Assembly (NCBI GenBank): GCA_029953675.1
Contig: JAMWBK010000009.1
Coordinates: 496,001-560,000, forward strand
DNA: 64,000 bases
Source of the DNA: Rhodosorus marinus CCMP1338
Lineage: Eukaryota; Plantae; Rhodophyta
Reading direction: 5' to 3'
Shown here: piece by piece, positions 1 to 64,000 of the stretch
How the letters are laid out: each line of letters opens with the position of its first letter
Numbering within the stretch: position 1 is the stretch's first letter
The notes under the pieces: model-generated
Seen by the model: the letters and a program-made list of their open reading frames with translations, nothing else
Databases searched by the model: none
What the model was told of the DNA's origin: nothing
Translations under genes and position numbers: made by a program

Positions 1-243
1 GACTTCACACGCGCGAGTGGCATGAGCCGAACGAAAGAGGTGAAAAAATTTGTAATGGGATTACATGCGGAGGCACAGAGAACCGGCAACGACGTGTTCA
101 GCATGTCCGACCTGAAACGGATTGCTCAAAATCTGCAGCTGAAGATTCCAATGTTCGAAGACTTTATAGACATGATTAATCATCAGAACGTCTTGCTCAA
201 GCGAAGCAAGGGGTATCATCTGCAGGGTACCCAGCTTGGATGA
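1..243 (+). CDS. MCM8: MCM8-like helicase, C-terminal winged-helix end (partial; gene starts left of the window)
   Basis: Frame is open from base 1: DFTRASGMSRTKEVKKFV...LKRIAQNLQLKIPMFEDFIDMINHQNVLLK, resembling the MCM8 C-terminus (...SGMS...FI..LN.QG.LLK); stop at 241-243. Confidence 0.7.
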   Translation, partial: DFTRASGMSRTKEVKKFVMGLHAEAQRTGNDVFSMSDLKRIAQNLQLKIPMFEDFIDMINHQNVLLKRSKGYHLQGTQLG

Positions 244-1932
244 GACGACCTCCGACTCCTTGTGGAGCAAAACTGGAGTGTTGAAAAAAAACGCGCCGTG
301 CCTGACTGCATGGATACCAAGCTAGCTCTCTGCCTGCACTCGGCAGCGCCTGAACGAATTCCACATCAACTTCTCTGGGGATGCAGCCTTTTCGGATTGA
401 AAAGACAATACGATCTCCGGTGGAACCGATGCCGTAGAAATCAGCTCCGCAATGGAAGTTTCGCTCACGATCCAACCTCGATAAGCACCTCTCAAAGCTC
501 TTGTATGTTTTCGTTTCAGAAACAATCTCCTGGGCGGGGGCGGAAAGAACTCTAATTCAACCTGCTACTACTGTAAGATAGAAATAAGCGTCGTAGAAAA
601 TTCCCCCCTCACGGTTTCGAAGAAGAATTGCGGTAAGGGAATAATCCAGGCTTTTTTGGAATTCGCAAATTCGCAACCCCTCCTTCAAGGCTGTGCAAAA
701 AGCATACGGGCTGGAATTCCAGCCCAAAGAACAATGCTGCACTGATCGCACTAGGTTATTCTTTTTTTGGAAGAATATACGGTATAAATACATAATCGAG
801 AAGAAATCCTCTTTATGAAATCAATCATTACCATCAAATTCAGGTCTTTAATGATTGAATACTCTTTAACTGGCCAGTCATCAACGATAGCACTTGCAAG
901 GGTTCAAAAAGTTTTACCAATACTAACATCTTGTATCATAAAATTGATGAATTAATTGAATAAAAACGCGGGGTCTGACACAAACCCTTAGTTTATTTCT
1001 ATTCTCAGCCCTCGTCAATCATTTCAAGTGCGAGCTAATCGTATTCCCAATATTCTCAATATCCCATAATTTTCTCATGTAAGCATAAAACTACTAAAAA
1101 ACTGACATGGAGGGTCTGGACCAGATATCTCTGTCCCGGAAATAATTACGTAAAACAATCTCTCTGCTGAAAAGAATTCAAGGTCCAGACTAACAACGGA
1201 AACTCTCAATTCCCCCCCTTCCAACAACAAGCTCCATTCCTGTGTTGATTGGACTACCCCTTATTTATTCCTACGAGATCTATTTATGAATATATAACAA
1301 ACATTTATATTTTTAGAGAGGGGGTACATCTCTGCACATGATAGAAATAAATGGCCAAAGCATATAGGAGTAGAAAATCTTGTAGAATATATGTAGGGGT
1401 TTTTATATATCGTTTTCAATATTGTGGAAAATTATATTGGACATGTTTATTAAAGTTTAATTAGGAAGTTTTTTGGAGTGATTTTTTTGGTTGACTTGAC
1501 GGATGTGATTGACGTATAACGCAGGCGTTTTGGGGCTGGTGATGGGGAAGGACTTTATATATGAGGGTTCGCAACGATCTACTATTTTGGGTGGGAGGAG
1601 GAGGGTGAGAAGGGGACGGTTAGAAGTTGAATGTCTCTGGAAAGAGGTGCGTTGAATCGAATCATTTTTGAGAACTTGCGGTTAGGGAGGCGGAGTCGGT
1701 GTTTTTGGGTCGTGTGTGTGCTTAAGAGGGAGAGAGAGTTGGGAGCGGCGACTTTTTCCTCACCGTCGTGAGTTTTGTGAGGTGTGTCTGTGTCTGTGTT
1801 GTTTTTTTTGTGGTCGTGAATGGGTTGCTGAATTTTCGAAGGATTTTGAGGGATAATTTAGCTTGCGTTTTTTGGGTTTTGTCTTTGGTGCTGAGAAAAG
1901 GAGGGGTTGTGTATTTCAGGTTTTGTTGAGAG

Positions 1933-3538
1933 ATGGCGGGGACGTTTTATGAGAAGGGAAAGGTCGCTGTGGACAGGGCGATTGCCGCAGATAATCGTGC
2001 CTGGGAGCAGATGAATGCGGATAATGTAAGGGGTGCAAAGCAGTCTTTCGCGGAAGCGTATCAGAGCTATGGATCTGCCGCCGAGTGTTATTTGCTCGCT
2101 GCCAAGTACGAGAAGAACACAAGACTGGTTCCCAAGGTGAGGGAAAAGGCGGAGGAATACATCACAAGAGCCGACTATATGAAGACGCAAATGCAGAATA
2201 TCGACAACGGTGGTGCGCCGACAAGCAATGGTAATGATAACTCTGCGGTTGCGAAGAAGGGCGCAACGAAGAAGAACGAGGATAAGGAGGAGAACGACAA
2301 GATGCGTGATGCACTTTCCGGTGCTATCGTTAGAGAAAAGCCCAACGTGAAATGGGATGACGTTGCGGGTCTTGAGGGTGCTAAGGACGCTCTAAAAGAA
2401 GCTGTCATTCTTCCTCTTAAATATCCAAAGCTGTTTACCGGCAAACGAGAGCCATGGAAGGGTATTCTTATGTACGGACCGCCGGGGACGGGAAAGTCTT
2501 TCCTGGCAAAGGTATGTTGAATCCTTATTGGATGGGGCGTGTTTCCTTCGTTGGGGTACTGAGGGCGTGAACAAATTCACCCCATTCTTCAGGCTATTGC
2601 AACTGAGGCGGATTCGGAGTTCTTCAGCGTATCGTCAGCTGATCTTGTTTCCAAATGGCAGGGTGAATCCGAGAAGCTTGTTCGAGAACTTTTCAAGATG
2701 GCCCGTGAAAACACACCTTCAATTATTTTCATTGACGAAATCGACTCTCTGGCTTCCTCCCGGTCTGACTCTGAGTCCGAGAGCGCCAGGAGGATAAAGA
2801 CGGAGTTCCTGGTTCAGATGCAGGGAGTCGGAAAGTCCCAAACCGGAGTACTTGTTCTTGGAGCCACAAATATTCCATGGGGACTGGATTCAGCCATTAG
2901 GAGGAGATTTGAGAGGAGGATCTATATCCCTCTGCCGGACGTCAAGGCTCGCCTGAGGATGTTCGAGCTTAATCTGGGTATGTGCGACTCCAAAATCATG
3001 GAAGTTTCTTTGTTCTTCTTTACCTCGTTTTAAACTCTTGTTTCTGTTCTCGCATTGCAGGTTCTACTCCTCACGACTTGAATCCGGAGGAGATGCAAAA
3101 ACTGGCGGAGAAATCCGATGGGTATTCTGGTTCAGACATTGCAATTCTGGTTCGTGATGCTATTATGATGCCTGTCAGAACGTTGCAGAGTGCACAGTAC
3201 TTCAAAAAGGTAGGGCTAATATGCGTAACCAGTTTGCGTGCGTGCGATGAACATTTTTCGTCCGGGGTCCTAAACCTTGCTGTGGTCACGTTTGTCAGGT
3301 CAAGGTGGTCGAGAATGGAGTTGAAGTTGAGCAGATGGCTCCATGCAGTGCCGGTGACAGTGACCCCACCAAGTTTGAGGCAACATTGATGGATATCAAA
3401 CCGGATCAGCTAATGGTACCAAGAGTGACCTACTATGACTTTGAGAGGGCTCTTTCCAAGTCCAAACCGTCTGTGTCTCAAGGCGACCTTGCTGATCACG
3501 TGAAATTCACTGAGGAGTTCGGGCAGGAGGGCAACTAG
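1933..3538 (+). CDS. VPS4: VPS4 AAA ATPase (MIT + AAA + Vps4_C), 4 exons
   Basis: Motifs [30 protein letters not shown], Walker [31 protein letters not shown] and [14 protein letters not shown] introns at 2512-2592, 2978-3060 and 3210-~3298 join the ORF pieces in frame. Confidence 0.95.
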
Positions 3539-3817
3539 ACTCAGAGTGCGAAACCAGTATGACTTTGCTGGTGTCGTTGAATAGCAAATAGAATTGACTG
3601 ACATACGTTTATTTGATGGGAAGCAAAACAACTTGTTCGAAGCCTCCTTACATGTGAAAGACTGAACAGATGGCAAAGAGCCGCACACTGCAAGGGAGCC
3701 AGTTTTTCTTTTCCCGGCTTTTGAGCTCAAAATAAGTAAAATATACCCTTCGAGAACCGAATTCCTTGCTAGGTCCCCACCCACGCGGGTCAAAATTAAG
3801 CCCCAGCGGTGGCTCCA

Positions 3818-4686
3818 ATGAAGATACGGGCCGTTGCTGTCAGCAATACCAATGCCGTTGAATTCACAACTGATCTGCCTCGTCCACTTAGAGCAATGGT
3901 TGATGCGAAGTCCCCAAAAACTTTTCGGGTCCCCATCACACTGCTTCCGAATGACGCGACTCCAACAACGAAACATATTCTCGGACGCTCAACAGCAAAA
4001 AGGAAAGCAGGAGCTGCTTCGGCAGCAGCAGAAATTAGTTCACTTCGTAAGCCGTTTCCTGAGCATAGTAGCAAAAGCAATTACGACTCAAACGACCTTG
4101 ATCCAATGCTAGAATTTGGAGCCGCCTTCATTATTCTGAAATATATGAATCAGTTCTTGGGCTGTGTAATCCGTTTATCCAAACTTTGCCTGACGGCTTG
4201 GGCCTTTCTTTCTCATTAGGCGAGTGGAGTCTTCTACTCGACAGCGTGCTTGAGAGGACTGAGTTAAAAAAGACGTGTAAAAACGCAATAAATGTGCCCT
4301 CTTCTGAGAACTTTAGTAGGGAACTAGAGAGGAAAGGTATTTGGGAGAAGCCGATACTGTTGCTGATAGTATAGAAGTGTCCGCTGGGCTGTACGACGAG
4401 GGATTACAGGCTCAGGATGGTGAACTCTCCGGGCAATCTGTTATCCAACGACGGTTCTGGGCATAAAATGAAAAGACCGTCGCTATTGGACGAGACGTAT
4501 GCTAGAAGGCAGGAGTCAAAAGCGGTTACCGTTGCAGATGAATCGAAAGTGGTGTCACTGAAGGCTGGCGTGTTCGGAATTTTGTCTTTTGTGGTCGGAC
4601 AGAGCGTCCTCATTGGTGCGCTGATGGACAATGGCCACCATCACGCCTACGTCGTTCTTGATGTTTGCGTTGGAGGTACTGACTAA
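3818..4686 (+). CDS. Hypothetical protein, exon structure uncertain
   Basis: ORFs at 3809-4219, 4186-4374 and 4417-4686. A GTAAGC donor at ~4047 and an acceptor at ~4218 join the first two in frame. No recognisable domain. Confidence 0.3.
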
Positions 4687-5102
4687 ACTTCACAGCAAAC
4701 CCGAGCGATGTGGAGCGGGCGATTCGGATAGCTTGTGCGCCAAGTGTTGCCCCTAATTGAATTTGTTTCCTTCTCCACTGGCTATAGTTGTGCTGTTGTG
4801 CGCAAGTTTCTGGACGCTTCATCCTGTTGTCCAAGCATATCGGAAGGTCTCCGGCTACAGAATTCCGACAGAATTGCAAGACTTATTTTAAAAACTTTGG
4901 TGACAATCAGCGATTCATAAAAAGTAGCACCCACCATCCTTGATTTGAGATTCTAGGTGGATGAGCGGGATCGTTGGGGAAAGTGCTGGATGCAAAGGAT
5001 ACGCTGGCGACATTTATTTATGACGATAGTGGAAAAATACCGGGCCGCTTTTTTGCTCTTTCACAAGTTTTCTTAGTTCTCTCTTCTCGCTTTTGTTTGT
5101 GT

Positions 5103-5730
5103 CTACTGAGTTTTCTTTGCGGTTTCTGCCAGAAGCACATCCGCCTTCTCTATGAGTGCGTTTGGGTCAGGTTTGACCTCCGCCGAGGAGGTCTTGGCCT
5201 GTTCGTATTTGTCTTGTATCGCAGTAGCTGCACTCTCCAGGTACGGTGAGATCAGCTTGTTCATCTTGGCGGAACTGTAGTCCACTCGCTTGGAGACCCC
5301 GTCGAACGCAGGAGCGATGAAGTTGTTGTAGATCAACGAAGCTCCTCTTGTCTTCGGATGCAGGAGCCATATGAACATCACGATTTTCAGCTCATAATAG
5401 AGCGGAATAAACCGCAAAATCCACCACGCCAAGAATTCAACGAAGTAAATCAGGTTAAAAACTATACTGGCAGTTAGCAGATCAACCTGCTTCTCCTTGT
5501 CATTGGTCTTCAGAGCTTTGTAGATCAAGTACGACACCCAAAGACAGCTAATGGATAAACTAAGAACGTAAAAGATCAGAAAAAGAAAGCGCGTTCAGCA
5601 ACACGAAGCCAAAGGAAATCGCTCAGGACAACAAAAGGAAAACGTATCCAGGCAAGAATGGCCTTCCACAACTGGGAGAATATGAAACTCACGCAATAAA
5701 CTGAGTTACGAACGCATGAACAGCCACCAT
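5103..5730 (-). CDS. TB2/DP1/HVA22 (REEP/Yop1) family ER-shaping membrane protein, 2 exons
   Basis: ATG at 5730 (MVAVHAFVTQFIA), GTGAGT intron ~5692-5549, then ...YLIYKALKT...FIPLYYELKIVMFIWLLHPKTRGASLIYNNFI, the family signature (PxY..K..F..WL..P...GA...Y). Confidence 0.85.
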
Positions 5731-7835
5731 AAACATAAACAAGTCCAGTATCCTCCGAAAAAGACTCGGCCCCTTCGGCTGAAAGTCGTCCTCATAGTAT
5801 ACGTAGGTCGACGACATCTTCTCCGTTCACTAAAACCACAACAACAAACAACAGCAACCCAAAAGTCAATCTCACTCGCTTCTCGTCAGAAGCGAATTCC
5901 TTCAACTCACGAGGTCTTCCTCTTTACCTCAATTTCTCCCCAAAGGATCCTCTTATCTCCCCGAACCAATCTTGCCAAAGCTTTCCGTTACTATAGCAAA
6001 ATTCGATGCCGGGTCCTCTTGCTCAGTGACATAGCGAGTCTGAAGCAGATGGGGAAGGAGGGAAACGATCATTGGCAATTCCTAGCATAGAATCCGGACT
6101 TTTTCTGCTCTGAATAGTTCTCCTTGATTATCTGCTATCCTCAGTTCAGTGAATCGATATCTACTTTTCTTTTGTCCTGGAAAATAGTGATCCTGAGATG
6201 CTACGGGCATATCGCTCTTGTGCTCTTGCTGATTTCTGTCTGGGAGTACCGTGGGAGAGTAGATGAGTCTACAGGACACCTCTGTCGTACCAAGAGATCC
6301 GTCTAGCAGTGCTGGATCGTTGACACGACTAGCAACTGTTTTCTTTTCTTGTTTTCGCAAAGCTGAACCAATGAAAGCGAAGCTGGCGCGGAGATCGATC
6401 ACAACTGGGATATCAATCTTCCAGCAGATCAAACCTACGGGATCCCAAAAACAGGGCTTCTTCTAAACATCACCTTTCAAGAGGAACTGTTCTTCTCTCG
6501 ACAAACGCTGCCTAAAGCAAAGTTTCCCAACATTAACAGCCGTGGCGAGAAAGCAATTATCCCCCTTTGAAAGGCAAAAATTGATCGGGGGAGCCATCGA
6601 AGAACATACAGGAATCCATTCAATGCTCATCGCATGCAATACATCCATCAAACCTGCCTCTTCTCATCATCAGTCTCGTGAAGAGAGCCCCAAACTCCCA
6701 CTTCCATAGCAATGCGAACCCCTCCCGCCAACTACCTGAATTTGAAAAAGCTATTTGACTGAATGAGAATAATATTGACTGAATAAGATCTAAAATTTCC
6801 TCTGATCTACTCGGAAAAGTTGAAATTTCTTGAATATGGTATGACGCGTGGCTGGTAATTGTTGGTTGATAGTATTCGTATTTGATAGAGTTAATTAGTA
6901 TCCGGAAAATGCTTCGCATAACCCGATCTCTGCGTTTGGTGAAGCAACGGGTACGAACGCACCTCTAGGCAAGCTTCCTGCGCAACCACCCCGAGAGCCG
7001 AGAGGACTATGAATGACACAACGAACGCGCATCTAGAATATGGGCAACTGAGCTCAGCAAACAAAAAATGGTGCTTAAGCTAAGAGGAGACTGTACCCAC
7101 CGTTGTGCTAGTATAAAAGCCAGTACAACACAACCCATAAACAGGTGCGCGAACGTTTTGCGCAGTTGTGGTGTGGGTGCTTCGGGGATGAACCTCAATA
7201 TTTTCATGCTGTTTCCAGTTGCTTCTTAGCTTAAGCACTTTCTTTGCAGAGTTCAGTCGCACGTATTCTCGACTGGCGATCTTCGCATCGCAACCGTAGT
7301 TGAAAGCTCTCGCGTGTAGTGCGCCCTCTAAGAAACTCAACGGAGTCGCTCGAGCTAGCACATCCCATCGTATCATCGATGCCAATGGACGGACCTCCGG
7401 AAGATCCTTGAGGACTGCTCCAGTAGGCATACAATCACAGAGGACTTGGACTGGACCCCTATTTTGGCGTTTTGGGGGGGACGCGTGGTTTTCTAATATT
7501 GGCCTTAAAGGTTAGTATTTGATTAATTTCGGACAGGATTTCGGAGTCAGGAAGCGGATTTGGGTTAATTGTGATTGAAGGGGTTTCAATCCATTGGTGT
7601 CAGCCAAAGCGAAGGAGCAGGAGGTAGATAGACAGTGCAGGACTGAAGGGAAGGGGTCTCTGATTGTCGTGATTTGTAGGGCTGATACGGTTGTCGGGAT
7701 TGGGAGCATCTACTGAATGTCTGATCGCCTCAGTGCCTTTTTTTTCGGTCTTCCTGCGTATCTGCCGGTCACCATTTAGTTTAGTCTTAAAACGGCTTTG
7801 GAGAGGCCGAATCTGGGTCTCTCTGATTAACTATC

Positions 7836-10124
7836 CTATCTTTTTATCTTAGCAATCTGCCTGAAGACGTCGTTTGGAACGTCAACTCTGCCAAACTGTC
7901 TCATGCGCTTTTTCCCCTTTTTTTGTTTATCCAGCAGCTTCTTTTTTCTCGTTACATCGCCACCGTAGCACTTCGAAGTGACGTCCTTTCGGAAGGGGTT
8001 TATGTGGTCTGATGCCACTACCTTTGAGTTGGTCAGAAGTCGTCATTGAAAGGCACATAGCTTAAGAAACTTTGCTGCTCAGTCCTGGCGGGATTCGGCT
8101 GCCCCATACCTTTCCCCCGACTTTGGCTTGGACGCTAATCTTGAACTGGTGACGTGGTATGAGCTCAGCCAGCTTTCCGCAAAGTTCCTTTCCCCGTCGG
8201 TGAGCATCGCTTCTAGGAACTACAGTGCTCAGCGGTCCCACCTCCGTCTCCGCGACTGTTATGTTCATCTTTACAAGTGCCTGAGGCCGGTAGTCAGACA
8301 TCTGATAGTCCATGCTAGCGTACCCTCTGCTCACTGACTTCAGACTATCGTGTAAATCAGTGATCACCTCCACAAGCGGCATTTCGAACGACAGCTGAGC
8401 CCTCTCTCCGCTCAGGTGTGATGTGTTCAAGAGGGTCGCTCTACGGCTCTAAGAATTTTGACGCCAAGCAAATTTGAGCGTTTGAAACCCAGCTCCATTC
8501 AGCAAGGAATCGACGAAATTAGAACGCAAGGGCGTGCACCTACCCGGAACAGATCTATCACGGCACCCATCTTAGAGGGTGACAGCATCACCTGCACCTT
8601 CACGAACGGTTCTTGAATCTCGCGAAGATCCTTTGGTATAAGCGAGGGATTTGACAGCTCTTCGATGGATCCGTCCAATTGCACTACTCTATATGTCACA
8701 CTTGGCGTGGTACAGAGCAGGGAAAGATCGTATTCCCTCTCCAGACGCTCGATGACTATGTCCATGTGGAGCAGTCCCAGGAAACCGCATCGGAAACCCA
8801 TTCCCAATGCCGAACTGCTGTCAACCTGATAGTCGAGGCTGGCATCGTTCAGTTTGAGCTTCTCGACCGAAGTCTGAAGTTTCTTGAAATCATCTCCATC
8901 TATCGGGAATATGCCGCAGAAAACCATCGGCTTCACCTTCTTGTATCCGGGCAGAGGCTCAGCAGCACCTCCTTCTCCAGAGAGCGTGATGGTATCCCCA
9001 ACCTTTTTCCAGTTTAGAATCACAAAGGTGAGTGGTTAGTCCCCTCGCGAGGACTCAACGCTAGCTGATTGACTGTGAGGCTTGTCCTACGGGAATATCA
9101 CCAATCTGCTTTGCACCGCACATGACGTATCCCACTTCTCCGCTGGATATACCCTTGTCGAGCTTGGTCATATTCGGTGTGAATGTTCCTACTTCCTCGA
9201 CAGTATATTTCGATTTCGAGGACATGACCTGGATTTTGTCGCCTTTCCTTAGTCTGCCGCCTTTCAAGCGGACGAAGACCACTACGCCTTTGTACACGTC
9301 ATAGTAGGAGTCAAAGACCAGAGCTTTCAGAGGCTCTCGCGAAGATCCAGTCGGATGAGGGATTCGATCAACCACGCCTTCTAGAACCTTGTCAATGCCG
9401 AAGCCCTATCAGCAGCAAAGGTAGGCGTAAGCGCGCTGATCTAGTTTGGCAATGCCAGTGTGCGGCATCCGAAACCCAACTAGCTCACCTTCTTAGCCGA
9501 TATCAAAATCGCGTCTTTCGGATCAAGTCCGATAACAACCTCGAGCTCCTTGAGTACTTTGTCCGTCTCCGCGTGAGGCAAATCGATTTTGTTGAGCACG
9601 GTGAATATCTCTAGATCATTCTCAATAGCTAGGTCAACGTTGGCAACTGTTTGAGCCTGGACGCCCTGGGATGCATCTATCACTAGCAGCGCACCTTCCA
9701 CGGCAGCGAGGGACCTACTCACCTCGTAGGAAAAGTCGACATGTCCCGGTGTATCAATCAGGTTAAGTTGATAGTTTTCATTGCGATTCATATAATTCAT
9801 TCTAACGGATCTCATTTTGATCGTTATTCCACGTTCTCTCTCCAGATCCATGTCATCCAGAATCTGCTGCCCATCCTCCAGGCGGCGAGCATCCACAGTG
9901 TTCGTAAACCGCATCAGCTGGTCCGCCAACGTCGACTTGCCATGATCAACATGCGCGATGATGGAGAAGTTCCTGATTTTCGATAGATCCAGATCAGGAT
10001 CCTTAGAAATTCGCTCAGTTTCCTTCTCTCTACTCGGCAAAAGCCCAGACAACCCTCTCCTCCAGCCACCAGACCAAACCTTGGAGGGCGGGGAGATGCG
10101 GCGCAGGCCGAGGCTTGTTATCAT
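7836..10124 (-). CDS. lepA: Translation factor LepA/GUF1 (EF-4), organellar, multi-exon; true start uncertain
   Basis: [61 protein letters not shown] and C-terminal [24 protein letters not shown], spread over ORFs 9480-10124, 9061-9375, 8499-9023, 8062-8430 and 7836-8018. Confidence 0.95.
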
Positions 10125-12015
10125 TAGGGAAAAACCCTACTTTATCGAAATATCCTCCATTTCTTCAAATCCCTCTGGTACCATGCAGCTCAGCCCAGCC
10201 TGGACCTTCCCCGTCAAATGAAGCAATCCATCCTCAGCCAACTAATGTCTAGAACTTAGGTCCCCCGTGCTGTCGACCTCCAATTCCGTTCTGCCGCAGT
10301 CGGATGGTTTTTAACTCCAGGCTTCCGAAGAGCCAACACGAGCCTTGAACATGAAGAGTCATACATAAGTACGTCCACGCGTGAGGTTGGCCTTCAGTCA
10401 AGAGCAGTATAGTGGCATGAGAGCATGCCAAAAGCAGGCGATAGTTCAGCCTATTGCTTTTTTTGGTAGCTGATGCCAGAGACAAGGCAAGCCATACGCT
10501 TTTTTGTACCTGGTACCAGTCCTAAACTGCTAGTTTTAGATCAGATTAGTTACCTGAGCAGAGTCAAACTACTCGCTGCAGAAGCGCCGGAAATGCAAAG
10601 CTGGCGACATCCTGGAGGTTTTGGAAATCGATTGTTGAGGTCTGAGCCCAAAAAGTTCTCTGTATGGTACATGAGATCTCAGTGCATCTGTACTATCCAA
10701 GTACAGTGAAGTCAGATGACTTCACTCTCGGCTTCCAATCCGCACCACCTGACCGTGGAACCCACAGCCAGGCTTGAACACGAAGAGCAAGGAAGCTACA
10801 CAGTCCATTGGGTGAAATTCCAAAGCAGCACCACTTTCTAAAAGAATCTGTTTACGGCGAAGCCAAACTAGCCATGGGGAAGCAACGGACGGATCGCTCT
10901 CAGAGCCAGAGAGACGCTTCAGAGAGTATCTCAGAGACTTTCTGAAGGCGGAAACGTTAATACCGCTCACTGATTATTGTACTAACCACTCCCGCCGTAA
11001 CTGACTATTTCACTAGGTGGCTTTACCAAGGAGTGGCCCTCGTCATCCGTTCGCTCCATGGCGATATTCCTTCGCTAGCTGACAAATCGATTTCGCAGGT
11101 CGCCCACCTACTTCACGAAGCGGAAACGGATGGATTCTAGTTAAGGAGCCGAAACGTAGGGATGTAGTTGACATCGAGGACACCTACTACCGGTCCCCCA
11201 AAAATGTGTGCCCCCTAAAAATGTGTGGAAGGTCGATGGGCTGAGTATCTGCTGTCCGGCTGGTGAAAGTTCTTCCATGTGGCTTTGGACCTCGGAATCG
11301 CTCTATACCGCAAGAGCAGAGACAGAGCTCTATGCCTTTCGGGAACATCAAGTCCAGCGCAGTACTAAAGCAATCCTACTCTAAAATCACCTTTCGTGAG
11401 TTCTTAGCTCTGGGGTTTGCGCATTGAAGAGAGATTAACGCGCTGCAGACACAACTAGGAGCCTATGTTGACTGCACTCTCTTAGAGCACCAAGCCAGGA
11501 CCGCTAACTAGTTATCCACAAAAGTACGGAAAACTAGTTAAGCCAGTCGATGCCATAGCATCTCAACTCGGGAGGTAAAGAAAGCCAATTTCAGAGGAAA
11601 GCATGTCTCATCCTGTTCAATGAACCTGCTTTGCTAGTCTTGTTCGCGGTTAGAAGCTGTTGGAAGCGGAAGGGTGACAGAGTTTTGAGCGAAAGCGATC
11701 TGTAGGCTTTCAGTGCATGTTAGGTTTTAGAGATCGACTGGGGTTGAGGTCCTGACACAAGATATCTGATTGCAGATAAGGCTCTTTCGCCTACGTGATT
11801 CTTCTGCCAGAAGAGGATTGAGAAGTTTGGGTTAACGACGTCGAGGTTGAATGCGGATAGGGGATAACAGGATTTGTAGTCTGGTTTCTTTATGTTGGGT
11901 AACTCTGTTGCGACTGCAGTTTGGAGAGATTGTGCGATTTTGTACGATAGTGATGTTGCTTTTGAGCTGAGGAAAGATTGCGATTTGACAGCCAAGTCCT
12001 GTACATTCGTGCGGT

Positions 12016-15000
12016 ATGTTTGAGAGCTTGATATCTGATGTTTTGGAGAGGGTTCTTGGTCAGTATGTGGAGGGAATAACGCGCGATAAGGTTAGCGTAG
12101 GAGTATGGCAAGGGGCGCTGAAGCTCCGGGCGCTGAAGCTAAAGCCCGAGGCTCTGTCAGTGCTAATCTTGTCGTCGCTGGGTAAGGACTCTCCTTTTGA
12201 GGTGAAGGATGGGCTGGTGGATTCTGTAACGGTGGAGGTCCCATGGAAAGCGATCAGATCTCAGCCTGTCAAGATTGAACTGGTCGGTTTGACCGCGCAT
12301 GTCGTACTGAACACGGGCGTAGACGCGAATCAAATCCATGAGAGAGCGAAGAAGGTCAAGGAAATTCGTCTTATGACGGACGACGCCTACAGAGCTGTTG
12401 CTAAGTCATCGGAAACTGTATCGAGCACTCAGCAAGCCTCAACGTAAGATGCCAAAGAGCAGCTTGTCCGAGCTGAGAACCGAAGCTTGTCTTCCCACAA
12501 CTGAATCTTGAGCGTTTTTCGTATGCGTCTTAATGTCCGAAAAGATGGTCATCTTGGCTGGGAGTAGATGACCTTACGAGCAGTGTGCTCCAGAATATTC
12601 AAGTGGAAATGAAGCACGTCAACCTGAATCTGCAGCACTCCGATTCGATCTTCTCTCTTGGGCTGCGCAGCATCAAAATCTTGTCAACAGATTCAAGCTG
12701 GGAAGAGAAGTTTCTGTCTGAGACCGGCCTGCCCTTCTCCTACAAGCTTACCAGTATTTCGGATCTGTCAATATCGTACAGAAAACAAACAGAAACTTCA
12801 TCAGAGCGGTAAGCCGAAGACAATGTTACATTACAACGCAGCCAGGCAGTTTTGTTTGCTTAGCTTCCGCGCTTCTGTGCCTTCCGATACATTCCTTTCG
12901 ACACTACCAGGCCTGACGATATTGAGGATGTACTCGAACCACTAACTTTTGACACTAAGCTGACAGTCCTACGGGGTGGAGCTGAGAGCAGGGATGTTCC
13001 AGCAGTCTTCATGCAGATAGCGTTGCCGGAGGTTGTAATCAGCCTCAGCCGTGAAGAGTACGGAGCTTTGCTCGGAATAACTTCGGACTTAGCCCTCTTC
13101 AACAAGAAGCGTAAGCCGCAGCAAGCTGCTCGAGATGCTGGACTCTTTTTCATCAAGAAGCTAATTTGTCTTCTTATCCGTATAATGCAGTGAGAGCAGG
13201 AGAGAAGTCTGCTGGAAGAGCATATTGGAGCGCTGTTCTGGAAAAGATATCCGCAGGATTCATGAAGAGACACCGAGAGCGTCATGCACTTCAACCGGAC
13301 GTGCTAAGGGAACGACTCGACAAGCTTAAGTCATATATTGAGGCCAGGAAGGAGTACGTGATTGCGGAAATGAAAGAAGCCAAGCCAAGCACACAGGTTC
13401 TGGCTACTCTGAAGAATCTTGAACTCGACCTGTCCACCGATGATGTCTTGCTTTTTCGGGATATCGCATCAACGGATTTGGAAAGGAAGAGTTCCGTGCC
13501 TGCTGGGGGTAAGCCCTGCAGCCTGCGGTATCACCATCCCAACTCCTTGTTTACGTTGATCTGCCCTTTGTGTTTCGCCCAGGTGGAAGCAAGGATGACG
13601 TCAACATTAGAGTGCACTTTAGGCTCCTCGGAGGCCACTTTGCTATCCGAGAAAGAACGGGGCCATCTCATGTCGAGCAATCTATATCAGTTATCGCTTT
13701 TCGCGATCTTTCACTGACGTTTGACAGTTTTGACAACTCACGGTTTGACTTGGCCCTATATCTGCAACACTTCGAGATGCGCGGAGGCAACAAAATGGTG
13801 AGAAACTTCACCTTGCAAAGACACGAGCGTGACCGATCCAGTTAGAAACTGGTTTTTCCGCATTGCTGAGTGTACTGTATTTCAACACAGGGCTTGCTCG
13901 TGAGGAGGAGAACTCCGCAGAAGGAAGGATCCGTTTTCTTGCTGCATGAAAGAGACAATTGGGGTTCATCGGTTTCGGAGGAATTAAGACGCATCCGAGA
14001 ACAACGAATGCTGAAACTCGAAGAAGACATTGGGGCGATTCTAATGTTGCGGTTGTCCAAAAACGAGAAGGAGCTTTCGCTAGTCCTGGAGGTATACACG
14101 CAGCCGTCTGCCAGACGGGTTTCTATAGTATCCTTCGACATCTGACAAATTTCTTTTGTTACCAACCCGTGCAAAAATGTAGCTCGCTGGGCTGGACGTA
14201 GGTGTAGATGGGATTGGAGGGGCTCTAGTCTCGAGTGTCAAGTTCTGGAAACCGCCCAGGGGAACCAAATCCGGTTTACTTTTAGAACAACTAGGAGAAA
14301 CTACTCTAGCTAGTTTGGAGTATTTTCGCGTGCAAGTCAACGAGTCCCTGTTTGTGAAGCGAACAACGCTAATGTTTGACGTTCACGTACAGGCGCCCAA
14401 GTTCATTTTGATGAGCAGTGCAGGTGAGATTCAATTTGTTGTTAATTCTGGCCTTCATTTTCTATCAACACCTCAGACAACATGGCCGGTCTTATGAAAT
14501 TGCTAGATGAAGAGCCTACCGCGAGCAGCTCGAGCCTAGAGATAGACCTGGGCATGCTCGAGGTGAAAAGCACTTGTTTCGGGAGTAATCGAAGCAGACA
14601 CGAGCTGAGCATGACTCGAATGTCAGTCTCTGTCGCCGGGCAAGAAACGGAGTCGGAAGCTATTTTGCCTCCGACAAGCTTCATTGTGTACATAACGTTA
14701 CCGGCCTCAGGAGAAGAAGTGGTGAGGTCGATTCCAGACTGTTAACTTCATCAGTTCTGAAGAGAGACTAATGAGTGAGTTTCTCTGATTATCTTGCAGA
14801 TATTGTTGGAAGGCAAGATTCCCCTTATGCACTTATCCATGTCCCGGCCGGCGTACAAATCAATGCTGCGCCTTTCAAGATCCTGGAGTCCGGAAAATGC
14901 GTCATTGGATGCCTTTTCAGCATCGAGTTTCTCGACAACTTCTTCCACAAAGCCCTCGGAATTGCCGCCAGACGAGACAAAGGAAGCACAAGCTGTTGAG

Positions 15001-18000
15001 AAGGTTAGCTTAAAGGCCAGTTTTCTTCTCGAGGCAGCGAAAGTGGAACTCTTGGAAACGTAAGAAGTACGAGTCACTGTCCCTTTGACCTGGAACCAGT
15101 CAAATCTCAACTCTACGTCCTCGTTTTGATCTCTCAGAAACGGGCAGCCAGCAATACTCTTGGTGTCAGACGGGCTGTCTATCCACCTAAGGAAGGGCCC
15201 CTCAGAACTCTCGGGCGATTTCGTCATGAAAAGGATATCATGCACAGGTGGTCAGGATATGATTTTTTCTGGTGGAGCGTTGTCGTCCGATGATACTGGG
15301 ACGGACGAAGGAGACGAGGAATACTTCTTCCGAGTATGTTGGAAAGTCCAAACAGTTTGTTAGATGTGACACCGTCTAAGCGGCCAATTGGTTCACTTCC
15401 GAGCAGGCTGAGACGTCGTTCGACCCTGTCATGAAACACTACCGAGTTTTGCTTCGCGCAGAATCTTTAAGAATTCTGTTGATTCCAAGAGTGATTTCCG
15501 GAGTTGTGGAATTCTTAAAACCAGACGATCTTTCTGGAACGGACGTCGCCGACAACAGGCTCTCATTACCAGCGGAAGCGATGAGGAAAATCCCGTCGGT
15601 ACGTGCATACCGAGTAGAAGCCGTGGCTTGATACAAACCACTGGTATGTTCTTGAATCCTGACTATCTCGAATTATGAATTGCGGTTGCTCCCCGTCGTA
15701 GGCGATCAGCGGCGCACAGCCAGTTTTCCAAGAATTTTCGTCCTCGATTTCGGTGGACTATAACTTCAGAAACTTCGAGATAGTTGGAGCGCTCTTCGAT
15801 GATACGCCGTTTGCAGAGGTTCGTTCCACAGAGTTCATGGCGAGATCTACACTGTCAAAGGAGAAGGAGGCTGATTTCCGGGCCTCGGTATGGAAAACAT
15901 CGCACAGAGCACAACAACATAGGTTCTTCTACTGAGGACTATTGCTACCCTTTCCCATTGGATGAGATCAGGTACAAACTTTTCACCTACGGGATCTTCT
16001 GGCGAACCAAGAATCATTACGAGAAATCGTTTCTTACGCTCATAGAGACAGCGAGGAGGGTTCCGATCTACTGAGTGTTACCTATGATAAGCAAGCAAAG
16101 AAGACGCTAGCTCGGTTCTTCATGCCCAGGCCGCGTCTCGTGCTCTTGGGTTCATTCTGGAAACAACTCAAGAGTTTCCCAAGCTCTCTGGTCTCAACGC
16201 CAGAGGCGACCACCGAACAGGAGAACGAGGTAGAAACAGAGGATGATGTAGATGTCGAATTGCAGCCTGTCCCATTCGAGTTCGAGGTAGCTTGTTCCGA
16301 CCTAGCCCTGATCTGCAGTCCGTTTTCTGAGATATGGTGATCTTTTAGGTTGTCTTCGAAGAGGTATACGCCGTCCTTCCGAGGACGTCTCGCTGTGCTA
16401 CTGAGGGCCTCAGACTCTTGTACGAGAAGATTAGCATTACTAACGCAAAGGACGTAGATGACTCGCGCACCGTGGAGGTTGTTAAGATGAGCGTGCGAGG
16501 CGTACATGGCGATGTCTTCTTTTTGGAAAGGCCTGGGCAGGAACCGAGTCATGCTAAGTTTCTGCGTATGGAGAACGAGAATATCACCACCGTTGCATCA
16601 ACCTGGATTGAATCCGATGAGATCGAAGGGTGCGCCAAACTGCGAACTTCATTACTGAGCAAATGAGAGATCTTATCCAGAGCAATCCCGGTTCACCTGC
16701 GCAGGAAGGAGTACGGGTACCAGGTTGTGTCTGACATTTCAGAGTCTGTCAAAGTGTCCTTCAGCGAGGCGCAGTACACTGTTTTCGTCTTATCGGTCCT
16801 CGACAACGCTGCCGAAGTCTACCACCGTTCTGCAGACGTCGATACAACCTCGAAAATGCGAGCAGGTTCTTCAACACCAATGTCCGTGCTGCTGAGAGTG
16901 AGCAATCTAGAGGTTGGTTCGAAATTAGTGTAGCGTCTACCATTGTATTCCAGCGGAATGAACCGTGGGAAAGGAATTGTCCAGAGTCCCTGAACGCTTT
17001 GCTTTTCCTTACGTTTCGCAGTTGGCACTTTTCAAGGGCGTGTCCCCATCTCAGAAGAATTCTCTGATGAGCTTCATTGCAACCAACTTCAACCTTCGAT
17101 CATTCACTAGCAGCAGTGGGAAATACAACACATACGTGACCGCTCTGAACTGTAGAATCCAGGACTTGAGAAAGGATCACTTCGCCGCTGAAAAGTTCAT
17201 TGTAGATAGACGACCGCGTCTGGGTGGCCATCTCGGAGGTACGGTCTTGGCAACGAAAGGCTTCTGGTGACGGTTTTTAATGCCAAAGTTTTGTTTCTTT
17301 GGTCAACTTTTTCAGGAGCTGACAGTGAGGAGCAGATGCTTGACTTGTACTATAGCAACATGCAGAAGGGAACACCAACGTTCAGGGCCACGCTCGCATG
17401 CTCTCGGATGCTCTTAGTTCCTCCGTTGATGAAGGAACTGGGCAAACTTACAGCTGTTGGAGACGTGTACTTGGAAACATCGGAGGACCCACGTGTGTAC
17501 GACTTCGAGGGTATTGGCCTAGACATAAAGTTTCGCGGAGCCTCGTTAGGCGTATGCTCGTGCCGGAATGCGACAGACAGAGACGCTCTTCTTGTATCCG
17601 GAGACTTTGACTTCGAAGCAATCCTAAATGCAGATAAGGGAATTGACGATGCGTCGATAAAGCTCCAGGTGGACTCGATCGAGGCATCGTACAACGTCCT
17701 TTCAAGTGACACAAGCGTTCGACTCGTTTCCCCCTTTTCAACCCAGCTTACTCTGCGGAGCTCACATCTTAAAGCTACAGTCTCTGGGCTAAGATGCTGC
17801 TTGGACGTCAGAGATATGCCCGTTGTGGCGGGCTGTTTGAACAGACTTTCGGTAAGATCCGTAAGATCCTGCCCGTGATGAAAAACCGCTTTCTTTTTCT
17901 CAGGGACACATCCGGATTCACGTTTTCTAGGAATTTTCTTCAGATTCTGAGGAAACAGAAACCGGCAATCAATCAAGCAAAGTGGACCCTAGAGCTTTGG

Positions 18001-21000
18001 TCACAGCCTCAGAGTTCAGCTTTGCTGACTCGAGACTTCTTGTAACTGAAATGATGTCGCATGGTGCATGCATACCCTGTGTCGAGATCAGAAACGAGAA
18101 TTGCGTAGTTGTCAATTCAAAGGCTCAGCAGAGTTCAAAGCTGAGTGCGGACGTACGAGCGCGAATTTACGAAAGGGACTCTAGCCGATGGGTTCCTGTT
18201 CTCGAGCCTTGGGTACTCGAATGCGAATTCCGCTCCTTTCAATCGGAAAAAAGGGTGTACCTATCTTCTCCAATGCTCATGAATCTGAACATTTCTCCCG
18301 GCGTTATTGGCACTGCGACGGCAGTTAAACGCGCGTACCAAAGGTACGCCGGCTGCATTAGTCGAGTGAGTAGACAAACTTCTGATGCCGCCTCGTTCTG
18401 ATTGTTTTTCGGTGCTATGTATCCTTTGCTTTTGAGCAGCGCAAATGAGATTATCATGTCGAGCCCAATGATCGGTGACGATCTGAATGCATGGTTGAGA
18501 CGTCCGAGTATCGCGGCTTTCGTCTTGAGAAACAAGAGTGGCATGCCCTTGGAGGCATCCTTGGTTCTTTTTGGTAGTACTAAGAAAAGGTTGTGGAGTG
18601 CTCCTCTGGACGGTGTGTGTGAGGTCGAAGTTCACTTGCCGTTTGACGATGACCTGTCAGAGGAAGTAGCATCGTCAGAGGGTTCTCACGGGAGGATGAG
18701 ATGGGAATTCTCTTCGCCGAACTATTCAACTGTTAACGTGCCGCTTCAGGAAGGTGCGAAACACCCCTTTGCACTTTATCCAATAGATCGGAGTGCACGG
18801 GAGCAAATGGGGGATGTTGCAGACCAGGTTCGTGAAACGCAACGCTTTGCTCCCGCTCTCAATTTGGACAGCATGATATAGCTTAATAGGCTGACCCTGT
18901 CTGTGACTCTGCAGGCGTTACTTCTGTGGGAAGTATCATCTAAGAATGGAGTTCCTGTTGCCACGCTGAAGTCAGATCTTACTTTTACGAACAATTTTGC
19001 AATACCAATGGATGTAAGGCTTTCTACATCCGAACTCTGGAAGAGCTCATAAAGCCCAGCCATCGGGCTTCTTCTGCAAGGTATCTCGTGCTCACTGAGC
19101 AACTGCTTTCGTCGTCGCAGGTGAAAGTGGGCGACGAGGATCAGGGGGAGGTACTCTTCATCGAACCAGAGCACTCCATCTCGATCCCTTGTCTTCGAAC
19201 GAACCAGCCCGTTTATGTGCGCCCATCCCGAACGGAACTCGTCCGCATGAGGGAGTATGATTGGTCCGTCGCAATTAGCAAGGCGCACTTCACAAGAAGC
19301 GAGGGGCAGCGACTGCTTAAGGAATTCTCGTTGTTGCTCACGGAGGCCGCGTACCACGGTGACAGAATGTATGTCCAAGTGAAGGCAGAGATTCCTGCTA
19401 CAGACTGCGTGAATATCACTCTGCGACCCACCCTCGTTCTCGAAAGTCGGCTTCCCAGAAGTTTCCTGTATGCTTTCATCCACGAGAAGGATGGCATGCT
19501 TACCAGTGGCACTATTGCGCCAACTGAGTCCGTGAACCTCTACGGCCTGAGAAGCGATCTCCGCAGTGTGCGACTTTCAGTTACGTACGACAACAGTGCC
19601 TCTGGGTTCCAGGACGCGACGTACTCTCTCAGCATAGGCTCAGGTGAGTGAATGAAAACAATCACTCAGTGATTCGCTTCTTCTCACTGAACTTTTGCTA
19701 CTTCCCAACATGTCGCCGCGCGGACGTCGCTTGCGCGCCCCATCAAGGTACTGACCCCAACGCGTTGCTGTCGACGTCATTGGAGCATTTTGACGGTGTC
19801 AAGCTTGTTGTCTACGCAAGGCTCTACATCGAAAATCGAAGCGACATGAACTTTTTCTTGCAGGAGGGGTTCACGTTTAGCCCGCTTCCTGCCCATTCTT
19901 TCGATGAGCGAGAACCGACGGTTATTATCGTGAACGCGAAGCGACCGACACTTGCTGTGGGACGACCTGTTCCCGAAAACTTTTGGACTCTACCGATGAA
20001 CGCGGAGGATATGACAAAGCCGTGCGAGATACCAGCTTCTCCACTCTCTCTGCTGGTTCACTCTCGTCCTTCCCAACTATATGACAAATCTGTCGAGCTG
20101 GTAATAATGAACTCGATGTGGATGGACAATCGTAGTGGATTCCGTCTGGAATACTCAGGCTCATTACCGGATACAAGCGGCATAGTGGAAACCGGTCGAG
20201 TGGTCCCCCTGCGGCTAGGCAAGAGTCGAAAAAACGTAAGGCCAAGCCCGCAAGTCAGTGCACCCTAGCCGTCGATTGCCGCTCTGGAGCGTAATCCATG
20301 TTAACGATTCCGGGTGTATTTGCCCCTGCACAGGTTCGCGTGAGACTTCGACCATGCGACGGATCGTGGGGTTGGAGCTACCCGGTACCGTTTAATCCTA
20401 TCGGCGAGCTGCCTATGCTCTTTCGGCAGATGGAGTTTCCGGACGTCTACATTGCAAGGCTTCAGATCTCCAAGACAACCTGGGGTGCGCGAGTATTGAT
20501 TGTCAAGCCCGAGGACCTGGAGCATCCTCCGTTTGTTGTGCATAACGCATGCGAATCAAAATATATTGTATCTTTTAGACAGGTATGGGTTCTACGCTCA
20601 GGGCAAGGCGCCTGCGCGCCCAAAACCAGTACTCGATTAACTGATTCGCTGAATCGAGACGTTTATTTGTTGCACGATGACAATAGAGAGGAACGCATGT
20701 GAGTACTGACTGTAGACTCCGCTCTGGGGAGTTCATCCGATACGCCTGGGATATCCCCGACAACAAGGAGTATAGGACGCTGTTGCTGAACGTTGCTGAC
20801 TTTTCGGACACCGACGGGGCATCAATCGAACTGAACATACAGAAACCCCAGACGCGTGTTCTCACTTCCAGGAACGATCAACAGTTTATCGTATCGGTAT
20901 TTTCCAAAGACGCTACCATGCTGGTACAAGTCTCCCAAGCGCAAGGTAAACCGTTCCATCAGACTGCTTCTTTCGTAGCTACCTTCATCTAATGCGGTAG

Positions 21001-24000
21001 GCTGTCTCTTTCAGCTTCTGAGACCGAGTATCGGAGGGATCTTCATCTGAACTCTCGTGAAAGCAGTGCGATTCCCGTTGTGGATTGGGACGAAACGTTT
21101 TCCAGGCGCTCGTCGATCGGAGCTGACCCCGGAGATAACCTCGGACCTATTTCTGTACCACGCATTACTCGCCCGGAGACTTTGGATGACGCACCGATCA
21201 GCAAGCTCGAAAATACGCTATGCGATCTACTCAAGAGGACCGACATTGACTCACCGAGCAACAGTCCCATTTTACCTGCGTCCATGCCTACTGTTGTGAG
21301 CGATGGACTGGGAGGCCATGAACTTGCTCGCACTAGCTCGTCTGAGGAGTCGCCAAATCTCTCAGTCAGAGTATCCATATTCTCTGTTGGCATTTCGATT
21401 ATCAGCGGAGAGCCCCAGGAACTGTTGTACATTACGCTTGTGAAAGCGCAGGCGCACTACGCGCTGCTTCAGAGGAGGGAAATAATGGCTCTCAGTGTCG
21501 CAAACGCGCAGATCGATACTCAGCTAAGCAGCAAAAAGTGGCCGGTTCTTCTGCATTTCCCACCAAACGTTGCCCAGTCGTCGACTCCGGTTGTACAGCT
21601 CTCCAGTATCAGGTAGAATCTTACCCCTCGTAAGTGACCACGTTGATTCTATTGACTTATCTGACCGATTGTCTCTCGTTGACGTGTGTGAAATAGGAAT
21701 TTTGCTTCACAGACAGACATATTGAGGTTCCGCGGACTGTTTCTGTCAATTCAGAAGTTTAAGCTCTTTGCTGATGAACACATCGCGTTAAAACTGGTCA
21801 GGGTGTTAGAGGAGTACAGCTCCCAAATCTCAGATGTTCGCTCAAGAGCGAGTTTAGAGTGGGAGCTCATCCACTCTGCGAACGTGACGAGGGTTCAGAT
21901 TGACAAGTTACTGATAAATCCGCTGGACGTGACGCTTTCTTTCTCGACGTCCAGAGCCGTTCCAGTGAGTTAACGTTGAAAAACTTGAGAGCTCGCTCTT
22001 CCAGTGCTGAGCTCGCCTCGTTCTGCTCGCATCACGATGGTGTCTTCAGGTCAAAACATCTCTTCGATACAGGCTCTTGCTGCGGCCGATTGTCTCTGTC
22101 TTCGGAAACGTTGAGAACAACAAGCTCAAGTTTGAATCCATTGACCTGGAGGGAGTTTTTGACACAACATCACATCTCAATACGTTGCTAGTGAAATACT
22201 ATGCGAACTCCTTCGCAAAGCAAAGACTGCGATTCGCTTCGTCCTCTAAGCTCCTTGGTGATCCGGCTGGTCTCTTCGAAACCGTCTCAGCGGAGACTAA
22301 CCACGTGTTCTTCTCGCCTGCGGAAGGGTCTAAGAGTGAAGACTTTTTAGTGAAGGTTGGTGAAGTCTCTGGCGGATTCGCTGCCGGATTTCTGGGCTCG
22401 GTGAAGGGCTTCACTTCTGCGGTATCGGAGGGAGTGAGCGAGCTCACTGACGACGAGTTTTATCGACAGAGAGAGTTAATTCTAAGAGGAAACAATGAAA
22501 TCGTACTTCCCAGCACCGGCTTCTACAGGGGAGCCATGAACCTAGGACACGGTATTCAGAGCGGACTAACAGATCTTGTGGCGGAACCGTGGCAAGGTGC
22601 TATGGAAGGTGGCGTGGGAGGGTACGATTCATTTTGTTTATCTTCGGTCGTCTCCTGGACGGCGTGTAAATGGGCATGCATTGGTTCTCACTATCGTGAA
22701 ATTTTGGTTTCTCACTGTGGCCAGGTTTGCCGAGGGACTAAGCCGCGGGGTCACCAGTGCGATCACGAAACCTCTAGTAGGCGGAATGGACATGATTGCA
22801 CTACCAGTGGCGGGCTATATGAATCTCATCACAGTCCCAGGTCACATAGGCCCCGATCCCAAAGTAATTGCTCCCGTCCGGCCTAGGCGCCTGTTCGCTA
22901 GCAATGGAAACTTGCAGCCGTACAATTGGAGAAAATCCATAGGGCAGGCATTGTTCGAATACGTTAGCTCAGACGCTACGCTGAAGTCCAATGGGTACCT
23001 GGTTGGATGGACGGAACTTTCCGATGACGTAGCTCGCGCAGATACTAACTACCTTGCGAATCTGTGGGGCGTGTTCTCGGGGTAAGCTATGCCCTTTGTC
23101 CCATCCATTTCCGCAGAGGCGTGCTGGGCGTGCGTTCTCACCATAAGTGCTGTTCCGCTTTCCCGTGACCAAGCTTTCTCTACAAAGGGACAAATCCACT
23201 GCAGTCGACTGGAATGAAAGGACTGTGGTACAAAAAGCGACTGGCAATTGTATTGAGCGATGCGTTACTCTTCTTGACGTTCACTGGAGATCGACTGTGG
23301 ACATCGCCCCTCACGGATATTGAAAGCGTTCAGACCTCAGACTACGACCAGAGGAAAGTGTTGATTCGTGTTCCATCCAACCCCAGCCTGTCCGCGGAGG
23401 TCAACTGTGTCTCCAATGAAGCGAGGGAAAATCTGCTACTCTATTTATCAATGGCAGACCGACGGTTTGCGGCTGGAGGAATTAACCCATCACCAGGTGC
23501 ACTAGGTAGGACGGCGCAGCACACTGACGTTCTTGAAACATTTCGAATACGACGTGTTATCTAACTCCATTTTATGATTTTGCAGAAGCTGACGAGGATT
23601 CGGTGGGCTCTTGGGAGGACATGGCTGTTTCTCCAACGTATCCTGACTTATCAATGCAGATTGTCATTGTCAATGAAACCTCGAAAACCTTCAGCCTTGC
23701 AAAGGACATGCTGAGCGAGGGAGAATGGACTGTGGAACCGCCAACTACTGTTAAGTCATGGGATGCGTGTACGTTCGAGGCCAGAAATGTTTCCAAGGAT
23801 ATACGCGGAATGCTTGAATTTGGGAGTGATGGGTAAGCACGACCGCATGAACTTTTTCGGATGGCTTTTCTTTCCTAGTTAATTGAGGTAATCCAATTTC
23901 TCGCTCGTCATTGCGCGGAGTAGCGACAAGGGATCCCTAGTTCTGAGATTTTCGAATAAGTTCCCGCATCCTTGCGAATCTTCACTGGAGGCACCCAGTG

Positions 24001-24218
24001 ACATTGTTCACTCATTCGATCAGGTGGATAGTGAACAGTCACTTATGACGATTATGCTAACAGAACGAAGTTGCGAAGACCGTAGTGCGGAGGTTGTTGA
24101 ACAGCTCCAGTCGATGGGATTTGATCAAGACGTAGCCCAAGACGCCCTCGCGAGGGCTAACGGAGACATTGGTGCTGCCGTGGAGATCCTCACTGCGTTG
24201 AACGTGGCTGAGACCTAG
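12016..24218 (+). CDS. VPS13: VPS13 lipid-transfer protein, many exons, with C-terminal PH, aegerolysin-like and UBA domains
   Basis: Chorein-N start MFESLISDVLERVLGQYVEGITRDKVSVGVWQGALKL; VAB-type repeats (~19.1-20.9 kb); GISIISGEPQELLYITL and QIDTQL (Vps13_C/APT1 region); ATG2_C-like GFAAGFLGSVKGF; PH-like 23214-23505. Introns 23506-23585 and 23833-~23923 extend the frame to TAG at 24216-24218. Confidence 0.9.
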
Positions 24219-25125
24219 GACGAATCAAGATCCGCTTCATTCGTTCGAGGCTTCCAGGACAGCAGGAGCGAACTGGAAAATTTCTCATTAAGCTCCGAAT
24301 TGCTTGTCTGACAATATACAGAAAAGACAAAGCGGGTAGGGTGGAAGAGCTTCTTGGCTAAGAAAACGACCTCGGCAGCAGCAACATCCAGTCAAGAAAA
24401 TAGGTCTGTTTCCCCTGCGAGGGGCTGATCTGTTCGATGAAAGTGCATCCTCTTTTCGTTTTGAGGAAGCGCATTTGTGCTCTTTTAGTCTTGAAGCGTG
24501 CTGGGTCGGATAAGTCCAGCAAGCGCAGTTCATACCCTGATCTCTCGTACGCTACGACTAATTAGAAGTCTGTACAAGCTCAACTCTGAATTTATAAATA
24601 AACAAACGACTGCGATAGTGCTCAACCATGCCGCCTGCATGACCTGCTAAGGCTTGAAGGGCCGCTGGGAAACTCTCGAAGCTCTCCCAGAGGCACCAGA
24701 GACTGCCTCGCACAGGATTGACTCTAGCGTAGGACTCCGTAGATTGGCTACCGAAGCAGCTGCAAGCCCGACGTAGAACCGTACTCTACGGATTTGCAGT
24801 CGGGCAACGAGGACGAGTGAACAGTACCACCCCAGTACGAGTGGACCTGTGCTGCGAACAGTTCTTGGCTTTAAAGCAATCACACATGGTACATGAAAAA
24901 AGCTCCTGATGCACAGGAGAATCGTGATCTGCTCGTCAGACACGCAAATTCCCATAAACGACTTCGAGCTTCCCACGGAATGATTTCATATGCTCACTAG
25001 GTCGATGCATAGGATTCGGCGCACTATTGTTTGGAGGGGCGAGATCAGTAGGAGGAGTTGAAGGGTGCTAAGGCGAGAACTGTATCTACTAGGCGAGTCA
25101 TGCGCTTCGATTCAATGATATCAGA

Positions 25126-26296
25126 ATGGAGGGTCTGATCTATCACGAGCAACAGACCGGGCGTTTATGTGGAGTGCACGTGATAAATTGTCTTCTTCAA
25201 GGAGAGTTTTTCACTGAGATCGAGCTAGGAAACCTTGCTCAGGCGCTTGACTCAGAGGAGCGTGCGTTAATAAGCAACGTTGATGGAGCTCAAGCGACAC
25301 CAACGGAATCAGCAAATGTGTCTACGGACGGAAACTTTAGCATACAAGTACTCTCGCGAGCCTTAAGTAAGTGGTCATTGGACTTGGAACCCGTAGCGAA
25401 AGCTTCCTTGGGAGATGGATCTCTTGTTGCAGAAGCGTATCTATGTCATAGACAGGACCACTGGTTTGCCATAAGGATGATCAATTCGAAATGGTTCGAT
25501 TTGAATAGCTCGAGCGAAGCTCCGCAGCTCATATCGGAGTTCTATCTAAGTGCATACCTCGCTTCGCTCATTGATGAAGGTAAGCAAATTCCCAGCGCCC
25601 CATAGTTCTTCGGAAGCGTTCTGGGTAACGTTCGATAGAACGGTCGATTTAGAGTTCGATGTAACATTCGATGTTTTAACATTCGATGTATATTCGATGT
25701 AACATTCGATGTAACATTCGTTGTAACATTGCGTGTAGCACGATGTAACATTCGGTTGATGTAAATTTCGATGTAACATTCGATGTACATGTAACATTCG
25801 ATGTAACATTCGATGTAACATTCGATGTAACATTGCGTGTAGCACGATGTAACATTCGATAACATTCGATGTACCCCAGTCGATGTAGCATTCGATGTAA
25901 AATTCGTTCTAACATACTTTGTGGCATTGCTAGCACTGGTTGCAACGTTCGTTTGTATAATTGTCTAAGCGTTACGTTTAAAAAAGCTTCTTTTTGAATC
26001 TTCTTGAAATAGGATGTATCATGTTCTCCGTTTCCGGAACTTTCCCAAGCAACGATCCGCTCCGGGGATCGGCCACCTCGTATGGAAAGTGGTGGACGCT
26101 TGAGGCGATCGAAGACGTGAAAAAAAAGGAGGGTCAAATTCGTTCAAAAGATTCCAAGAGGGATGAGGACGAGCAGATCAGAGAGGCGATTTTAAGAAGT
26201 ATGAACGATGGAAACGGGACGAATTTAATGTGTTCAGAAGAGGACCCAGAACTCGCAGCGGCCATTTCAGAGAGCTTGAAAGAGCCACGAGGATGA
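25126..26296 (+). CDS. ATXN3: Ataxin-3-like Josephin deubiquitinase with two UIMs, 2 exons
   Basis: IYHEQQTGRLCGVHVINCLLQG (catalytic Cys), DHWFAIR (His), WFDLNS (Asn). Intron 25580-26012. UIM-like DEDEQIREAILRSM and EEDPELAAAISESLK. Confidence 0.9.
25655..25915. repeat. 12-bp tandem minisatellite (TTCGATGTAACA)n inside the ataxin-3 intron
   Basis: About 20 degenerate units; the variant block CATTGCGTGTAGCACGATGTAA occurs twice. Confidence 0.9.
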
Positions 26297-27054
26297 GACG
26301 TAGGTTCTGATTGTCCATTCAACCATCGAACACAGCGCGGTGCCTTTGGAAGTAGTCGCCTTAGAAGGAGACACTGTCCATGTCTGTGCCACACGTAATT
26401 TTCATGCGTTTCTTCCTTTTCGGCAATTTCCGACTTTTCTGGATTGCTGGAACTGGTGAAAGAAGCAGATCCGTGAGGCTCACCATCCTGCGGGTTGAAT
26501 CTGTTGGTTTTGCTGCTTCAATCGAAAAACTCGTTCTTACAAAGATCCAGGTCTGACTATTCGTTTGTTCTGGATATTTTTGCTTTTGGTAATGGTCTGG
26601 CGAAAAGCTCTTATGCCGGGAGCATAGGGGCCTATAGCTCACTGCAGAAGAACAATCCTTTTAACTGTCCTGGAGGGCGAGGAAGTTTGCCAAAAACGCT
26701 AGAGCTCTGACAACCTAGACCTTGACACAGTTCGCGTTCTTGCTGCGAGAAACTACAAATGTTTGCATCTACTCCCGAATTGCAAGCAGAGTTGGTCTTC
26801 GAGTAAACTTGAATTCATCCGAAATGACGAAGAGTACTTCATGGTCTATGAGAGCGCGTATTGAAGCGCGTCGCACAGGATGCATTTTTGCTCCAGTTCC
26901 AAGGACAAGTAGCGACACGAGAAAAGTTACCCATGCCAAACATAATTCATGACGCATCAAGGAACATTCCGGTATGGTCTTGACAGACAAGTGGAAATAT
27001 TCTGCCCAATCTGCGCGAGCTTCGAACGACAGCTGGTATCTGCATCAATGAGAC

Positions 27055-27307
27055 TGTACGTCCTGACCGAACAAGTCAGCCGCCAGGAGTGTAGCCCAAA
27101 ACAAGGCAAATAATAGATAAGTCTAGGTCTAATAATAGTACTCTACAAACCCAAGACATGAACAGGCAGCCTATAAATACGGAAGTTACGACCTTCCGTC
27201 TTAGGATTAGAGCTAGAGGAGGAGTATCCAAGATAGAAAAAAGATAAAACAGAAGGGAATTTAAGGTTGTTTTGGATCACCTACACGTGTTAACGGAGAA
27301 CGTGTCA
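27055..27307 (+). repeat. 5' LTR of element 1 (253 bp)
   Basis: TG...CA ends and TATA-like CTATAAATAC; 7 substitutions and 4 indels versus 31545-31793 by manual alignment. Confidence 0.95.
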
Positions 27308-27309
27308 AG

Positions 27310-27322
27310 TGGTCTCATCGCA
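27310..27322 (+). promoter_or_regulatory. Primer-binding site TGGTCTCATCGCA
   Basis: Lies 2 nt after the LTR end and starts with TGG (complement of tRNA CCA); the identical 13-mer is at 37854 and 40178. Confidence 0.8.
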
Positions 27323-27861
27323 TGAGTTGCGATTGAGGAACGTGAATGAGCCCAAAACCTGAAAACCAGAAAACCAGAACATCAGAAAAAAAAACCGACA
27401 AACAGAAGATGGCATCGCTAACCCCACAACATACAATAGTTAAACGAAGAGCAGCAGTAGGAAACGCCGACACTGTTGCTGATAAAGGCGTTCGGGTTCG
27501 CTTCGGTGGAAACTTCACGGTTACAGGGCTCTTGAATGGGAAGAAGCAACCCCTCCTGGTCGATACCGGAAGTAGCCATTCTGTTCTGCGAGGCATCCCA
27601 GACGCCACTCCAATAATCCCGACTCAACACGGGAGATTGGACACCGCTGCCTCAGGAGCATCAATTGAGATTTTGGGTGAAGCGAACGTAACCTTACAGC
27701 TAGGTGATCACTACTTCGATTGGCAACCCTATATTGTGGAAGAAGCCGCTAGCCCGGGGTACTTAGGGAGAGATTTCCTGCAAAAATACAAAGCGCAGCT
27801 GAATCTACACAACCAGACCCTGACCCTAAACCCAGAAGAACGATCTCCTACATTCGAAAAA

Positions 27862-28020
27862 CCTGAAGAACCTGTAGAACCTGAAAACCCTGAAGAACCT
27901 GAAAACCCTGAAGAACCTGAAAACCCTGAAGAACCTGAAAACCCTGAAGAACCAGAAAACGAACCAGAAATTCAACCAGATGAAAACCCTGAAAATCCTG
28001 AAAATCCTGAAAATCCTGAA
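27862..28020 (+). repeat. 9/18-bp coding repeat (EPENPE)n between protease and RT
   Basis: Tandem CCTGAAAACCCTGAAGAA units, translated PEEPENPEEPEN... Confidence 0.9.
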
Positions 28021-29135
28021 AGATCCAAACGCGCCACTAAGGCGAACGAGTTGGATACCTGGAGTACATCAAGGTATGAATCGGTCTTCGCGGATAATAT
28101 TGAGACACTACCCCCTTGGAGAAAAGTGAATTTCACTATAGACCTGAAACCTGGAACGGAGCCAACTTCTCAACGACCTTACAGAATGAATCTTACGGAC
28201 CAGAAGGAGCTCAAACGACAACTCCAGGAGCTTTTGAACAACAAACTGATTCGGCCCAGTTCGTCGCCTTTTGCAGCCCCGTGCCTGTTCGTTGACAAGA
28301 AGGACGGTGGAAGAAGGCTATGCATTGACTACAGAAGGTTAAACTCCCAGACGATAGCCAACCAGACGAGCCCGCCGCGCATAGATGACTGCCTGGACGC
28401 CCTGGGATCAGCCACATACCTCAGTGTGATTGATCTCCGGAGTGGGTACTGGCAATTGCGGGTGAAGGACGAGGACATACCTAAAACGGCCTTCACCACA
28501 CCATTCGGCTTGTATGAATGGCTGGTGATGCCGTTTGGATTGACCAACGCACCGGCTGTATTTACCCGATTGCTCAACAACATATTCTTCGAAGAATTGA
28601 GTGAATTCGTCACGATTTTCTGTGACGACATCATAATCTACTCTACGAACGCGGAAGACCATAGGAGACACCTGGATACTGTCTTTTCAAAATTGAGAAA
28701 CAACAAATTATATACAAAGCGGTCAAAACGCGTTTTTGGTGTCCCCGAGACAAAATATTTGGGTCACCTCGTTGGAAGTGGGCAACGGAGACCGGACCCG
28801 GGCAAAGTAGCTGCTCTCAAGAATTGGCGAACCCCGGAGAATGTCCATGACGTAAGATCTTTTTTGGGATTTACTGGCTACCTACGCAACTATGTACCGG
28901 AATTCAGCCTTGTAGCAGCACCTTTGACCAATCAAACGAAGGAAAATGTGAACTTCCTATGGGGTCCTGAGCAGCAAGAAGCCTTTGACACCCTGCGGGA
29001 AAAAATGATGGCGCAGCCAGTCCTCCGAAACCCTGACTTCCAAAAAATGTTCATCGTACATACGGACGCGAGCAATCGAGGGCTGTCCTACCACAAAAAT
29101 TTAAAGACGGCGAACATCCAATCGCCTACTTTTCG

Positions 29136-30319
29136 AAGAAATTTTCGGACGCCGAAAAGCGATATTCAACGTATGAGCAGGAGCTTTATGCATTGACAAC
29201 TGCTATTCTCCACTGGCGTACGTACCTGGAGGGGACCAGATTCGTTGTTCGCACGGATCACAACCCATTGAGATTCTTACATTCACAGAAGGAACTTACG
29301 AAGCGGCAAGCCCGATATTTATATCGGTTAATGCCCTTTCAGTTCAATATCAACTATAAACAGGGCAAGGAGAATATTGCGGATGCGCTAAGTCGTCACG
29401 CCATACAACAACTAACAGTCGTTTCAGTTGTACCAAATCCAGAGTGGCGGCAAGCGTACCTGCAGGATCCGGCGTTCAGTGACATCTTCGAGCATCCGGA
29501 GCGATACCGGCAGCAAGGATTTGTTTGGCGAAATGACTCCTTGTATTTGCATAACCGAATCTGTGTTCCGGAAATCATGGTCACCGCTCTCCTCCAAAGT
29601 CACCATAAATGTCCCCCGATGGGTTTACCATAAATGTCCCCCAATGGGTTCACCATAAATGTCCCCCAATGGGTTCATTATGGTGACTTTGGAGGAGAGC
29701 GGTGACCATGATTTCCGGAACACATATTCGGTTATGCAAATACAAGGAGTCATTTCTCTCCTCCAAAGTCACCATAAATGTCCCCCGATGGGTTTACCAT
29801 AAATGTCCCCCAATGGGTTCACCATAAATGTCCCCCAATGGGTTCATTATGGTGACTTTGGAGGAGAGCGGTGACCATGATTTCCGGAACACATATTCGG
29901 TTATGCAAATACAAGGAGTCATTTCGCCAAACAAATCCTTGCTGCCGGTATCGCTCCGGATGCTCGAAGATGTCACTGAACGCCGGATCCTGCAGGTACG
30001 CTTGCCGCCACTCTGGATTTGGTACAACTGAAACGACTGTTAGTTGTTGTATGGCGTGACGACTTAGCGCATCCGCAATATTCTCCTTGCCCTGTTTATA
30101 GTTGATATTGAACTGAAAGGGCATTAACCGATATAAATATCGAGCTTGCCGCTTCGTAAGTTCCTTCTGTGAATGTAAGAATCTCAATGGGTTGTGATCC
30201 GTGCGAACAACGAATCTGGTCCCCTCCAGGTACGTACGCCAGTGGAGAATAGCAGTTGTCAATGCATAAAGCTCCTGCTCATACGTTGAATATCGCTTTT
30301 CGGCGTCCGAAAATTTCTT
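29136..30319. repeat. 473-bp inverted duplication (arms 29136-29608 and 29847-30319) with a complex junction
   Basis: The same RNase H/integrase-N protein is encoded on + (29193-29633) and - (29819-30262). The junction has 25-bp triplicated units and a 169-bp tandem duplication (29587-29755, 29756-29924). Confidence 0.95.
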
Positions 30320-31544
30320 GCAGGATATCGAGAAATTCTTAAGAACCTGCGAAGTTTGCCAGAGGCAAAAAGCACTCCGACACTCAGCGGGAAAGTTGAA
30401 CCCACTGCCTATTCCAGACGGGAAATTTCAATCCGTATCGATGGATTTTATTACTAACCTACCTGTGACACCGGACGGCCTCGACGCAATCTTCGTCATA
30501 GTGGACAGGTTCACAAAATATGCGCAATTCATCCCGACCACAACTAAGGTTACTGCGCGCGAAGCCTCCGAACTATTCCTACGCCATTGGATCCGTTTCG
30601 CAGGGGTGCCAAAAGACATCATCTCGGATCGCAACTCACGTTTCACTGGCATCTTCTGGAACCATCTAATGACGCTCCTGCAGGTAAAACAAAAGCTGAG
30701 TACTGCCTACCATCCACAATCAGACGGACAAACAGAAAGAACGAACCAGACCTTGGAAACGTACCTGCGATGTAATTCAACAACCACAACTTGGGCGGAC
30801 GACCTTCCTACGGCAGAGCTGGCCTACAACTGCCAAGTTTGAGAGTCTACGAAGTTCTCCCCCTTCGAGTTGCTTTACGGAAAGAACCCGATTTTACCTC
30901 CCGATCTTACAGTCCCGGATGCTAACGGCCCTTCATTGTCGTTACCTGAAGCCGCAACCATTATGTTACAACGACAACAAGACCAACAAGGTCTAGCCCG
31001 CGCCAACCTACGATATGCCCAAGAACGCCAACGCTTCTACTATGATCGAGGCAAAAGAGACCTCCACTTTGAACCAGGCGAATATGTGCTCTTGTCAACA
31101 CGGAATCTTCAACTCCCTGATTCAAAAGTTTTTCGGCCAAGATATGTTGGACCGTTTCGAATTTTACGCCAAATTGGTAACGTTGCGTATAAGCTGGAGC
31201 TCACGGGAGATTCTCAGATGCATGATGTTTTTCATGTATCACTATTACGAAAGTTCAATGGACCTGAACCTGAAGGCTCGCGCGTAGTTCCTGTACTACA
31301 ACCAGCAGTACCACAACGAGAGTTGAAGTCAGTTTTGGGACATCGACGAGACGAAAAGAACCTAAAAGATTACTTCGTCTACTTTGAAGGCGAGACAACG
31401 GATTATTTGAGATGGCTACCCTACCATCTACTACCGCAGAACCGGAATACCAAGAAACAAATCCGGTATTATACGAATCTCCACAAGGCAGCTTCTTCTG
31501 CCACCGGATAGTTCTTTCCTTCAGTAGTGTTAGTGTGGTTGAGT

Positions 31545-31793
31545 TGCTACGTCCTGACCGAACAAGTCAGGAGTGTAGCCCAAAACAAGGCTAATAATAG
31601 ATAAGTCTAGGTCTAATAATAGTACTCTAGCAAACCCAAGACATGAACCGGAAGCCTATAAATACGGAAGTTACGACCTTCCGTCTTAGGATTAGAGCTA
31701 GGGGAGGAGTATCCAAGATAAAAAAAAAGATAAAACAGAAGGGAATTTAAGGTTATTTTGGATCACCTACACGCGTTAACGGAGAACGTGTCA
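31545..31793 (+). repeat. 3' LTR of element 1 (249 bp)
   Basis: Direct repeat of 27055-27307, followed by the TSD GAGAC. Confidence 0.95.
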
Positions 31794-32006
31794 GAGACCT
31801 ACTCAACTTACAACTATGAACCGATCTTGCTCGTTGATGCTGGAAATCATCACGGGCTTGACTTTATCAACTTATCAACTTTATCAACATTCATGACGTC
31901 TCGAACAACTTCAGAAGTTCATCCAAACGTTAGCTCCTTAACTGTATCCAAAAATCGTAAACCGCGGCAAGACGAGGGTGGAAATACATTTCAAACGTTT
32001 CCGAGG

Positions 32007-33776
32007 TCAGCTACTCCACTTCGAAGGCCCCCTCGGAATCCATCTGACGATTGCATCGGGCACAGTCTTATACAATAAGCTTCCCAGCGGCTCGCGCAGG
32101 CCGAGCTTGTACAGCGCCTTTGGAAAGAGGAGAAGCAGCTTTGCGAGCGATGGATTCACGGTTTGCGTGTACGTAGAAGTGATGACACCGTTGACAACGA
32201 TATCACCGGACATCGTGTGCGGATTGTAAACTCCCTTCAGCTGCACCCTATGGACAGCTGTTACTGTGGTTAGATCGCCATTTGCCAGTGAAATCTCGTC
32301 GCCAACCTTCACGTCCTTCGCAGCAACAAGCTTATCGCCGACAACAAGATAGTGATTTGGACTAAGCTCAATGAAGTTCGTGCTCGTTTGAAGCCGCACA
32401 AACTTCCCGAATTCAGTGCTATCTCGGTGGGAGAATCCGAAGACGTCGCTGTACTCGCCGTGGCCCCCGAGGACTGTGTCCCCAGCCTCAAGTCCATCCA
32501 TCGCTTTCGTCGTTCCGTCCTCAAGCGTAACCACTGCATTCCCAGGGAAGCACGCAACCTCCTCCGGGTCCGGGTCGCACTGCTCCATCAGCGTCTCGCT
32601 TACAGACGGAAAATCGTTGATGAGTTGTTGATTGCCGCAGTTTTCAATTATAGGCGAAAGACAGCCCAAGGTGGTTTCCACACCCGCACAGCAGTCATCA
32701 CCCTGGTCGTTCATGACACATGACAAGTCGTTCTCTTCCATGCAAGCAAAGAACGCCTCTCTGTCACATTCATCAGATTCAGCGTACGTTAAGCTGCCCC
32801 CGAAGGTCGCCGCGGTCTCCTCGAGGAATTCAATATGACTGGCAGCTGACAGGGAGTTGTATCCTGACTCGGTTGATGAGTTGCATTCTCCGGTTTCTGA
32901 AAGTCAAAATTGATAATATCCCTGTTCTTAGCCACTCCTCTAGTACGATTCTGTTCTCAAAACTCTTCACAAATACGAACTGAAATGGAATCACTTACCT
33001 GATACGATCCTGACAAAACTCAAAACTCCAACGGAGTACGTCTCATCCAAATTGTCCCCGAGTACCAGTAGAGGACTACCAGAGTCTCCGGAGCAGGTAA
33101 CACCAGCCGTTCCGTCATGATCGCCGTCGGCACACACCAACCTGGAATCCGCGCTGGGCCCCTCCAGGAGATCGCATCCAGTTGCGGTAACAAGGATAGT
33201 GTCCAGCTCGCGCAGCACGATTGGATCCCGGTTATTGTTCGTGCTACCCCAACCAACAGAGGCGGAACTTGTCCAGGTAATTACGGGCAACGTGCTAAGC
33301 ATCAGCACCTTTCCGCCATCATCTAAAAGTGAGCTTGGCATCTTGATCATGCTTAAGTCGAAGCCGAGGACAAGCGTGAGGTTACCATCAACGTACTGCG
33401 GGTGGTTTTCATAGGCTTGGATTGGGCGGCAAGTGGACGAGTCAAATTCAAGACCAAAACATACGTAAAGATCATTCGGGTCCACATCATGAGTGCAGTG
33501 CGCGGCAGTCAGCACCAGGGTCTCATCGACGATAGCACCTGTGCAGAAGAAGAAAATGCCGAAATTCCCGGCGATCCCTATCTGTACCAACCACGGGTAT
33601 TCCGCCATGCTTGTCACTTCATTTCCGTTCACAATCTTCTGCGACGGAGTGAAAAAGTTTTTAATTGACATCTTAGCCGATACATCCTGAACCTGAACCC
33701 CGTCAACCAAGCCACCCAACACTCCAATCAAGGCAAGCAAAATCCCTATCAGGATCCGCTCACGTTCCACCACCAT
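32007..33776 (-). CDS. Secreted S1 (trypsin-family) serine protease fused to a Hedgehog-type Hint (Hog) domain, 2 exons, ~555 aa
   Basis: Exon 1 (33776-32999): signal peptide, QK|IVNG, TAAHC, DLSMI, GDSGSP. Phase-1 intron 32998-32897 (GTAAGT...TTTCAG). Exon 2 (32896-32007) stays in frame through a Cys-rich linker into A|CFPGNAVVTLEDGTTKAMDGLEAGDTVL...SPNH...GVYNPHTMSGDIVVNGVITSTY. Confidence 0.9.
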
Positions 33777-34976
33777 TATCAACACCCCACCCACCCCCCA
33801 ACCCCCAAACCCCTCAAAAACAAAAACCACAGGAAAACTTACAACTCCCTCACCCCCTCACTCCCTCACTCCTTCACTCTCTCCGTCACCTTCAAACACC
33901 TCCCCCTCCGGAATTCCCATCCACCAGACCATTACTAGCACTCCTTAAGTATCCATTCTGAAGATCCACCGCAGAACATGAAACCAACAACTTTTTCACA
34001 AACCCGAACATCCAGTACATAAAACAATCAAAAAACAAGATCTCGAATTCCACTGACAAATATTAGCATACCCCCTTTTCGCGAATGCAAAAGTTCAACC
34101 TGACTTCATTTTCGAACAAATCATTTCTGAAAAATGAAGTGGGTCCACGTCTTACGACGTAGATTTTAAAAGGGGGAGAGGGGGGGGAAGAGGTGAAGGA
34201 AAAGCCTGAACTTATTTATCTGAATGAGAATGGAATGCGTATTCTCATTCATAAATATCCGGTTTTGTTGAATTTATAAATAAAAAAGGATATTTTATTT
34301 GTGAATAGGAATGGAAAATAGGGAAACGGGGTTATCATTCATTATTTTGGTTGTCGGGTTCGGGTTTCTTCGAGGCGGAGGCGAAAGCGGAGGGTGAGAG
34401 GGAAAGTTGTTGGAGGTGGGAGATCTTGTGTGATTCTAGAGGCTCGCCAGTATTTCTTCACTTCAATAAACTAAAAAACCAAGCGGAAAAAACTTCGAGT
34501 GTGTGTGTGTACAGCCCCGACATTTGGATCTGTCCTCTTACTTTCGACCAGTAGACTTTAGATCGTTTTCCTAAACGTGAATGTGGTTGCCTTACCAGTG
34601 AAAAGCAAAAGAATCACGCCTTGGACTTCCAGTCGCGTTTCCATATGATGTTTTTCTTGCTGGTGAAGAGCGGTTTTTGCGGATGTGTCGTATGCTCAAC
34701 AAATTCTGCTGAGAATTGTTGAACCGGACCTTTTGATCTGCAACAAGAGGGACTGCAACTTTTTTGGAGAAAGCATGGGAGAGGAATGTCAAAGTTTGGT
34801 CCATGCATGTTGTGCGACTGAGAAATTTATCTCTCGCTAGCTGCGCGATTACTACAGTCAAGATTTCCGCAGTTATCGCCTCTCGCCGTGAAAGTTCAGA
34901 ACCACGTGGTCTTCGCTCGCATTTCTCCCTGAGCCTAAGAGGCCTGCGGCGACCCTTCCGATGTGGCAAGCAGAGG

Positions 34977-35192
34977 CTTGAGCGGTCCCGGATGGGTCTT
35001 ACAGGAGCTCGTCATCCTAGGACTGAATGATATAGCTGCGCTGTGAAGGAGATGAGATAGAATGTTCCGAGTTAGTCTGGGGTAGGCGCCTTGGCTTAGA
35101 CTTGAGCTGTCCCGGGTGGGCCTTACAGGAGCCGGTCATCCTAGGAGCGAATGACACAGCTGTGCTTTGGAGGAGATGAGGTAGATTGTTCC
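34977..35192. repeat. Imperfect direct repeat, two ~92-bp copies with 124-bp period
   Basis: 34977-35068 and 35101-35192 share CTTACAGGAGC, GTCATCCTAGGA and AGGAGATGAG. Confidence 0.8.
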
Positions 35193-35466
35193 ATGCATCC
35201 CACTCGTGGCACTGCTGCCCGAAACCGACATGGTTCTAGGTTCCGCGAATCATGATTGCAAGCATAAAATTGAAAGACATGAACAATATTCCAATTTACT
35301 TGTAATTTAATATATTATCATACACGCGTCGGTTACGAAACTTGCAAATTTTGATTTGTAACGGATATCGATGCGTTTGGCGGGAAAAGGTAACCCTGAA
35401 GTTTTTTTTTCCCCCTTTTGCTATCTTGAGTCCCGAGTGAACCTCAATGCGGGTTTGCACCTTACT

Positions 35467-36842
35467 TCAGCCCCACTCGCAGTCATCCACTTCGGCCAGG
35501 ACATCACTCATCGCTGCCTGGTTTTCGGGGAGGTCAGCAGTAGCGCGACTTTCTTGTATCCCGACCACAGGCTTTGGTTTGAATGGATACCGAGACGGCT
35601 CGACATCCAGCTTGGTTTCATTTTCTTCGGTACCTGGAATGTTCGATGGAACCATCTCCTCAGGTTCTGCTGTTGCGCGCTCCCTATCTACACTAGCAGG
35701 GACCCTGCAGGGCGCGCTTCCTTCCTGCCTCTCATACCGACTCCACCTGGATGCTGATGGTAGCTCGCGTGCTATCTGCACGTCCGAACTGGGTGCTCCC
35801 TCGTTTGAACTCGTTGAATCGACATCTTCCGATTCTTCCTCATGTTCGTCTCTGCTGAAGTCTCTGGCGCGATTGAGCTTCTGAACAACCGGCCGTATAT
35901 CCTTGGCAGAGTGAGACTGTGCGATAATCTGTACGAAAAATAAAGACCTCCTTGTTCAACAAAACCTTCGTTTTCTTACAAGGTCCTGGGGATCCCATAC
36001 CTTGCGCACAGACTGCTGAATCCCGCAAACTTTGCATACGAATCTTCTGTCCCTTCTAAGCGTACTCGCTTGAAAAGTTCGACAGCTGAAGCATAGTACG
36101 CAAATGTAAAGCATTTCAGCGCACCATCAAGAATATCACCCTACCCTACACCGCATATCGAGCTTATGTCATGCATCCCTCAAAATCACCTCTCAAGCTC
36201 TGCATGCGTCGCACGACAGCTCACCCGCCTGCCGTCTTGTTCAACAAAACCAAAGTTCAACAGTTCGTACAGAGTACATATGATGGTACTAATGAGCGTC
36301 ATCATCACATTTTTCATCTTCCTCGACCGCAAGCTATCTCTGTGGTAAGGGTGTTGGGATTGGAAACTTAAAGGTCGGGCAGGGAACGGGATTTTGTGAA
36401 CAGAACTTTACTTCACTCTTATAGATTCCTAGGGTTTCGGCGCTAGCTCATCCCACAGACAGGGATTTTCCCCAGTTGTGATGGCCGCTCAATGGATGAT
36501 TCCAAGACACCCCAAATTGACTTTTCAACTCGCTGAAATGTCGGCCTGCCACAATCAAGCTTCTGCTTCGGGATCGTCTTCAGATTTCGGCAGGTTGACA
36601 ATACTCCGAAGCTCCTCGCCCGCCCGCTCTGCCTCTTCTGCGAGCGCGTACTTGTCATCCTCAGTGGCCAGCAGGGCAGCCAGGGGTGAATCTCCCCTGC
36701 TCACGAAATTGAGCTGCATGTATCGATCATCAGACATCCTTACAGCCAAGTCAACAAATTCCCCTTCACGCAACACATACCCCTCCGCTCGGGTGATAAC
36801 CAGCAACATGAACACCACCAAAAAACCAGTTCTCCACGCCAT
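35467..36842 (-). CDS. Hypothetical secreted or membrane protein, multi-exon
   Basis: Signal-peptide-like MAWRTGFLVVFMLLVITRAEG at 36842. Plausible GT-AG introns link AVELFKRVRLEG... (~36090-36000) to the acidic C-terminal ORF 35467-35781. No family recognised. Confidence 0.4.
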
Positions 36843-37579
36843 CTTTAGAGGACACCGCGATTTCAGAAAACACTGCCCGCACCCAGCGCAACCTCAGCAT
36901 TCACAGATCCACAGACAGTCCTCCACTCTCACTCGGAGCTTCAGTTGCTGCATACTGCAGCTCCCGATCCATAAATGCGCCAACCCTTCACACCACTATG
37001 AGAAGCAGCGCCGGCCAGTGTGCCAAGAACCCCGACAAAGCGATCCGCATGTTCAAAAGAGAGTAAATTATTTCAAAATTCACATCTGTACAACGGATTC
37101 ATTACTTTCTGTTGTGCAACCTCAACCCCTTTGATCCATCTAAAAACTTCAGATTTTCAGTCAGTCAGGAATCTTTGTGAAAGATTCATCGGCATTATTT
37201 GTTGGACAGCTGTCCACTGCTAGGCTAGATTAGCACGTTCCAAGTGTCAAGTGTCCACTTGGGTATTGACTCAATTTTTCCAGAATTCAAGGTTTGCTCC
37301 TTCCTAATTACTCCCTAATCAAGTAGTTTATCCCAAAACTAACTTTCCCTTTCTAACTCTGGTTCTTCTTCCTTACTTGTTTTCTTCTCTACTAGCTTCA
37401 AGCTAGGCTAACCTCAAAAGCATCGGGGGTTCCATCGTATTTATATCCTTCCGTCATCGGGATATGCGATACCGTCGAGACTAAAATAAGTGTTGTACCT
37501 CCATAGATTCTGGCACAGTCCGAGCATAATTTAGCTCAGCCGCATAGCTCTGTAAGGTTGAACTTGCTTGAAAGGCTGA

Positions 37580-39838
37580 CATGACACATGGTGACAAAAC
37601 AACTGGAGACAAATCTATACCCAGAGTACGAAAAAGAGTACAGATCAGGAATGACTGCAACACAAACTGCAGACAAATCAGAAGCATAAATAGGATTGAT
37701 CATGGGAAACTAGACTATAAATACGGACTCATTCGCATCCAGACCTGGATGAGAGAGAGAAAGGCATCGAAGATAAGAAAACATATAAGAAAAAATAAGG
37801 AATCGAAAAGTGTTTAGGATCAAAGACACCCGTTAACTACGAAGCTGTCGTTTTGGTCTCATCGCATGATGGTAAACCTGAACCCGAATGTCTTCACTAA
37901 TAAAAATCCAGGCCCCGCAGCCGATCTACAAGTGACATCGGATAGGCACGCCGAGCGGGAACGTCTGCAAGGGGAGTTGAAGGAGTTTGAACAGCAAGGT
38001 TTCATATCCCGAAGTCAGAGTCCATTTGCGGCACCAGTACTTTATGCTGGGATGGGGGGCGGCGCCTCTGTATCGACTACCGGCGGTTGAATAGCGTCAC
38101 TACTAGGGAGAGGACAACGCCACCGCGGATGGGCGAGCTGATAGTACTCTGAGCACCGCCCGGGTGTTCACTACGTTAGACTTGAGGTTGGGTTACTGGC
38201 AGCTTCCCATTGATCCGCCATCGAGAGAGAGAGGACAGCCTTCGTTACGTGTTTTGGACAATATCAGTGGAACGTCGTGCCGTTTGGATTTAAAAAAATG
38301 CGCCATCAGCGTTCATTCACTATTTGACGGATGTGTTGTATGACCTCATCAACAAATGCGTGGTGTTATACGTTGATGATATCCTCATCTACTCGGCGAC
38401 TCAGGAGGATCACGAGAGGGATGTCCAACGGGTCTTACGACGACTGGAGCAGCATCGACTGGTCGTCAAATACTCGAAATGCCAGTTCGGAGTACGTGAA
38501 GTTTGCTACCTGGGTCAAATATTGGCGGGAGGCACTCGCCGCCCCGACCCAAGGAAGGTGGGGACTATTCAGCGTTGGAAGGCCCCAACAACTATTAAAG
38601 AATTACGGGCGTTCATGGGATTCGCAAACTTTCCACGACCGTTTGTCCCTCACTTTGCGTCAATCGCTGCACCGCTCCACCCCCTAACGAAGAAAAACAA
38701 GTACTGGTTATGGCATCATGACGAACAGAAAGCGTTCGATACATTGAAAAAGGCGTCAGACACCGCCTTGCTATATATGGCTGATCCCACACTTCCGTTT
38801 ATTATTCAAACGGATGCCAGCGACACAGGAGTTGGGGGTATCCTCTTCCAAAAACAAGGCGACCAGGAGGTTCCAGTGGCATACATGTCGCGATCGTTCA
38901 ATGCAACGGAACTTCGCTACAGCACGTACGAGAAGGAGTTATATGCCATCGTACTGGCAGTACGACAATGGTCAATCTACCTGGATGGGCAACATTTCAC
39001 CGTGCGCACGGATCACAACCCGTTGTCTACGGCGTATCACCCTGAAACGGATGGGCAAACAGAACGCGTCAACCAGACCCTCCAGACTATGCTGAGATGC
39101 TGTTGTACGAGCCACACTTGGGTACAGAGTTTACCCCTGCTTCAACTGGCGTATAATAATCATACTTCAGCGAGTACCGGGTATTCACCATATTTCTTGT
39201 TAACAGGAGGGCACCCGCGGCTCAATTTGGACACCTCAACCCCTACTACTACGATTCATAATCTGGCCGATGCTGCTACTGGTTTCTCGCAACGTCAACA
39301 ACGAATCCTTGCTGACGCACGTAAATCCATGGCCCTGGCGCAGGAGTTGTACACGGAACAGGCAAATTCACGACTTCATGCCAAAATCTTCAATACCCTA
39401 GACATTGTTTATTTGTCAACGTGGAATCTATCCCTGGACGGCCCAACACGCTTTCAACCTCGATGGTTGGGTCCCTTCCCCATTACCGCTAAACATTCCG
39501 ATGTGGTTTATACCCTGCAGTTACCAGATGAGATGCGGATCCATCCAACATTCCACGTCTCATTGTTGAAAAGTGTACCACCTGCTACCACGGCGCCGGT
39601 GGTACACAGTGTACCTATCCAGTCACACCTACCCTCGACACAACCTATCCTCTCGATCTTAAACATGCGGAATACCGATGAGGAGCTTCGGGAATTCCTA
39701 TGCTACCGCGAACAGGAATGCTGGACCGATGCGACCTGGATCGCTGAACCGGACTACCCAACCGATCTCCAATCTCGGCGCCGACTCCGCCATTACCTCA
39801 ACTATCGGAAAGTACTCGATGCTCTGCCTGACGGCTGA
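37580..39838 (+). mobile_element. Degenerate Ty3/Gypsy element of a related family (element 3): LTR-like segment, PBS, RT-RNase H-truncated integrase-chromodomain; left boundary approximate
   Basis: CTATAAATACGGA at 37715 and a diverged LTR-end homolog at ~37810-37850; PBS at 37854; frameshifted RT N-terminus; ORF 38324-39838 with YVDD, TDASD and TDHNPL joined directly to STAYHPETDGQTER. Confidence 0.85.
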
Positions 39839-39922
39839 AGTTGAACACTTCAGTTTGTACCCAAACTCTGCGGGAGGAATGTGGGAACTCCCCGGACAGA
39901 CTGTATTGCTGGTAGTTGTTTC

Positions 39923-41173
39923 TGTTACGTCCTAACCGAACAAGTCAGCCGTCAGGTGTTTGGCCCAAAACAAGGCTAATAATAGATCAGTCTAAATCTA
40001 GTAATAGTACTCTAGCAAACCCAAGACATGAACCGCAAGCCTATAAATACGGAAGTTATGACCTTCCGTCTTAGGATTAGAGCTAGAGGAGAGTATGCAA
40101 GATAGATAAAAGACAACAAAAAGGGAATTTAAAACTATTTTGGATCACCGACACGCGTTAATGGAGAACGTGTCAAGTGGTCTCATCGCAAGAGTTACGA
40201 TTGAGGAACAAGAATGAGCCCAGAACCAGAAAACCTGAAAAACCAGAAAACCAGAAAACCAGAAAACCTGAGAACCTGAAGAACCTGGAAACCTGAAACC
40301 TGAACCCGAATGTCGTCGCTCATTAAGATCCAGGCCCCACAACCGAAAGCCTACGACGGGCGACGTGACGCCTTAATCATAAGTACGTTCTTGAATCACT
40401 TAAGAACGTACTTCAAACTGGCGCGACTACCCGACGACGATGACGACTACCGAATCACCTTGGCAGAAGGCTATCTCACGGGTGACGCCTCCTACTGGTG
40501 GTCACTACTTCCCAACCACCAGAGGCCAACGACATACGAAGGGTTCGAACAAACGCTCAAAGCCCAGTTCTACCCGGCGGACGCCAAGATCCGTGCGAAA
40601 CAGCAACTCGCACAGGCGCAGCAGAGAACGACTGTCTCAGCATATTCGGCATACTTCAATAAATGCCTGATCCAGGTCGGAGAAATCTATCGAACTTTCT
40701 CCGAGAAATCTATCGAACTTCTCCGAGTCCGAGATTTCTCCGACCTGGATCAGGCATTTATTGAAGTATGCCGAATATGCTGAGACAGTCGTTCTCTGCT
40801 GCGCCTGTGCGAGTTGCTGTTTCGCACGGATCTTGGCGTCCGCCGGGTAGAACTGGGCTTTGAGCGTTTGTTCGAACCCTTCGTATGTCGTTGGCCTCTG
40901 GTGGTTGGGAAGTAGTGACCACCAGTAGGAGGCGTCACCCGTGAGATAGCCTTCTGCCAAGGTGATTCGGTAGTCGTCATCGTCGTCTTTCTTTTATCTA
41001 TCTTGGATACCCTTCTCTAGCTCTAATCCTAAGACGGAAGGTCGTAACTTCCGTATTTATAGGCTTCCGGTTCATGTCCTGGGTTTGCTAGAGTACTATT
41101 ATTAGATCTAGACTTATCTATTATTAGCCTTGTTTGGGCTACACTCCCTGACTTGTTCGGTCAGGACGTGACA
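39923..41173. mobile_element. Palindromic (fold-back) derivative of the element-1 LTR family (element 2): LTR>PBS>gag fragment><gag fragment<partial LTR
   Basis: Full LTR 39923-40175 on +, PBS at 40178, gag from 40310, 256-bp perfect inverted arms 40433-40688 and 40732-40987, partial LTR 40988-41173 on -, direct GTTTC at 39918-39922 and 41174-41178. Confidence 0.9.
40310..40688 (+). pseudogene. Ty3/Gypsy gag N-terminal fragment
   Basis: PQPKAYDGRRD...GYLTGDASYWW...TYEGFEQTLKAQF...LAQAQQRTTVSAYSAYF, a retrotransposon gag pattern, truncated at the fold-back. Confidence 0.85.
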
Positions 41174-42454
41174 GTTTCACAATACTTTCATAGTACTTTC
41201 ATTCCCTATTTTTAGATTAAAAAAAAATTTTAGGTTGACGTTTAGCCTCCAACAATTCCTTTTAGGTTGCATCAGGTTATAGTTTACAGGAACCACAAGA
41301 CTGTATAAGACCTAGCTTTGCTAGATCTTGAGACCTAGAATTGAGCAAAGACACGTTGGTTGCAGTAGTTCTAACAGAGATGTCACATAAATCACAGCTG
41401 TCCTTCGTGTAGACAGGCTGTCCCAACTGGCTGGATCGTTGGTGGGGGGAACCTATTTGCAACTGTGCTGCGTCATGTCGGATGCGGTCAAGATCACCAT
41501 AGATCGGTACGCAAAGTGCATTAGTACGAACAGATTCAATCCCCCCGCAACGATTGAGGTTGCGTGACTGCCTGTTCTTGTCTTCGCATCTGATTAGTAC
41601 GGACGGTCCAGGCGGTCATTTGCCGTTGCCGGTAGTTGAAGAGAATGTGGAATTGGCGAATATCAAAGAAGCCTCATAGGGAACGCACTCGAGAGAATGA
41701 TCCATCATGACCGTGATTCCATTCCAACCGGTTGTTGTGGTGGTTAGGCCCACTATGGAGTCGATCGATTTCTTCTGGTTGGGGAGCGGCGCAGCTTGGG
41801 CAGGAAAATCCGATGGCACAATCCCTCTGTTGACCATAAGCTCTTTGTTCTTGTTAGAACATAATGGAATTGCGTAAGTGTTGCTCGACATCAGGTGTCA
41901 GCATAGGAGAGGTATGAATTTTTGGCCATGAGTTCTAGCTGTATAGAGGTTTTTGGCTGCCTGCGCACTAGCCTGTACAATCTATCTTGGTGAACGACTA
42001 CCGATGGATTCGATAGGGCAACAATGAGCATTTTTTGCTTGCAGGTGTTTCTCATAAATTTGCCTTCACCGAGAAACTTTGACACAGTTATTGCCATAGG
42101 CTTCGCCGTGATAGGGAGGTTTGTCGCTCATTTGAGACTCTATTGGTGGTCCGCGGTTAAACCCTGAGTGGGCGGAGGGCAAGGATCCGGCATTCACCGA
42201 AGTCTATACTATGCACCGCGACGCTCACGCAGTCTAGAACGCCTGAAGTTCAGGAATAATCTACGCTTTTGAACTAGTACATGCTAGAGCCCAGTGCATG
42301 CGGCAGCGGAGCCGCGCCAGAACCGTCGGCATGGCGCGGCAAGAGGTACACGAGGACTTTCATGAACATAACAAGGAAGCGGGATACAGTCATGTTCACA
42401 GAATCAGGTTAATTGTTCTTTCATATTTACTTTCCGAGTGGCCGCATCAAATAA

Positions 42455-43040
42455 TTACTCCGCCCCTTCCTCGTCCTGGTCATCTTCCGAAATGTTATAG
42501 TACCGCAGCTCATACTCGTTCTTACCAGTTGCTACTACTCTACACCAATCTCTCAGCGCCTGCTTCTTGAGATACTTCTTCGTAAGATATTTCAAGTATC
42601 TCTTTGAGAATGGAGAGTCCGCAACAACGATAATCTTGTTGTCTTCTCGCTCGATAATCACCGCATCACCAAGCTGCCCTACTTTACCGTTAATCTTTAT
42701 CCTATCGTGCAGGAACTTTTCCTGAACACAGGGGAAGCAAGACATGACCCATGCACATCACTCAGATAAACTGGCGCTGAAGATGCCTTGATCTAACTTC
42801 GACAAACTTACCAAAGACGCAGGCTCCATGAGCTCGTCGCCGACTGGTTCGGTACAGTCGATCGAGAACTTCAACTGCACCTTCTTCCCCTTGGAACCCT
42901 TCTATAAAACATCACGAACACCGAAACAACAGATCGTCAGAACCAGGCCCAAAAATCCACAAGAAAATTTCCCCCAAGAAACCAAGTCAACTCCAGACAA
43001 GGACAAGCCAAAGCTTTCGACACGCCCCACTTACCTTCAT
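42455..43040 (-). CDS. RPL22: 60S ribosomal protein L22e, 3 exons
   Basis: ATG AAG then GTAAGT at 43040-43029; [10 protein letters not shown]; [13 protein letters not shown]; [16 protein letters not shown]...LRDWCRVVA...YELRYYNI. Confidence 0.95.
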
Positions 43041-43921
43041 TACGCGCGACATCCTTCAAGATTCTAAAAACCTGAGAAATAGAAACACCCTGCTTTCCTT
43101 TTTCCCTAAGAAGCCGCCCTCTCTCTTCCCACAACCCCCCGTTCCTGTCTCTACCCACTTCTACTTGCCTCGCAAAATGAAACAACTAGGCAAACAAACC
43201 ATCCCGCCCATCATTTCCATCAAAATTCGTCCCCTAATCCTAACAAAATAGAAAACTTAAAACTTTTGCAGCGGTCCGTCGTCGTCGTCGGGAAAACCAA
43301 ACCCAACACGGGACCCAACCTGCTAATCTAAAAAAACGAAAATAAAATTGGGAGACACGCGTCTATGTTCAATTAGTTTCTTATTACACGTGTATAGTCT
43401 CTGGTCGACAATATAGGACACGTTCTATAATATAAATGGTTAAAAAAATCAGAAGCGAGACTTCATTGGTGTATAGTATAATGTATTTCAATCAAAAAAT
43501 AGCTACCCCCAGAATTTGATCTCTTTCAGCTTTGTGAACATGCAATCGGTAGCTTGCACGTGTCTTTAGTTGATTGTATCAATCAATATGAGATTTTCTT
43601 TTTTCTTCCAGAAATGCGCGGATCGCCTGGCCAGCTCGACCGGCCTGGCTCGATCCGCCTGGCAGTGATTGCGACTGTACTTAGAAGCAGACTCTGAGGC
43701 TTTCTGATCCTATTCTCATCAATCTTGGCACGTTTATATCATGTGAGGATTTTTTGTTGGCGACTATTGCGTCCACTGAGAAATTCCTTCCTTCTCCCGA
43801 GGCCTTGTCATCTTGGTAGATTAGGGTTTTGCTGGTGCTCTGGGGTTGACGGTCCGGGGATCGGGGCGTGGAGGCAAGCTTGGAGCGGTATTGTGGATGC
43901 GGACATATGTCTCAGGGTAGA

Positions 43922-44707
43922 ATGGGATTCGTTGGATCGCTCAGCTACGGAAGGGGTACGCTACTTACGAAAAGTCAGTGCTGTGGCCGTTTTGGTCGTC
44001 GTCCAGCCATAGCCCGCCGCAATCTGGTGGTGGTTTGTCAGAGTGCTAGCGCAGTAGAGCAACCAGCTCTGGCCAATCTGAAGCTCTTCGAGTACATCGA
44101 CGAGAGCGGGATTATACCGTATCCGGAGGAGGAGCTCGGGAAAGTAGGAGTTTATGCTGTATATGATCAGGACAAAACCCCCGTGTACTTGGGAAAGTCC
44201 AGGGACGTTGGGAACAGCTTGAGAATGCACCTCGCGAGGATGCCGGACCACTGCTACTTCTTTAAGGTAAGGTATCCGTTTGCACCTGCAGACTGTACAA
44301 GATGTGAATTTTCGCTCAGGCCGAAGCCCGATTTCGAGCCAAAACAGGTATACAACTTTGCAAGGCCTAGTCGAACACTGTTCGATGATATGATCAATGC
44401 TTGGACCGAAGAGCTAGGAAGCTCACCTCCGGGTAACGCAGATCCAGAGCTAAAGCGGCGATGGGAAAATGCAATCGATATCAGAGATTATGAGTTTACC
44501 GATGAGGAAGCCAAAGAGCTTGAGGCTGTGAACCCGGGAAGCGAGGCGAGGATCTACAAGAAAATCTGTCGGAGAATACAGAAGGACGTAGAGGCGAAAC
44601 TTGCCGACAGAAAATTGACGGAAAGGATGTCCTTCGACCCCAAATTGAAGGACAAAGGCCTCCTGGACATCCAGAGCAAGAAAATGTCTACGCCGGAAAG
44701 TCTTTGA
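43922..44707 (+). CDS. Plastid-targeted GIY-YIG-like protein (cyanobacterial / GRXS16 N-terminal type)
   Basis: MGFV transit-peptide start; GVYAVYDQDKTPVYLGKSRDVGNSLRMH; probable in-frame 81-nt intron 44267-44347. Confidence 0.75.
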   Translation: MGFVGSLSYGRGTLLTKSQCCGRFGRRPAIARRNLVVVCQSASAVEQPALANLKLFEYIDESGIIPYPEEELGKVGVYAVYDQDKTPVYLGKSRDVGNSLRMHLARMPDHCYFFKVRYPFAPADCTRCEFSLRPKPDFEPKQVYNFARPSRTLFDDMINAWTEELGSSPPGNADPELKRRWENAIDIRDYEFTDEEAKELEAVNPGSEARIYKKICRRIQKDVEAKLADRKLTERMSFDPKLKDKGLLDIQSKKMSTPESL

Positions 44708-45540
44708 GTCCTTTTTGGCTCTCAAACAGGCCGGTAGTCAAAAGAATTCCATTCTGGCTCCTTCAATCTTTTCATGAGCTGCTCCTCACACGGCGCGGTG
44801 TCCCCGTTGACATCATCAACGGCATTTTTGGGTGCTCACTTTCTTGAACTGATCTCCGCGTCTGGGCCTTTATTGGATGACGCTCAACGTGGGTCCTTGA
44901 TCCGAGGCAGAATGAAATGCCAGATTTGCGCTTTTTGAGTGCCTGTCGTTGCTTTCTGCTCCATAAAAAGCAAGTTTTTCTAGTGCTCACTGGCCTGTCC
45001 TGGAGTTCCTACTTTCTAATACTGGGCACTCTTCGAGTAGTTTGACACTTCACGTATAGCCCACCGCCTGTGTATGCGCTGAGCACCCAACTGAGGGCAC
45101 TTCAGAAATGCCGACAGTATCAAACGAGACCATCATCAACAGTATACCATGATCCTCTTCTTCCACAGGTCCTCCTCTCCGAGATTCTACGGTAGTCCTT
45201 TGAGTGCTCCTCTAAGGAAACCAGAAACCATAGCAGACTCCTCTGTCGCCATGGCGCTCCCGTCGGTGTCACTGAGACATCCGTGAAGGGAATTCTACTG
45301 CCTTGATGGACCAATGCTTCGATGTCTTCAAGCTCCATGCGGAGATTACTGCTCAACCTAGAGGACAGTTTGGAAGGTAGAGTACTTCCCAACGCTTTGG
45401 TACGTCTCGATTCAACTGAGCCTTCGCGTTGGGAATGGAAATGCGACCTGCCACTGTCTGAGTGTTGTGATCTCGGAGGGCCGTTGGCGAAGCAGCGCAT
45501 ACTCCACGAAAACGAAAACTATCCGGTGAAGGCGATGTAA

Positions 45541-47796
45541 ATGTCTGAAAGTGACGACGTTGAGCAGCGGCTTGCCGAGCTTGACCTTAGCTGCCTGGAT
45601 GATCTTGGTGACGGATACCTCCGGACGGATTTCGGGCCTCACGTTGAAGCGCTGAGGATTCTTAGGAACAGTGATCGTGAATCTCAAATCAAGCAGCTCA
45701 AGGAAAGCAAGCGTCTGCTCGAGAGAGTTGTTGATCAGATTGCACCTCTTTGCGTGGAGACCTTCTCGGATGCCCTCGTCACCCTGTCCTCGGTGGGCAG
45801 AAGCGTTGAACAGATTAAGGGGCAAAACTGGAGCCCCTTAAGTGGTGAAAGGATTAGCGAGGCCGCGGACCATAGAAATGAAGATCTCGAGTCATCGTAC
45901 TACGAGCTTGTCAAAGCCACAGAGAGTCTCCGAATCCTTGACCTTACTGAGGAGTTCATGTGGATGCGGAAAGATGCGCAATCGGAACTAGTTCACGGTA
46001 ATCTTGCAGAAGGCGCAGCACTGTTGTCGAGAGCCGCTGAGATCTTAGCCAGGCCCCCGCTTAATGCGATTCAGGCGCTACGAGAGGAGCGGGAAGGCCT
46101 GGTGAACCAGCTCCGGGAGACTTTTGTCAACTGCGTGGGGCTTCTAGTATCTCGCCTGTCTGCAGCGGAGCGCTCCGGTGATGTCCGGGACGAGCCTACT
46201 TGGAAAGCCATACCGACGTTAGTCAATTCTTTGAAAACCCTCGAACAGGAGCGGGATATCGATACAGAAATCAAGCGCAGTCTTGTCACAGCTTTGTACG
46301 CAATGACATGGAAATATGTTCTCCTTGAAACAACCAACAAAGACAACTCTTCCATGATCAGCGCCTTGCATCAGACGACGGAGACAGCAGAGGATATCCG
46401 CGCCGGTGCTCTGCAGAGCATACTCCCTCAGGCCAGTGCGAGCACTTGTGAGAGGATCCTGGGCACAGTCTTTTGTCATATGACTAGTTTTCTGAGGCAT
46501 TCCTCCGACGTGGTTTCAGTGGTGAGCTAGAAATACATGAGCAACTTCTACCTTCAAAGTTCGCTGAAAACAACTCATGTTTCGTTGCATTTCAGCTCAC
46601 GCAAAGCTCTGCGAGAGAGTCAGAACTAGCTCTTACCAGCATTTGGGGCGCGGTTGAGGACATCCTTATGCAGTTGACGAAGGCGATGACTAGCCAAGAT
46701 GGCTGGGAGGGCAACACGTCACTGGCGCCCGTTCTTAGGGAGCCGCCGACGCTCTCACCGAACACAGAGCGCCTTTTCGCTCTGGTTCCTATTGTGAGAT
46801 CAGGTTTCCTTGAATTTTTCGACAGCGTGGACCGGGTCATGGCCTCCAGGAATGTTCTAAGGACCTTTCTAGATGACGTAGTAGAGACCAACCTGGTGCG
46901 AGAGATAGGACAGACCCTAGATAGGTTTCTCTTGTACTTGGACATTCCTCAAGGTCGGCTCAGCTTGATGGAACGTGAGGACGGGTCAGGTGACAGGCGT
47001 TCACAGATCGCGTTGTTCTATCAGCTTCAGGTTTTTCTTGACATGGTATGAATCCGCTGTAACCTCATCATCCATGACGTGTGCCGCTGTACCCCCGAAC
47101 ACCGTCGCTTCTCTCCATTTCTATGCAGTTTGAGTTCCAAAAAATGAGCAAAATGCGGCAGTTTCAGTACTAGTCGAAAGTGACCGCCAGTGATAAGTAT
47201 CTGAACTCTCTCGTGTGAACTTGTCCTGTTCCTAGGCTATGAAGTCGCTGCAATCCTGTGAATATTCTGATGTGTTTTTCTTCGACGAATTTCTCGAAGC
47301 GTTCAGTGAGCGCTGGTCCAATCTTGTACAAATGGTCGAATCTTGGACCTACGCTAGTTATCTTCGCGCTGAAGTTGGCCCAGTGAGGGACACCCCACAA
47401 ACAGCAGATTCGTCCGTTGAGGCTGTAATGCAGTCTGTCATCGGGTCAGAACTTTTCGGACGTCTTCGGGACCTGTGCGAAAGCGTTGACCTCGCAGCGC
47501 TGTTCTTCATGAGCGATGAGCAGAGGGATTTTGCCTCCAGATTGAGCTCTGCGTTTGCCTCTCTATCCGCTACTCTCAGTGCCGGTTGTACGTGGCTACG
47601 CCAACAGCATTCGCAGAGCACTGCTGTTCCAACGACAGAGGGGGATGCAAGTAGTGCTGAGAGTTTCCAGAGCTGGCGTAGGCTGAAGAAACATCAGGAC
47701 GAACTAGCAAAGGTGGCTGCTGATACATCGGCTTTGGTACATCTCGATGCGTTGATAGCTCTCTATGTCAAATCGCCATCATCGCTGTCTGAGTAG
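45541..47796 (+). CDS. Exocyst subunit Sec8/EXOC4-like helical-rod protein, 3 exons
   Basis: N-terminal F.PH.EAL.IL...L...KRLLERVVDQI...FSDAL.TLSSV resembles the Sec8 N-terminus. ORFs 45541-46530, 46668-47051 and 47239-47796 are separated by GT-AG introns. Confidence 0.5.
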
Positions 47797-49727
47797 CCTT
47801 GTGTCTATATCCTCCAAGAATCTGTCTACCAGCAAGCGTGTAAAAATGCCGAAACTTGGTCTTGTACAAACCACAGATAGAAAAGTCACTCGTACTGTGC
47901 GTCAAATCAATAGAGTCGTCCAACTAAAACTGTGAGTAGAGGAAAGCAAAGTGAGGTCGGGTATCGAAATCTAGCAGGCAGAGTACTTAGAACCGAGAAG
48001 TAGCTCCGCTAAGTACCTGAAGAGTCTGTCAACAATCAAAGTGTAATGAAGAGGTGGGAACAGCTGCAAGGCTGGTCCCTGGAGATCGGTTTCGCAGGAC
48101 AGCTGTGAAGACGAAATTTCTTCTAAAAACAATTATCTTCGAGTTCGTTGAATTCTGGATTCTAACGGAAGTGTCCATCTTCAGAAACTTGGACCGGATG
48201 GCGTAGGTCTGCTGAGCCAAGCTCTTCCAGCTAAGCGTTTCTTCTAGACACGGGTTAAGAACAGCAAAGCTTCGCCAGCGAACGTCTCACCCATCACGAC
48301 AGATTGGTGGCACTGGGGTGTGCGATATGCAGGCCGCGCCCCTCTGTTCGTGCTCCAGATGAAACACTCTGGAAACAATCAAAACGATCTCATACCCCCC
48401 AAAAAAGAAAAACGAAGGTGCCGCTCCTCGAAACGTAGGACAGTGTGATCGAACGCGCCGGGCCAGAGGTCGAGCTAGCCTACCTTAGTTTGTCTTTCCA
48501 ATCGTATCCGTATCTCCACAAGTCTTTCGGCTCCTGAAATACTAACTGCAGAGGCCAAGCTGGGTGCAGCCACTACCCCCAAAGATTACGGACTTTTCAA
48601 GCTCTACCCTCCCAAAACCTTCCAAAAAGCCTTGTTTAGTAATAGCCCCCCCGGCATTGCAATGTTTTATCCAAAACCTGTGTTTCCGCACAAAACAAGA
48701 GTGGACAAACAAACCACGATTTTTTTTGGAGGGGGTAGGTTGTTGCCTACCACCAGATCTAGAAAACCTGAATAAAGTAATAGAAAGATCAGCTTTGAGT
48801 TGAAAAGACAACCTGAACAAAACAGTCCAAAAAACCGTTTCAACAAATTCTCTCACAAAATCTGTCCGATTGCGACTCCCCCCGATATTCTTTTGTTTTC
48901 AAAAATACCGTATATTTTTCTTCATTATTAAATCTACGTGACATGTACAAAACGTACTAATCGATTTTATCAGACAATTTATGACAATCCCGACATGATG
49001 ACAGGCTGTCGGACATCCAGCACCAAAAAAAAACGAGTCAAAAAAGGTAGGACACGTGTCCCAAGCCGGAAACGTTTTTTTAAATTCGATCTTACGAAAG
49101 AGGTCAAAAGAAAAAAAAAAAAAATTCCCTACGGTGTTTTTCGAGCTTTTTAAGCCGATTTTGGTTTGCTGGATCGATGCGATGGTTTTGTTTCTTAGGG
49201 TCTCGTCCCGAGTGTGGGTTTTTGGGGGGGTTTAAAAGACGCTGGGGAGTGTATAGAGAGACAAAAAAGGTGGATTTTTACAGGAGTGCTTGTATTGTTG
49301 TGGAAAAATTGGGTTTTTACCGGTCTAGTCTGGAGCACCCGTAGAAGGAGGGAAAAAGGTGGGGGGTTTGACGTTACTGTTAGAGTTTGAAGAGAACAGA
49401 AAGTATGGGGATGGTGAGGGGGGGAGGGGAGAGGAGGGTAATGGGTAGGGTGGATGTAAGTATGATGTTTTTTTGGTGGGGGGAGGGGAAGGTGGGAGGG
49501 GGATGGGGGTAGAGGTGAAGGAGTTGGAGGAGAGATCGTTTGGATTAGACGAAGAGCTGTGTGTGTGTTTTGGGGATGGTTTTTTTGAGGGGGTTGGTTT
49601 GAGTGAGTGGGTGTGAGGTTTTTGGTTTAGTTTTTAGGGTTTGGTTTGGTCGGAGGTGGTGGGCGGGGGGGGGGAGGGGGTTGGGAGTTTTTTTGGCTCT
49701 GGTTAGGAGCTTGGAGTAGGTTGTAGA

Positions 49728-51434
49728 ATGGAGGTTGTTGCTCCACCGCCTCCGCCTCCTCCTCCGGCGCCGTTAAGGGATACTTCTTCGGTAGGTCGTT
49801 TGATGCTTCCCTCAATGATCGGCTGGGTTTTGCTGAAGGAGACCCTTTTTTTGTGAGAGCTTGTCGGCTTCTGTTTCTGAGCTCGGTTTCTCCGTTTTGT
49901 TCTTCCTTTCCAAGGGTTCTAAGGATCTGCCTGCTGCGCCACCGGTTGCTGAAATGTCGGCCGAGGAAACACTGACTGAAGAAACACCGGCTACGGTTTC
50001 ACCGGCTGCTGAGATAGAGGCTACGGAAATACCGGCTGCTGCGATAGACGCTACGGAACTCCCGGCTGCTGATATAGACGCTACGGAAATACCGGCTGCT
50101 GAGATAGACGCTACGGAAACGCCGACTGCTGAGACAGAGGATACGGAAATGCCGACTGCTGAGACAGAGGATACGGAAATGCCGGCTGCTAAGACTGAGG
50201 CTACAGGAATACTGGCTGCTGAGACAGATGCAAAGGAATCACCGACCGCAGAAACTGGAGGAGTGGAAGCGTCCCTTGAGTCGGCGAAAGCAGTTATTGT
50301 TGAAGAACCGGACCGATTGGAGGCTGTTGCCAACGCTTTAGTTGGGGAGCCCAAGCTGAATCCCTCGGATGAAATCGTTGTTGTGGGGGGAGAGAAGTCA
50401 GCGTCCGCTGATAACATAGTCGGGGCGGATGAGATCAACATGGCCTCAGTAGACGAGAAAGAAACACTTCTCGGCACTACTCTAAACGAGGAACGGGTCC
50501 CGTCGAGTGCCGCAGATAAAGTTGGCCCCAAGGAGGTTAGCCTGATTGAGGATCTCTCGAAGACGATTTCGTTCATGGCGGATCCGATGACAATATTTTT
50601 CGCGGAGATCGTCGTAATTTTGTTCATCAACGCTGCATATTCACCTATTTTGCAGACTTGGTTTTGCCGGATCGTTATTCCGCCGGTCCTCATCTCAAGT
50701 GTAGCCTTAGGATTCTTTTGGCGACGGGAATCGATCTCACCAAATCGGATACTGGAAGCGTTGAGCGAGCAAGAACAGAAAAGAGTGGCTGACTTTGAGG
50801 TAAGGAACTTTATCTGAGGAGAGGAGATACGCTGCCTGACCACCATTTGGTTCAGAAGACCTCATCTTTTCACGTTCGCGTTGTTTCGCATCTCCCAGAA
50901 ACGACTGAAGGAAAGAACTAGCGCCCTCGATGCTAAAGAAAAAGCTCTCTTTCTCGAGGAGGAGAAGCTGCGTGCTGTTCGGGACCAGCTGAAGGACGGC
51001 CTGCTCCAGCAGGCAAGCACAGGACAGCCTGATGATGCACAACCTCAGCGCGGAGTAGAGCTTGGACCATCTGCGTCGGTAAGTGTCCTCGTAATGCCTT
51101 GCTGAAGCAAATTAGAGGAAGCTGAAGGTCCTTGTCTGCTTTCGGGTTGGCTCTGCTTTCGCCGATTCGCGATCAATAGCTGGAGGCTGCTGGAGAACCT
51201 GCAAGGAAAACTGTGGAGGAGTTCCTTCCCCCGCGCACTCTGGCCGGCGCCCAAATAAAACTTGACGCGAACATGATCCATATTTGTCAGCACGCGTTCG
51301 AGACCTTTGAAGAACGCGAGCGCGTGCTCCAGGCCCGGGCAAATCTCGGTCTGGATTCTAACACGGCTGAAATGAGCAGAACCGAACTTCAGAAGAAGTC
51401 GAAGGAACAGAGTGTTGGAATCCTAGCTAGGTAA
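49728..51434 (+). CDS. Hypothetical membrane protein with acidic 10-aa repeats; apparent +1 frameshift in a T7 run
   Basis: ATG at 49728 (MEVVAPPPP...LKETLF) joins ORF 49861-50817 if one T is removed from 49846-49852. Hydrophobic segments at ~50590-50720; introns at ~50801 and ~51079; coiled-coil C-terminus. Confidence 0.5.
50001..50240 (+). repeat. 30-bp coding tandem repeat, 8 units (PAAEIDATEI)
   Basis: ACCGGCTGCTGAGATAGACGCTACGGAAAT-like units in register. Confidence 0.9.
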
Positions 51435-52209
51435 TCGACCTGTTTCCAATGTCTTTCTAGTGCACACGACTCATGCTGCTTCTCAGAGCAGATCGGGCCT
51501 AACCTTGCCGTTATTTGTGTTCACAACCTGACAGCTTCTTGCACAGGGTCAGACCATACTCGAGCGTGCCAGCGATGATAAAACCAAACAAAAAGCTGCT
51601 CATGAGCCGTCGTATCGATTGACCTACATTCATTGTTTCTAAAAGTATGTTCGGACCTGAAGGTGATAACCAAAATTTTTGGAGTGAAGAAAATAGTGTT
51701 CCCAAAGGAGTTGCGATGTCTTTTATTTGATGGAACCGTAGGAGCTACGAGCCGCAGTCTGCAGCTTTTCGAGGGTCGTCCCTTATCGTACCTGAACGTT
51801 CTTGCACCCTTTCCGGAGAAGGAGCTTATTACGGGGTCGAAAATTCGGCCGAAAAGGAAGCAGTAAACTTTCATATCGTCCTTTGCTTCGGATAACATTT
51901 AGCCTTTGGTTTTAAAAATATCCAAGTCTTACGGACAGAGGAGGTTAGGTGAAGCTCCGCAACTTTTTGAAGAGCTCTGTGATAAACGGTTTCTGCTCTC
52001 AAATATCTTCCGGAAGTTCACGAACTGGCACTTTTGCTCTGGAGGCCGTGACTGTGTCTCATGACCCCCTCGCGCGCTTCTACTCCTGGACATCCTCTCT
52101 TTGGATTTGAACTCTGAACTTTCGCATGTTTTGCTATATGAGCTCCTGAGGCGATATCTTCAGCTGGCACCGAACCCAGTTTACTACCGTTACTAGTGTA
52201 CTAGCAGTA

Positions 52210-52338
52210 GGGTTGTGCCATGTGGGTTGGGTTTTTCGCTGCTTCCCCCACCTCCCCCTTAAACCCACCTGTTTTCGCGGGTTTAACCACTTCTGGGTCG
52301 TAAACAATACGAAAAACCCAAACCACTTGGCACAAACC
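52210..52338. mobile_element. Mutator-like MITE, 129 bp
   Basis: 29-bp TIRs (52210-52238 and 52310-52338, 26/29 match, beginning GG), flanked by the direct 11-bp repeat TACTAGCAGTA (52199-52209 and 52339-52349). Confidence 0.8.
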
Positions 52339-53340
52339 TACTAGCAGTACTAGACTCTTCAGAACAGCGTGGGCGTCAGTCGAGACTGCTTAGGCAAAAC
52401 TCAGAAACATTACCATTGAATCATCGCGTCCCATTACATCCTCATGCGAGTCTATCACTGATGGGAAAAGATCTGAGTAAAGGCTGGACGCCAAAAGTCA
52501 AATCTGCATAGTTTAACTGAGCCCCTCATCAGTTCCGCGAGAGGAACTGGTACCCATGTACTACCCTCGAAGACAGCCGGCGTCAGGGCTTGTGCTCCAA
52601 ATCTCTCAACTCAGGCTCCGTGATGTGAGACCATGGTTTCTCATCGTTGACTCCATTGCTAAGTCACTCTCCACCTACTCGGGCCAATAATCATGTTTCA
52701 ACAATACGGCCTTTTAACCACCAGGGAAACGACGGGCTCGAAACAGGGGACTCTGGAGCCAGCGGGGTCGCATATGTCACGAAACCTTTATCATGAAGAG
52801 CGTCTTTGAGGTAATACGAGCCGACTGCTTCAGCATCTCAAGTGCCTTGCTTGAGCCATGCAGGCCCATGCCTTTTAATAGGTTCTTGAAGCCCCTTCGC
52901 GCGTCGCGATCCCCAACCGCAAACCACACCTTGAAATACAATAATATATTCAAAATTCATGATCCGCTTCCTCCAATTACAGCCAATTTTACTATATTTT
53001 ATCATTCATTCAATATTTTCAGTATCTGAATAATAGATGATATTATTCACCTAATCCAATAGACTCATATTTTTATTTTACGATAGCTGAGGAGAGTTTG
53101 ATTTATTTAAATATTTAAGATCTGCATCTATTTTATTTGCTATTACAGTATTATGTTATTTGAATATTATATGAATTTATAAAAATGTTCGAAGTTTCCG
53201 TTGGCGGAGGACTTTTTGGTTTTCAATACGGGGAAGTGAATCGATTGGTGGAGATGGACTAGTGCTTTGGTAGTGGGATAGTGTGGATGGAAGAGGGGGG
53301 TGTGAACAGGTTTGTAGAATAGATTTTATTGAAGGATCAG

Positions 53341-54096
53341 ATGGCATTTGTATCATTGAGTAAGCTGGTGCGGTCACCTGGGCTGCGGGGGCTACGGTAC
53401 TGCACGAGACGCGCCGTATCGAGCTCTGCGGGTGGTGATGGATCGAATCTGAGCTTGAAGTTGCTGGTATTTCTGGGGAGTACGAGGCCGAATCGAATGT
53501 GTGCGAGGGTTAGTTCGTACGTTGTTCGAACGTTGGAACAGAGGGGGCATCAGGTTGAAGTTGTGGATCCTGTCGAGTTGGATCTGCCGCTACTACGGCA
53601 ACCGGTATTTGCTTATCCGCCCGGGAAGGCCCCGAAGGTTTTATTGGAGCTTGAAGAGAAGATCAAGGCGGCTGATGGCTACGTAATCGTATCTCCCGAG
53701 TACAACCACAGCTTCAGCCCAGCGATCGGCAATACCCTCGGACACTTTGGCGGTTCTTGCTTTGCCTTCAAGTCGAGCTCGATCGTGACCTATTCGATCG
53801 GACAGTTCGCAGGCATCAGAGCAGCGATGAGCCTCCGTCCGTTCCTCAGTGAGCTAGGGTGTCTACCCGTCAGCGCGATCTTCAGCATAGCCAAAGTGGG
53901 CGAAGTGTTCAACCCGGATGGGTCTTTCAAGGATGGACAAGATGACAAGCGATGGGACGGCTACGCCGCGAAGTGTTTCGGTCAGCTGGAATGGGTAGGA
54001 TCAGCGTTCAAGAAACACCGCCAGGTCGTAGACCCGTTCAGTAGCTCTCCACCGAACGTGAAAATGGAAGACAGATACATGCCCGAATCCGAATAG
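53341..54096 (+). CDS. NAD(P)H-dependent FMN reductase (flavodoxin fold), organelle-targeted, intronless
   Basis: MAFV... N-terminal extension; VFLGSTRPNR, ADGYVIVSPEYNHSFSPA and YSIGQFAGIRA motifs. Confidence 0.9.
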   Translation: MAFVSLSKLVRSPGLRGLRYCTRRAVSSSAGGDGSNLSLKLLVFLGSTRPNRMCARVSSYVVRTLEQRGHQVEVVDPVELDLPLLRQPVFAYPPGKAPKVLLELEEKIKAADGYVIVSPEYNHSFSPAIGNTLGHFGGSCFAFKSSSIVTYSIGQFAGIRAAMSLRPFLSELGCLPVSAIFSIAKVGEVFNPDGSFKDGQDDKRWDGYAAKCFGQLEWVGSAFKKHRQVVDPFSSSPPNVKMEDRYMPESE

Positions 54097-55071
54097 CGAA
54101 GGTCCTTCAAAGAGAGAGACACAAACCATACAAGAGCGGGCCAGAGGAGCAAAAGTGAGAAATGCTCGAAGCCGCTGGGAAATAACGATCCATTGTGAAC
54201 CTCACAAGATCAGGATTGAAATGACTTGGGATTTTTAAAGAATAGCCTTTCTGCTGAACACCAGCCCCTCCGCGATGGAGTCCGACAGGGAAGCTCAAAC
54301 TGGGGAAGAGCAGAATCGACAACGACTTAGGATTCTCAACTTGGTAATGAAGGATCATGATAACGATTGTTGTGTACTAATATGCCTGCCATAGATGCCC
54401 CTCGAAACTCAAACAGACGAACACTTGTTTTCCGTGAGCTTCCACTCACGAGGATCTCGGTGAAGAGGTAATCTCACACGCCTCGACAAACGACGGGACT
54501 ATGTGAGTGACCTCGTGCACGTGTTCAGAGCAGCAGAATGCTAGACCTACTCGGTCTTCTCATTGCAGTTGGACAACTTACTTCTCTGTTTTACACGAGG
54601 TCTGCACCAATCAGCCCCTCAATCGGCTCCATCGTTGCAGCAAAGCTTCAGGGTACTTCGAAACATTTCCGCGCACCCTCATTGAAACCCTAGCCGTTCA
54701 CTAGCAGGGACAAAGATGACGCGCTGTCGATTATAGAGAAGTGCTTCTCGAACCGTGGAAGCGCAGGCCATATCGGGATGCAGTGTCCGTCCAATCATAT
54801 ACGTCACTTTCGTAACCCACTGAAACCCTTTGCCATGCTGAACGTCTGATCGCTTTGGATCCACCTTTCTCATGCTCGGTTGGAAGTTAGCCGGTTGCGT
54901 TTTCAGCTCTGACATGAGATCGAATCGATCTCATGCGATGGAGGTTTGATTGATCGTTTTGTCCTGTTTCCAGCGCTCTGTTCCGTGTGCACATCTGGCG
55001 ATTACGGATAACCCATCCCAACCCCTTGGGGGAATTTTTTTTTATTTCACGTAGAGATACTCCTGTTTTGC

Positions 55072-55737
55072 TTAAGCGTCCTTTTTGGGCTCTGTGGATC
55101 TGAGAGTTCTGGGATCCAGCGCCTTGATGGATGGATAGTCCATCTGTTCCAAGGTCGAAGCTTCCAAAGGCGCGTATGTGACGACGTTATAGGTCTGGTT
55201 GTAAACCTCAATGACATACTTGAGATGAGCGCCCTTCTCCTCGGCGGCTCTGTGAAGCTCTCCGAAGACCTTCGAGAGGTACATAAGCAAGCTCGGAACA
55301 AAGAACGGCCAACCTCTCAGCCGGAATTTGCCGTAGAGACAGTTACCCGAAACCAGCGGATACTTCTCGAAACCCGCGGCGGCGAGCTTTGCAGCAAAGG
55401 TCTCGCGCTCCTCCGCCGGAATATCTTCGAGGACAACTCCAACCATCGCTCGACTGCCTTCGAAGTCACCGAACTCCTTCTCCATGTCCTTAGGATCGTC
55501 GTAGTAAATCCCAAGCCTCCTGACATCCGGCGAACACTCCAGCTGGAAGACCTCACTGAACAGAGGGCCCAGTTTCTCGTATGGGCCAACCTGAATCTTC
55601 AACATAGCAGTCTTTCCAGAGAGGCCGACATCACCCTCCTGTGCTCGTACCATCTTGAAACCGCCAACGAATCCAAACGCAGCAAGTCCAGCCGCAACAA
55701 CAGCAGCTCCCACACCAAGTCCTACCAGCAACGCCAT
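55072..55737 (-). CDS. TEX264-like protein (N-terminal TM + GyrI-like domain), paralog A
   Basis: Hydrophobic N-terminus; GPYEKLGPLF...RLGIYYDDP...RAMVGVVL matches the TEX264 pattern (GPY...G.LF...I.VYYD.P...VG.IL). Confidence 0.75.
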   Translation of the reverse strand: MALLVGLGVGAAVVAAGLAAFGFVGGFKMVRAQEGDVGLSGKTAMLKIQVGPYEKLGPLFSEVFQLECSPDVRRLGIYYDDPKDMEKEFGDFEGSRAMVGVVLEDIPAEERETFAAKLAAAGFEKYPLVSGNCLYGKFRLRGWPFFVPSLLMYLSKVFGELHRAAEEKGAHLKYVIEVYNQTYNVVTYAPLEASTLEQMDYPSIKALDPRTLRSTEPKKDA

Positions 55738-57123
55738 GATTCAACTTTCAACAGAACAATACTAGAATCAAACCAGGTTCCTGTCTTCCTCCTCACCCTC
55801 AGGACTGTCAAAGACACATAACACTGCCTCTACCGATATAAATCACCTCAGACGAGGGAAGAAGATCTCTATACTGATAGCGCTGCGTTTCTGGTCGTCG
55901 CGCCAACTAAATCGAGTGTGTTCAAAACTAACAAATCGCTAGGTATCGGGGGGGAGAAGGGGACCGGCTGCCACCAAAAAACAAAACTAACCGTTCTATC
56001 TCCGTTTCTGTCTCTCTGGCCATCCCAGAAAACCTCTAAAACAATATTCACGTGTGCCGTAAGACCCTTCAAAACAAGATTTAGCTCCTTCCTTCGGCCT
56101 TTACAACGGGTTTTTTTTTTCCCAAATTTTTTTTCTTCAGGATTCATGCGTAGAAACAAAAGCTTGATGCTAATCACATCATCCAAGAAATTTCTTCTTC
56201 ATCAAGAAGAGGGACAGTCATCCCTTCCCCCCCCCTCCATCCACGACCAAACCCCCTTTTGACTTCTAACCCCAACGCTTCGTCGGAATAAGTCGATCTT
56301 GAATTCCCAAATAAAAAGGGTAAACAGTATCTCAAGTCTTATCTCTTTATAAGTGTCACTCTATTTATTAACTCTAGAAACCAAATATTATTTGAAATAT
56401 GATAATTTCGAGATGATAAGAACGACGCTTAAATATGTGGTTAAAAATTCCGTTGACATTAGATTGATTGAATCGTTTTAAGTGTCACTTGGTGAGAAAT
56501 CCTATAATATGTACGGTTTGGGTTTAAAAACTGTACAATTGGTTTAGGCGGAGTTGAAATGGTTGGTGGCGCGCTTTCGGGAGGTTGCAGGAGGATAGCG
56601 ACGGGATGACTGGTTTTTAATAATGGTATGCCTCATGTGAGGACAAGAATGTGGATATTGTTTAGGTATGGTCGGAAACGGGCAACCGTTTTGGTGACTG
56701 GGTTTGGCGTCGGAGTTTTTCCTGGACATGCACAGGGTTAGGAGCAATCGAAGCAATGTGCGCAAAAAATGATGAGCGGTGTTGATTTTCTCAGTGGTCG
56801 TGTCTTCACATGTTAGCGATTGTTTAGTTCATGGCTAGGGTCGTTCCTTGCAATCTTGGTGCTGGTCAGAGTATCAAAAAAAAAACAGTCGAAAAGCCCG
56901 CAATCAGCCCGCCTCGGTCAACGTTCACGTGCGGGTGTGAACAAGCGTTCTTCTCCAGGCCTGCGTATGGAAGGCGCACAATACGAAATCGCCTCACTTA
57001 TCCGTCCAAAAATTACAAACTGGCGCCATCACTTTGCCTTGCGCTGAGCAATCATTGACTGGACTCGATCTGCTCTTCAGCCCCCAGCACTTGACTCGAT
57101 CAAAGCAATGCTGATGAGCGAAT

Positions 57124-58292
57124 CTATCCACCGATGAAGTTCATGTGAAATCTGCTCAAGAGCGAAGGTACAGCGGTAATGACTGGGCCGTATTGTTCCT
57201 ACATAGCGTTAAGTGAAATGGTCATGAGGCTTGCTGAGTACTCGTCGACGGAGGGATGTTGGTTGTCAGCTTTCATTCTTTCTTTCCGGCGTACCATGTT
57301 GTCATACACTTCAAACAGAGGTACGGCGAGCAGTTGATAAGATTTTGGAACCGCAAACGTGCATGAATCTGGCAACTGCACTGTGAAAACAGCGTGGGAT
57401 TCCTTCGGTTTGGTTACATGAGCTGGGATATATGGGTATCTCCTCTCCGAAAAGTCAGGGGAATACCATGTCGCAACTGCAGCGGCACAGCGGAGAACGG
57501 AACATAAGTTTCCCGGACAGCCTTTTCCGGCCTCCGTTGTGGTTGGGGATGCTCTTACTTTGCTCTCCGATCTCAAACTCTGGAGGCGTAGCAACATCAG
57601 CCGGCGGGCTTAACTTGCTCTGGAGTTTTCTCACGAGCCCATCTACATCGTTCTCACCTGGTCGGAGTCTTCCACCTGGTAGTATAAAGCTGAACAAAGA
57701 GGAGACATGGACGTTCCCTGCCCGTTAGTACCGCAGTCATTGATCCTCATTGTAATCAAACTGAATCTTCTGCGACTCACTTTTTAGGTCGCTTAGATGA
57801 TTGCAACAACAAGATGTGCGGAAATCGATGATTCTGCAGCAGGAGCACAGCACCAACACTACGCCTCATACCCCGCTTCTTGTATTTCTCTTCCAGATCC
57901 TTTTGCCTCTCCTCCGCGCTGCTTGATTTCTTGCTGTCCTTCTGGCTCTCGCCTTTCGTACCAAAGGTATACTTGGTCACATCATAAAGGTTCAACGTCG
58001 ACATCGGCGCAAACCGCGGAAAAAGCGGGGACTCCGAAACCGCCCTCGGCGTGATCGCCTGTTCTGTACCCTGACCTACTCCATCTTCTTCACCCGATCC
58101 ATTCCCTTCCAACTGCTTCTCACCACCATCGACCTTCTCCACATCGTCCTTCCCGGGTTCAGCAGACGCATCCACCCCATCCTGCCCCTTCTCACCTCCA
58201 TCTCCCGTATCCGCAGCGACGTCCTCGTTCTCAGGAGCACCGGATCCACCCACTTCCTCCACCTCCTTCCCAGGCACTTCCTCACCACCCAT
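57124..58292 (-). CDS. NUDT21: Cleavage factor Im 25-kDa subunit (NUDT21/CPSF5), multi-exon
   Basis: LNLYDVTKYTFGTK, GMRRSVGAVLLL..H.FPHILLLQ, FILPGGRLRPGE, YPYIPAHVTKPKE, LLAVPLFEVYDN, and last exon YGPVITAVPSLLSRF; acidic N-terminal extension. Confidence 0.92.
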
Positions 58293-59104
58293 CCTCACAA
58301 CTACAACGAAAACGGAAAAAGAAAAGAGAGAGAGAGGAGCCAAAGAAGAAGAATACTATCAAGATTTGACAAGATCTTGTCAGACGAGCTCGAGGACAGC
58401 CCAAAGCACTTAGACTAATATCTTCAAGACAATCCTTCCAACGAACAAGAAATCACTCTATCCCTTCAAACCATACAGGCACCCGAATGAATGACAGGTT
58501 TCTTCTTATCATCCACCATGGTATCTTATCTCGCTTAACGTAGTCCACCCTCCAGATCTACGTGCCTCTTCTCTCCCCGTTATCTTTTCTAAACTCGGAA
58601 GAGAAGCCAGGTCCGAACTCCTTCCTCAAGAGAACTCGTCGGAAGAAGAAGTGTGGATGCCATCTCCAACTCCTTGAAGAGGACATGACGCAGTGTAGAA
58701 ACGCGCAACCTCTTTGAGAGAGAACACCAGCTTGCATCTTGTGCTTAGTAGCAGATTGAGGGTTGATGTTCATACGTTCTCACAAGGCTTCGCGACAAGA
58801 CGAGCGCTTTGAGCTTTCAGAACTGTCCTCGATCAGATAATGAGAACAAGGCCCACCCGTCCAGCGTCGTCTTCCACTCGTAAGAGAAAGAAAAAGTGTG
58901 AAAGTTTAATGATTCAGTATCGAGGAATCACCGAAATACTCGCTGTATGTAAAGGTGACGATAGGTTGACCGCTACAGAAGTGAAGCCTTCCCAGCAGGC
59001 AGGTCAGGGATGCTGGCGAACCACCGGGTATTTAGAGAACAGAAGAATAGAATAGAAGAACGGAGTTTCTTTGGGTGTGAATTGAGATGGCGAGTCGAAT
59101 CACT

Positions 59105-59286
59105 GGCTCTATCTCGCACCACCCAGTGGTACCTTTCCACCACGGCCGACGCAGGGTTAGCTCCGATTGCCCCCCTCTCCGCTTTTACTTTTACCCCACC
59201 AACGTAATGGCACTTAGGATATGCGGCAATCGAAGCTAAACTCTGCGTCGGCCGAGGTGGAAAGGTACCACGGGCGAGATGGAGCC
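59105..59286. other. Long imperfect intergenic inverted repeat (hairpin)
   Basis: Arms 59105-59171 and 59225-59286 pair with few mismatches and one bulge; 53-nt loop. Confidence 0.8.
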
Positions 59287-60296
59287 CTCAAGATGAAGGA
59301 AAAGAGGAGCGGATTTACAGACACAGCGGGTTTTTATCCCCGCCATCTCTGTCATTGGAGACCTTTTGAGTAGTTCCATACCACTCTAGGTCACTTCTCT
59401 TGTTCGTCAAAGAGAGGCAGAGGATAATATTAATAAAGAGAACTCAAGTCACTGGGACAATCTCGAGCCAGTAGGAGCAAAACCAATCGGGCTTGTCTCT
59501 AGTCCTCTCTGAAAAACTATGAATGTACTATGCATACCAGCTCGACTATTGACGAGGACGTCGGAAGCGAAAACGCTTTCAGAAAAGAGGGCCAGGTTGC
59601 GTCTCGCGCTTGAGGAGTGTTTTCATACGTCCTCAACTACACCAGACTTGAGCTTCAATCTCACGTGAGCAAGAGAGAGACCAAGACGGGCTTCCCTCAA
59701 GTAGCAGCTCAACACTCTTAGCGAGGACTTTTATAAGAGATTAAGAACCCAAAGTCTGTCCTAGAGCGAGGACGAGCTTGTGTCTAAAGCTTGCACCAGG
59801 TTGAGGGTGATTTTAATAGGTACTCAAATCCTTTGTGGTCTGAACGACTGAGACCCAATCTCAAGCAATCCAGTGAGAGCAAAACCAAGTCGAGATCTTC
59901 TTAAGTCCTCAGAAGTATCGCTTCTAATAATAACAATGTGCAGCCTCGTGACCTAAGATATTTCGCGTAGCGTTAGGATCCTCGGAAGTTTTGAATCTCA
60001 TGCTCTCTATCTCTCAAGAGCGAATCCTCGACTTCGAGGGAGCCTCTGTCCTGTTCGGACTCACCTGCCGGGTGCAGTCGTTCAAGAAGCTCTTCATGAA
60101 TCTCGGGAAAATCGATGAGCTCCACAACTCATTGGAAGAGCACTGGACTGGTGAGGCTTGAACCGCGGCACATCTATCAGGAACGTAGGACCACTGCATC
60201 GTGGAGGAGACCGTGACGATGTCTCTATTACCCAAGTAGTCCTCCAAGAGCGTGTGATAACCGAACAATCCACAACTCAATTTGAGGATGACTAGG

Positions 60297-61285
60297 TCAA
60301 TGTCCAGTTCTGTCTTTTGGTTCGTCAGTTCCTTCCTTTCTTGCGCTGCTGACGACCCGCCGTGTCCTGTTCTTCAGCGTGCGCGGCCTGGATGCGTTTC
60401 GAGGCATTTCTTTCCGTTTCAGCCGCATCGACGACGGGCTTGCCCGTGCCGGCTGCTGGTGGCTTTGGGATGATCCTATGGCAGCAGCTAGCTCGTGCTC
60501 AAAGTCTGACTGCTGCTTTAACAGCTCTTTTTGCTGGGATTCACTGGCCAGATGAAAGAGTCGCTCCCATTTGCGAGCAAAGTCGTCACTGGATAGCTCG
60601 ATGGGCAGAACTTCTGTAGGGTTCGGGTTGAGCTCCATCCTAGGGTGTCCAGAGTGCGTAGAATTCCTGGACATGACGTACCATCCGTCACGGAAACCAT
60701 CCGGAGATGGAACGGATCCTCGGAACATATTTCGAAGCGAGATTTTCCTCTTGCTCTGACCGAAGTTATCGAGCGAAGACATGGCAGCTCCCTCGATGAG
60801 GGTCAACTAAGGGCAAACATATGCGGTTTCCTCAGCAGAAGTAGCATATCAAAGTTCTTTGGAAAAGCGGGTTGGGGTAAAGCAACTAACTCTTATCTCA
60901 AACGAGCAATCTGCAGTTTTTTTGGTCCTCTTTTTGGTCTTCTTCGGCACTGAATTCGGCTTGGAGTCTGTGCCTTTCGAGTACGAACACTTAAGGACGA
61001 ACAAGCCCTTCGCCCGCGATGAGTACGCGGTCGTAATATCGCTTCCATGAGTCCGACATTCTTGTTTTAGGGTCGACCGGATCTCTTCTATATCGGTCCC
61101 GAGGAACGATCCTGCGGAGAGCAAAACCAAAGTGAAGCCACACCTGATCAATCCTTGTCCAGCGCAAAAGGCACGAACTCAAGTGTTCAACAGCAAACTT
61201 CAACTTCATAGAAATAAACCTTTTGCCGTTCCACAATCCACTTACCAATGGACCAGAATCCCTCGTGGGTCCAGGTCTGCTCCAT
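60297..61285 (-). CDS. WRKY-GCM1/FAR1-like Zn-finger DNA-binding protein; 3' end uncertain
   Basis: ATG at 61285; introns ~61245-61105 and ~60889-60807 give GSFLGTDIEEIRSTLKQECRTHGSDI...FVLKCSY...KKTADCSFEIRL...WYVMSRNSTHSGHP (C..C..W..HxxH). Confidence 0.5.
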
Positions 61286-62721
61286 CTTCTACCGATTGTA
61301 CAAGACCGCGTCAAAGTCAGCTCCGGCCCTCCGCAGAATCCATGGCACTCCAGCTAGGCTTCTTCCGAACCTGTTCTTGGCGATTTGCTCAACTTTGGCA
61401 TCAACTTGACATGGAGTTCATCAGAAGCTCTCGCCTTGTCCCAGAGACTCGTTATGGGACATGATGTCCCACTACTTCTTTCCCATCGTTTGGCGCTGGG
61501 TTGGAACTCCCCCGGGCGTCAATGAGCGGCCCAAGGTCTTAGCCCATCTCTATGCAAAGTCACCTGAAGAAGCAAGGCAGCCAGAGGTGGAGCTATGTCA
61601 ATTGGACCCGGAACTTCACAGCTGGAGGTCCGTGAGGCCCCTGTGAAAGTTCGTGAGCCCTCCAGAAAAGAGATCAGAAAAATATACGGGCTCTGCCATT
61701 TTTCTCTCTCTTCAGACGTAGGCTTGGTCCCCGCTCCTCAACAGGTACCCCGACTCGTGCCTACATGATGGTGCAGCGCCGTGTTCGCCAAGGAGTCATC
61801 GGCTTAGACAACACCAGTTCGATTGTTAACGCTGCCCAGACGCTGTCAACAAGTGCATAGGGTTACTGACCACGCCGACGACGGACGGTCAGACTGATGT
61901 CTACGAATAGGTGCGTAAGGTCGAGATAGTCTTACCTTTGCCACGACGACCCAAAGCAAAGGATCCCGTGGCGGAACAGAGCATTTCTACTGGCTCAAGG
62001 TTTGAGACTTAAGTTCCTAATGGAGGTGGGCCTACACCTACAGAACCCGGCGGGCAAGTGAGAGAAGCCCGAGCGATGCTGAATCAACTATTGTGGAACG
62101 GGAATGCACTCGTGTCCACACAACCTCGGCGAAGCGGACTACCCGGTAGTCCCCATGGTAGAACGTAGCCACCCTAGCCACTAAGGCTTCACCAATAATG
62201 CATTGATAGTCTTCTTCACTTTTTAGGGGCTCCTTTAGGGAGTCCTTTAGTAAAGCGTCCACGGGTACGTCAATCTGGGACTTAAACTCTGAAAACAAAC
62301 GACCCAGAGATATTGATTCTCATCGATCAATGTTGATTTAGAGATCTTCTAACCCTCACGCGAACAAAAGGAAATGACCTAGAGCAGGATATACCTGTAA
62401 CCTCCCTAAGGTGTCTCCAGTGCCAAAGGTCGCCGGGATGAACCGCGCACTGAGTCTATGCCAAAGGCAGTCCAAACCAGACGCAGGGATATTACCGGCG
62501 ATCTTTGTCAGTGGAGACACTTTAGAGAGGTTACAGGTACATCGCACTCGAGGTCATTCCGCTTGTTCGGGTGTGAGATAGAACAGGTGAAAATCAACAG
62601 TATGTCTTTCTCGATTGTCTTGTTTTTTCCGTCATAAACCAGGTGCTTTACTTAAGATTCTCACTTGGGACAAGCGCTTGGTGATCGATCTTATCTTCCT
62701 GCATGTTCGTTCCTTAAAATT

Positions 62722-63375
62722 TTATTTGTGCTTCTTTGCGCCTCCGGGTTTCGGTTCATTGGCTCTTACATCTTCGTAGAGGTACTTCTCCAGCGCTGTT
62801 GTATCGGTGACAGAGCACATGCACCCGTTTACATTGTCTGCAAAGAACTCAATTAGCATTCGAACCTTGTGATTCTTGTTTTTCTCCGTGTGATTTTCCA
62901 CGCGTGAAAACACATTAGGGAGCGTGCACGCCAAGCTCGCGGATATGAAAGGCCATCGCCGGATCTTGTAGTTCGCCGCATATGCTTTTCCAGAGAATAG
63001 CGGATACTTCTTGTAGCCAGCAGCGGAGAGCCTGGTCTCTGCTTCGGATCTCTCTTCCTCAGGAAAATCATCCAGTATCACACCTGAAAAAAAACGGCCG
63101 TGCTCGGGGCCGCTGTTGATCTTTTTGAGGTCGTCAGGATTGTCATACAGCATCGCGAGCTTTCTGACATTTCCAGAAGGAGCAGCTTTGAACGCCCCTA
63201 CAATTCCCCCCAAAACCCCTCCATATCCGATTGTAAGTTTCATCATTGCTGTTTTCCCACCGAGCGGCATGTCCATCTCCTTGACCTCTGGCCTCTGGAA
63301 TCCACCAAGCAATTCATACACGGCCACTCCACCAATAGCGACCGCACTCACACCGATTCCAATCTGTGTCAACAT
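62722..63375 (-). CDS. TEX264-like protein, paralog B
   Basis: Same architecture and clear similarity to 55072-55737 (GKTAM.K...G, RKLAMLYDNP, AAG..KYPL.SG...Y..RGW/RRWPF). Confidence 0.7.
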   Translation of the reverse strand: MLTQIGIGVSAVAIGGVAVYELLGGFQRPEVKEMDMPLGGKTAMMKLTIGYGGVLGGIVGAFKAAPSGNVRKLAMLYDNPDDLKKINSGPEHGRFFSGVILDDFPEEERSEAETRLSAAGYKKYPLFSGKAYAANYKIRRWPFISASLACTLPNVFSRVENHTEKNKNHKVRMLIEFFADNVNGCMCSVTDTTALEKYLYEDVRANEPKPGGAKKHK

Positions 63376-64000
63376 CTTAGCTTCACTCTTCAGTCAAGTC
63401 GAGCAAATTTTCCTTCGAAATTTGATTATGTCCCCTTTGTTTCCAACACTCCATACTCCTCACGGCCTCACCAAGCTTCACCCGCGCCGAGGACTTTTAC
63501 TTATACCTTTCGGCCTAGCGACAAACACCATTAGAATCTCCTGATTTCCTCTCTAAACCTCAGCTCCTACAAAGACGGCCCGGGGGGGGGGCCCCCCGGG
63601 CAAACTTCCACGACTGCCCCTCGGGTCATGCCCCAGCTACTGCCAATCGGCCGATCACCTCGAAAGCATGACACAGACACACTCCTCAAACCACCACCCT
63701 AAAAATCCGCCAAACAACAAACATCAAGGGAAAAATACCCCTGCTTACAAGAGACTAACTTCACCAAACATACATCCTTCATCCATGCTCATATACATCC
63801 AACCCTCCCTCTCCATCCGCCTCCAAAGCCCTTATCGCTAAGCTACCTGTACCATAGCATGGCCCGTCCGAGTGCTTAGTGGAGATGCAACCTCATTGGC
63901 GTACAGAATGTCCCGGATCCAAATATTATTATATTCATAAAATAATAACCAATGAAAAAGTAGAATACTTGCATTGCCGGAAGGGGTAGGAAATCTGGTT

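Follow-up and report, generated by a model that had tools for sequence, protein, structure and literature searches.

The minus strand of this locus raises the question of whether two ORFs in the 64-kb stretch of Rhodosorus marinus DNA analyzed here (the window) encode one secreted protein, in which a serine protease is joined to a Hedgehog-type autoprocessing (Hog) domain, and, if they do, what the Hog domain does with the protease that it carries.

Structure of the gene

The ORF map contains two ORFs (32991-33830 and 32007-32741, both on the minus strand), which the initial annotation had joined through a 102-nt phase-1 intron into a protein of ~555 aa. The parts of this model are as follows:

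32999..33776 (-): CDS exon 1, residues 1-259 plus the first base of codon 260, beginning at the first ATG of the ORF
32897..32998 (-): intron, 102 nt, GT-AG, phase 1 (GTAAGT...TTTCAG), within the protease domain
32007..32896 (-): CDS exon 2, residues 260-555 plus the TGA stop at 32007-32009
31900..32006 (-): 3' UTR, ~85% identical to a related strain's transcript (blastn)

The intron has GT at 32998-32997 and AG at 32898-32897, and phase-1 splicing yields a 555-aa ORF that runs from the ATG at 33776 to the TGA at 32009-32007. The joined model is supported by its identity with the NCBI “hypothetical protein NDN08_006607 [Rhodosorus marinus]” (100% over the full length), with which the start codon also agrees, and by L002, a transcript-like contig of 1969 bp from a related strain, whose alignment to 33769-33010 and 32897-31900 omits precisely 102 nt. 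Orthologues open in the same way, the unspliced frame meets a stop two codons into the retained intron, and homology to chymotrypsin continues across the exon junction. Full-length orthologues were also found in transcriptome data, and the expression evidence comes from these related strains (83-84% identity), not from the exact allele of this genome. On the spliced CDS, the codon of the junction Cys falls at 32552-32550, as had been claimed.

The raw map with its two ORFs, the second of which has its own ATG at 32741, could be read as an adjacent protease gene and a separate Hog gene that were wrongly merged by a predicted intron. However, the contig of the related strain is colinear with the locus apart from the 102 nt, MMETSP transcripts carry the protease and the Hog domain in a single ORF, and the same fusion recurs in at least 23 proteins. 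Furthermore, exon 1 alone would lack the protease Cys220 and the C-terminal helix, and the second ORF alone would lack a signal peptide. We give this artifact a negligible probability and consider it effectively refuted; the protease and the Hog domain almost certainly belong to one spliced, two-exon nuclear gene.

All parts of the protein are under purifying selection, with dN/dS values against an orthologue of 0.28 for the protease, 0.11 for the cysteine-rich module, 0.22 for the Hint part, and 0.18 for the region that follows it. A pseudogene reading was considered and rejected. The annotated neighbors (L22e, MRNIP, Josephin, and VPS13) are unrelated, and tblastn revealed no second trypsin or Hog gene within the 64-kb window, which indicates that the gene is not part of a gene cluster.

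Protease domain and cysteine-rich module

The features of the N-terminal part of the protein, up to the predicted cleavage site, are these:

33699..33776 (-): probable signal peptide, residues 1-26 (MVVERERILIGILLALIGVLGGLVDG), the sole strongly hydrophobic stretch of the protein; cleavage position placed by eye
33636..33698 (-): propeptide, residues 27-47, ending with Lys47 before Ile48-Val-Asn-Gly; predicted to be disordered (pLDDT < 50), no Cys
32805..33635 (-): S1 (chymotrypsin-fold) protease domain, residues 48-290, split by the intron (Pfam, phmmer, AF2/Foldseek)
33498..33500 (-): catalytic His93 (chymotrypsin His57), in TAAHC, by alignment
33357..33359 (-): catalytic Asp140 (chymotrypsin Asp102), in FDLSM, invariant in the 24-sequence alignment
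33081..33083 (-): catalytic Ser232 (chymotrypsin Ser195), in GDSGSP, by alignment
32883..32885 (-): Cys264, in exon 2, an invariant column aligned to chymotrypsin Cys220 (partner Cys191 = Cys228)
32559..32789 (-): 8-Cys all-helical module, residues 296-372, C-x7-C-x7-C-x8-CC-x8-C-x7-C-x19-C, from predicted helices and conservation

The secretory N-terminus and propeptide described in the initial annotation are borne out by the hydrophobic stretch, which is present in all 24 family members, and by the zymogen-type site Lys47|Ile48-Val-Asn-Gly (K47|IVNG), which would create an Ile16-type N-terminus and where R/K ahead of I-V-x-G is a conserved feature of the family. The pattern R/K-I/V-x-x-G occurs in 21 of the 23 members in which the N-terminus is present, and the other two have His and Arg-Gly. 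With a hydrophobic core of 17 residues, the stretch could be a signal anchor instead of a cleaved signal peptide.

Assignment of the protease domain rests on a match of residues 49-257 to Pfam Trypsin (PF00089; E 1e-22, 81.4 bits versus a cutoff of 20.6), on phmmer matches in the PDB to kallikrein-4 and chymotrypsin (E 1e-12 to 1e-13), and on an AF2 full model (pLDDT 83.7) in which residues 50-290 are mostly at 85-98 and form a two-beta-barrel fold. Foldseek of this model gives TM scores (target) of 0.80-0.85, about 0.83, to many S1 proteases. The catalytic triad, which had been called complete, is intact, and Cys78/94, Cys201/215, and Cys228/264 align with the 42-58, 168-182, and 191-220 disulfide positions, so that three bonds are predicted; of these six columns, four show no variation across the family and two show almost none. 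The S1 pocket has no Asp189 (GVTCSGDSG), which makes trypsin-like specificity unlikely and suggests that the cut after Lys47 is probably made by another protease. Relatives in Porphyridium and Gracilaria read DSCQGDSGGP at this position.

Between the protease and the predicted cleavage site, on the protease side of the latter, lies a region that had been described as a Cys-rich linker. It is rich in Cys, but it is more than a linker, being a conserved 8-Cys module (dN/dS 0.11) with predicted helices that have a pLDDT of 77-93 in the full model; modeled alone, the module has a pLDDT of 78. It is kept in the paralogues and doubled in one protein (P0007). The module has no Pfam match, no sequence match in the PDB at E values up to 10, and no fold match, since the best Foldseek results (designed helical bundles, the RGMB N-domain, and MIT domains) are at E > 1. 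Assignments as a lipid-transfer protein or a saposin were rejected because the evidence was wanting.

The Hog domain and its predicted reaction

The C-terminal part of the protein comprises a Hint core and a region that resembles the adduct or sterol recognition region (ARR or SRR) of other Hog proteins:

32160..32552 (-): Hint core, residues 375-505 (Pfam, PDB matches, hhalign)
32550..32552 (-): Cys375, nucleophile, with the predicted scissile bond Ala374|Cys375 (ACFPG); aligns with Hedgehog C258/C1
32427..32429 (-): His416 (FSHRD), at the Hedgehog general-base position D46/D303, by alignment to 1AT0 and the D46H mutant 6TYY
32352..32363 (-): Ser438-Pro-Asn-His441 (SPNH), TxxH block (Hedgehog T69/H72; motif B), by alignment
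32172..32174 (-): Thr501, at the Hedgehog C143/C400 position (STY for SCY, residues 500-502), by alignment
32010..32159 (-): adduct/sterol-recognition-like region (ARR), residues 506-555, with SLAKLLLLFPKALY as its first helix, a homologue of Hedgehog SRR helix 1

The earlier call of a Hedgehog-type Hint domain with a junction Cys is upheld by the Pfam Hedgehog-type model (PF01079; residues 373-521, E 1e-24, 87.6 bits versus a cutoff of 29.7), by the PDB matches of the Hint core to Hedgehog (6TYY/1AT0/6TD6), and by hhalign of the Hog profile against Drosophila HhC (probability 99.5%, E 3e-22, SRR helix 1 included), with Cys375 aligned to C258. The fold was identified from sequence and profile; the top 50 Foldseek matches of the full model are S1 proteases only. 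A PHTMSGDIVVNG block is also present in the Hint part. The assignment of SPNH as the TxxH block holds, with Ser438 and His441 aligned to T69 and H72. However, the Asp of an SDV motif, which had been taken as the Hedgehog-motif Asp, does not occupy the general-base position; the alignment to 1AT0 places His416 there.

Inteins and BIL domains share with this domain the Hint fold, the N-terminal Cys, the TxxH block, and, at the +1-nucleophile position, a residue with a hydroxyl or thiol group. They are inserted in a host protein and have a C-extein and a C-terminal splice junction, whereas the Hog domain is terminal, starts with Cys375-Phe-Pro (motif A), and has only 50 residues after the Hint core and no C-extein or second junction. 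The intein-type Pfam model Hom_end_hint scores below threshold (E 0.03), and PF01079 is the best match. An intein or BIL reading was thus rejected.

Two catalytic positions differ from Hedgehog (Asp to His at position 46 and Cys to Thr at position 143), and in Hedgehog both C143A and C143D abolish processing (PMC12054796), as would fit a catalytically dead Hog domain that remains part of the protease and serves for binding or as a structural element at its C-terminus. However, the catalytic positions that are retained here, Cys1, the Ser and His of the TxxH block, and His46, are nearly invariant across 148 related Hog domains: Cys1 is kept in 147, position 46 is His in 139, position 69 is Thr (81) or Ser (66) in 147, and His72 is kept in 147. 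Position 143 is Thr in 120, Cys in 12, and Ser in 6 (138 in all), so that the three residues interchange at this site; inteins use the same three for their +1 nucleophile. D46H Hedgehog is, furthermore, active (PMC12054796, PMC9163320), which means that His416 may keep the general-base function. We consider a dead domain improbable, and Hog-mediated self-cleavage, by homology with Hedgehog autoprocessing, highly probable.

In the proposed reaction, Cys375 would attack the Ala374 carbonyl in the secretory pathway (N-to-S acyl shift), helped by Ser438 and His441, and an ester on Thr501 may then take the place of the thioester. Either linkage would be resolved by a nucleophile that His416 activates, which would release the protease together with the Cys module (about residues 27-374) from the Hog domain. 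We favor as the nucleophile a membrane sterol, bound by the ARR helices and reacting through its 3-beta-OH; in that case, the protease would carry a sterol ester at its C-terminus and be retained at the outer surface of the cell membrane, with a self-installed anchor comparable in effect to that of a GPI-anchored protease, and the zymogen would be switched on by the cut after Lys47. Secretion, self-cleavage at Ala374|Cys375, and release of a protease that is possibly sterol esterified make up what we judge to be the most likely mechanism, and a probable one, although the identification of the adduct as a sterol is tentative.

The sterol step would depend on the ARR, in which the initial annotation had seen a sterol-recognition helix. 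This was correct for the first SRR helix, which is homologous by hhalign (SLAKLLLLFPKALY aligns to SLAHWGLAPMRLL, motif K), but the alignment reaches only residue 167 of 211 of Drosophila HhC (SLAHWGLAPMRLLSTLE), ending after helix 1, and a second SRR helix or HWY motif (motif L) is not recognizable in the second half of the ARR. AF2 predicts ARR helices at 508-514, 516-523, 533-536, and 540-545. The His and Arg of helix 1 that are conserved in the family are both Lys in this protein. The supply of a cholesterol-type sterol, which had been assumed from many red algae, is not borne out in that form for the Rhodosorus strain analyzed: the genus makes 3-beta-hydroxy sterols, and this strain was reported to make mainly a C28 sterol, 24-methylcholesta-5,22-dienol, rather than cholesterol.

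Alternatively, the Hog domain may cleave itself while water or a non-sterol nucleophile resolves the thioester, leaving the protease in solution or bearing a different adduct; instead of anchoring it to a lipid, the Hog domain would then serve in maturation, sorting, or quality control or as a temporary inhibitor. Some of the features that count against the sterol mechanism point this way, namely, Thr in place of C143 and an ARR that is short (~50 aa versus ~65-70 in Hedgehog) and aligns with the Hedgehog SRR in its first helix alone. That helix doubles as a Golgi-localization motif in Sonic hedgehog (PMC9163320), and the term ARR was itself coined by Burglin because the adduct outside Hedgehog was not known (PMC2362128). 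On the other side stands the His at the general-base position in 139 of the 148 relatives. Hedgehog needs the residue at this position for sterol attack only and can do without it in forming the thioester and in cleavage by DTT: D303A keeps DTT cleavage and loses cholesterol transfer, and D303H keeps both the structure and sterol transfer, with wider sterol tolerance (PMC9163320). The conservation of a base at position 46, together with the behavior of these two mutants, suggests that an activated nucleophile, and not plain hydrolysis, is under selection. The ARR is also under purifying selection (dN/dS 0.18), and its Pro508, Ala511, and Leu515 are near-invariant. We regard a non-sterol fate as possible but less probable than not.

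Relation to other Hog proteins and tethered proteases

Like animal Hedgehog (HhN-HhC), the Rhodosorus protein is a secreted precursor with a C-terminal PF01079 Hint domain, Cys-Phe-Pro at the cleavage site, the TxxH block, a G.IVVN block, and a first SRR helix of the form SLAH..LAP.RLL. The cleavage site of Sonic hedgehog likewise reads GCFPG. The two differ in cargo, which is the Hedge signaling domain in Hedgehog and an S1 protease with a Cys-rich module here, and in the residues at the general base, position 143, and position -1 (Asp, Cys, and Gly in Hedgehog and His, Thr, and Ala here). The Rhodosorus ARR is shorter and has no recognizable second helix or HWY motif, and the Hedgehog pathway context is absent in a unicellular red alga.

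A parallel in overall plan is with the Hog proteins of red algae, mosses, and protists, in which a C-terminal Hog domain follows unrelated N-termini on secreted proteins (Burglin 2008, PMC2362128); nematode warthog, groundhog, and quahog, choanoflagellate Hoglet, and Glomus GIN1 share this plan (PMC2362128). Burglin reported that red-algal Hog domains have motifs J and K and that the motif-J Cys gives way to another residue in Hogs of red algae and mosses, which in red algae is Ser, Thr, or Asp (PMC2362128); the S-T-Y of the Rhodosorus protein is exactly this red-algal replacement. In that EST-based survey, no known domain was found in the red-algal N-termini, and distinct N-terminal domains were named for GIN1 and Hoglet only (PMC2362128). 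In the protein described here, the cargo is a recognizable enzyme.

The fusion is not confined to this gene, since at least 23 diverged trypsin-Hog proteins, from at least four red-algal classes, were found, including Rhodosorus paralogues and proteins of Porphyridium, Compsopogon, and Gracilaria. This recurrence indicates that the fusion has been maintained. The family surfaced only by exhaustive phmmer; word-indexed homologue searches were swamped by trypsins or came back nearly empty. Of the cargoes that could be identified in the nearest 146 Hog proteins, trypsin occurs most often (23 proteins), followed by fasciclin (4) and Kelch (2), with all others single. In a neighbor-joining tree of 147 Hog domains (175 columns, no bootstrap), the trypsin-Hog proteins do not form one clade, a result compatible with a single ancient fusion as well as with several. 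The initial annotation had not recognized the architecture as described and had allowed that many annotated Trypsin-Hint proteins would remove its novelty. No published description of a protease-Hog fusion was found in the literature searched, in which coverage of subscription journals is thin, but the architecture is not unique: it recurs in public databases under generic names such as “Trypsin” and “Transmembrane protease serine 9,” which removes part of that novelty.

To our knowledge, animal Hedgehog ligands are the only proteins for which experiments have demonstrated covalent modification by a sterol. That red-algal Hog domains are a general, self-contained system for esterifying secreted proteins, enzymes included, to membrane sterols is, in our estimation, unlikely. 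If it were true, no sterol-anchored enzyme would have been known before the Rhodosorus protease, and protein sterylation would be an ancient eukaryotic anchoring mechanism older than Hedgehog signaling rather than an animal invention. The natural His46/Thr143 site would, in addition, show that the Hedgehog reaction can proceed via an oxy-ester branched intermediate, like inteins with Ser or Thr at +1. A well-understood enzyme as cargo makes Hedgehog-style lipid tagging outside animals easy to test, with simple readouts throughout (cleavage, adduct mass, membrane partitioning, and protease activity), and bears on a question that dates from at least 2008, the chemistry of protist, algal, and moss Hogs and the ancestral role of the domain. 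The family also provides natural versions of two Hedgehog residues under active mechanistic study, namely, His for the general-base Asp and Thr for Cys143, the residue of the branched intermediate. In red algae, the family points to a conserved class of extracellular proteases, surface tethered or self-processed, that generic names have hidden.

A further comparison is with the membrane-tethered S1 proteases of animals (GPI-anchored prostasin and testisin and the type II transmembrane serine proteases), which are likewise extracellular chymotrypsin-fold zymogens with R/K|IVxG and are held at the surface, as the Rhodosorus protease putatively is. The animal enzymes are tethered by GPI transamidase or by a transmembrane helix, whereas here the tether would be a sterol ester installed by the Hog domain. 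The likeness is a functional analogy, and the anchoring part is not of shared ancestry. Prostasin (3FVF) and DESC1 (2OQ5) are among the Foldseek fold matches of the protease.

Structure and setting of the Trypsin-Hog gene

The ORF map of the minus-strand span 33830-32007 contains two separate ORFs, which are joined by an intron whose boundaries can be read from the sequence:

32991-33830, minus strand, ORF 1
32007-32741, minus strand, ORF 2
32998 (GTAAGT) to 32897 (TTTCAG), minus strand, 102-nt phase 1 intron

Excision of the intron yields a single 555-aa frame from the ATG at 33776 to the TGA at 32009-32007, and its retention brings a stop two codons into the retained frame. The product is 100% identical over its full length to the NCBI entry "hypothetical protein NDN08_006607 [Rhodosorus marinus]," which comes from assembly GCA_029953675.1 (contig of 1.83 Mb). 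Orthologues in R. marinus transcriptomes have the same length and 83-84% identity, with both domains within one ORF. One of these, L002 (a 1969-bp transcript-like contig from a related strain), has an uninterrupted ORF and aligns to the window in two blocks, 33769-33010 and 32897-31900. Between the blocks, 10 nt of the contig and 112 nt of the window are unaligned, so exactly 102 nt are absent from L002. The gene model of the initial annotation was exact to the base, and its Cys codon at 32552-32550 is borne out in the spliced frame. Two ORFs might also represent adjacent genes merged by mistake, which we consider extremely improbable; that this is a real, single spliced gene is nearly certain.

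The second L002 block has 85% identity over the whole segment and continues over the first 107 nt past the stop codon (31900-32006, minus strand), and thus the 3' untranslated region is conserved too. Directly upstream of the start codon, 33777-33900 (minus strand) is rich in G, with GTGAGGGAG / GGGGTTGGGG motifs repeated along it, and may be 5' untranslated or promoter sequence.

According to a Nat Commun 2023 paper, R. marinus is a unicellular member of the red-algal class Stylonematophyceae. Annotated neighbors of the gene, at 22007-26296 and 35467-43052 after conversion from locus to window coordinates, are housekeeping genes (VPS13, Josephin, MRNIP, and ribosomal L22e), with no clustering with other protease or Hog genes. 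On both sides, the gene is bordered by decayed retroelement remains of the Ty3/gypsy type (27346-31511 and 38324-39838, both plus strand), and neither is included in the called-gene list of the locus. Other features of the window are as follows:

27346-29196, plus strand, retroelement ORF (aspartyl protease, RT, and RNase H)
30870-31511, plus strand, Tf2-type integrase SH3 domain of the same retroelement, directly 3' of the Trypsin-Hog gene
38324-39838, plus strand, RT / RNase H / integrase remnant of a second element, upstream of the Trypsin-Hog gene
49812-50846, minus strand, 344-aa ORF with a below-threshold Pfam "Decapeptide repeat" match (34 bits; cutoff, 45)
49861-50817, plus strand, ORF overlapping the 344-aa ORF on the opposite strand

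The protease and the eight-cysteine module

Residues 49-257 match the Pfam Trypsin domain (PF00089; 81 bits; cutoff, 20.6), and the closest solved relatives in a PDB sequence search are kallikrein-4 and chymotrypsin. Alignment to S1 proteases and the family alignment place the catalytic triad at His93 (TAAHC), Asp140, and Ser232 (GDSGSP), and cysteines are present at the 42-58, 168-182, and 191-220 disulfide positions. In an AlphaFold2 model (24-sequence family alignment; mean pLDDT, 83.7), the protease part fits onto the structures of many S1 proteases at a TM of about 0.83. Exon 2 encodes Cys264 (the partner of Cys191) and the helix that closes the fold at its C terminus (SAASHIEFLEETAA), and the chymotrypsin alignment is uninterrupted across the exon junction. 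The intron thus falls within the protease domain, and exon 1, judging from this alignment, cannot form a complete protease fold by itself.

The sole strongly hydrophobic stretch of the protein is N-terminal (residues 8-24). Residues 23-46 are disordered in the model (pLDDT below 50) and lead to Lys47/Ile48-Val-Asn-Gly, a zymogen activation site of the classical type. At S1-pocket position 189, the Rhodosorus protein has no Asp (GVTCSGDSG); its relatives in Porphyridium and Gracilaria read DSCQGDSGGP there, as trypsins do. Because Asp189 is missing, we infer that the Rhodosorus protease has a specificity other than for Lys or Arg and depends on another enzyme for its activation.

Between the protease and the Hog domain, residues 296-372 contain eight cysteines with the fixed spacing C-x7-C-x7-C-x8-CC-x8-C-x7-C-x19-C, a pattern seen again in Rhodosorus paralogues. 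The segment is predicted to be a helical bundle (pLDDT of 77-93 within the full model and 78 for the segment in isolation), and no other part of the gene has so low a dN/dS (0.11, a rough value against one orthologue), so the earlier view of it as a Cys-rich linker does not hold. No match was found in Pfam, PDB sequences, or a fold search. The module is N-terminal to the predicted cleavage site, together with the protease, and would therefore bear any adduct added. The module (window 32559-32789, minus strand) is present as two tandem copies in the paralogue P0007, at residues about 330-490, and in P0010 it follows a long Ser/Thr/Pro-rich stretch; on these grounds, it is a mobile module.

The Hog domain and its likely reaction

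The Hedgehog-type Hint domain (PF01079) matches residues 373-521 with 88 bits (cutoff, 29.7), and the best E value of Pfam intein-type Hint models on the same protein is 0.03. The only solved structures matched by the Hog sequence are Hedgehog proteins (6TYY, 6TD6, 1AT0, and 7E2I). The best of these, 6TYY, is an engineered D46H Hedgehog mutant that shares its His with the Rhodosorus protein.

Active-site positions aligned to the autoprocessing part of Drosophila Hedgehog (HhC), with counts among 148 related Hog domains

Cys1 (C258): Cys375, conserved; present in 147
Asp46 (D303), general base: His416 of "FSHRD"; His in 139
Thr69 (TxxH): Ser438; Thr or Ser in 147
His72 (TxxH): His441; His in 147
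Cys143 (C400, "SCY"): replaced by Thr501 ("STY"); Thr in 120, Cys in 12, Ser in 6

The SPNH motif was correctly assigned to the TxxH block in the initial annotation, but the general base is not the Asp of "SDV," since HhC Asp46 aligns instead with His416. A profile of 147 Hog domains aligns with HhC residues 1-167 (probability, 99.5%; E, 3e-22), taking in the first helix of the sterol-recognition region (SRR; SLAHWGLAPMRLLSTLE versus SLAKLLLLFPKALYKLG), so the earlier placement of the LAKLLLLFPKALY helix there was right. The alignment ends before the second SRR helix with its HWY motif. Only 50 residues follow the Hint core, and this adduct-recognition region (ARR) is Hedgehog-like in part only. 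Rough dN/dS values from one orthologue pair are 0.22 for the Hint core and 0.18 for the ARR. Together with the residue conservation, this pattern is consistent with a working Hog enzyme; self-cleavage is quite probable, and a dead domain is very unlikely.

Thr, Ser, and Cys are the residues that serve as +1 nucleophiles in inteins, so a branched ester at position 143 is chemically plausible by analogy. Hedgehog itself uses C143 to form a branched thioester, and neither C143A nor C143D has activity (PMC12054796). Hedgehog H329A is likewise dead and T326A greatly reduced; D303A keeps cleavage by dithiothreitol and loses cholesterol transfer, and D303H keeps structure, pKa, and activity and accepts a wider range of sterols (PMC9163320). 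The conservation of a base at position 46 argues that selection favors an activated external nucleophile over plain hydrolysis. The main alternative is that water or some other nucleophile completes the cleavage and that the Hog domain has a role in maturation or sorting; this is a possibility of some weight, if short of probable. Against a sterol transfer of the Hedgehog kind, the ARR is short, with just half of it conserved, and our literature search found no biochemical study of any non-animal Hog domain. The sterol profile reported for Rhodosorus sp. CS-210 is also dominated not by cholesterol but by 24-methylcholesta-5,22E-dien-3-beta-ol (71.8%; Dunstan 2005, as tabulated in PMC12256458). 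This C24-methyl dienol still has the 3-beta-OH needed for the reaction. A sterol adduct is a tentative reading.

From the established gene structure, domain identities, and catalytic residues, we infer the following course. The precursor would enter the secretory pathway, where Cys375 and Ala374 would form a thioester assisted by Ser438 and His441, and the acyl group may move on to Thr501. A nucleophile held by amphipathic ARR helices and activated by His416 would then release the protease with its Cys module, in the favored version as a sterol ester on Ala374, and a final cut after Lys47 would produce the active protease. The propeptide has no Cys. Were the N-terminal hydrophobic segment to persist as an anchor, the enzyme would come free of it on activation, leaving a C-terminal lipid as the sole tether.

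Distribution of the fusion and relation to known systems

When 1.84 billion cluster representatives were searched exhaustively with phmmer, 150 matches fell below 1e-30, all but one of them (149/150) with a Hog domain. Trypsin and Hog domains occur together in 24 proteins of the collected set, and a Pfam scan of the 146 nearest Hog proteins confirms Trypsin in 23. These fusions include several diverged R. marinus paralogues (e.g., NDN08_004234 and MMETSP transcripts), Porphyridium purpureum KAA8498291.1 ("Transmembrane protease serine 9"), Gracilaria domingensis KAI0558698.1 ("Trypsin"), and one protein each from Porphyridium aerugineum and Compsopogon caeruleus. We take these hosts to span at least four red-algal classes. 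Most of the nearest Hog proteins have a cargo without a recognizable domain; trypsin is the most frequent identifiable cargo in this Hog clade, followed by fasciclin (4), Kelch (2), and Spondin_N, PHM/DBH-like copper monooxygenase, pectinacetylesterase, and pentapeptide repeats (1 each). In a rough neighbor-joining tree of Hog domains, the Trypsin-Hog fusions are not grouped together.

Two Trypsin-Hog relatives, P0006 (an MMETSP transcript) and P0146, have broken triads (His57 to Leu/Ser; Ser195 to Val/Asn). Both keep Hog Cys1; P0146 also keeps His46, and in P0006 positions 46 and 143 carry Lys and Cys, respectively. The two look like pseudo-protease cargoes that would still be processed.

The protein resembles the Hedgehog precursor in its likely working but does not count as a Hedgehog, since it lacks a Hedge domain, Asp46, Cys143, and a full SRR, each of which was looked for; the features examined for the wider Hog-domain family (Burglin 2008, PMC2362128) are present. 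That study had already found red-algal Hog domains with the motif-J Cys replaced, reported red-algal N termini without a known domain, and listed distinct N-terminal domains only in Glomus GIN1 and choanoflagellate Hoglet. The nearest functional analogues are glycosylphosphatidylinositol-anchored S1 proteases such as prostasin. The initial annotation was largely right, and overly specific on the Asp, on cholesterol, and on uniqueness: the architecture is not new in the sense of never seen, because the public protein sets of several red algae already contain it under generic names. A full-text literature search found no description of a protease-Hog fusion, and as a described entity it appears to be new, with an enzyme cargo on a Hog domain, conservation across Rhodophyta, and a natural His46/Thr143 active site. 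A second case of an enzyme as Hog cargo is P0004 (a 728-aa protein from a JGI contig), in which a PHM/DBH-like copper type II monooxygenase is joined to the same kind of Hog domain.

Follow-up and report, generated by a model that had tools for sequence, protein, structure and literature searches.

The locus described here lies in a 64-kb window of the genome of Rhodosorus marinus CCMP1338 (assembly GCA_029953675.1, contig JAMWBK010000009.1, positions 496,001 to 560,000), and all coordinates given below are those of the window. It harbors, in this order, the 5-mer GTTTC, an LTR on the plus strand, a PBS, gag, a turn, inverted gag, a partial LTR on the minus strand, and GTTTC again. The locus (here named the fold-back copy) is real; it is a single, dead copy derived from a Ty3/gypsy retrotransposon by rearrangement, with two 5' portions of the element placed head to head. 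Its anatomy had been described previously from the letters alone (here called the sequence-only reading), and every statement on the sequence that we checked holds.

The left half starts with GTTTC (39918 to 39922), followed by a complete LTR of 253 nt (TGTTACG...GTGTCA, 39923 to 40175, plus strand) with a TATA box, CCTATAAATACGG, at approximately 40041 to 40053 on the same strand. U3 covers about positions 1 to 182 of this LTR and R-U5 begins at about 40105; the border was placed, to within about 5 nt, using the starts of the related transcripts L001 and L003 from divergent strains. The PBS, TGGTCTCATCGCA, is found 2 nt (AG) past the end of the LTR (40178 to 40190, plus strand). It is followed by a leader with tandem repeats of 8 to 9 nt, AACCAGAA / AACCTGAA (40207 to 40297, plus strand), and by gag codons 1 to 126 (40310 to 40688, plus strand), with the ATG at 40310 and a reading frame that is intact until the turn. 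The gag portion matches the Pfam families PF19259 (Ty3_capsid; 8e-10) and PF03732 (Retrotrans_gag; 2e-9) and shows 67 to 82% identity to R. marinus gag fragments. The same PBS 13-mer follows the LTR in a sibling element (27310 to 27322) and in a neighboring element, U (~37856 to 37868). A tRNA search of the 64-kb window yielded no tRNA gene, and an Rfam search of the window yielded no match.

The second part of the gag portion (40433 to 40688, plus strand) is the left arm of an inverted repeat of 256 nt without mismatches. A center of 43 nt (40689 to 40731), composed of a 23-nt stutter and a 20-nt loop, separates it from the right arm (40732 to 40987), which carries gag codons 42 to 126 on the minus strand. 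Joined to the right arm is an LTR fragment comprising positions 1 to ~186-189 (~40988 to 41174, minus strand), that is, U3 with its TATA box and a few nucleotides of R at most. The right half equals an LTR-gag unit minus about 324 nt, from approximately the U3/R border to gag codon 42. It ends at the second GTTTC (41175 to 41179), beyond which lies host DNA with the gene for ribosomal protein eL22 (42455 to 42745, minus strand). Both LTR termini, TGTTACG on the left and TGTCACG on the right, point outward.

This organization is not that of an ordinary copy: the LTRs are inverted, the right LTR is devoid of R-U5, and neither pol nor a PPT lies between them. Of the cis signals of a mobile unit, the PBS is present, and the PPT and a downstream sense R are absent. 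We infer that the fold-back copy, having no PPT, no 3' R-U5, and no pol, cannot transpose. The sequence-only reading had also proposed a MITE-like unit, and this proposal found no support, as no second copy with the same joints occurs within the 64-kb window and a unit without PPT and 3' R cannot be reverse-transcribed as such.

The retroelement family and neighboring elements

The sibling element belongs to the same Ty3/gypsy family and spans positions 27055 to 31793 on the plus strand (27050 to 31798 including its TSD). It is flanked by GAGAC at 27050 to 27054 and 31794 to 31798, which sets the TSD length of the family at 5 bp; the GTTTC on both flanks of the fold-back copy, previously read as a TSD of family length, agrees with this. 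The sibling ORFs contain the domains RVP, RVT_1, RT_RNaseH, rve, and SH3_Tf2-1 in this order. Membership in Ty3/gypsy is indicated by the TG...CA LTRs with their PBS, the gag type, the order of the pol domains, and the 5-bp TSD.

The sibling harbors a palindrome of its own (29136 to 30319), with arms of 473 nt that differ by 2 mismatches. It is younger than the LTRs of the sibling (2/473 versus 7/245 differences; p = 0.009) and displays stutters and at least four switches, the last of them back to a point farther downstream, so that sequence was lost. Furthermore, inverted gag pieces are found in the related R. marinus transcripts L004 and L001. An inherited palindrome common to the sibling and L001 was rejected, as the boundaries differ and L001 holds a contiguous antisense pol segment.

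The fold-back copy is part of a cluster in which 15 kb hold three retroelements. Its left LTR starts 84 nt past the pol stop of U, a different Ty3 element without a 3' LTR of its own, and given this position, the local history may be more complex. The left LTR as the 3' LTR of U was discarded as a simple reading: the pol of U is only 40 to 60% identical to that of the family, and the 5' LTR of U aligns to the family LTR only over its last ~120 to 160 nt plus PBS, at ~70%. No trace of the LTR of U or of the family LTR was detected in a search of both flanks on both strands. A TSD around a composite of U and the fold-back copy was rejected as well, since no GTTTC is located near the start of the 5' LTR of U.

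Searches beyond the window covered further copies and alleles. A scan of metagenome contigs with 21-mers of the LTR gave 0 hits, a search with a single gag protein for more family copies gave no confirmed locus, and an exact look-up of the ORFs of the window returned no record. When an empty site or a second allele was sought, the only genomic record retrieved was the same assembly, GCA_029953675.1. The R. marinus strains in MMETSP are too divergent for an allele comparison, with eL22 being 92% identical at the protein level and related gag transcripts ~70 to 75% identical at the DNA level.

The turn, the gag arms, and the two LTRs

The center of the fold-back copy arose by copying and not by joining of two old copies. 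The turn is located at a 9-bp inverted repeat: GAGAAATCT is found at 40680 to 40688 and again at 40703 to 40711, and its complement, AGATTTCTC, at 40732 to 40740, i.e., 20 nt past the second copy. The duplicated loop that had been noted at this repeat corresponds to the stutter, in which a 21-nt unit (40677 to 40697) recurs at 40700 to 40720 with an offset of 23 nt. The 20-nt loop is the reverse complement of authentic gag. Since the authentic gag continuation, ISDSEKFDRFL, is kept only in the right-hand copy (minus strand), from where it runs into the loop, the turning strand could be identified. Gag was copied backwards over the full 256 nt without a mismatch (40433 to 40688 versus 40732 to 40987), as the sequence-only reading had it. 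According to our computation, a 5-kb element would supply about 48 other 9-bp inverted matches, so that a simple deletion joining two copies would not be expected to give a joint as symmetric as this one.

At the joint of gag and LTR (40987/40988), the right copy reads ...GATAAAAGAAA|GACGACG. A GAC microhomology had been assigned to this joint, which is a softer point, as the overlap is 0 to 3 nt depending on the letters of the parental LTR. The switch points show a 9-bp match at the turn, 0 to 3 nt at the gag/LTR joint, and a homeology of 9/11 at the LTR edge.

Comparison of the right with the left LTR revealed 14 substitutions (9 transitions and 5 transversions), i.e., 92.5% identity, as well as one gap of 6 nt, one of 1 nt, and a third of 1 nt at the junction end of the alignment; the earlier count for this minus-strand fragment of ~186 nt had been about 14 substitutions. 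The gag arms are far younger than this divergence (0/256 versus 14/186 mismatches; Fisher p = 4e-6). Identity to the sibling LTRs amounts to ~96% for the right LTR and ~90% for the left LTR. Private substitutions number 11 in the left LTR versus 3 in the right (p = 0.057), an asymmetry that weakens to p = 0.15 when three clustered changes are counted as one event. By these two measures, the LTRs do not seem to behave as sisters of one insertion. Left and right LTR also share three characters against the sibling LTR pair. At position 4, the right terminus reads C, a letter that none of the other three U3 starts has there and that matches the base of the U5 end, and the terminal inverted repeat of the LTR (AGGACGTGACA versus AGAACGTGTCA) again gave 9/11 matches upon recomputation.

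The right LTR ends at position 186 to 189, and related transcripts start at positions 180 to 186, which places the right joint at about the U3/R border. This border is a landmark of reverse transcription and not of chromosomal replication. Both outer ends are intact U3 termini with the same 5-mer adjoining each. Identical 5-mers at the spacing of the two GTTTC copies occur at 0.13% of the positions in the window, in line with the chance probability of about 1/1000 given by the sequence-only reading.

Origin of the fold-back copy

We tentatively favor a route in which integrase joined two U3 ends, provided by one head-to-head cDNA or by two cDNAs, with snap-back copying building the center, and rate its probability just short of even. 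The general claim behind it, namely that the integrase of LTR retrotransposons can insert in vivo a DNA with U3 ends on both sides and thereby generate inverted-LTR insertions with normal TSDs, is slightly more doubtful. To build the center, a DNA strand traversing gag turned at the 9-bp inverted repeat, which belongs to gag itself; after a single stutter (the 23-nt repeat), it went on to copy the sense strand in reverse, resulting in two identical 256-bp arms. In the favored route, entry into the chromosome would have occurred via the integrase of the element, working on a pair of U3 ends. If one cDNA was involved, the plus strand may have switched, within the particle, onto the displaced, prematurely transferred plus strand and run off at the 5' end of the latter, which is U3 position 1. 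If two cDNAs were involved, each would have given one U3 end, and snap-back repair synthesis would then have connected the inner ends. That LTRs 7.5% apart accompany identical gag arms would be explained by two different templates.

Ends made by integrase are favored by the combination of outward U3 termini abutting GTTTC, the 5-bp TSD of the family, and the ~0.1% probability of a chance match. An exact return at the LTR edge by template switching would rest on the 9/11 homeology only, which also speaks in favor of the integrase route, and the recurrence of palindromes in the family, in the sibling as well as in the inverted gag pieces of L004 and L001, was counted for it. The part of a U3 or U5 end that integrase needs is only ~20 nt long (PMC7240061). 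For HIV proviruses with asymmetric LTRs, it was proposed that both RNA copies are reverse-transcribed with plus-strand DNA crossing between them, and inversions are seen in a low percentage of proviruses (PMC9278108). A literature search for an LTR element integrated in vivo by two U3 ends found none. Several rare steps are needed, i.e., premature plus-strand transfer, a switch to the displaced strand, two templates, and U3/U3 integration, and these count against the route.

In this genome, fold-backs can form or be renewed in an element already inserted, as the sibling palindrome shows, and this makes a post-insertion origin credible here as well. It would have involved template switching as a single complex event in an old, ordinary element inserted at GTTTC, which we consider rather unlikely. 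In recent times, a polymerase of replication or repair would have turned at the 9-bp gag repeat, copied at least 256 nt backwards, and hopped to the 3' LTR at about position 188; it would then have copied this LTR backwards to its start and regained the normal template via the terminal inverted repeat. The original 5-bp TSD would be kept, and everything from gag codon 127 to the 3' LTR would be lost. Perfect arms between LTRs that are 7.5% apart are the expectation for old sister LTRs with a recent fold-back, and a multi-switch event clearly younger than its LTRs is exactly what the sibling shows. The 9/11 match of the terminal repeats, the three characters shared by both LTRs against the sibling pair, and the position-4 C of the right terminus with its identity to the U5-end base also fit.

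However, post-insertion switching requires an exact exit at LTR position 1 and an exact landing at the edge by way of a 9/11 homeology that is weak, with thousands of microhomologies possible. If the switch had taken place within the repeat, the end should read ...GTGTCA|GTTTC, but it reads ...GTGACA|GTTTC, and the flip of the 3' LTR in place, which the sequence-only reading had included as a step, has left no direct trace. Furthermore, the other joint at the U3/R border is left without explanation, sister LTRs are expected to be equal in private changes and not to differ as 11 to 3, and a jump of several kilobases is needed, unlike the local switches of the sibling. The sequence-only reading had leaned toward this origin or toward a two-template version of a fold-back cDNA, a weighting close to what the evidence allows. 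Its anatomy and its two candidate routes proved sound; the MITE-like reading and the LTR flip are the parts without support.

It is very unlikely that two elements inserted independently in opposite orientations, a few kilobases apart and into the same 5-bp target by chance, with later loss of the intervening DNA and homogenization of the arms by fold-back or gene conversion. Two such insertions would suit a cluster of three elements in 15 kb and LTRs that look like different lineages, and neighboring or nested antisense insertions are known, e.g., for EVD in Arabidopsis (PMC11624286). The two known TSDs, GTTTC and GAGAC, both match G-N3-C, and with such a target preference, a chance match could be a few times more likely. 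The 5-mer match nevertheless has a chance of ~0.1%, the gag joint is symmetric within 20 nt despite ~48 equally long matches, and 0/256 differences in the arms versus 7.5% LTR divergence require a further event.

Perfect palindromes are a known class of read-level artifact, and the assembly is Nanopore based. Still, a chimeric or fold-back read structure carried into the consensus appears highly improbable. The locus lies in the interior of a 1.8-Mb contig, between the non-repeated tail of U on the left and unique host DNA (eL22) on the right. Beyond the arms, the palindrome does not continue; instead, a diverged LTR copy follows that ends exactly at its terminus beside the matching 5-mer, and the sibling palindrome has gathered 2 mismatches. 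The DNA was native and unamplified, and the NextDenovo assembly was polished three times with Illumina reads using Pilon (PMC10250338); native Nanopore reads make an amplification artifact unlikely. Nested antisense insertion, inversion between LTRs, and autointegration circles were rejected by reasoning on the sequence, since the flanks and LTR orientations they predict are not seen.

Comparison with known systems and the predicted hairpin

Like defective HIV-1 proviruses, the fold-back copy has one intact and one partly deleted LTR, and the rearrangements of those proviruses were ascribed to template switching by reverse transcriptase (PMC9278108). HIV-1 proviruses, however, carry U3 on one side and U5 on the other with direct LTRs, whereas the fold-back copy has U3 at both ends and inverted LTRs. 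There is also a likeness to 5'-inverted LINE-1 copies generated by twin priming, which are truncated, partly inverted elements within an ordinary TSD with microhomology at the internal joint (PMC2837659). The LINE-1 inversion is made in the course of insertion, as both ends of the target are involved (PMC2837659), but it depends on target-primed reverse transcription, involves neither LTRs nor integrase, and leaves no palindromic duplicate. Fold-back inversions of the MMBIR type share the turn at a short inverted repeat, the stutters, the backward copying, and the return by microhomology, a pattern that fits the sibling element well. On its own, an MMBIR-type route predicts neither intact termini beside a TSD nor the U3/R joint. 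DIRS-like retroelements have inverted terminal repeats too, yet in DIRS elements these are family-wide, tied to a tyrosine recombinase, and without a TSD. The family of the fold-back copy, in contrast, has a DDE integrase (rve), normally direct LTRs, and a 5-bp TSD.

In Mu killer of maize, part of a MuDR transposon occurs as a natural inverted duplication (PMC3440606). Both loci consist of a partial 5' transposon portion with its terminal repeat and an inverted duplicate, giving, if transcribed, a long hairpin that would be capable of silencing the family. Mu killer goes back to a DNA transposon and depends for its transcription on read-through from a flanking gene, whereas the fold-back copy stems from an LTR retrotransposon and has two promoters of its own facing inward, and its role in silencing is a prediction.

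If the two-U3 route is true, it would define a new class of integrase product, and inverted-LTR insertions would be invisible to LTR finders, which require direct repeats. Inverted-LTR pairs with TSDs merit a genome-wide search, as they escape standard annotation. If the post-insertion origin is true instead, the locus and its sibling would point to frequent multi-step fold-back template switching in this genome, which is of interest for genome stability but not new in kind.

Transposon-derived hairpin loci are triggers of small-RNA silencing, and to our knowledge transposon control in red algae is almost unstudied. The two-U3 route, if correct, would offer a simple origin for such loci in red algae: inverted-LTR copies would be born as hairpin loci with convergent promoters, and a side-product of replication would seed silencing of the family. 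The fold-back copy combines perfect 256-bp arms and a 43-nt loop with a TATA-bearing LTR on each side, facing inward. Any transcript of it is expected to fold back into a long hairpin or to anneal to the transcript from the opposing promoter, and the RNA would be a putative substrate for small-RNA silencing of its own family, provided that the alga has such a pathway. For the hairpin, a fold of -574 kcal/mol was predicted (z = -70).

Structure and surroundings of the fold-back

The rearranged Ty3/gypsy copy at 39918-41179 (here named the fold-back) carries a GTTTC 5-mer at its left edge (39918-39922), followed by a complete left LTR of 253 nt (TGTTACG...GTGTCA; 39923-40175) and, directly after it, AG and the primer-binding site TGGTCTCATCGCA. 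A gag open reading frame with Pfam matches to Ty3 capsid and retrotransposon gag starts at 40310 and is departed from at 40688. Two inverted-repeat arms (40433-40688 and 40732-40987) match each other exactly in reverse complement, with 0 mismatches in 256 and a 43-nt spacer. At the turn, GAGAAATCT is located at 40680-40688 with a second copy at 40703-40711, AGATTTCTC occupies 40732-40740, and a 21-nt unit recurs 23 nt further on. The right LTR part (~40988-41174) corresponds, in reverse complement, to LTR positions 1 to ~186-189 and is followed by a second GTTTC (41175-41179). All parts of the anatomy described in a previous, sequence-only reading were found again upon re-check. Its ~14 substitutions between the two LTR parts came to 14, with two to three gaps in place of the two reported. 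The 5-bp duplication length that it assigned to the family is confirmed by a sibling element with direct LTRs (27055-31793), which is flanked by GAGAC on both sides. The sibling shows the pol order of Ty3/gypsy elements, and its gag is deleted. The leader of the family (40207-40297, and 27346-27400 in the sibling) is built from 8-9-nt tandem repeats (AACCAGAA / AACCTGAA), which are read as protein (MSPKPENQKTR...) in the gag-less sibling; the protease-RT linker (27850-28030) is occupied by a PE(E/N)P repeat of similar kind.

Just upstream of the fold-back lies a third, related but distinct Ty3/gypsy element (element U; ~37491-39838), with its own 5' LTR, the primer-binding site of the family and a pol 40-60% identical to that of the sibling. 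It retains ~14-17 codons of gag and carries a deletion of the integrase core; a 3' LTR was not found in either flank. The left LTR of the fold-back starts 84 nt past the pol stop of element U, a position that is a loose end. On its right, the fold-back adjoins DNA of the host, the unicellular red alga Rhodosorus marinus. An eL22 exon on the minus strand (42455-42745) is identical to KAJ8902202.1 (R. marinus). A 20.6-kb genomic segment surrounding the eL22 gene in assembly GCA_029953675.1 (contig JAMWBK010000009.1) matches positions 32455-53052 of the window at 100% identity. Elsewhere in the window, adjacent trypsin-like and Hint-domain open reading frames (32007-33830, minus strand) correspond to one 555-residue protein (Trypsin + Hint) in the public record, an unusual domain pairing.

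Direction of the turn and LTR lineages

In minus-strand translation of the right arm, gag goes on as ...QVGEISDSEKFDRFL, matching homologues (ISDSEKFDRFV), while the left copy loses gag immediately past GEI. The right arm thus carries the authentic gag continuation, so that the 20-nt loop, in sense, belongs to the right-hand copy. Either the sense strand of the right copy would have snapped back, or the left strand would have switched onto the right copy. Two related transcripts start at sites equivalent to LTR positions 180-186, which sets U3 at ~182 nt and indicates that the right LTR fragment consists of U3 and at most a few nt of R. The right half corresponds to an LTR-gag unit without ~324 nt; the missing stretch begins near the U3/R border and reaches gag codon 42.

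A four-way alignment with the sibling LTRs revealed 11 private substitutions in the left LTR and 3 in the right (p=0.057; p 0.15 with three clustered changes scored as one event), as well as three characters common to both against the sibling pair. Identity to the sibling LTRs is ~96% for the right LTR and ~90% for the left. The right terminus, TGTCACG, has a C at position 4, which none of the other three U3 starts has. A switch within the terminal inverted repeat predicts ...GTGTCA before the right-hand GTTTC, where ...GTGACA is observed.

Inverted copies in related elements and in the window

The sibling harbors its own palindrome in the RNase H/integrase region (29136-30319), with arms of 473 nt (29136-29608 and 29847-30319) and 2 mismatches (29312/30143 and 29561/29894). 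Its 238-nt centre zig-zags from sense to antisense (79 nt), back to sense and again to antisense. It includes a direct duplication of 169 nt, an inner inverted repeat of 79 nt and, at each turn, three copies of a 25-nt unit; downstream, sense integrase resumes further along. The arms are significantly less diverged than the LTRs (2/473 versus 7/245, p=0.009), and the palindrome is younger than the sibling's own LTRs. For the fold-back, the corresponding values are 0/256 and 14/186 (p=4e-6).

Related elements of other R. marinus strains also have transcripts with inverted pieces, in contigs that may be transcriptome assembly chimeras. In the leader of L004 (JGI 3300017118), a gag fragment (FEYTLKAQFY...) forms a zero-spacer palindrome (98-175), and the next gag segment is present in inverted form directly after codon ~80 (438-523); in L001, gag passes into antisense pol. 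Four of six gag fragments end abruptly within the same gag region. Outside its retroelements, the window also holds four imperfect inverted repeats of hairpin-like form, each single-copy (7064-7245, 52198-52350, 59123-59274 and 62373-62558; arms of 30-64 nt, 80-92% complementary, spacers of 58-122 nt). Rfam gave no match to any of the four, which could represent old fold-back products, genes for small hairpin RNAs or relics of MITE-like elements.

Origin and present state of the fold-back

That the centre of the fold-back arose by copying is settled: a plain deletion between head-to-head copies would not yield identical arms, and ~48 equally long 9-bp matches would have been on offer for such a deletion. 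As to its integration, we tentatively favor insertion by integrase of DNA with a U3 end on each side, either one aberrant cDNA or a pair of cDNAs. This accounts, without further assumptions, for both intact U3 termini, for the duplication and for the U3/R-border joint and, with two templates, for the different LTRs beside identical arms. Plus-strand strong-stop DNA would stall at the U3/R border, transfer to gag codon 42 through a few bases of homology, be extended and then be displaced by the regular plus strand; the latter would switch onto the displaced strand at GAGAAATCT and copy it back as far as its 5' end, U3 position 1. For integrase, ~20 nt at the tip of either end suffice (PMC7240061), and cross-use of the two minus strands in a particle has been put forward for HIV proviruses whose LTRs are asymmetric (PMC9278108). 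The many rare steps required weaken this integrase route, and no in vivo precedent was found in the literature.

An old, ordinary insertion recently rearranged by host replication or repair, towards which the sequence-only reading leaned alongside a two-template integration, seems rather unlikely. Such a rearrangement accounts directly for the age contrast between arms and LTRs and finds a precedent in the sibling palindrome, but it predicts neither the terminal bases nor the U3/R joint nor the LTR asymmetry. It must also exit the inverted LTR at precisely position 1 and come down on precisely the LTR edge, a landing that rests on 9/11 homeology. A history of two separate insertions that share their 5-mer by chance is improbable: 5-mers are identical at the GTTTC-GTTTC spacing at 0.13% of positions (whole window counted), in line with the earlier ~1/1000. 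An artefact of assembly or sequencing is highly improbable, as native Nanopore reads were assembled with NextDenovo and three Illumina polishing rounds (PMC10250338) and no whole-genome amplification, the fold-back is internal to a 1.8-Mb contig, its flanks match nothing else in the window (flank check), a different, diverged LTR copy ending exactly at its own terminus follows the arms, and the sibling palindrome is old enough for two mismatches. Histories beyond those listed take the rest of the probability.

The fold-back is real, a dead, rearranged single copy of a Ty3/gypsy element and a variant on known kinds of retroelement rearrangement. It is of moderate significance, for its possible two-U3 integration and because fold-backs recur in this family. 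As predicted from its sequence, it cannot be reverse-transcribed because it lacks a polypurine tract, pol and a downstream R in sense; MITE-like mobility is unsupported, with these signals missing and no second copy seen in the window. A TATA box and an inferred start site are kept in both LTR fragments, which face inward. The predicted transcripts are complementary to each other, and each includes a hairpin of 256 perfectly paired bp (-574 kcal/mol, z = -70). In this layout the fold-back is a candidate hairpin-RNA trigger, with an architecture like that of maize Mu killer (PMC3440606) or of antisense-nested EVD copies discussed for Arabidopsis (PMC11624286).
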